Shown piece after piece: positions 1 to 20,000 of a DNA stretch of 20,000 bases. The stretch lies in IMG/VR virus record IMGVR_UViG_2512564001_000011; one strand, written 5' to 3'. This DNA comes from an uncultured virus (IMG/VR IMGVR_UViG_2512564001_000011) (Duplodnaviria; Heunggongvirae; Uroviricota; Caudoviricetes). The notes beneath the pieces are model-generated. The model made no database searches and was not told the origin of the DNA. It saw only the letters and a program-made list of their open reading frames with translations. The translations under genes were made by a program, and so were the position numbers. How positions within the stretch are numbered: the first letter of the stretch is position 1; each line of letters begins with the position of its first letter.

Positions 1-1
1 A

Positions 2-199
2 GGCTTCAAAAAAATCATTATTCACCCGCGTTGCAAACACACAATTGAAGAAGCGCGGCTATATTCGTACAAAATTGACCGTAATACGGGTGATGTTCTG
101 CCTGTCATTGTTGATGCTCACAATCACTGTTGGGACGCAGTGCGTTATTCTTTGGACGGGTATATCAAAGGCTCAGTCTCTTTTCTGGATACGCTATAG
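2..199 (+). CDS. Phage terminase large subunit (PBSX/Terminase_3C-like), 3' end only
   Basis: Frame 2 translates [65 protein letters not shown], containing the DxxNHxxDAxRY nuclease motif. TAG at 197-199. Not in the ORF track. Confidence 0.85.
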
Positions 200-212
200 T
201 GTATCACTGGGA

Positions 213-318
213 GTACAAAAACATTCGTTTTCGTACATCCTACAAAACGCCTGTACAAAAATAGGTTAAATTAATTTCGTACATCCCGTATAATAAGTAC
301 ATCCATTTCGTACAGGAG
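213..318. promoter_or_regulatory. Serine-resolvase res-like site with promoter/RBS but no resolvase gene
   Basis: Repeated inverted half-sites GTACAAAA / TTTCGTAC (e.g. GTACAAAAAC-ATTC-GTTTTCGTAC at 213-236), TATAAT at 289-294 and AGGAG at 314-318, with no ATG following. Confidence 0.55.
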
Positions 319-320
319 AA

Positions 321-731
321 ATCAAGAGAAGGAAGCGCACTTAAATCGCTTAAAAAATAAGCTAAAATTTAACCTCTCAAATTGCTTCCAAATATCAGAC
401 AAAAAATAGCCAACAGGCTGAGTTGGCTAACGGTGTTGAGAGGAAATTTTTATATAACTTTTTTATTTCCAATATGTAATGAGCAAATCCATCATAAGCA
501 TTCTACGAAACTAAATTTGCCAAGAAGATCGCATCTTCGACAATTAACATCATCATCGCTGTCATATCGTGCCAATAGGCTTTGCAGGGATGCTACGCAT
601 GGGTTACGTGCAATATATCAATCTCTCACCGCTTTGCGGGCTTCGGCGATTTAACTATTAACATTCTCTGTCACTATTGCGTGTCGCCTTCCATGCCTGA
701 CGGCATCAAAAACCTAAAACCGCCTGTAATC
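321..731. repeat. Copy 1 of a non-coding direct repeat (dso remnant plus hairpin-rich putative single-strand origin)
   Basis: 344-430 matches 8222-8309 and 477-731 matches 8371-8625 with scattered mismatches. Hairpins include TAGCCAAC-N7-GTTGGCTA, GAAGAT-CGC-ATCTTC and ATGCC-TGAC-GGCAT. Confidence 0.85.
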
Positions 732-930
732 GATTTCTTAGTGACAGATGAAGATAAAAATTTAATATCAGCTAATATGAACAATAGTAATATTATTTGA
801 TAGCTGAAACAAAGAAAGCAGCAAAAAATGGATCTATCTGAAACAAGTAAGGATAATTAAGCATCATTGAAGCTCATCAGCATTTTTTATGATAAATTTA
901 TTAAATAAATTAGATGTATAGAGATATTGA

Positions 931-1467
931 ATGACTGAACAAAAACGCCCTATTTTGATAATCAAAGGTAAACGAGGTTCAAAGGTTTCAACGCTTGAAT
1001 CAGCAGTTAAACCTACTTTAAAACCAAACAATAAGGCTCCAATTGCGCCTAAAACTGAGAAGAAACAGAAGGCTAAAAAAGCATCTAAAACAGCAAAAGT
1101 AAAACAGGAGCCACCAAAGCCAATTACCAAGGAAGAAAAGGCTGCCAGACATGCAGCTAAACTTAAAGCTGCTGTTGATATATTAGTAACGTTGTTCCCT
1201 AAAGTTTTTAATTTTGAATCACCAAAACCGCTAAAGGTGGGTATAGGTAAAGACATTAGAAAAATGATATCTGAAAAGGGGCTAGATATTCCAAATAGTC
1301 AGATAAGTACGGGGTTGATGGCTTATACACAAACTGAGGCTTATCAGAAATCTTTAGTTGAATTTGGTTCTCGTTTTAACCTAGATGGTTTGGTTGATGG
1401 AGAAGTTACCGATAAACAAAGAGAAAGAGCTAAGAAAAAACTTAATGAATTACAGGCTTCAAAGTGA
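931..1467 (+). CDS. ProQ/FinO-domain RNA chaperone with a Lys-rich N-terminus
   Basis: FPKVF..PKPLKVGI, YT...Y...L, RFNLDG..GEVT motifs of the ProQ/FinO domain. Confidence 0.9.
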   Translation: MTEQKRPILIIKGKRGSKVSTLESAVKPTLKPNNKAPIAPKTEKKQKAKKASKTAKVKQEPPKPITKEEKAARHAAKLKAAVDILVTLFPKVFNFESPKPLKVGIGKDIRKMISEKGLDIPNSQISTGLMAYTQTEAYQKSLVEFGSRFNLDGLVDGEVTDKQRERAKKKLNELQASK

Positions 1468-1550
1468 TTCATAGGTTTATTTTTTAAGGCTTAATCCTTT
1501 TTTTAGATACAGTCATGTATTTTTATTATAATAACTTTTGGTGATTAAAT

Positions 1551-1805
1551 ATGATGAAATTTTTAACTTTTTTTATAATAGTCTATTTTTCTATTCCAAC
1601 TTTTGCTCAAAGATTACCATTTTCTCCTCATAAACCAAATAATAATTCCCATTTATCTAAAAATTGTCCTCCAAATCTTTATTATGATTATAGAAATAGG
1701 ATTTGCCACAACTTAGATTATTCAATTACAGCTATTCCGGCTGAATGTCCAGATGACTATCCTATAGATAATAGAAGTGGGCTTTTTTATCAGTGTAAGT
1801 CTTAA
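1551..1805 (+). CDS. Small putative secreted protein with four Cys
   Basis: Sec-type signal MMKFLTFFIIVYFSIPTFA-Q; GGTGA upstream; Cys pairs in CPPNLYYDYRNRIC and CPDDYPIDNRSGLFYQC. Confidence 0.6.
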   Translation: MMKFLTFFIIVYFSIPTFAQRLPFSPHKPNNNSHLSKNCPPNLYYDYRNRICHNLDYSITAIPAECPDDYPIDNRSGLFYQCKS

Positions 1806-2083
1806 TAATTTTATATATTTAAATGTAAAAATTTAATGTATAGATATTATTAATATAAAACCCTATTTTATTTTCATTTTTCGCGGTGATAAAAATTTGA
1901 CTAAACCAGTAGTCCTAAAAGCAGTATTGGTAACTTTTAATCCGCCCTTACTGCATTTCAAAAAATTACCGCGCATAAAAATGGGATTGACGTGTGGTGC
2001 CAGCGAGGTAGAGGACTTGTTATATTTTACTCCCCCTACCTATCTGATCCTAAAATTAATTTTAATGTGAATCCAAAATTATA

Positions 2084-2338
2084 CTACTCCGCCTTAAATC
2101 CAGGTTTTCCGTTTTTGGCGCGCCATTCTTTTATTTCTTTTATGATAGCATTAGCGCTACCGTCATTATTTTCTGGATAGTAAATTAAGTCTGAACCACT
2201 AGGATGCCCTGTAACACTAATAAAATGTTCCAAATAATCGTCCTGCATTTTCTCATCACCTTCACAATTAATTATTGCCTCTATTATTCTTTTAAATTCA
2301 GATTCAGTGTAATCACTAATACTATTTTTAAGTTTCAT
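2084..2338 (-). CDS. Colicin E DNase / S-pyocin immunity protein
   Basis: [15 protein letters not shown]...[11 protein letters not shown]...[14 protein letters not shown] has the Im2/7/8/9 family signature and lies directly downstream of the toxin. Confidence 0.95.
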
Positions 2339-2343
2339 TATAA

Positions 2344-4153
2344 TTAACCTCGATGAATATCAATATGTCGTTTAGGTGTAGTTACTCTAATATTATCAAT
2401 ATCGTATACTTCACCATCTTTACTAATCGGTTTATCGTGATGTAGTTCAAATGAACGCCTCCCTCCAATAGTATCTTTATTTCTAGCTCGCGGAGCTAAA
2501 CCTTGACTCATTCTTTTTTTATTGCTAGGAATAAATTGCTTACTTAGTTCAGGATCTTTAGATACTTCTTGCCAAAATTTATTCCTGAATTCATCAAAAC
2601 TATTAAACTTTTTACCTCGTAATTTATCCGCAATCTGACTAGGTATTGGCGCACCAAGTTCTTTCCCCGCTTCTTCAAGCCATTTATCACCGACTTTTTT
2701 TCCGCTGCCACTGACAATACCTGGCTGATTTCGTTTTTTTTCCTTTTCAAGTTTATCTTCTGCCGCTCTTTTTTTATCTTCTGCCTTTTTGCGGCTTTCT
2801 ATGAAAGGCTGTAATTTTTTCTTCTGCTGTTCTATTTTTTTATGTGCATCAAGTAAACGTTCACCTAATGTACTAGAGAAAGCCCCAATTAAGACAGGCC
2901 CATAAGAGGTGATTATTTTACTATTATTGGTTTCTCTTTTTACTATTTCAGTAACATAAGCCTTAATCCCTTTTTGCAGTAGAATATTAATCAATGACAT
3001 ATCTCTTACTGCAATTTCTTTGCCCGTACTTTTTCGTTGTTCAGGAGTTTGTTGATATATCAAGGGATATTTTGCTGGATTAGATAATGTTAATCCTTCG
3101 GGTGTTGCCTGTAATTTATTTAGCGCTGACAATTCAGTTTGGTATTGTTTATCAATAGCAATGAAAGATTTATTGGCTATATCAAATTCCAATTGGGCGG
3201 CTTCAATGGGATGCATTGATGTCCATTCCCTTATAGCTTCTTCAACTTGCTTCTTTTCTTCTTTTTGATTGGGTATTCGTGATACAGAAACATAAATTGG
3301 TTCATGTTTTCCATCAAAATGAACAAAAGCATGATAACTATCTTTGGTTGATGGAGATGAAAGATAGGGATTAATCGCTGGCGTTGAATTGACCTTGGCT
3401 GAATGCTTAACTTGATTTTTATCAGGATTAACTCGGATATGCATAGGCTTCATGCCAGGGATAATTTGTGCTGTATATACATTAGGCTTGCTTGTCTTTT
3501 CTGCTTTAATAACCGCGATATTTGAAGTTTTTTGTTGCTTTGTAATTGCCATTTCGTGTTTTTTGTTATTCATATTAATAGCAAGTTCTGATAATACCTT
3601 TGTGGGAGCTTCGGTTCTTTTTGTTATATCACTAAGGGGAATTTCACTTACAATACTCGCCGGTAAACTAGTTATTTTATATCCTTGTGTTTTATCAGCT
3701 ATACTGAATGCTCGAGAATTAGTTAACATTTCTTGTTCTTTTTTTTCTGACACAATTGTATCATTTGGATATAAAGCCCCAGCAATAACACCCCCCTAGA
3801 AGACTTCCTGCATAAGGTAATGCCTTACTTAAATAATTAATACCTTGTACCAAAGCTGAATCAATTGCTGTCCAATTAATAGTAAAACCCAATACACCAT
3901 TAACAGGATAAACAGTCATTGGGATTGCTACATAAGACATTGTTGTCATCGCTTCGGGAGTTTTACTTAAATCAAGATTGTGTCGTGAAGAGGAGTTATG
4001 CCCTCCTCCATCTCCTCTTCCCTCTGGACCAGTCCCTCGCCCACTGCTACTTCCTCCTCCCCAAGGACTATTTTCTGAACTCCATCCAGAATGGTCAGAA
4101 GCATTAACTCCACGTTTTTTTCTTGTTTTTTGACTGTCTTTTTTTTCGTCCAT
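2344..4153 (-). pseudogene. Colicin E-type HNH DNase bacteriocin split by a frameshift at a G6 run
   Basis: N-terminal ORF has the TolB-box-like DHSGWSSENSPW and a Gly-rich segment. C-terminal ORF has a cloacin-type translocation region and the HNH domain [29 protein letters not shown]. Removing one base from CCCCCC (3791-3796) fuses them into 602 codons. Confidence 0.88.
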
Positions 4154-4174
4154 GCTAGCCTCTTTTAATTAAAT

Positions 4175-4194
4175 AACTGTATATATATACAGTA
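4175..4194. promoter_or_regulatory. LexA (SOS) box upstream of the bacteriocin
   Basis: CTGTATATATATACAG at 4177-4192 is a perfect consensus core about 24 nt upstream of the ATG. Confidence 0.93.
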
Positions 4195-4448
4195 CTTTAT
4201 GTTTATTAATTGTTAATTTCAAGGCTGATAAAATAAAAAACCAGCCATTGATAAGCTGGTTTGAAGTTTTCCCTGGTGCTAGCATGAAGTGGAGGAAATT
4301 TTATAATTTTAAATTTGCATTATGATGTCTTGAGTGATTGATGGTAGTCAGTATTTATATTCTTCGTACTCTCTATTATGGAGATAGATATTCTTGTCAT
4401 AGTGTGTTAAGGCTCAAAGAATATTGAGCCTTTGAAGTGATTTACTCG

Positions 4449-4727
4449 TTAATTTTTCCGATACTCAACCTTGCATTTTTCCAGTACAAAAATAAACAAA
4501 GGCACTTGAAACATAGCAAGTAAGCTATTAAGTGAGTAAAAATCCAACTTAATTTTTATATCTTCCAAGGTCTGTTTTATTGCTGGATAGCTAACAGAAC
4601 GTAAATGAGCAATTTCCCCTTGAGATAATCCAAGACAAAATAGTATTGCTGTTTCAAATTGGGCTGGCGTTAGCTCTGGAAACACGTCATGTAGCTCAGC
4701 AACGTTAGTTAAATCGAACATTCTCAT
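4449..4727 (-). CDS. LuxR-like HTH transcriptional regulator (copy 1)
   Basis: FPELTPAQFETAILFCLGLSQGEIAHLRSVS..AIKQTLEDIKIKL resembles a LuxR C-terminal HTH; ATGA overlap with the upstream gene; conserved second copy. Confidence 0.75.
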   Translation of the reverse strand: MRMFDLTNVAELHDVFPELTPAQFETAILFCLGLSQGEIAHLRSVSYPAIKQTLEDIKIKLDFYSLNSLLAMFQVPLFIFVLEKCKVEYRKN

Positions 4728-4906
4728 GCTACGCCCTCCATCACTGGCTTCCGTCCAGCCCAGATAAGGCGATCGTTTTTGAATAGCACGTTGAATATAC
4801 GACGTTCATTGCGAGTGAATGCTACTTTGCTAGAAGGTGTATTGGAATTTCTAGGGATGATCCAGTAGATATCAATAAATTTTGAGCAAGATTGGATTGT
4901 AGCCAT
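4724..4906 (-). CDS. Icd-like (host cell division inhibitor / ash-region) small protein (copy 1)
   Basis: Lies directly after the C4 target site; RBS GAGG; ends LIWAGRKP; conserved second copy. Confidence 0.65.
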   Translation of the reverse strand: MATIQSCSKFIDIYWIIPRNSNTPSSKVAFTRNERRIFNVLFKNDRLIWAGRKPVMEGVA

Positions 4907-4959
4907 AATTGCGGCCTCTTTCGTAGTTTTTAAAACCTCGCTCCCGATGCTAAACGGGG

Positions 4960-5040
4960 TGGCGAGACGTAAGTAGGGTTAGCATACTGGCACGAAAGAA
5001 ACCAGCGAACCTTTTAGGTTCCCCTGCTACGCCTCGCCAT
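4960..5040 (-). ncRNA. C4-type antisense RNA (copy 1)
   Basis: Closing stem TGGCGAGGCGTAG / CTTACGTCTCGCCA with inner hairpins. Exposed CTTTCGT and ATGCTAA are complementary to ACGAAAG and TTAGCAT targets found both upstream (5101-5121) and downstream (4918-4953). Confidence 0.85.
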
Positions 5041-5072
5041 AATAAGGACGTAACTTCGGTTTATGACGAACA

Positions 5073-5182
5073 TAAAAAAACCGCATTAAGCGGTAGTCCG
5101 CTTTCGTACTCAGGATGCTAAACCTGACACTAGATTAAGCTAGTGTTTTTAAACTATAGCTAATGCTCTAATTCATAATCAA
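5073..5182 (-). promoter_or_regulatory. Promoter, c4 a1/b1 target leader and attenuator (copy 1)
   Basis: Minus strand reads TTGATT..TATAGT, CACTAG hairpin, TCAGG-TTTAGCAT-CCTGA, ACGAAAG, then ACCGC-TTAAT-GCGGT followed by a U-tract. Confidence 0.75.
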
Positions 5183-5195
5183 GATGTTTTTGTTA

Positions 5196-5423
5196 TTAAA
5201 TTTTATCTTCAAGTTTATCCAGTTCATAATCCGATAAACCTGTAGAGAGTTTTACAGTATTACGATCAACACCATTGTCTAAAAATTGTTTAGCAAGATT
5301 CAGAGTAGTTTCTTTTTTTTCTTTTTGTCTACCCTCTTGAATCCCTTCAATTTTACCTCGTTGTAATCCTTCTTGAATGCCTTCAACTTTGCCTTCTTGT
5401 CTCAATGCTTGAGCAATAGTCAT
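5196..5423 (-). CDS. Internally initiated RpnS antitoxin, 75 aa (copy 1)
   Basis: In-frame ATG (MTIAQ) preceded by AAGGAG-CACTT. Confidence 0.75.
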   Translation of the reverse strand: MTIAQALRQEGKVEGIQEGLQRGKIEGIQEGRQKEKKETTLNLAKQFLDNGVDRNTVKLSTGLSDYELDKLEDKI

Positions 5424-6152
5424 AAGTGCTCCTTCGTGTTTTTCTGATTGTTTGGCTATCTCGGTGATAAATTCCATTGGTTTTTGTGCATTCCCTTCTT
5501 GGATGAGATAGTTAAACATAGTGATAATCTGATTATCGGTATAATAATTATACGACAAGAGTTTAACAATACTATCCAGTAACTCAGTCATATCCCGTCT
5601 TCGAATGTGTTTTTGGAGTAACTCAAGCAATGCTATTCGCTTGTGTTGCATAATCTCGCCATCATCAAGCGTGGTGACATCAGCTAATTTAAAGGGATTG
5701 TTATAGATATTTTCTGCCAGCTTTCTATCTTCAAAGCAGTCAAGCCAATGAGTGCTATAGGGGTGAGGACTTTGTTCACCGCAGTAGAACAGGATAGGAA
5801 AAACTAACGGTAATTGCTTATTTCCCTGCTCTAGATGCTTGTGCATAGCAGACATACTATATCGCATTAATCGCCATGCAATGAGTTTATCAGGGGTGGA
5901 CTGATGCTCAATTAATACGTAGATATATCCACTTCCCTTTGTTGTGCTGACTGAATACAGAATATCACTCTGGTAATTTTTCATCTCACTATCGATAAAT
6001 GAGCCAGATTCCACTTTTAGGCTATCTAAGTTACACAGGGCTTTAATCTCATCTGGTAGCCAGATATCAAAGAAATCTTTTGCCGTCTCTTTTTCGCTTA
6101 AAAACTGTTTGAATATGGCATCATGGGGAGTGGGGGTAAATTTTTTAGTCAT
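5196..6152 (-). CDS. Rpn family recombination-promoting nuclease (YhgA-like, PD-(D/E)XK), copy 1
   Basis: TPHDAIFK, SDILYS, IEHQS and LLELLQKHIR motifs; C-terminal EG repeats. Confidence 0.95.
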   Translation of the reverse strand: MTKKFTPTPHDAIFKQFLSEKETAKDFFDIWLPDEIKALCNLDSLKVESGSFIDSEMKNYQSDILYSVSTTKGSGYIYVLIEHQSTPDKLIAWRLMRYSMSAMHKHLEQGNKQLPLVFPILFYCGEQSPHPYSTHWLDCFEDRKLAENIYNNPFKLADVTTLDDGEIMQHKRIALLELLQKHIRRRDMTELLDSIVKLLSYNYYTDNQIITMFNYLIQEGNAQKPMEFITEIAKQSEKHEGALMTIAQALRQEGKVEGIQEGLQRGKIEGIQEGRQKEKKETTLNLAKQFLDNGVDRNTVKLSTGLSDYELDKLEDKI

Positions 6153-6270
6153 TAAGGTTAATGCCTTGTGTTGCCTAACTATGAGTTTACGTTGTTATTT
6201 TTATAAATCCTAATGAAACGCTGTATTCTATATCATATGTTATTTTATTAATTTTAATTTGTTTTTATTG

Positions 6271-6314
6271 TTGATTTTATATTCAATTTACTTATACTGT
6301 TTATTTATACAGCT
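6271..6314 (+). promoter_or_regulatory. Second LexA box overlapping a sigma70-like promoter
   Basis: TACTGTTTATTTATACAG (core 6297-6312); TTGATT-N16-TATACT at 6271-6298. Confidence 0.7.
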
Positions 6315-6529
6315 CTTATGAATTATGTTAGTTTTACTATAGAACTATAGATAAGAATGAAAGCAGCCAAAAAGTAAGAAAAACTTTTAGTAATAATCAT
6401 AAAGGTGTACAAAAAAAACGATAAAATAACATTAATTTAGTTTAAAGTAATTTTTTATCTTTAATCATTGAAATTAAAACATATGATTAATATATTAAAA
6501 ATAATAATAAAAATGGAAAGGAAATAATT

Positions 6530-6781
6530 ATGTACGAAATTGATCTGTCGAAAAATGAAGGCGAAAATAAATCGGAAACTGGAATTATGTCAACAATGAA
6601 AGGTTCTACTGTTAATAATGAAGAAAGATTTATAAAATTTAAAGAACCAAATTTAAATATTAATATTAATGTTAATGTTGATGGTTCTTTTAGTGCAAAA
6701 GATTTAATCTCGATTGTTAAGGATTTTACAAATGAATATATTAAGAATATAAGTAAAATAACATCTTCAATAACAGAATAA
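6530..6781 (+). CDS. Hypothetical protein, very AT-rich
   Basis: 83-codon ORF with AAGGA RBS; no recognisable motif. Confidence 0.5.
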   Translation: MYEIDLSKNEGENKSETGIMSTMKGSTVNNEERFIKFKEPNLNININVNVDGSFSAKDLISIVKDFTNEYIKNISKITSSITE

Positions 6782-7033
6782 TAATAGATTTTTAAGTAAA
6801 GTTAATCAGAGTGAAAATTTTAAATTTTTGCAAGTAACTATTTTTACTCTGATATATTTTTCTCTTGATTTGATTTTTAATGAAATAAAATAACAACAAA
6901 AAATAAGAATCTAAAAGATTCCTTTTGGCATCTTAATAGAATCTTAATTATTTTGTAAATTTTTATCAATAAAACAAAAAATGAAAAATAGCATTTTCAA
7001 AATGCAAAATTTTAAGTTTTCAAAAATCCTTTT

Positions 7034-8062
7034 TTAACTCGCAAATCCGCTATCTCCCTTCCTAAATCGTCGATATTGCTTATCACTAGTCCGCCAGTTG
7101 AACGCCACTCTAACTTTAGCATCATCGTCAGAAGGTTCCGATTCTGCATCTACATGAATCAATGACTCATCGGTTTCTGGTTCAGTCGATTTAAATACAT
7201 GTTTGAGTGCTCCGCCGGATGCAATAAATTTCAGATAGTGAACCTAATTAAAATACTCCAACATCCATTCACGATTATTCACTAATGTCTCTGGTTTAAC
7301 GGAATAATTAAACGCCTTTAAGACTTCTACCGCTGCTTTATCCGGTGTTCCCTTCACTGCTCGAACATCAACAATCGGCAGGGTATCCAATTTCATGCAT
7401 TCACCCCAAATTTCTGACCAGCGAGATTGTTTTGTGTAATTATCTCCACGAAACCAAGAAGACGATACCATCAGAAGACAATGGAAATGAGGATGGGCAT
7501 AATTTTTACGTTTAGTTTCACAAGTTACTTCTGTTTTCCTAATCCAGCCCTTTACGGACTTAAACTCTTTACGTTTAACAAATCTATGCCAAGCTAGGTT
7601 CATTAATTTTAACTCATCCCTTAAGGAATCAATAGGAACATTAGGCACGGTTAAGGTCATAAATACCCAACGCGCTTTAGAATAATCATTAAGAATTTCA
7701 GGGAGTGATTTTTTAAACATAGCCATATGCCTCAATGATCTTCTTCCATCGCATACTGGACAGTGGCGACAGTGACAGAAATAAACCTCTATTAACTTTA
7801 TAAGAAATTCACCCGTCTCTTTATCAATATGGGGATAATATTTCAAAATATCAGCACAAGAGCTTATTCTTGTTGACCATTTATCGAAATCAGTTCCTAA
7901 TAAGACCTCAGAAAGTAATTCACTTGCAGCTTTCATTTTATCAAATTTAGCATCTTTTGGACTCATTTCTGAAAGTGATATATCATTAGATATGTCTTTA
8001 GTATTTACAGAATTAAGCGGTTCGCATATGCTATACGAACTTCCGACAATGAAGTTAGACAT
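7034..8062 (-). pseudogene. Rolling-circle initiator (Rep_1, pC194/pUB110 family) with one in-frame TAG
   Basis: FC..RHCPVC, FMTLTVPN, HPHFH (HUH) and YSVKP (catalytic Tyr) motifs. After TAG at 7244-7246 the frame continues VHYLKFIASGGALKHVF...FNW...KQYRR to TAA at 7034-7036 (342 codons in total). Confidence 0.88.
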
Positions 8063-8067
8063 TTAAA

Positions 8068-8129
8068 AAGCCTTGTTTGATTTGAGATTAAGCACCTACA
8101 AATCTACAAGGCTTCTTTATACTTGTCAA
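8068..8129. promoter_or_regulatory. rep promoter and leader hairpin (probable antisense copy-control region)
   Basis: Minus-strand TTGACA-N17-TAGATT; stem AAGCCTTGT..GATTTG / CAAATC.ACAAGGCTT at 8068-8114. Confidence 0.55.
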
Positions 8130-8194
8130 ATGTTAACTAAAGCCAGTAACCACAAGGGTTAAACAACTAAATTCCATCCGCCAATACGTTTCTA

Positions 8195-8213
8195 TATTAT
8201 CAAGTAAAGAAGA
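8195..8213 (-). other. Double-strand origin (nick site) of pC194 type
   Basis: Minus strand TCTTCTTTACTTGATAATA contains the family core CTTG^ATA, just upstream of rep. Confidence 0.8.
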
Positions 8214-8221
8214 GACTCCTG

Positions 8222-8625
8222 AATCGCTTAAAAAATAAGCGAAAATCTAACCTCTCAAATCGCTTCCAAATTTCAGGCAAAAATATAGCCAACGGGCTGA
8301 GTTGGCTAAATAATGTGATGGAATTTTTATTTTTAATTTTATGTAGCGTTCTTATTGGCAATAAGAACATTAATGAGCAAATCCATCATAAGCATTCTAC
8401 GAAACGAAATTTGCCTAGAAGATCGCATCTTCGACAATTAACATCAGACTCGCTGTCATATCGTGCCAATAGGCTTTGCAGGGATGCTACGCATGGGTTA
8501 CGTGAAATATATCAATCCCTCACCGCTTCGCGGGCTTCGGCGATTTGATTATCGAAGTTTTCTGTTACGACTGAGTGTCGCCTTCCATGCCTGACGGCAT
8601 CAAAAATCTAAAATCGCCTGTAATC
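8222..8625. repeat. Copy 2 of the non-coding direct repeat (putative sso region)
   Basis: Matches 344-430 and 477-731. Confidence 0.85.
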
Positions 8626-8778
8626 AATTATAAGCCTATCAAATTAAAAATCGCTACCCATTGAGTTGCCTATATCAAGAAAACGCCGTAGAGAGCGTTA
8701 CAGGTAGCTTAAAATTGATTTTTTGCCGTAGCATGTTAAGACTCAACAAATATTGAACCTTTAAAGTGATTTAATTTT

Positions 8779-9057
8779 TTAATTTTTTCGATACTCAACC
8801 TTGCATTTTTCTAATACGAAAATAAACAAACGCACTTGAAACATGGCAAGCAAGTTATTGAGTGAGTAAAAATTTAACTTAACTTTAATATCTTCAAGTG
8901 TTTGATTAATTGCTGGATAACTCACAGAGCGTAGATGAGCAATCTCCCCTTGAGATAGTCCAAGACAGAACAATATTGCTGTTTCAAATTGAGCTGGCGT
9001 TAGCTCTGGAAACACGTCATGTAATTCAGCAACGTTAGTTAAATCAAACATTCTCAT
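8779..9057 (-). CDS. LuxR-like HTH transcriptional regulator (copy 2)
   Basis: Nearly identical protein to 4449-4727. Confidence 0.75.
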   Translation of the reverse strand: MRMFDLTNVAELHDVFPELTPAQFETAILFCLGLSQGEIAHLRSVSYPAINQTLEDIKVKLNFYSLNNLLAMFQVRLFIFVLEKCKVEYRKN

Positions 9058-9251
9058 GCTACGACCTCCATCACTGGCTTCCGTCCAGCCCAGATAAGGC
9101 GATCGTTTTTGAATAACATTTTGAATATACGACGGTCATTACGAGTAAATGAGACTTTGCTAGAAGGTGTATTGGAGTTTCTAGGAATGATCCAGTAGGT
9201 ATCAATAAATTTAGATTTTTTTAGATGAGTTTGATGTTGGATAGTCGCCAT
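9054..9251 (-). CDS. Icd-like small protein (copy 2), 65 aa
   Basis: Start re-assigned to MATIQ (ATG at 9251, RBS GGAG) by homology with copy 1; the longer ORF call runs through the C4 RNA. Confidence 0.65.
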   Translation of the reverse strand: MATIQHQTHLKKSKFIDTYWIIPRNSNTPSSKVSFTRNDRRIFKMLFKNDRLIWAGRKPVMEVVA

Positions 9252-9313
9252 AGGTGCGATCTCCGTTAGTTTGTTTTGGAAATCACCGCTAGAGGTTACA
9301 ATCTCTGTAATGG

Positions 9314-9391
9314 CGGTGACGTTATTAAGGTTGTAACTACTGGTACTAACGGAACCAGCCAATCCTAAGATTGCCCTAACAACGCCACCAT
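9314..9391 (-). ncRNA. C4-type antisense RNA (copy 2)
   Basis: Closing stem GGTGGCGTTGTTAGGG / CCTTAATAACGTCACC. Exposed CCGTTAGTA and GTTACAA are complementary to targets at 9449-9472 and 9263-9301. Confidence 0.85.
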
Positions 9392-9544
9392 AGAATACAG
9401 GAGGACATCGTCTGTGACATAAAAAAAGACGCTAGGCGTCTAATGTCGCCGTTAGTACTTTCAGGGTTACAAACCTGACACTAGATTTTTCTAGTGCTTT
9501 TTAACTATAACTAATGATTTAACCCATAAGCAATATTTTTATGA

Positions 9545-9748
9545 TTAAATTTTGTTTTCAAGTTGATTAAGCTGCTCATCTGATAATCCCGTAGAAATTT
9601 TCACCATATTACGATCAGCTCCATTAGCTAGAAACTGTTTAGCTAGTTTAATTCTTTCTTGTTGCATTCCCTCTTGAATACCTTCAATTTTACCTCTTTG
9701 TAATCCTTCTTGGATCCCTTCTTGTCTTAATGCTTGAGCAATAGTCAT
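9545..9748 (-). CDS. Internally initiated RpnS antitoxin, 67 aa (copy 2)
   Basis: In-frame AAGGAG-CACTT-ATG. Confidence 0.75.
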   Translation of the reverse strand: MTIAQALRQEGIQEGLQRGKIEGIQEGMQQERIKLAKQFLANGADRNMVKISTGLSDEQLNQLENKI

Positions 9749-10477
9749 AAGTGCTCCTTCGTGTTTTTCTGATTGTTTGGCTATCTCGGTGATAAATTCC
9801 ATTGGTTTTTGTGCATTCCCTTCTTGGATGAGATAGTTAAACATAGTGATAATCTGATTATCGGTATAATAATTATACGACAAGAGTTTAACAATACTAT
9901 CCAGTAACTCAGTCATATCCCGTCTTCGAATGTGTTTTTGGAGTAACTCAAGCAATGCTATTCGCTTGTGTTGCATAATCTCGCCATCATCAAGCGTGGT
10001 GACATCAGCTAATTTAAAGGGATTGTTATAGATATTTTCTGCCAGCTTTCTATCTTCAAAGCAGTCAAGCCAATGAGTGCTATAGGGGTGAGGACTTTGT
10101 TCACCGCAGTAGAACAGGATAGGAAAAACTAACGGTAATTGCTTATTTCCCTGCTCTAAATGCTTATGCATAGCAGACATACTATAACGCATTAATCGCC
10201 ATGCAATGAGCTTGTCAGGGGTGGACTGATGCTCAATTAACACGTAGATATATCCGCTGCCCTTTGTTGTGCTGACTGAATACAGAATATCACTCTGATA
10301 GTTTTTCATCTCACTATCAACAAATGACCCTGATTCTACTTTTAAGCTGTCTAAGTCACACAGGGCTTTAATCTCATCAGGCAACCAAATATCGAAGAAA
10401 TCTTTAGCCGTCTCTTTCTCACTTAAAAACTGTTTAAATATGGCATCATGGGGAGTGGGGGTAAATTTTTTAGTCAT
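9545..10477 (-). CDS. Rpn family nuclease, copy 2
   Basis: Same motifs as copy 1; nearly identical up to the internal Met, with a divergent C-terminus. Confidence 0.95.
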   Translation of the reverse strand: MTKKFTPTPHDAIFKQFLSEKETAKDFFDIWLPDEIKALCDLDSLKVESGSFVDSEMKNYQSDILYSVSTTKGSGYIYVLIEHQSTPDKLIAWRLMRYSMSAMHKHLEQGNKQLPLVFPILFYCGEQSPHPYSTHWLDCFEDRKLAENIYNNPFKLADVTTLDDGEIMQHKRIALLELLQKHIRRRDMTELLDSIVKLLSYNYYTDNQIITMFNYLIQEGNAQKPMEFITEIAKQSEKHEGALMTIAQALRQEGIQEGLQRGKIEGIQEGMQQERIKLAKQFLANGADRNMVKISTGLSDEQLNQLENKI

Positions 10478-10909
10478 TAAGGTTAATGCCTTGTTTTACC
10501 TAAAACTTGATTGACGAGTTTATCACAAGACACTAATATATTTTTGTTGAGAGTAATTCTCATCTTCTTCAAGTTTCCTTTTAGTAAATTATAGAAAATA
10601 GTATTATTCAATGCGCTGTTGTCATTTGCAGCGCATTTTTATTTTTCCCTTTCATACTTGCCGCAGAAATCAATTTTAAGCGCCATAGAACGCGCTGTAC
10701 GGCGTTTTCGTTCTTTCAGTCATCAAATGGCATTCATTCAAGCGCAGAATAGCTTGTATGGGTTGATATTGAGTTTAGGTATTAAAGACATATCAAGCAC
10801 ACACTACTAACTGCGAACCAACCCTGCGTACTTCGTTGCGCACCAAATATTGAGAACTTAGCAAAACTATACATAAAGCGTGACCGCGCCCCTCTGGAAG
10901 TTCGAGTGA

Positions 10910-10967
10910 TCTTCCGCTTCCTCGCCCATTCGCTCGCTGCGCTCGGTCATGGACTCCGGCGAGCGGG
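10910..10967. other. ssiA / primosome assembly site of ColE1/ColE2-type plasmids
   Basis: TCTTCCGCTTCCTCGCCCATTCGCTCGCTGCGCTCGGTCATGGACTCCGGCGAGCGG closely follows the pBR322/ColE1 sequence CTTCCGCTTCCTCGCTCACTGACTCGCTGCGCTCGGTCGTTCGGCTGCGGCGAGCGG. Confidence 0.75.
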
Positions 10968-11068
10968 CTGAGCTAAGAAAAACTGCAATGTTTCGGGATC
11001 AAGGGAAAAAGCCCATCAAACCCACGCCCCACAAGGGATTATGGCAAAAAACAAAAACCCCCTGCGGG

Positions 11069-11103
11069 GGCTGTTATCTGATATAGGCTTGTTTTCAGTG
11101 CAA
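11069..11103 (-). other. ColE2-type origin, second variant
   Basis: GGCTGTTATCTGATATAGG core (the TATCAGATAACAG primer site on the minus strand), directly after the stop codon of a Rep fragment. Confidence 0.8.
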
Positions 11104-11245
11104 TCAAAGCATGCCTTTTTGCTTCCGGTAATAATACGTCCGCCGACTGATGCCTAACTCCGTCCACGGCTTTCGCTGCTCGATGGAACCTACGATAATG
11201 CTACCTTCTGGCCTACCACCGCCATGACTAATCTTGCCGCCTCTA
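11104..11245 (-). pseudogene. Orphan C-terminal DNA-binding segment of a second ColE2-type Rep
   Basis: RGGKISHGGGRP...KPWTELGISRRTYYYRKQKGML aligns with the end of the intact Rep (SHGGGRP..EPWFKLGISRRTYFRWRQAGKI). Confidence 0.8.
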
Positions 11246-11524
11246 GAATAATTTTTTTTCTGAACATTCGCACGGTCACCATACCAATCGGAGTGCAATA
11301 CCACAACTTTCGCACCCTAACCAAATTCGCCCAACCACACTCAACCCTAGAGAAGGGAAGCTGCAAAGTGAGAAAGTGCAAATTCTCAAGGCCAGTGCAC
11401 TACTTTCGCAGTTTCTATACCAGACTGAGCTACTTTAACTGATTTTTCTTTTAATACCCGTCAAGCCCAGAGCTGGCCTGGCTCTACAGCGTTCTACCTA
11501 ACCAAGGTCAAAACCACCCCGAGA

Positions 11525-11556
11525 GGCTGTTATCTGATATAGGTTGTTTAGTGCCA
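11525..11556 (-). other. ColE2-type origin cognate to the intact Rep
   Basis: GGCTGTTATCTGATATAGGTTGTTTAGTGCCA, a few bp past the rep stop codon. Confidence 0.85.
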
Positions 11557-11563
11557 CGCACGG

Positions 11564-12466
11564 TCAAATTTTGCCAGCCTGTCTCCAACGAAAATACGTC
11601 CGGCGGCTAATTCCAAGTTTAAACCAAGGTTCACCAAGAGACGGCCTGCCCCCACCATGACTCTTTCTTCCTCTTGCAGCCTGTATATCTGGCGTATGCG
11701 TCCTAGCCACGTACTCAGCAAAGGTTTTCTCAGTGAAGCGTTTATGCGTCCATTTAGCGATACTCTTAGCGATCGCTTTCACCTCTGGCTCACTGAGGGG
11801 AACGGGGAATTGCACATTGTAGCCCATTGCACGCTCAAAGCACGCAGCGAACCACTGTGCGAAAGCAGGCCAGCCACGACGAATAGCCCTATACGCCCAC
11901 TTGCGCGTTTTCTCAAAGACAGTGCAATTACGGCCTAGTCCATAAGTTGACTCAATTAACGGTGCATTCGCAGCGCTTAAATCAAGGTAATCAGCAAGCT
12001 CATCCAGAGTGTAAGGTTCGTGTCGCCATTGTGTAATTTGCCAATCTGAATGATTAGGATTCTTGCAAAGCAGATTGCCGTAATTCGGATCTGCATCCAA
12101 TTTCATACGAAGTCCATTCTGAACCGCAGCACCGTATTTCAATGCAGCCATGCTTCCATCTGGTGCAGTGCGAACGCCGGGGTTGACGATGTAGTATCCG
12201 TGCGCATGTGTGTTTGCTTTTGTCATTGCACTGATGTTGAATGGAGGGCAACCTCTTTCATCCCAACCGATAGCACCGCCTTGATAATCAAGATCGTAGG
12301 CAAATACAGCCATTGAGTGAGGCGGATTATGCTGAATGTAGCGCTTTAAGATGGCTTGCGCTTGAGGCAAGATTCGCACGCCACAGCAAAAATCATCGGT
12401 GCAATAAGGCTTGCGAGGTAGATTCTGGTTGAAGTAGTCGAGCGCTTTGTTATTCAAGAGCACCAA
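11564..12466 (-). CDS. ColE2-family replication initiator (primase Rep; Replicase, PriCT-1 and HTH)
   Basis: LPRKPYCTDDF..GVRILP, HAH, VRTAPD, CKNP, PYTLDELADYLDL, GLGRNC and THTPDIQAARGRK motifs. Exact start codon uncertain. Confidence 0.93.
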   Translation of the reverse strand: MVLLNNKALDYFNQNLPRKPYCTDDFCCGVRILPQAQAILKRYIQHNPPHSMAVFAYDLDYQGGAIGWDERGCPPFNISAMTKANTHAHGYYIVNPGVRTAPDGSMAALKYGAAVQNGLRMKLDADPNYGNLLCKNPNHSDWQITQWRHEPYTLDELADYLDLSAANAPLIESTYGLGRNCTVFEKTRKWAYRAIRRGWPAFAQWFAACFERAMGYNVQFPVPLSEPEVKAIAKSIAKWTHKRFTEKTFAEYVARTHTPDIQAARGRKSHGGGRPSLGEPWFKLGISRRTYFRWRQAGKI

Positions 12467-12514
12467 ACTTATGGCAGATCTGTTGTTTTAGGCTAGACAT
12501 GTGATATTATTCCT

Positions 12515-12600
12515 CTTGAAAAACTGTTGTTTTACGAGTACGCCCTAAATGATCATGCTTTCTGCCAAGAATTCACATGGTTTTTAGGGCTTTGCTTTTT
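12515..12600 (+). ncRNA. Probable RNA I-like antisense copy-control RNA
   Basis: Antisense to the rep leader; long stem GCCCTAAA..CATG / CATG..TTTAGGGC (12542-12590) followed by U-rich sequence; TATTAT just upstream. Confidence 0.55.
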
Positions 12601-12642
12601 CTGCACATACTTTACTCAAATCTCTTCATAATGTCATCTCCG

Positions 12643-12779
12643 TTGAAATTAGCGCCCTAACGCGGTATATTCCATACGTTGCCACTAATGGGCAATCAGG
12701 GTTAAGAGCCTGAATGTACAAGCGGACTACCGCTTATTAATGCGGTTTTTTTATGTCCGTCGTAAACCGAAGTTGCGTC
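12643..12779 (+). promoter_or_regulatory. Third c4 a1/b1 leader (promoter, target hairpin, attenuator); C4 RNA body deleted
   Basis: TTGAAA-N17-TATATT; TCAGG-GTTAAGAG-CCTGA; 12721-12779 is an inverted near-copy of 5047-5102. Confidence 0.7.
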
Positions 12780-13369
12780 TGGAGCAAGGAAACAAGCAGT
12801 TGCCCGTGGTGATCCCGCTTCTCTTCTACCACGGCACCAAGTCGCCCTATCCCTATACCACTCATTGGTTAGACTGTTTTTCAGATCGGAAGTTGGCTGA
12901 ATCTGTGTACGCTCAGGCATTCCCACTCGTTGATCTGACAGTGATAGAAGACGAGGAAATCTTAAGCCATCGAAAAGTGGCACTGATGGAAATCGTCCAA
13001 AAGCACATTCGCACCCGTGATATGCTAGAATTGGCAGTAGAAATCGCTAGTTTGTTGGAAAATTGGCAATTTTCCAAAGAACAGTGTAATACTTTGATAC
13101 AGTATCTATTATTGGCGGGAAATACAGCAGACGGCGATGTGTTTATTCGTAAACTGGCAGAACACGCGCCTAGTTATCGGGAGGATTTTATGACAATTGC
13201 AGAACAGCTTGAAGCTAGAGGTGAGGCTAGAGGCTACCAGCTAGGCCAAAAGGATGCTTCTACTAAAATTGCTCAACAACTGCTAGCCAATGGCGCAGAG
13301 CGCAATCTGATAAAGATTGCTACTGGTTTGTCTGATGAAGAACTAGACACGCTAGCAACTAAGATTTAA
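12779..13369 (+). pseudogene. 5'-truncated rpn (third, divergent copy) lacking the catalytic N-terminus
   Basis: Rpn homology begins abruptly at LEQGNKQLP; the SDILYS and IEHQS motifs are absent. Confidence 0.85.
13190..13369 (+). CDS. Intact RpnS antitoxin, 59 aa, inside the truncated rpn
   Basis: GGAGG-ATTTT-ATG, MTIAEQLEARG...TGLSDEEL. Confidence 0.7.
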   Translation: MTIAEQLEARGEARGYQLGQKDASTKIAQQLLANGAERNLIKIATGLSDEELDTLATKI

Positions 13370-13758
13370 ATGTTTATTTTTACGCTATGTTAAAGTACAA
13401 TCTGTTCACCTAGTAATCCGCCTAAATGAGCCTGATTATTAGCACAGGGAAGTTGCGCCTAAAATAAATTACTTAGTAAAAGAACCTAATATACTGAAAA
13501 TAAAGACTTTTATCTATCCTTCATCATCTTATTAATACATCTATAGTCCTCGATATCTTTTTATATAAATCTATTTAAGTTAATTGATATCACAGCTTGT
13601 CTGATTAAAATTCAAACAAAAAAATAAACTTGGTAGCCTGAAACGAAAGTTTTTATTGGCTAGGGATTGCTATTGCCTATGATTCCCATACCCAAAACAT
13701 AAATCCTCAATCAATTTTGGTGGGGGCTTTTCTTTTTTTCACACCAGATCACAACTGA

Positions 13759-13858
13759 NNNNNNNNNNNNNNNNNNNNNNNNNNNNNNNNNNNNNNNNNN
13801 NNNNNNNNNNNNNNNNNNNNNNNNNNNNNNNNNNNNNNNNNNNNNNNNNNNNNNNNNN
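13759..13858. other. Assembly gap (100 N)
   Basis: Run of N; adjacency of the two sides is not proven. Confidence 1.
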
Positions 13859-13948
13859 AGGCTGGCTACTTAGCAACGTCTGGCACAGTTTCAGATAACT
13901 CGTGGTATTGTCTGGCGTTTACCTGTTGCAGTGAGTTGATGAGGTTAA

Positions 13949-14009
13949 TTTATCTTAATGATAAATAAAAATCAAGGCAAATTGATAAATTATTTATCAA
14001 ATAAGACAA
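13949..14009. promoter_or_regulatory. OL operators / PL of immunity module 1
   Basis: TTTATC-TTAAT-GATAAA plus degenerate copies; the same motif recurs between cI and cro. Confidence 0.7.
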
Positions 14010-14065
14010 TGAAAATTTAACCCATTGAATAATAGAGGTAAATTGAATGTTAAAAATTTTATCAT

Positions 14066-14089
14066 AAAAAAGCCAGCTATTTAGCTGGC
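14066..14089 (-). terminator. Intrinsic terminator after cI
   Basis: GCCAGCTA-AA-TAGCTGGC followed by T6 on the minus strand. Confidence 0.75.
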
Positions 14090-14129
14090 GTTAGTTGTGG
14101 GTGATTGGCGTATAAGTGTGTATAAGCAG

Positions 14130-14861
14130 CTATCCTAGCCTAGAGTAATTTATATTCCATTTACCTATTACAAATCCATTTATACTTAATCGCTCCTCGT
14201 TATTGCAGTTTATTTCCCATTTTTCATACAGGTTGTTATCACTAATTACTAATAATTTATCTCCAGATAATTGCAGTCGTTTTATATGCATATTTTCACC
14301 AAAAGTGAATGCATATATTCCATCACCTATATATTGTTTAATTGTTTTGTCAATAACTACAAGAGAACCAGGATCTATTGTACCCAGCATACTGTCACCT
14401 ACGGCTGTAATAATAGCTAATGATGTAGAGGGTCTTTCTCCGAACATTTTCAAGGCATGTTCTGGGTTTATTTCAACCGCCTTTATAATATCTGGATACT
14501 CACTATACACTCTACCTCCTCCACAACTATACTCTATGTCGTAATGATTTATTCTGTATATATGATCAGTATAGGTTTTGGAGGAATTTTGTAAAATGAA
14601 AGGATCATCTTTTTTAGATGGATTTAAAGTTTTGGTATGAATAACATCCATCCAACCAATAGGAAGGTTTAATGATTTTTCAATACGACGGGCGATTTTA
14701 TCACCGATATTACGTATTGGATTATTACCACTGATCTGACTAAGTTGAGCAGCAGGTATGCCAATTTTATCAGCTAACTGAGATTTTTTATTTTTTCCTG
14801 ATACAGTGAAATCCTGAATCAAGGCATGCAAATTAGCACGTCTAATGTCTTTTGTTTCCAT
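14130..14861 (-). CDS. CI-like repressor with S24 peptidase domain
   Basis: N-terminal HTH, CGGG cleavage region, GDSM catalytic Ser and IKRL Lys. Start taken as METKDIRR because the longer call overlaps the operators. Confidence 0.92.
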   Translation of the reverse strand: METKDIRRANLHALIQDFTVSGKNKKSQLADKIGIPAAQLSQISGNNPIRNIGDKIARRIEKSLNLPIGWMDVIHTKTLNPSKKDDPFILQNSSKTYTDHIYRINHYDIEYSCGGGRVYSEYPDIIKAVEINPEHALKMFGERPSTSLAIITAVGDSMLGTIDPGSLVVIDKTIKQYIGDGIYAFTFGENMHIKRLQLSGDKLLVISDNNLYEKWEINCNNEERLSINGFVIGKWNINYSRLG

Positions 14862-14879
14862 ATTTATATATTGGCATCT

Positions 14880-14945
14880 TTTATCAATTTGATAAATGTA
14901 CAAATTGGTAAATTATTCTTGTTATTTTTTTATCATTAAGATAAA
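14880..14945. promoter_or_regulatory. OR operators of module 1
   Basis: TTTATC-AATTT-GATAAA (14880-14896) and TTTATC-ATTAA-GATAAA (14929-14945). Confidence 0.75.
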
Positions 14946-14981
14946 GTAATCTTGTTTTATTTAACTTTAAAGGTAAATTGT

Positions 14982-15212
14982 ATGACAAACGATTTACTCC
15001 GTTGGAGAAAAGAATCTACCCAAGATGATTGGGTACGTCTTGCTCGACTAGCAGGGACGAGTGTCGGTTACTTAAACCTAGTAGCTTATGGATACCGCAG
15101 GGCATCTCCCAAAAAAGCTGAGCAAATCGAATTTGCAACTAAGCATTTTAATTACTTACCCGTAAAAAAAGAATTATTAGTTTTTACTACTTTAAAAATT
15201 AGCACAAATTAG
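14982..15212 (+). CDS. Cro-like regulator (module 1)
   Basis: Divergent from cI; HTH LARLAGTSVGYLNLVAYGYRRAS; AAGGT RBS before ATG 14982. Confidence 0.85.
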   Translation: MTNDLLRWRKESTQDDWVRLARLAGTSVGYLNLVAYGYRRASPKKAEQIEFATKHFNYLPVKKELLVFTTLKISTN

Positions 15213-15218
15213 CTACAC

Positions 15219-15254
15219 CGCTCTTTAACAACCTGGCCTCCCTGAAATTGGGAG
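15219..15254 (+). promoter_or_regulatory. nutR-like site (boxA and boxB)
   Basis: CGCTCTTTAACA directly after cro, then the hairpin CTCCC-TGAAATT-GGGAG, resembling lambda boxB. Confidence 0.75.
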
Positions 15255-15347
15255 ATTTTACATTCCCAACCCATTGGGAGGGAATACTATTATCTGAAAC
15301 TTATGGACTAAGTGTAGGATAAGATTGCTGCAAAGACTATCAAATCG

Positions 15348-15590
15348 TTATGCAATTCTTAATTTTGTGGCTCTTGTTTGTGATACAGCAAAGATTGATG
15401 TGTGAGGAAGTAAAGCAGCATTTTTATGCTTCACTGGTTTACTCTGACCATAACACTTACGGCGTGCATCACGAATAATAGCTAACTGATAGTCACTGGC
15501 TGTAGGATGAAATTCGTTAATGTGCTCGTAAGATTTATTCGGATTGAAGCGTTTAGAACATATAGGGCATATAGCAGATGTTTTCTTCAT
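15348..15590 (-). CDS. Hypothetical protein with a C2H2-like zinc finger
   Basis: CPIC-x11-H-x4-H; AAGGA RBS before ATG 15590; first gene of the module 2 leftward operon. Confidence 0.6.
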   Translation of the reverse strand: MKKTSAICPICSKRFNPNKSYEHINEFHPTASDYQLAIIRDARRKCYGQSKPVKHKNAALLPHTSIFAVSQTRATKLRIA

Positions 15591-15644
15591 AATATTTTTC
15601 CTTAACAAATTAGATGAATAAATAGTCCTGTTTGTAATGGAAAA

Positions 15645-15718
15645 TGGGTTCTGCCACTTCGGTACATTGTCTCTTGAGAGATACGCCGTCCGCCCGTGCG
15701 TTAGAGTGCGCCGTTCAC
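15645..15718 (-). ncRNA. putL-like antiterminator RNA
   Basis: Minus strand GAACGGCGCACTCTAACGCACGGG...GAAGTGGCAGAACCCA resembles HK022 put (recalled from memory) and has a paralog after cro2. Confidence 0.6.
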
Positions 15719-15760
15719 TTTTTTCAATCTCTGGCTGTTTGCCTTTGATACGAGAATAAT

Positions 15761-15790
15761 ATGCGTAAAAAGCAAATGTGTAAAGCGCAT
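15761..15790. promoter_or_regulatory. OL operators of module 2
   Basis: ATGCGTAAAAAGCAA and ATGTGTAAAGCGCAT, variants of TGCG-N5-CGCA also found at 16340-16402. Confidence 0.65.
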
Positions 15791-15923
15791 TTTTAATCTC
15801 GACAAAAATTTTAATTCCATAAATTTTTATTTTATTGATTTTTAAGTTTTTTATTGAGATGTTGATGCGATAAAAGAATAAATAAGCCTATAACAATAGG
15901 CTATTAAGGGAAGAGATAGTAAT

Positions 15924-16319
15924 CTAAGGAGCTCTGATACCGCGTTTTTTTAACATTTCATTAAAAATGAGTTCATAGTGAGTTTTTCTGTCTCTCATTT
16001 CTTTGATAAAGCGTTTAGCTTCTTCTTCAGGAAGGCTATCATACAGTTCAAGTAACTCTATTTGATCCGATTTGAGGTTACTATATTTTTGTTTGTTATT
16101 GCGTGAAGCATTATTGGTTTCACTACTATCTAGAAATAGATCAGCTACTTGCACCCCTAATGCTGAAGCAATTTTTAAAAGAGTATTTTCGCTATATCCT
16201 TGCTTGTTTCTTTCGAGACGAGAAATATTGCCTACATCGCTATTAATAGCTGTAGCCAATTGAAGAATGGTCATGCCTTTCTTTTTTCTAAGTTCTCTAA
16301 TTCTAGTACCTACATTCAT
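15924..16319 (-). CDS. DicA-like XRE repressor without a peptidase domain (module 2)
   Basis: HTH_3 N-terminus; C-terminus QIELLELYDSLPEEE...EMR...FNEMLKKR resembles Qin prophage DicA. Confidence 0.85.
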   Translation of the reverse strand: MNVGTRIRELRKKKGMTILQLATAINSDVGNISRLERNKQGYSENTLLKIASALGVQVADLFLDSSETNNASRNNKQKYSNLKSDQIELLELYDSLPEEEAKRFIKEMRDRKTHYELIFNEMLKKRGIRAP

Positions 16320-16339
16320 ATTATAATTAAATATTCTTT

Positions 16340-16402
16340 TTGCGTTTTACACAAAGCGTCTTGCACATATTTGAAAGTTGAATTATTATGCGCATAACGC
16401 AT
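16340..16402. promoter_or_regulatory. OR operators of module 2
   Basis: TTGCGTTTTACACAA, AAGCGTCTTGCACAT and ATGCGCATAACGCAT. Confidence 0.7.
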
Positions 16403-16417
16403 CTAAAGGAGATCTTT

Positions 16418-16630
16418 ATGCAGACACCATTACGAAAAATTAGAATTGAAAATGAATTAACAATTGTTCAAGTTGCAAACGCTATAAACTGTGATGCAGG
16501 AAACTTGAGCCGATTAGAAAGAGGTACTCAATCTGCGTCTTTAGAATTAGCTGAGAAACTCGCGCGATTCTATAAAGGAAAAATTAGCGAAATACAAATT
16601 CTTTACCCACAAAGATTTATAAAAAATTAA
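16418..16630 (+). CDS. Cro-like XRE regulator (module 2)
   Basis: AAGGAG RBS; recognition helix DAGNLSRLERG matches the repressor's DVGNISRLERN. Confidence 0.88.
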   Translation: MQTPLRKIRIENELTIVQVANAINCDAGNLSRLERGTQSASLELAEKLARFYKGKISEIQILYPQRFIKN

Positions 16631-16649
16631 ATTCATTACCATAATCACC

Positions 16650-16716
16650 GAACGATGCGGTATACCATCGGGCGACCGGATAGCACTCTGCTAAATGGCT
16701 GAAGCGGCAAAACCCA
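16650..16716 (+). ncRNA. putR-like antiterminator RNA
   Basis: GAACGATGCGGTATACCATCGGG...GAAGCGGCAAAACCCA, two stems, immediately after cro2. Confidence 0.6.
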
Positions 16717-16810
16717 CTTAATCACTCACAATCTCACTCTATCTATTATTTTTTCACAAACCTCATAGAAATATTGAGGTAGGGAATTTTATTACTTAAG
16801 GATTATAACC

Positions 16811-17227
16811 ATGGAATATTCAAATACTATCAAAATCACCTGCAAACCCGAGCATTTAGAATCTTACTTCTACCAGAAGATGGCATCAGAAGGCGGTAAT
16901 AACGGGTTTGCCAAATCACTTGGGATTCACCCATCAACAGCGAGTCGGGATAAAACCAGAATATTTAAATTAGCCTGTCAGGTCGTTTCAGAATACGGCT
17001 TGCCAAGGCATGTGGTGAGTGTGCCTGATTCATCGACACAGGAAGTTGTTATCACGAATATCTCAGGTGAGGAAATACGTAATCTCATTGATATGTTTGG
17101 GCGTGTATCAACAGAAAAAATACAAATGCTGATTGACATGTTGGAACATTTAAGATTGCCAAAAAAAGAAGCTTCAAAGTTAAAAAACGATGAAGCTTCA
17201 GAATGTCAGATCGAGTGTTGTATTTAA
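16811..17227 (+). CDS. CII-like transcriptional activator
   Basis: GNNGFAKSLGIHPSTASRDK HTH; position between cro and O. Confidence 0.8.
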   Translation: MEYSNTIKITCKPEHLESYFYQKMASEGGNNGFAKSLGIHPSTASRDKTRIFKLACQVVSEYGLPRHVVSVPDSSTQEVVITNISGEEIRNLIDMFGRVSTEKIQMLIDMLEHLRLPKKEASKLKNDEASECQIECCI

Positions 17228-17303
17228 TTAAAGATTTCAGGAAGTTTAATGAGAAGGGAAACGCCAAATTTCCCTTTTTTCTTTCAATTTCAGCGAGGTC
17301 ATT

Positions 17304-17477
17304 ATGCCAAAAAATCGCCGATTTATCAATAAAAACCATGAAGAAAAAGCTCATCCAGATAGTCCTGATGGGCTATTGGTTGCTGCATCAAAAAATAAAG
17401 ATTTTGCCCGTCGGTTAGTATCAGAATTCAGGAAGTTACAAGGAGATAAAAATGGCTGCAACAGTCACCAGTCTTGA
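17304..17477 (+). CDS. Small phage protein, 57 aa, between cII and O
   Basis: GAGGT RBS; MPKNRRFINKNHEEKAHPDSPDGLLVAASKNKDFARRLVSEFRKL...; overlaps the O start. Not in the ORF track. Confidence 0.55.
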   Translation: MPKNRRFINKNHEEKAHPDSPDGLLVAASKNKDFARRLVSEFRKLQGDKNGCNSHQS

Positions 17478-18291
17478 TGATTACAGAGTTAAAAACGAAG
17501 TCAGGGAGAATGCCGTGGCTGAGATTGAAAATGGGTATACCAGAATAGCGAATGAGCTACTTGAAGCGATAGCAGGTGCTGATTTAACTGTCAGACAGAT
17601 AAAAATCTTACTCACTATAGTCAGAAAAACTTATGGCTTCGGCAAAAAGCTTGATCGAATTACGAATACACAAATTGCAGAAATAACAGGTATACATCAT
17701 ACCCATGTTTGTAAAGCAAAGAATGAAATGATTTCAATGAATATCTTAATCTTGGAAAAGGGAAGAATAGGAATTAACAAAAAAATATCTGAGTGGAATT
17801 TTAATATTAGCCAAAATAGCAAAACATTAGCCAATTCAGCTAATGATAATAAATTAGCTAAGTCAGCTAATAAAAGTTTAGCCAAGTTAGCTAATGTTAG
17901 ATTAGCTGAGTCAGCTAAACACAAAAGAAATCTTTTAAAGAAAAAAGAAAATACACCCCTTACCCCTCACGAGGGGAATGATGAGAAATTAATTTCTAAC
18001 AATCGAAAAAACAAAATCCCCTATCAGGAAATTCTACAGGTTTACAACGAGACAGTAGGTGACAGATTACCCAATGCTGAATCACTGAACGACAAACGAA
18101 AACAGGCTATTGGTAAATTCTGGAAAGAACTCAAAAACCCTTCGGTTGATGCTGCCAGAAATTATTTTGAAGTATTTGTTGAAACCGCTAATCCTTGGTA
18201 TTTCGGTGAAAATGACCGAGGCTGGCGAGCAAGTTTTGATTATCTGCTAAGACCTGACACAGTAACCAAAACGAGGGAGGGTGCGCTATGA
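17452..18291 (+). CDS. Phage replication initiator (lambda O / P22 gp18-like)
   Basis: ENGYTRIANELLEA, RKTYGFGKK and GENDRGWRASFDYLLR motifs; internal iterons. Confidence 0.92.
   Translation: MAATVTSLDDYRVKNEVRENAVAEIENGYTRIANELLEAIAGADLTVRQIKILLTIVRKTYGFGKKLDRITNTQIAEITGIHHTHVCKAKNEMISMNILILEKGRIGINKKISEWNFNISQNSKTLANSANDNKLAKSANKSLAKLANVRLAESAKHKRNLLKKKENTPLTPHEGNDEKLISNNRKNKIPYQEILQVYNETVGDRLPNAESLNDKRKQAIGKFWKELKNPSVDAARNYFEVFVETANPWYFGENDRGWRASFDYLLRPDTVTKTREGAL
17807..17918. repeat. Phage origin iterons inside O
   Basis: Five 17-mers related to TTAGCYAAGTCAGCTAA at 17807, 17827, 17854, 17878 and 17902, followed by an A-rich tract. Confidence 0.85.
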
Positions 18292-18516
18292 GTTATCAAG
18301 TGGTCATTCAGTCAAGGAGGACAGAGCGAATGACCGAAGTTAAAAATTAGCATTTTTACCTCAGATTTAAAAATTCAATCTCAATTTGCTATTCAAACAC
18401 CCTCTAAAACGCTCTGTAATCCATTCTAAGCCGTTTTATCGATTTAAACGTAAATTCGTACCACTAAAATTTTATCGTCGCTCAGAATGCGATAAGGCGA
18501 GTTTTAGATTTAAGGA

Positions 18517-19923
18517 ATGATCCTAATGAGATATACTGTTAATCAAGTCCCTAATAACCTACCTGCTGAGCAAAGTGTTATTGGTGGTTTACTGATAGAC
18601 CCAATGAGCGACAATGCCTTGAAGGTGTTTTCACTGCTAAGCCCTGATGATTTTTATGCCACGCACCACCGATTGATTTATGCAGAAATGCGCGCGATGA
18701 GCGCGAAACGTCAGGCAATCGATATCATCACGGTGGATGAAGCGTTGTCTAAATCAGGGATGGCTCAAAAGGCGGGTGGATTTGCCTATCTTGCTGAGAT
18801 AGCCAAAAATATCCCGAGTGCCGCAAACATCGTCAGTTACGCAAAAAGTATCAAAGAGTGTGCAGCAGGACGCTATACGGTTGAAAAAGCCATGGATATT
18901 CAAAAGTTATTTACTCAGCCTAGTGCGCTAGGGCTTGCTGACAAAATCGACATGGCGCAACGTCTGATTGATGAAGCAGCAAAGTTTAGCAAGGTTGGTC
19001 ACAAAACAGGGCTGCGTCGTATCGATGATGTGCTAGATGATGTGTTCACAGATATTTGTGACCGTCAGGACAACCCCGAAAAGAATTGTGGACTTAAAAC
19101 AGGGTTTAGGGACTTTGACGACTTACTGAAACCCAAGCAAATCGTTAATGGCTCATTGTTCGTGGTTGGTGCACGCCCAAAGATGGGTAAAACCACCGTG
19201 TTGACTGAAATGGCGAAAAACGTTTCAAATCAAGGGAAAGCAGTATTGTTATTTAGCATGGAAATGACCGATGGTCAGTTAGCCGAGCGAACATTAAGCC
19301 AACAATCTAATCTTAATTCAAATCGGTTTTATGAGAAGCTGGAAGAGCATGAGTGGGATGAGTTATGCAGTGCGATTGGACAACTCAAACAGTGCCCAAA
19401 TATCTGGATTGATGATACGCCTGCTATGACTTTGCATCACATACAATCAGAATGTCGAAAAATAAAACGTAAAATAGGCAATATTGGGTTTATTGGCGTT
19501 GATTATTTAACACTGATGCAGACTGAAAAAGCGGATAGAAACGATTTAGCTTACGGAAATATCACCAAAGGGTTAAAAGTTTTGGCAAAAGAACTTAATA
19601 CTGTTGTCGTGTTATTAACACAATTAAACCGAAGTTTAGAACAGCGCACCAACAAAAGACCCATGCCCAGTGACAGCCGCGATACGGGGCAAATTGAGCA
19701 GGATTGCGATTATTGGTTAGGGATTCATCGGGAATCGGTTTATGACACGGAAGCAGATAAAACTCTAACAGAACTCATACTACGGTTAAATCGACATGGT
19801 AAAACAGGAACGGTTTACGTTGACCAGAAAGGACTAAGTATTTTCCCTGTTGACCAGCATGTAGCCGCAGCAAAAAGCCAACCACAAAAAGAACCTAAGC
19901 GCTATTCCGAGAAGAAATTCTAA
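18517..19923 (+). CDS. dnaB: Phage DnaB-type replicative helicase (P22 gp12-like)
   Basis: AEQSVIGGL, Walker A GARPKMGKT, FSMEM, VDYL, QLNR and DSRDTGQIEQD motifs. Confidence 0.93.
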   Translation: MILMRYTVNQVPNNLPAEQSVIGGLLIDPMSDNALKVFSLLSPDDFYATHHRLIYAEMRAMSAKRQAIDIITVDEALSKSGMAQKAGGFAYLAEIAKNIPSAANIVSYAKSIKECAAGRYTVEKAMDIQKLFTQPSALGLADKIDMAQRLIDEAAKFSKVGHKTGLRRIDDVLDDVFTDICDRQDNPEKNCGLKTGFRDFDDLLKPKQIVNGSLFVVGARPKMGKTTVLTEMAKNVSNQGKAVLLFSMEMTDGQLAERTLSQQSNLNSNRFYEKLEEHEWDELCSAIGQLKQCPNIWIDDTPAMTLHHIQSECRKIKRKIGNIGFIGVDYLTLMQTEKADRNDLAYGNITKGLKVLAKELNTVVVLLTQLNRSLEQRTNKRPMPSDSRDTGQIEQDCDYWLGIHRESVYDTEADKTLTELILRLNRHGKTGTVYVDQKGLSIFPVDQHVAAAKSQPQKEPKRYSEKKF

Positions 19924-19938
19924 TCAGGAAACCCTCCA

Positions 19939-20000
19939 ATGAAATACCAAATTGAAGCAACCCTTGTTAAGGATGGTGGCGAGCCTGTGCATTGGTATCG
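19939..20000 (+). CDS. Start of a small phage protein (possibly DUF1187-like), truncated by the window
   Basis: AGGA RBS; MKYQIEATLVKDGGEPVHWY. Confidence 0.4.
   Translation, partial: MKYQIEATLVKDGGEPVHWY

Follow-up and report, generated by a model that had tools for sequence, protein, structure and literature searches.

Gene content of the cassette copies

The analysed window (the whole 20,000-nt stretch of DNA) corresponds at positions 1-13739 to paPv12, a plasmid of the insect symbiont Arsenophonus nasoniae whose public record was deposited as complete and circular. A run of 100 Ns lies at 13759-13858, and the phage-like DNA to its right matches records other than paPv12; because of this gap and these matches, contiguity of the phage-like DNA with the cassettes described here is not demonstrated. 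Two intact copies of a block of ~1.8 kb lie on the minus strand, from 6178 to 4405 (copy 1) and from 10503 to 8734 (copy 2). A first-pass annotation had drawn these limits, and pairwise MAFFT alignment returned exactly the same ones; a repeat search found the same copy pairs at a spacing of 4325-4351 nt. Each block runs in the order rpn, promoter, IsrK-like leader (sites a1 and b1), C4 RNA, sites a2 and b2, an ORF of 60-65 aa and a 92-aa helix-turn-helix (HTH) protein, with an ATGA overlap joining the stop of the small ORF to the HTH start in both copies. Rfam gathering scores are 45 for C4 (RF01695) and 50 for isrK (RF01394).

5196-6152, minus: rpn copy 1, 318 aa, Rpn/YhgA-like PD-(D/E)xK nuclease (Pfam PF04754, Transposase_31/Rpn, E 9.2e-80; NCBIfam TIGR01784, 175.6 bits, cutoff 52.1)
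5196-5423, minus: putative RpnS-1, 75 aa, from an internal ATG preceded by GAAGGAG and spanning the four-residue-repeat region
5153-5182, minus: promoter-like site TTGATT-18-TATAGT for the switch operon, copy 1 (consensus scan)
5074-5146, minus: IsrK-like leader, copy 1 (RF01394, 51.6 bits), with hairpin 1, hairpin 2 and then an intrinsic terminator (5080-5094); a1 at 5115-5121 in the hairpin-2 loop, b1 at 5101-5107
4955-5044, minus: C4 antisense RNA, copy 1 (RF01695, 64.3 bits); b' at 4992-4998 (hairpin-2 loop), a' at 4979-4985
4907-4954, minus: leader with a2 (hairpin loop, 4947-4953) and b2 (4918-4924, continuing into a GAGG Shine-Dalgarno), exact complements of a' and b'
4724-4906, minus: small ORF copy 1, 60 aa, in the position of P1 icd (ORF list)
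4449-4727, minus: predicted stand-alone LuxR-type HTH, 92 aa, copy 1 (ATGA overlap with the small ORF stop)
4238-4262, minus: strong intrinsic terminator at the end of the copy 1 switch operon (9-bp stem, then a T run)
9545-10477, minus: rpn copy 2, 310 aa (Transposase_31/Rpn, E 3.4e-80)
9545-9748, minus: putative RpnS-2, 67 aa, from an internal start
9422-9497, minus: IsrK-like leader, copy 2 (RF01394, 60.7 bits); a1 at 9466-9472, b1 at 9449-9456
9309-9395, minus: C4 antisense RNA, copy 2 (RF01695, 73.3 bits); b' at 9345-9352, a' at 9331-9337
9295-9301 and 9263-9270, minus: downstream targets a2 and b2, copy 2
9054-9251, minus: small ORF copy 2, 65 aa, from the ATG at 9251
8779-9057, minus: predicted LuxR-type HTH, 92 aa, copy 2 (ATGA overlap; 95% to the copy 1 protein)

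A promoter scan of the region found 6 sites where 7.7 were expected, which is not above chance; the copy 1 site is conserved in copy 2 when the two are aligned. The small ORF had been called Icd-like, a name that is true of its position only: there was no NCBIfam match, no tblastn match in phages, and BLASTP gave no alignment with P1 Icd at E<=100. It has 16 unnamed relatives, mostly in Arsenophonus, and copy 1 matches PHROG 6928 (E 3e-9). A Pfam Phage_ASH match on the longer ORF 9054-9362 covers residues 4-48, a stretch that is mostly C4 and leader sequence upstream of the ATG at 9251.

For the HTH protein, an AlphaFold model (pLDDT 83.6) was compared by Foldseek, in which all listed matches were LuxR/NarL-type DNA-binding domains with a TM-score of <=0.85 on the target, none of them at E<=0.001. 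No Pfam family matched the window protein itself at E<=0.01; among 37 relatives, Sigma70_r4_2 was found in 12 and GerE in 6. The model is consistent with the LuxR type proposed in the first-pass annotation, and we would describe the protein more precisely as a stand-alone LuxR-type domain.

Re-coding of the antisense sites and the Rpn tails

Divergence between the two copies is strongly segmented. The DNA is 91.7% identical over rpn codons 1-108, 99.8% in the rpn centre (which holds the longest identical run, 430 nt) and 80.9%, with 24 gap columns, in the rpn tail; it then falls from 80% across promoter and hairpins to 51.4% in the switch core (a1 to b2), and stands at 88.8% in the small ORF and 88.5% in the HTH gene. 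The earlier description of the nuclease body and HTH as nearly invariant therefore holds for the proteins (99% and 95% identity) and is somewhat overstated for the DNA.

The codes carried by the switch cores are a = TTAGCAT and b = ACGAAAG in copy 1, and a = TTGTAAC and b = ACTAACGG in copy 2. Each string appears twice, in one copy before and one copy after its own C4, and its exact complement lies within that C4; the C4 loops co-vary with all four targets. Among 29 C4 loci, all 29 C4 RNAs contain complements of both of their own sites; because the a/b strings were derived from cognate matches, the sole independent control is the comparison of ordered non-cognate pairs, in which both sites match in 12 of 812 (all 12 being same-type duplicates) and one site matches in another 19. 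A cruder duplex-energy matrix did not cleanly separate cognate from non-cognate pairs. We counted 7 codes among 9 plasmid cassettes and 19 among the 20 C4 loci of the A. nasoniae genome G001. Each cassette has a private code, so co-resident copies should not cross-repress. The logic of the switch may nevertheless differ among loci, since in 7 of the 20 genomic loci a1/b1 are present but a2/b2 are missing from the 110 nt downstream.

The Rpn proteins vary in a second way. Across 28 pairs, body residues 1-230 are 94-99% identical and gap-free whereas the tails are 56-94% identical and gapped, differing by 12-nt repeats, and the eight cassettes encode proteins of 300, 302, 302, 310, 314, 314, 318 and 318 aa. 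Specificity is thus re-coded in each copy, as had been proposed. An identical C4 RNA can recur in another strain on another backbone (copy 2 and L006; L004 and L007), and code and tail re-assort: copy 2 and L006 share their C4 while their tails are just 79% identical.

Distribution, neighbours and tandem arrangement

Megablast located the cassette in 70 plasmid records, all from Arsenophonus, and we read eight full copies; it is recurrent, not a local duplication. It is carried by different backbones, namely Rep_1 rolling-circle plasmids (L004, L008 and copy 1), a composite ColE2-type unit (copy 2) and records with protelomerase/TerS (L002, L003, L006 and L007). The genes co-occur elsewhere within Arsenophonus plasmids, and the four-part order was not found outside Arsenophonus among the genomes searched. 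The first reading of a recurrent, re-coded block holds, Icd homology apart, but the link to rpn is not obligatory. Although rpn lies directly upstream of the switch in 8/8 full cassettes, switch, ORF and HTH occur without it on the 137-kb plasmid L010 and likewise in L030. The full block occupies 1 of 20 C4 loci read in one A. nasoniae genome, with a 49%-identical Rpn ~700 nt upstream of one further locus, and in 13 other Enterobacterales genomes none of 20 C4 loci had an Rpn at a distance of 2.5 kb or less.

The remaining features of the plasmid are as follows.

321-735, no strand assigned: R400a, second copy of the Rep_1 upstream region, no adjoining rep gene
2084-4192, minus: SOS-type bacteriocin unit, downstream of copy 1 and distinct from it (Pfam)
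3761-4153 and 2344-3753, minus: colicin-like ORFs of this unit, the latter with a DNase domain
2084-2338, minus: immunity gene of this unit
7244-8062, minus: Rep_1 rolling-circle replication protein (Pfam PF01446, E 3.1e-54)
8199-8629, no strand assigned: R400b, region conserved upstream of Rep_1 in stand-alone plasmids
10504-10880, no strand assigned: conserved flank upstream of rpn copy 2, rolling-circle-plasmid type
11564-12466, minus: ColE2-type primase Rep (Pfam Replicase, E 1.6e-30; PriCT_1, E 7.7e-7)
12678-12752, plus: orphan IsrK-like element (RF01394, 32.6 bits, below the gathering score)
12740-13369, plus: rpn 3' fragment, 209-aa ORF (Pfam E 6e-31, profile positions 99-201 of 203)

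The bacteriocin unit includes a palindrome (4177-4192), read from the sequence, that resembles the LexA-box consensus. A ProQ/FinO-family gene is located at 931-1467. At 12678-13369 lies a third, rearranged remnant of the cassette. The first-pass annotation had it as simply deleted; its order is in fact permuted, with the IsrK-like element (84% identical to that of L010) preceding an rpn 3' part that is without the N-terminal nuclease half and keeps the RpnS-type tail. This rpn belongs to another lineage; its closest relative is on a Sodalis plasmid (75.7%).

The exceptions listed above, together with the re-assortment of C4 code and Rpn tail, leave about even chances that rpn and the switch are functionally unlinked, their adjacency being a historical accident spread by recombination among related plasmids. 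The geometry of the block argues for a link, however: the copy 1 rpn stop (5196) lies ~15 nt before the -35 hexamer of the switch (5177-5182), the first terminator after rpn is the IsrK-like one, and rpn keeps its place in every full cassette. In Sodalis phage phiSG1, too, Rpn adjoins an HTH relative, in another order, and in the third copy an IsrK-like element is once more found beside rpn.

paPv12 is a mosaic. Its Rep_1 is 88% identical to the Rep of both L004 and L008; R400b matches L008 3296-3702 (91%) and L004 440-830 (83%), each directly upstream of rep; and R400a (92% to the L004 copy) forms with R400b a direct repeat of 82-92% identity at a spacing of 7.88 kb. The spacer 6179-7243 shares 96.6% identity with L008, and the 375 bp upstream of rpn copy 2 are 93.6% identical to L004 3117-3491, the flank of the L004 rpn. 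G+C is 45-49% across the ColE2 unit versus ~35-38% in other parts. The most plausible reading of the tandem is a cointegrate that arose via the shared cassette with its 430-nt identical tract: a Rep_1 plasmid appears to have been fused into an element that has an integrase and a terminase gene as well as a foreign ColE2 replicon. This would account for the tandem more simply than a role in coexistence.

Somewhat doubtful, in our view, is the possibility that the tandem is an assembly artefact or one state of a resolving cointegrate, in which case a ~4.3-kb Rep_1 plasmid and a ~12.5-kb element may exist with one cassette each, joined through the identical tract by the assembler or by homologous recombination. 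The repeat spacing of 4325-4330 nt is exactly one turn of a Rep_1 plasmid (rpn, switch, HTH, R400, Rep_1, spacer), the identical run is located where a crossover would occur, and further small records from this assembly carry the label linear; the paPv12 record, however, was deposited complete and circular, and the ~10% difference between cassettes outside the identical tract means that they are not a collapsed duplicate. Since either topology leaves both cassettes in one strain, conclusions about the cassette are independent of it.

A putative nuclease toxin gene joined to a proposed P1-type antisense switch

From the observed anatomy of the block, its rpn, C4 and IsrK-like family memberships, the way its sites co-vary, the fold class of its HTH and the range of plasmids that carry it, we arrive at a reading to which we give a probability of roughly 0.7: two independent devices of known kind are co-inherited in a family of small Arsenophonus plasmids, with a switch that has a private code. 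The first would be rpn, encoding a PD-(D/E)xK nuclease toxin (RpnL) whose C-terminal part is probably also made alone, as RpnS, from the internal start and neutralises only its own RpnL, with specificity set by how many four-residue repeats it has. PMC10400941 describes RpnL/RpnS as a toxin-antitoxin pair with the repeats as its specificity device; by analogy, RpnS-1 would be the antitoxin.

The second device would be an antisense switch of the phage P1 immI type. We infer from sequence that its RNAs and the HTH protein, like RpnS, are actually made. Transcription from the promoter just after rpn would yield the leader with a1, b1 and the terminator as a short IsrK-like RNA, and read-through transcripts would give C4 RNA, once processed, and then an mRNA with a2 placed in the loop of a hairpin and b2 overlapping the ribosome-binding site of the 60-65-aa ORF. 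By pairing with a2 and b2, C4 would block translation of the small ORF and, via the ATGA overlap, of the LuxR-type DNA-binding protein, the presumed output of the switch; the short leader RNA, as a decoy carrying a1 and b1, could titrate C4 and turn the switch on.

What that output does invites a further suggestion, which we consider improbable: that the HTH is a TraJ-like activator acting in trans on a helper (a conjugative plasmid or an N15-type phage-plasmid), with the small replicons as hitchhikers or satellites whose private RNA switch decides when genes for transfer or packaging in the helper are triggered. In 3 of the 4 loci read, a distant relative stands at the head of a plasmid transfer operon: one (L035, named TraJ by one source) follows a relaxase and precedes TraY and pil genes, one (L036) precedes RfaH and VirB3, and one (L037) precedes TraY and a NusG-family gene and has a weak FinP-like match antisense over the gene start (39.8 bits, gathering score 45). 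A ProQ/FinO-family gene is found at the HTH 3' end in both L006 and L009, the window has one at 931-1467, and small cassette-bearing records carry TerS, protelomerase or TerL. Yet these relatives are just 35-56% identical, the fourth locus (L038) adjoins parA rather than transfer genes, the small "linear" records may be assembly fragments, an HTH target site is hypothetical, and the cassette-bearing plasmids are without transfer, oriT or relaxase genes and are classed as non-mobilizable by MOB-suite.

Equally hard to favour is the first-pass proposal of a plasmid addiction or immunity module, in which the small ORF and/or HTH and RpnL would be harmful when de-repressed, C4 and RpnS would keep them off only while the plasmid is present, and private codes would let related plasmids coexist without cross-immunity. 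The published RpnL/RpnS pairing would fit, as would the switch on L010, which adjoins a RelE/ParE pair and a partition operon, and the five cassettes of strain aPv, each of which has its own C4 code and its own Rpn tail; but a draw from seven equally common types would by chance give five different codes ~15% of the time, code and tail re-assort, toxicity of the ORF (unrelated to Icd) or the HTH is hypothetical, and antisense addiction depends on a toxin mRNA that is stable and an antisense RNA that is not, properties that a sequence does not reveal.

The reading of two joined devices has parallels in described systems. The P1 record annotates a1, b1, c4, a2, b2, icd, and ant overlapping icd, and the P1 sequence and the window have an identical order of hairpins, sites, terminator and Shine-Dalgarno; the a2/b2 layout of copy 1 matches the annotated P1 sites, and its TATAGT falls where P1 has the annotated P1c4 -10 TATAGT. 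The ATGA coupling in both copies is as published for isrK-orf45-anrP (PMC4825925), and the variation in Rpn tail length matches the four-residue-repeat specificity described for RpnS in PMC10400941. Both kinds of variability, in the a/b sites and in the RpnS repeats, are thus already-described phenomena, and the parts of the cassette are of known kinds, joined in a new combination.

Anatomy of the cassettes on plasmid paPv12

Positions 1-13739 of the window correspond to the Arsenophonus nasoniae strain aPv plasmid paPv12 (NZ_CP123516.1, 16,832 bp, deposited as circular), with 100.0% identity over 4300-8300 and full coverage of 8300-13500 (megablast). A base-by-base comparison loses register at ~1788, inside an ORF at 1551-1805, which points to a one-base indel; the coding sequence there is 94 aa in RefSeq and 84 aa in the window, and the source is not letter-for-letter NZ_CP123516.1. 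The next 19 bases (13740-13758) repeat the first bases of the paPv12 record and are followed by 100 N (13759-13858). To the right of the N run (13859-20000) lie lambdoid immunity and replication genes that are ~95% identical to 37.8-kb A. nasoniae records and do not match paPv12; thus, their contiguity with the cassettes is not established.

Features of the window
2084-4192, minus strand: bacteriocin unit
4405-6178, minus strand: intact cassette, copy 1
4955-5044: C4 RNA of copy 1 (RF01695, 64.3 bits)
7244-8062: Rep_1 rolling-circle Rep (PF01446, E 3.1e-54)
8199-8629: R400, a conserved region upstream of Rep_1
8734-10503, minus strand: intact cassette, copy 2
9309-9395: C4 RNA of copy 2 (RF01695, 73.3 bits)
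11564-12466: ColE2-type primase Rep (PF03090, E 1.6e-30; PF08708, E 7.7e-7)
12678-13369: third copy, a rearranged remnant
14130-14903: S24 CI-like repressor
17452-18291: replication protein
18517-19923: DnaB-like helicase

Pairwise alignment and repeat families return exactly the block limits that the first-pass annotation had claimed for the two intact copies (6178 to 4405 and 10503 to 8734), and Pfam bears out the replication types that it placed beside them, Rep_1 and a ColE2-type Replicase/PriCT_1 protein. Each intact block carries rpn, a promoter-like site, an IsrK-family leader RNA (RF01394; 51.6 bits in copy 1 and 60.7 bits in copy 2, gathering score 50), a C4 RNA (full length, 1-87; gathering score 45), a small ORF of 60 aa (copy 1) or 65 aa (copy 2), and the gene for a 92-aa HTH protein. 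In both copies the ATG of the HTH gene overlaps the small-ORF stop as ATGA, an arrangement that predicts translational coupling. Both rpn genes belong to Pfam Transposase_31 (PF04754, E 9e-80 in copy 1 and 3e-80 in copy 2) and match their family over the full length (TIGR01784, 175.6 bits for copy 1 against a cutoff of 52.1). From this layout we infer transcription of the block, processing of its RNAs and a decoy role for the leader RNA. How alike the two copies are depends strongly on the segment; at the protein level the Rpn body is 99% and the HTH protein 95% identical.

Identity between copy 1 and copy 2, by segment (identity; gap columns)
rpn 5' part: 91.7%; 0
rpn centre: 99.8%, including a 430-nt identical run; 0
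rpn tail: 80.9%; 24
switch core, a1 to b2: 51.4%; 10
small ORF: 88.8%; 15
HTH: 88.5%; 0

The 4.33 kb from rpn of copy 2 to rpn of copy 1 on the minus strand correspond to exactly one circuit of a Rep_1 plasmid, in the order rpn, switch, HTH, R400, Rep_1 and spacer. In the stand-alone plasmids L004 and L008, R400 immediately precedes Rep_1; L008 also matches the spacer (6179-7243) at 96.6% identity, and the 375 bp upstream of rpn in copy 2 are 93.6% identical to the flank of the L004 rpn. The 430-nt identical tract inside rpn sits where a crossover would join this Rep_1 plasmid to a second element, which comprises the other cassette, an SOS-type bacteriocin unit, a ProQ/FinO gene, a second R400 without rep, an integrase, a terminase gene and the ColE2 unit. 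G+C reaches 45-49% in the ColE2 segment, compared with about 35-38% elsewhere, and the adjoining rpn fragment has its nearest relative on a Sodalis plasmid (75.7%); this part thus has a foreign origin. The third copy, which had been taken for a deleted version of the cassette, is instead a rearrangement: an IsrK-like element of the type found on a 137-kb plasmid (L010), scoring 32.6 bits and thus below the gathering score of 50, is joined ~30 nt past its terminator to rpn at codon ~107, and the rpn part covers profile positions 99-201 only. At most 42% of the sampled words occurred in any one public sequencing run, and Logan contigs from four runs were short, none of them bridging 8400-8800. 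Both cassettes are present in the same strain whether or not the cointegrate is one molecule.

The bacteriocin unit is colicin-like, with a LexA-box-like palindrome (4177-4192) and an immunity gene. Its two ORFs (3761-4153 and 2344-3753) both match the Cloacin family, the second also matching a Col-Pyo DNase domain; the split may be due to a break, or the two-gene form may be genuine. We considered the HTH protein as the driver of this downstream unit and rejected it because a strong terminator (4238-4262) and the palindrome intervene; thus, the bacteriocin looks like an ordinary SOS unit. Near the ColE2-type rep gene, a 66-aa ORF on the minus strand (11104-11304) resembles the C-terminus of that protein by eye over its C-terminal ~35 residues and may be the remnant of a second ColE2-type rep gene.

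Codes of the C4 switch and the variable Rpn tail

In the annotated P1 record, promoters, the C4 target sites a1 and b1, and c4 are followed by a2 and b2 just before icd, which ant overlaps; the P1 sequence and the window share the same series of hairpins, sites and terminator-like hairpin. In both copies, a1, b1, a2 and b2 have exact 7-9-nt complements within their own C4. For copy 1, a is TTAGCAT (a1 5115-5121, a2 4947-4953; exact complement in C4 at 4979-4985) and b is ACGAAAG (b1 5101-5107, b2 4918-4924; exact complement in C4 at 4992-4998). For copy 2, a is TTGTAAC and b is ACTAACGG, with their complements inside that copy's own C4. The b2 site starts 17-18 nt upstream of the ATG and extends into the Shine-Dalgarno sequence. 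Exact-site matching of the copy 1 C4 against the copy 2 sites, and the reverse, gave no match either way. Each copy therefore does have a re-coded specificity, as claimed, with full compensation at six places per copy.

We extended the comparison to 29 C4 loci, namely nine plasmid cassettes (the two window copies, L002-L004, L006-L008 and L010) and 20 of the 21 Rfam C4 loci in the A. nasoniae DSM 15247 draft genome (G001). All 29 C4 RNAs contain the complements of both their own sites, although the site strings were taken from these cognate matches themselves, so that the off-diagonal comparison is the only independent control. There, both sites matched in 12 of the 812 ordered non-cognate pairs, and one site in another 19. 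All 12 are duplicates of the same type (copy 2/L006, L004/L007/L020, L010/L030 and L028/L029; L020 and L028-L030 are G001 loci). The nine plasmid cassettes hold seven codes, a code being one a/b pair, and the 20 G001 loci hold 19, giving 24 distinct pairs in the 29 loci. A matrix of duplex energies between C4 cores and targets was abandoned in favor of exact-site matching because it was too noisy, the stem sequences pairing non-specifically.

C4 was found in 16 of 121 sampled Enterobacterales genomes. Eleven of these have one match and the others 3, 4, 4, 8 and 21, the last being G001, which has the most C4 genes above the Rfam cutoff in this sample. The genes downstream of its C4 loci (L014-L033) differ and include antirepressor-like and replication-like genes, PAS-LuxR regulators, and the small ORF with HTH. 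Seven of its loci have a1/b1 and no a2/b2 within 110 nt.

The second variable part is the Rpn tail. Across the eight full cassettes, residues 1-230 of Rpn show 94-99% identity without a gap in any of the 28 pairs, whereas the tails are 56-94% identical and gapped. The proteins measure 300, 302, 302, 310, 314, 314, 318 and 318 aa, and the 300-aa one ends differently. Two 12-nt indels account for the 24 gap columns between the tails of copies 1 and 2, that is, variation by four-residue units. An internal ATG follows GAAGGAG in both copies, from which a putative RpnS, the short C-terminal product, of 75 aa (copy 1) or 67 aa (copy 2) would be made. Passages of the RpnL/RpnS report (PMC10400941) describe the C-terminal small protein as an antitoxin, with the number of four-residue repeats setting which RpnL is blocked, and place such genes on plasmids as well. 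Judged by sequence, the tail variation in the cassettes matches this repeat system.

Copy 2 and the cassette L006 have identical C4 RNAs and Rpn tails that are only 79% identical; thus, code and tail do not travel together as a single unit. The codes of the five cassettes from strain aPv all differ. It is possible, as first proposed, that the cassette serves as an addiction or coexistence module.

The small ORF had been called Icd-like, which holds for its position and not for homology. It has no NCBIfam match at E<=0.1, and no tblastn match at E<=0.01 among 50,697 phage records, and BLASTP does not align it with P1 Icd even at E<=100. The protein is conserved, its 16 relatives (54-91% identity), all unnamed, coming from Arsenophonus, Hamiltonella and Symbiopectobacterium. 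A Phage_ASH match was rejected as a sign of an Ash/Icd protein, as it covers residues 4-48 of a long ORF (9054-9362) that is mostly C4 and leader before the conserved ATG. The C-terminal part of this Pfam model may partly describe translated RNA-gene sequence (match at 9219-9353, minus strand).

Distribution of the cassette and its HTH output

Cassette DNA occurs in 70 plasmid records, all from Arsenophonus (megablast), and the cassette is not a local duplication of this assembly. DNA of the small ORF and HTH alone was found in 24 records, 23 of them Arsenophonus.

Full cassettes by backbone
Rep_1 plasmids: L004 (6.4 kb), L008 (7.2 kb), copy 1
Beside a ColE2 unit: copy 2
With protelomerase and/or TerS: L002, L003, L006, L007

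The last four are 7.9-11.6-kb records, each with a 584-616-aa protein that matches no Pfam family, and an AHL synthase/LuxR pair is also present in L006. These records may represent mini phage-plasmids, satellites or fragments left by the assembly. The same C4 type recurs on different backbones and in different strains. On the 137-kb plasmid, the switch, small ORF and HTH follow a RelE/ParE pair with no rpn directly upstream. Only one of the 20 G001 C4 loci has the full block, and the others precede antirepressor-like, replication-like or PAS-LuxR genes. The link of rpn to the switch is therefore not obligatory. In 13 other genomes, 20 C4 loci had no Rpn, small ORF or HTH within 2.5 kb, and HTH was present in 2 of 401 sampled Enterobacterales genomes. 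An HTH relative adjoins an Rpn gene in the Sodalis phage phiSG1, in another order and without C4. Thus, the module is portable, as had been suggested, within Arsenophonus and across Rep_1, ColE2 and protelomerase/TerS backbones, while the four-part combination was not found outside Arsenophonus among the genomes searched.

The HTH protein of the window matches no Pfam family at E<=0.01, GerE included, and has only 56 relatives at E<=0.001 (HMMER, 1.84 billion representatives). Among 37 aligned relatives, 12 match Sigma70_r4_2 and six match GerE. A PDB sequence search returned nothing at E<=1, and a search of genome contigs for related loci gave Arsenophonus DSM 15247 and, beyond that, only a weak match in one metagenome-assembled genome. 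The AlphaFold model (pLDDT 83.6) has an extra long C-terminal helix. The top Foldseek matches are the C-terminal domains of VraR, LiaR, NarL and DosR, which are LuxR/NarL-type DNA-binding domains (TM-score 0.77-0.85 on the target, rmsd 0.9-1.5 Å over 56-63 residues; E 0.015-0.16, with no match below 0.001). In the model, the fold is that of a four-helix LuxR-type DNA-binding protein.

Conjugative or mobilizable plasmids carry relatives with 35-56% identity, and the relative stands at the head of transfer genes in three of the four loci read.

Loci of distant HTH relatives
L035: relaxase, HTH relative ('TraJ protein'), TraY, then pil genes
L036: HTH relative, RfaH, then VirB3
L037 (Fukatsuia symbiotica plasmid): TrfA, HTH relative, TraY, then NusG-family gene
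L038: HTH relative adjoining parA, not transfer genes

That the HTH protein is the activator of a helper element is possible, given where its relatives stand; the HTH copies of the window have no neighboring transfer genes. C4 is absent at E<=0.01 from L035-L038 and from L005, L009 and L011. L037 has a weak FinP-like match on the minus strand (3431-3507; 39.8 bits against a gathering score of 45) that runs antisense across the start of its HTH relative. A ProQ/FinO-family RNA-chaperone gene is convergent with or near HTH in the window (931-1467, plus strand), L006 (4052-4588) and L009 (6943-7287), and its product is a candidate helper of C4-target pairing.

Whatever regulon the HTH protein may have, a palindrome search for its operator led to an array of the heptamer GTACGCA in a ~240-bp element flanking some cassettes. 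The element carries three direct and one inverted heptamer and occurs in L004 (3117-3355, 5386-5518, 5605-5730), L008 (6165-6378, 2015-2229), L007 (1870-2109) and the window (10640-10880); it brackets the cassette in both stand-alone Rep_1 plasmids and in other cases sits upstream of rpn. Across the window the heptamer is not enriched (7 found, 4.4 expected). The array could be protein-binding, perhaps the HTH operator, or a recombination substrate.

Interpretation and comparison with known systems

In the best-supported reading, a P1-type antisense switch with an IsrK-like leader would gate a LuxR-type regulator through a coupled leader ORF. The switch is physically linked by descent to an RpnL/RpnS gene, and switch and Rpn device each bear their own copy-specific recognition code. 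Of this reading, the analysis demonstrates the anatomy, the family memberships, the co-variation and the distribution. A more ambitious version, which we regard as unlikely, is that Arsenophonus holds an unusually large address-coded C4 network (one genome has 21 loci, whose codes nearly all differ) in which the small-plasmid switch, welded to an Rpn toxin-antitoxin, forms a two-key identity cassette of private RNA code and private RpnS-RpnL pairing. A TraJ-like LuxR-type output would then let each replicon call a helper conjugative plasmid or phage-plasmid, as a new plasmid-borne satellite control.

If the P1-type switch does gate a LuxR-type regulator, P1-type antisense "immunity" would not be confined to the control of phage antirepressors, since plasmids would have turned it to the control of a transcription factor. 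One symbiont genome would maintain some twenty variants of a single RNA switch that are orthogonal to one another, which would make it a natural library of orthogonal antisense/target pairs and a system for asking how many mobile elements per cell avoid regulatory cross-talk. The RpnS repeats would be a second, protein-based specificity device diversifying in parallel, so that the evolution of both could be compared side by side.

Literature searches outside subscription journals and supplements returned, among the matches listed, no published description of Rpn with C4 antisense and icd, nor of Arsenophonus with plasmid and Rpn. The main text of the A. nasoniae genome paper (PMC7157526) does not contain 'Rpn', 'protelomerase', 'rolling' or 'small plasmid'. 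Both kinds of variability (a/b code and Rpn repeats) and the Rfam-curated switch family were already known; the combination, the plasmid setting, the non-antirepressor output and the scale of code diversity in one genome are new.

In F-like plasmids, the FinP antisense RNA occludes the ribosome-binding site upstream of the small activator TraJ (FinP/FinO/TraJ). The cassette recalls this system in that HTH relatives are annotated TraJ at the heads of transfer operons, a ProQ/FinO-family gene lies near HTH in three contexts, and one relative's locus (L037) has the weak FinP-like match. However, the RNA is C4 and not FinP, C4 would act through a coupled leader ORF, and these plasmids carry no transfer genes; the resemblance to F-plasmid fertility control is a functional analogy only.

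The cassette rpn shares with the RpnL/RpnS genes, which are intragenic toxin-antitoxin defense genes, the Rpn family, a tail whose differences come in multiples of four residues, an internal ATG behind a strong Shine-Dalgarno sequence, and a plasmid location. It differs in its fixed linkage to an antisense-RNA switch, which those passages of PMC10400941 do not mention.

For the Gifsy-1 isrK - orf45 - anrP locus of Salmonella, passages of PMC4825925 describe read-through into a small ORF that is AUGA-coupled to the output gene, and the short IsrK RNA as an activator of downstream-ORF translation in trans. Locus and cassette share an IsrK-family leader with its own terminator, which scores above the gathering score in both intact copies. 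Unlike Gifsy-1, the cassette has a C4 gene between leader and small ORF, and its output is not an antirepressor.

Another close parallel is the immI region of P1 and P7 (c4 - icd - ant), which has in common with the cassette the C4 RNA and the order promoter, a1, b1, terminator-like hairpin, C4, a2, b2/Shine-Dalgarno and small ORF. The gene after the small ORF overlaps it as ATGA in the cassette, just as ant overlaps icd in P1. The immI specificities of P1 and P7 differ at the a/b sites. In contrast to immI, the small ORF of the cassette is unrelated to Icd, the output is a 92-aa protein of predicted LuxR-type HTH fold rather than an antirepressor, the elements are small plasmids, and the cassette family has many more codes (24 pairs in 29 loci).

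Follow-up and report, generated by a model that had tools for sequence, protein, structure and literature searches.

Two C4 antisense RNA cassettes with different recognition words on one plasmid-like segment, each likely repressing its own small ORF and a predicted LuxR-type regulator

The window (the whole stretch of DNA analysed, 20,000 nucleotides) matches a plasmid record of Arsenophonus nasoniae, a bacterium that lives in insects. Two cassettes organized around C4 RNAs lie on its minus strand, with targets designated a1, b1, a2 and b2 and with matching words a' and b' in the RNA. The features of cassette 1 are as follows.

5196..6152, minus strand: rpn copy 1 (Transposase_31/Rpn family, 318 aa)
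5153..5182, minus strand: predicted sigma70 promoter, TTGATT-18-TATAGT (consensus match only)
5074..5146, minus strand: leader 1, of the isrK/c4-a1b1 type, with a hairpin, targets a1 (5115-5121) and b1 (5101-5107), and antiterminator/terminator (5074-5101)
4955..5044, minus strand: C4 RNA copy 1, with b' 4992-4998 (CUUUCGU) and a' 4979-4985 (AUGCUAA); mature form predicted by analogy with P1 as 5038-4958, 81 nt
4918..4953, minus strand: a2 (4947-4953) and b2 (4918-4924), b2 overlapping the Shine-Dalgarno (SD) sequence GAGG
4724..4906, minus strand: 60-aa ORF in the icd position, its stop overlapping the HTH start (ATGA)
4449..4727, minus strand: predicted stand-alone LuxR/GerE-type HTH gene, copy 1 (92 aa)

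Cassette 2 has the same layout.

9545..10477, minus strand: rpn copy 2 (310 aa), with a shorter C-terminal four-residue repeat array than copy 1
9504..9533, minus strand: candidate promoter, TTGCTT-18-TATAGT (weak -35, missed by the promoter scan)
9422..9497, minus strand: leader 2, with targets a1 (9466-9472) and b1 (9449-9456), antiterminator GGCG/CGCC and terminator 9441-9420
9309..9395, minus strand: C4 RNA copy 2, with b' 9345-9352 (CCGUUAGU) and a' 9331-9337 (GUUACAA); predicted mature form 9389-9312, 78 nt
9263..9301, minus strand: a2 (9295-9301) and b2 (9263-9270), b2 overlapping the SD GGAG
9054..9251, minus strand: 65-aa ORF
8779..9057, minus strand: HTH gene copy 2 (92 aa), 94.6% identical to copy 1 in amino acids

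Two replication genes, a third leader and a fused reading frame complete the set.

7244..8062, minus strand: Rep_1 gene for rolling-circle replication, located between the two cassettes (frame stops at 7244; Pfam positions 3-189 of 253)
11564..12466, minus strand: Replicase/PriCT_1 rep gene, presumably of ColE2 type, divergent from leader 3
12643..12779, plus strand: orphan leader 3, with promoter TTGAAA-17-TATATT, words a1 12702-12708 (TTAAGAG) and b1 12716-12722 (GTACAAG), and a terminator; it ends before any C4
12740..13369, plus strand: leader-rpn fusion frame holding the 3' two thirds of rpn (Pfam positions 99-201), with SD and MTIA retained

As a whole, the plasmid is a patchwork: it carries an integrase, one terminase gene and two rep genes, and its third cassette is truncated. 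A longer 102-aa frame from 9362 crosses the second C4, which likely explains its Phage_ASH match.

Contigs from DNA run X1, which is perhaps not independent of the window, cover 4756-5433, 9375-9745 and 10748-13700 with 0 differences, and the last of these runs across the junction between leader 3 and rpn. The separate run X4 covers 4850-5200 completely, also with 0 differences. None of the contigs listed bridges copy 1 and copy 2. RNA run X19 yielded 5 contigs, of which the listed pieces are short and lie outside both C4 cores.

All of the target and loop words named in the preliminary description sit where it had placed them. Of the two Rfam models it had proposed, C4 (RF01695) matches both copies above its gathering score of 45 (64.3 bits for copy 1 and 73.3 for copy 2), and c4-a1b1 (RF03163) stays below its cut-off of 46.7 in both (34.6 and 28.6). 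The leaders instead exceed the cut-off of 50 for isrK (RF01394), with scores of 51.6 and 60.7 for leaders 1 and 2. Minimum free energy folds (-39.8 and -34.3 kcal/mol) give a three-stem RNA that exposes b' in a hairpin loop and leaves a' unpaired, and both C4s have the GG start and ACC/GCCA 3' tail. Cognate a1/b1 words lie upstream and a2/b2 words downstream in both copies, with b2 on the ribosome-binding site. This order is that of annotated P1: a1, b1, c4, a2, b2, an ORF, and a 4-nt overlap with the next gene. The leader-to-target block of copy 1 is 71-75% identical to P1-like phages. When single-site frequencies from 200,000 composition-preserving shuffles are multiplied, all four sites together are expected by chance at ~3e-9 for copy 1 and 1e-10 for copy 2. 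The assignment to the C4 family, with P1-type architecture on a plasmid, thus stands. Conservation of the architecture between the copies extends to the logic of the attenuator but not to its sequence (GCGG/CCGC/GCGG versus GGCG/CGCC/GCGT). If b1 is constrained to stay unpaired, the antiterminator loses ~5 kcal/mol, in P1 just as in copies 1, 2 and 3.

The genes under control differ from those anticipated, and the label 'Icd-like' does not hold for the small ORF, which has no similarity to P1 Icd: there is no BLAST alignment, the HHalign probability is 0.8%, no NCBIfam model matches, and the two proteins fall into different PHROGs. No phage match was found for this ORF, and 16 columns are invariant among 18 homologues. 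The second gene is not the antirepressor Ant, since a 92-aa LuxR-type HTH protein occupies its place. Profile searches of this protein matched LuxR-type domains (VraR, E 3e-8). Its structural model has a pLDDT of 79.9, and LuxR-type C-terminal domains topped the fold search at E above 0.001, with no match at 0.001 or better. What the cassettes are predicted to control is therefore an unrelated ORF of 60–65 aa, to which a gene for a LuxR-type HTH protein is coupled. HTH relatives occur at 2 loci in the genome_contigs set and at none in viral_contigs, and close relatives on other plasmids lack a C4.

The two copies use clearly different codes, with 4/7 differences in a and 2/7 in b (best register). 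P1 and P7 codes differ by 2+2 bases, and these phages are reported to be non-cross-reactive, so that 4 nt are enough (PMC5320573, citing Citron & Schuster 1990). Arm duplexes are calculated at -13.0 to -17.3 kcal/mol for cognate and -5.8 to -8.9 for swapped pairs, such that cognate pairing is favoured by 4-11 kcal/mol. With codes 4+2 bases apart and stronger cognate duplexes, the proposal that the copies do not cross-react is likely correct. Some cross-talk may occur, because swapped duplexes still reach -6 to -9 kcal/mol, with agreement of the b words at 5/7 positions.

The preliminary description had also attributed the difference between copies to three-way compensatory changes, and on this point the evidence leads elsewhere. 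Flanking genes are similar (rpn 91%, HTH 88.5% and ORF 82% identity), whereas the leader (52%), spacer (45%), C4 (58%) and a2b2 region (49%) form a divergent regulatory block of ~240 nt. Even with a' and b' removed, the C4 scaffolds are 55% identical. Different scaffolds thus sit inside similar flanks, and a block that is 45–58% identical between flanks of 82–91% points to a module swap, rather than to compensatory point changes, as the source of the two codes.

The third leader had been read as another switch with its own loop at 12696-12722. Its words are present, but it has no C4 and thus is not a third working switch; it is a deletion remnant joined to part of an rpn gene. No intact homologue occurs among the plasmids searched, and its isrK (RF01394) score is 32.6 against the cut-off of 50. 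In its full-length fold the terminator forms even without C4, so attenuation would depend on kinetics. The neighbouring rpn genes have a Transposase_31 domain, an internal SD and start, and variable four-residue repeats, three traits described for an Rpn toxin with an intragenic antitoxin (PMC10400941). They are therefore probably Rpn toxin genes with a putative intragenic antitoxin, RpnS, for which the internal SD and MTIA at aa 244 of copy 1 mark a candidate start.

Another role for this leader follows if the plasmids are phage satellites whose C4-gated HTH turns on helper-phage or conjugation genes, with leader 3 giving rise to a short decoy RNA, akin to IsrK, that lifts repression from another element. 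We consider this unlikely. Related plasmids do carry a terminase small subunit, a protelomerase and a primase, HTH homologues directly follow relaxase genes, with one annotated as TraJ, and leader 3 retains a promoter matching the consensus at 10/12 positions as well as its terminator. Furthermore, IsrK, to which these leaders are matched by Rfam, acts in trans to activate its downstream operon (PMC4825925). However, the TraJ similarity is weak (E 0.003, 2/32 members) and generic for LuxR HTHs, and no C4 in viral_contigs (0 matches) or in G000 carries the full leader 3 code, of which only the b word matches co-resident paPv15. An X4 contig that fuses the end of leader 3 with sequence downstream of C4 (joint 4972/12781) also fits a simple deletion. 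An extended version of this idea, which we regard as similarly doubtful, has the two-word, combinatorial a x b code of Arsenophonus small plasmids and satellites act as a self-recognition tag gating a shared LuxR/TraJ-like activator. On arrival in a new host this activator would fire and turn on genes for helper phage or transfer. Orphan leaders would serve as decoys against C4, and on other plasmids this HTH family would be gated by a second, unrelated variable-loop antisense leader.

The C4–ORF–HTH cassette recurs on unrelated replicons, where 16 entries resolve into 12 codes. The a and b words reassort, with one a word occurring alongside 3 different b words, and each of two b words alongside 2-3 a words. 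In a genus sample of 100 unique cassettes, cognate matches number 86 for a1, 78 for b1, 70 for a2 and 71 for b2 (70–86%), versus 230, 569, 166 and 507 (2–6%), respectively, in the 9,900 non-cognate pairs. The preliminary description implied distinct immunity groups; on that view, selection against cross-talk might keep the codes of elements sharing a cell apart, which would make them true immunity or incompatibility groups. On one strain's named plasmids, the five complete cassettes differ in every pair by at least 2+2 bases, and codes repeat in 0/25 within-group pairs versus 4/95 between-group pairs. Such selection is nonetheless somewhat improbable: the 0/25 value has P=0.40 under label shuffling, and same-genome cross-matches among the 100 cassettes (9, versus a permutation mean of 7.2) are not depleted. 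With 47 a words among these cassettes, the large code space alone gives orthogonality by chance, and codes that reside together differ from one another no more than expected at random.

It also must be considered that the cassettes might be relics of prophages that travel with rpn, with an RNA that still folds and controlled genes that matter little. The 21 C4s in genome G001, the patchwork plasmid described above and a C4-less fragment on another plasmid (L019) are consistent with this. Arguing the other way, all four sites are intact in 14/15 HTH-downstream cassettes (the 15th has no leader) even though HTH identity falls to 44%, the invariant ORF columns are retained, and the HTH is found on 7/7 small plasmids, paPv12-18. 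Relic status thus seems quite improbable.

The reading we favour, and consider probable, is that this plasmid-like segment holds two C4 cassettes with different words, each repressing only its own ORF and predicted coupled LuxR-type regulator, as in P1/P7, with codes acquired through block swaps. A single promoter would transcribe leader, C4, ORF and HTH, and RNase P would release the ~80-nt C4. Binding to a1/b1 would open the antiterminator and allow the intrinsic terminator to form, and binding to a2/b2 would mask the SD of the ORF and keep the coupled HTH off. The HTH protein would be made only when cognate C4 is lacking, perhaps just after the element enters a cell. Whole leader-C4-target blocks would be swapped between mobile elements, with a large pool of reassorting a and b words to draw on.

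Knowledge of C4 and code-based heteroimmunity comes from a single phage pair plus bioinformatic alignments. The present cassettes place the module outside the icd-ant context, with a different regulator and on unrelated small replicons. They also form a natural library, in which one gene set comes with 12 codes and the genus sample contains 47 a words. This makes the pairing rules of C4 (mismatch number, a versus b) directly testable and could offer orthogonal RNA repressors. In addition, they draw attention to an uncharacterised HTH protein encoded by each of the seven small plasmids in one symbiont strain.

Related RNAs have been described elsewhere. Acinetobacter baumannii group 1 C4-like sRNAs include many C4s per genome with variable a' loops (PMC5320573), and C4 plus isrK pairs were already noted in the APSE phage of an insect symbiont (10.1101/2020.03.17.996009). 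The available portions of these accounts do not mention C4 on small plasmids, HTH control or a-by-b reassortment; the literature may already cover target covariation. The P4 CI RNA is a processed antisense RNA with targets (seqA/seqC) up- and downstream that causes premature termination (PMC4825925). Going by its description, the cassettes resemble it in their up- and downstream targets and their satellite or plasmid-like phage setting; unlike P4, they have no kil/alpha operon. N15, a plasmid-like phage, has the CA RNA, a processed antisense RNA like P4 CI.

In the Salmonella Gifsy-1 IsrK-orf45-anrP system (RF01394), to which leaders 1 and 2 are tied by their scores, a terminated leader likewise precedes a small ORF that is reached by read-through and is coupled to a regulator gene, although that regulator is the antirepressor AnrP rather than an HTH protein. 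The closest parallel is ImmI (c4-icd-ant1/2) of P1/P7, which shares the site order, the three-stem RNA, b2 on the SD, the GCGG/CCGC/GCGG attenuator, a small ORF that shares 4 nt with the gene after it and, presumably, the setting of specificity by the a/b words (TTGACAG/GTTAGTG in P1 and TTAGCAG/GATTGTG in P7). In contrast to those phages, the cassettes reside on a small plasmid that has several rep genes but lacks sim, ant and kilA, they would control a non-Icd ORF and what is predicted to be a LuxR-type HTH instead of Ant, and one replicon carries two codes and one strain carries five.

The two antisense RNAs of the window are members of the C4 family:

4955-5044, minus strand, C4 RNA of copy 1 (Rfam, above gathering)
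9309-9395, minus strand, C4 RNA of copy 2 (Rfam, above gathering)

Every target and loop word of the preliminary description was located where it had been placed. Of the two Rfam models proposed there, C4 thus recovered both copies, whereas c4-a1b1 stayed under gathering; the isrK model matched both leaders over gathering. Each cassette runs from leader sites a1 and b1 through the C4 RNA (arms b' and a') and sites a2 and b2 to a 60- or 65-aa ORF and a 92-aa HTH gene, and its two words, a and b, form its code. The joint chance probability of all four site matches is ~1e-9 to 1e-10 per copy. The annotated P1 locus has the same layout, and the 4-nt overlap between small ORF and next gene is also P1-like. 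The source record of the window, G000, holds a third C4 RNA in phage context (L002:1501-1589, G000:74401-74489), with a1 and b1 (TTAGCAG/CAAAAAG) present and a2/b2 not found within 75 nt.

Site b2 overlaps the SD (GAGG or GGAG) of the small ORF, and a hairpin predicted to compete with an intrinsic terminator overlaps b1 with its 5' arm. Forcing b1 to be unpaired weakens this hairpin from -7.4 to -2.3 kcal/mol in copy 1, -5.0 to 0 in copy 2, -7.9 to -2.3 in a plus-strand leader (leader 3) and -7.0 to -2.3 in P1. The C4 RNAs would be processed by RNase P, as published for phage C4 (PMC5320573, citing Hartmann 1995), and folding of the full transcript predicts that a'/b' pair in cis with a1/b1. 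The copy 1 and copy 2 switches are likely orthogonal because their codes differ at 4/7 and 2/7 bases and cognate arm duplexes (sums of -13.0/-13.7 and -16.4/-17.3 kcal/mol) are predicted to be stronger than swapped ones (-5.8 to -8.9 kcal/mol). Four changed bases are reported to abolish cross-reactivity (PMC5320573, citing Citron & Schuster 1990).

A genus-wide search gave 97 C4 matches, 92 over the cut-off, in 10 of 32 Arsenophonus genomes, including 21 in G001. Pooling these with 15 window and plasmid rows, P1 and P7 (L004, L012 and L015 matches were excluded as presumed duplicates) gave 114 rows, of which 113 were parsed and 103 were unique; dropping P1, P7 and one row without upstream sequence left 100. 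Cognate matches numbered 86 at a1, 78 at b1, 70 at a2 and 71 at b2, with all four in 52, against 230, 569, 166 and 507 among 9,900 non-cognate pairs. All four sites were intact in 14 of 15 unique cassettes with HTH downstream. These C4-ORF-HTH cassettes, mostly 3' of an rpn gene (Transposase_31 family), occur on plasmids of several types: rolling-circle, linear protelomerase, mobilisable and large. Ten a words and nine b words reassort into 12 codes in 16 strain-level entries, four of them Nasonia-strain entries pooled from different isolates. In G008, the code of copy 1 recurs beside an HTH of just 46.5% identity. Nine near-identical C4s in G032 (C21, C23, C26, C35, C36, C44, C54, C85, C88) have a'/b' that do not match their own flanks. 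Four 8-12-kb plasmids (L006, L009, L010, L007) with a protelomerase and/or terminase small subunit plus a primase-like gene may be satellite-like linear elements.

Cross-matches occurred in 9 of 1,166 same-genome pairs and 52 of 8,734 between-genome pairs. Since the permutation mean for the former is 7.2, and the absence of repeated codes inside groups of the HTH family has P=0.40, selection for orthogonality is not demonstrated. Leader 3 (a1 12702-12708, b1 12716-12722), previously described as a third leader with yet another loop, is not supported as a working switch: it stops at 12779, joined to a 3' rpn fragment, and reaches no C4. Neither viral_contigs nor G000 yielded a C4 that matches both of its words; DNA run X4 contains a joint that fits an undeleted relative.

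Copies 1 and 2 are 91% identical in rpn, 88.5% in HTH and 82% in the ORF, versus 45-58% across leader, spacer, C4 and a2b2. The three-way covariation originally described does not hold between them, their C4 scaffolds being 55% identical with a'/b' left out; closely related scaffolds, for example copy 2 and paPv15, do show it. The closest relatives of copy 1 are on plasmids paNv_CH15 and paIh7 (81%), and that of copy 2 is on paNv_CAN17 (100%, identical code), followed by paPv15 (85%, other code). The entire leader-to-a2b2 block was probably exchanged through recombination, as judged from these identities. A cassette at G001:C14:51516 has the C4 and a2/b2 of G001:C64:16572 with an unmatched a1/b1 leader, possibly a module swap caught midway.

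The small ORF, once called Icd-like, is unrelated to P1 Icd; its only match is phrog_6928, and the named members among its 16 homologues come from insect symbionts. The 92-aa protein is a stand-alone LuxR/GerE-type HTH, with VraR/LiaR domains on top of the fold search (every E-value above 0.001). It matches 73 plasmid records (Arsenophonus 37, Serratia 22). Certain homologues lie directly 3' of relaxase genes. One carries a TraJ annotation, an identity with weak model support. No C4 was found next to HTH relatives on five other plasmids; upstream of these HTH starts (L121:1660, L122:2485, L123:464, L124:490, L125:2001) lies another common leader whose hairpin, TAGCCAGA-[variable loop]-TCTGACTA, precedes a GAGG SD, with four loop versions in the five plasmids. 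This hairpin, also present at L127:2433-2508 and near L128:4001, is a candidate second antisense control. A Klebsiella homologue has sub-threshold symR/R1162 antisense matches.

G000 is a 143,904-base virus record with 14 N runs, and a single N-bounded piece of 16.8 kb contains window 1-13759; an N gap separates it from phage genes beyond 13860. Three queried window stretches match NZ_CP123516.1, a circular 16,832-base Arsenophonus nasoniae plasmid, at 100%. This plasmid carries genes for an integrase, terminase large subunit, ProQ/FinO and DNase bacteriocin with immunity, plus two rep, three rpn and two HTH genes. Contigs of DNA run X1 match portions of each cassette, together with the leader-3 junction, at 0 differences, and X4 contains the copy-1 block unchanged. 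None of the listed contigs bridges the copies, so it is the assembly and the plasmid record that link them. A non-coding origin-like region in duplicate (321-735 and 8199-8629, 82-92% identical) suggests a cointegrate of small replicons. A sub-threshold PK-repBA match (31.9 vs 45; 12467-12593, minus strand) lies upstream of a Replicase/PriCT_1 gene. The DNase colicin/pyocin and immunity genes span 2084-4153 (minus strand), the cloacin-type N-terminal part forming its own 130-aa ORF (3761-4153) ahead of a 469-aa ORF. ProQ/FinO genes on HTH plasmids (window 931-1467, plus strand; L009:4052-4588; L019:2998-3342) directly adjoin the HTH gene in two cases, and their product is a possible RNA chaperone for C4-type antisense RNAs. 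The rpn frames (5196-6152, 9545-10477, 12740-13369) all keep an internal SD and MTIA start and vary in their C-terminal four-residue repeats, which may be a second per-copy code because such repeats determine toxin-antitoxin specificity in Rpn systems (PMC10400941).

Many components have precedents: C4 and c4-a1b1 motifs (table rows and supplementary alignments of PMC2864571), P1 ImmI (PMC8198154, PMC6906374), IsrK and P4 CI (PMC4825925), numerous C4s in one genome (PMC5320573), C4 with isrK in an APSE phage (10.1101/2020.03.17.996009), Rpn toxin/antitoxin (PMC10400941) and plasmid-rich Arsenophonus strains (10.1101/2023.05.02.539033, with 'antisense' at 0 occurrences in its main text). The window operon would work like ImmI, the c4-icd-ant operon of P1 and P7, yet it is not ImmI itself. 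What is new is that the cassettes sit on plasmids, have other genes under their control and form a library of codes whose words reassort.
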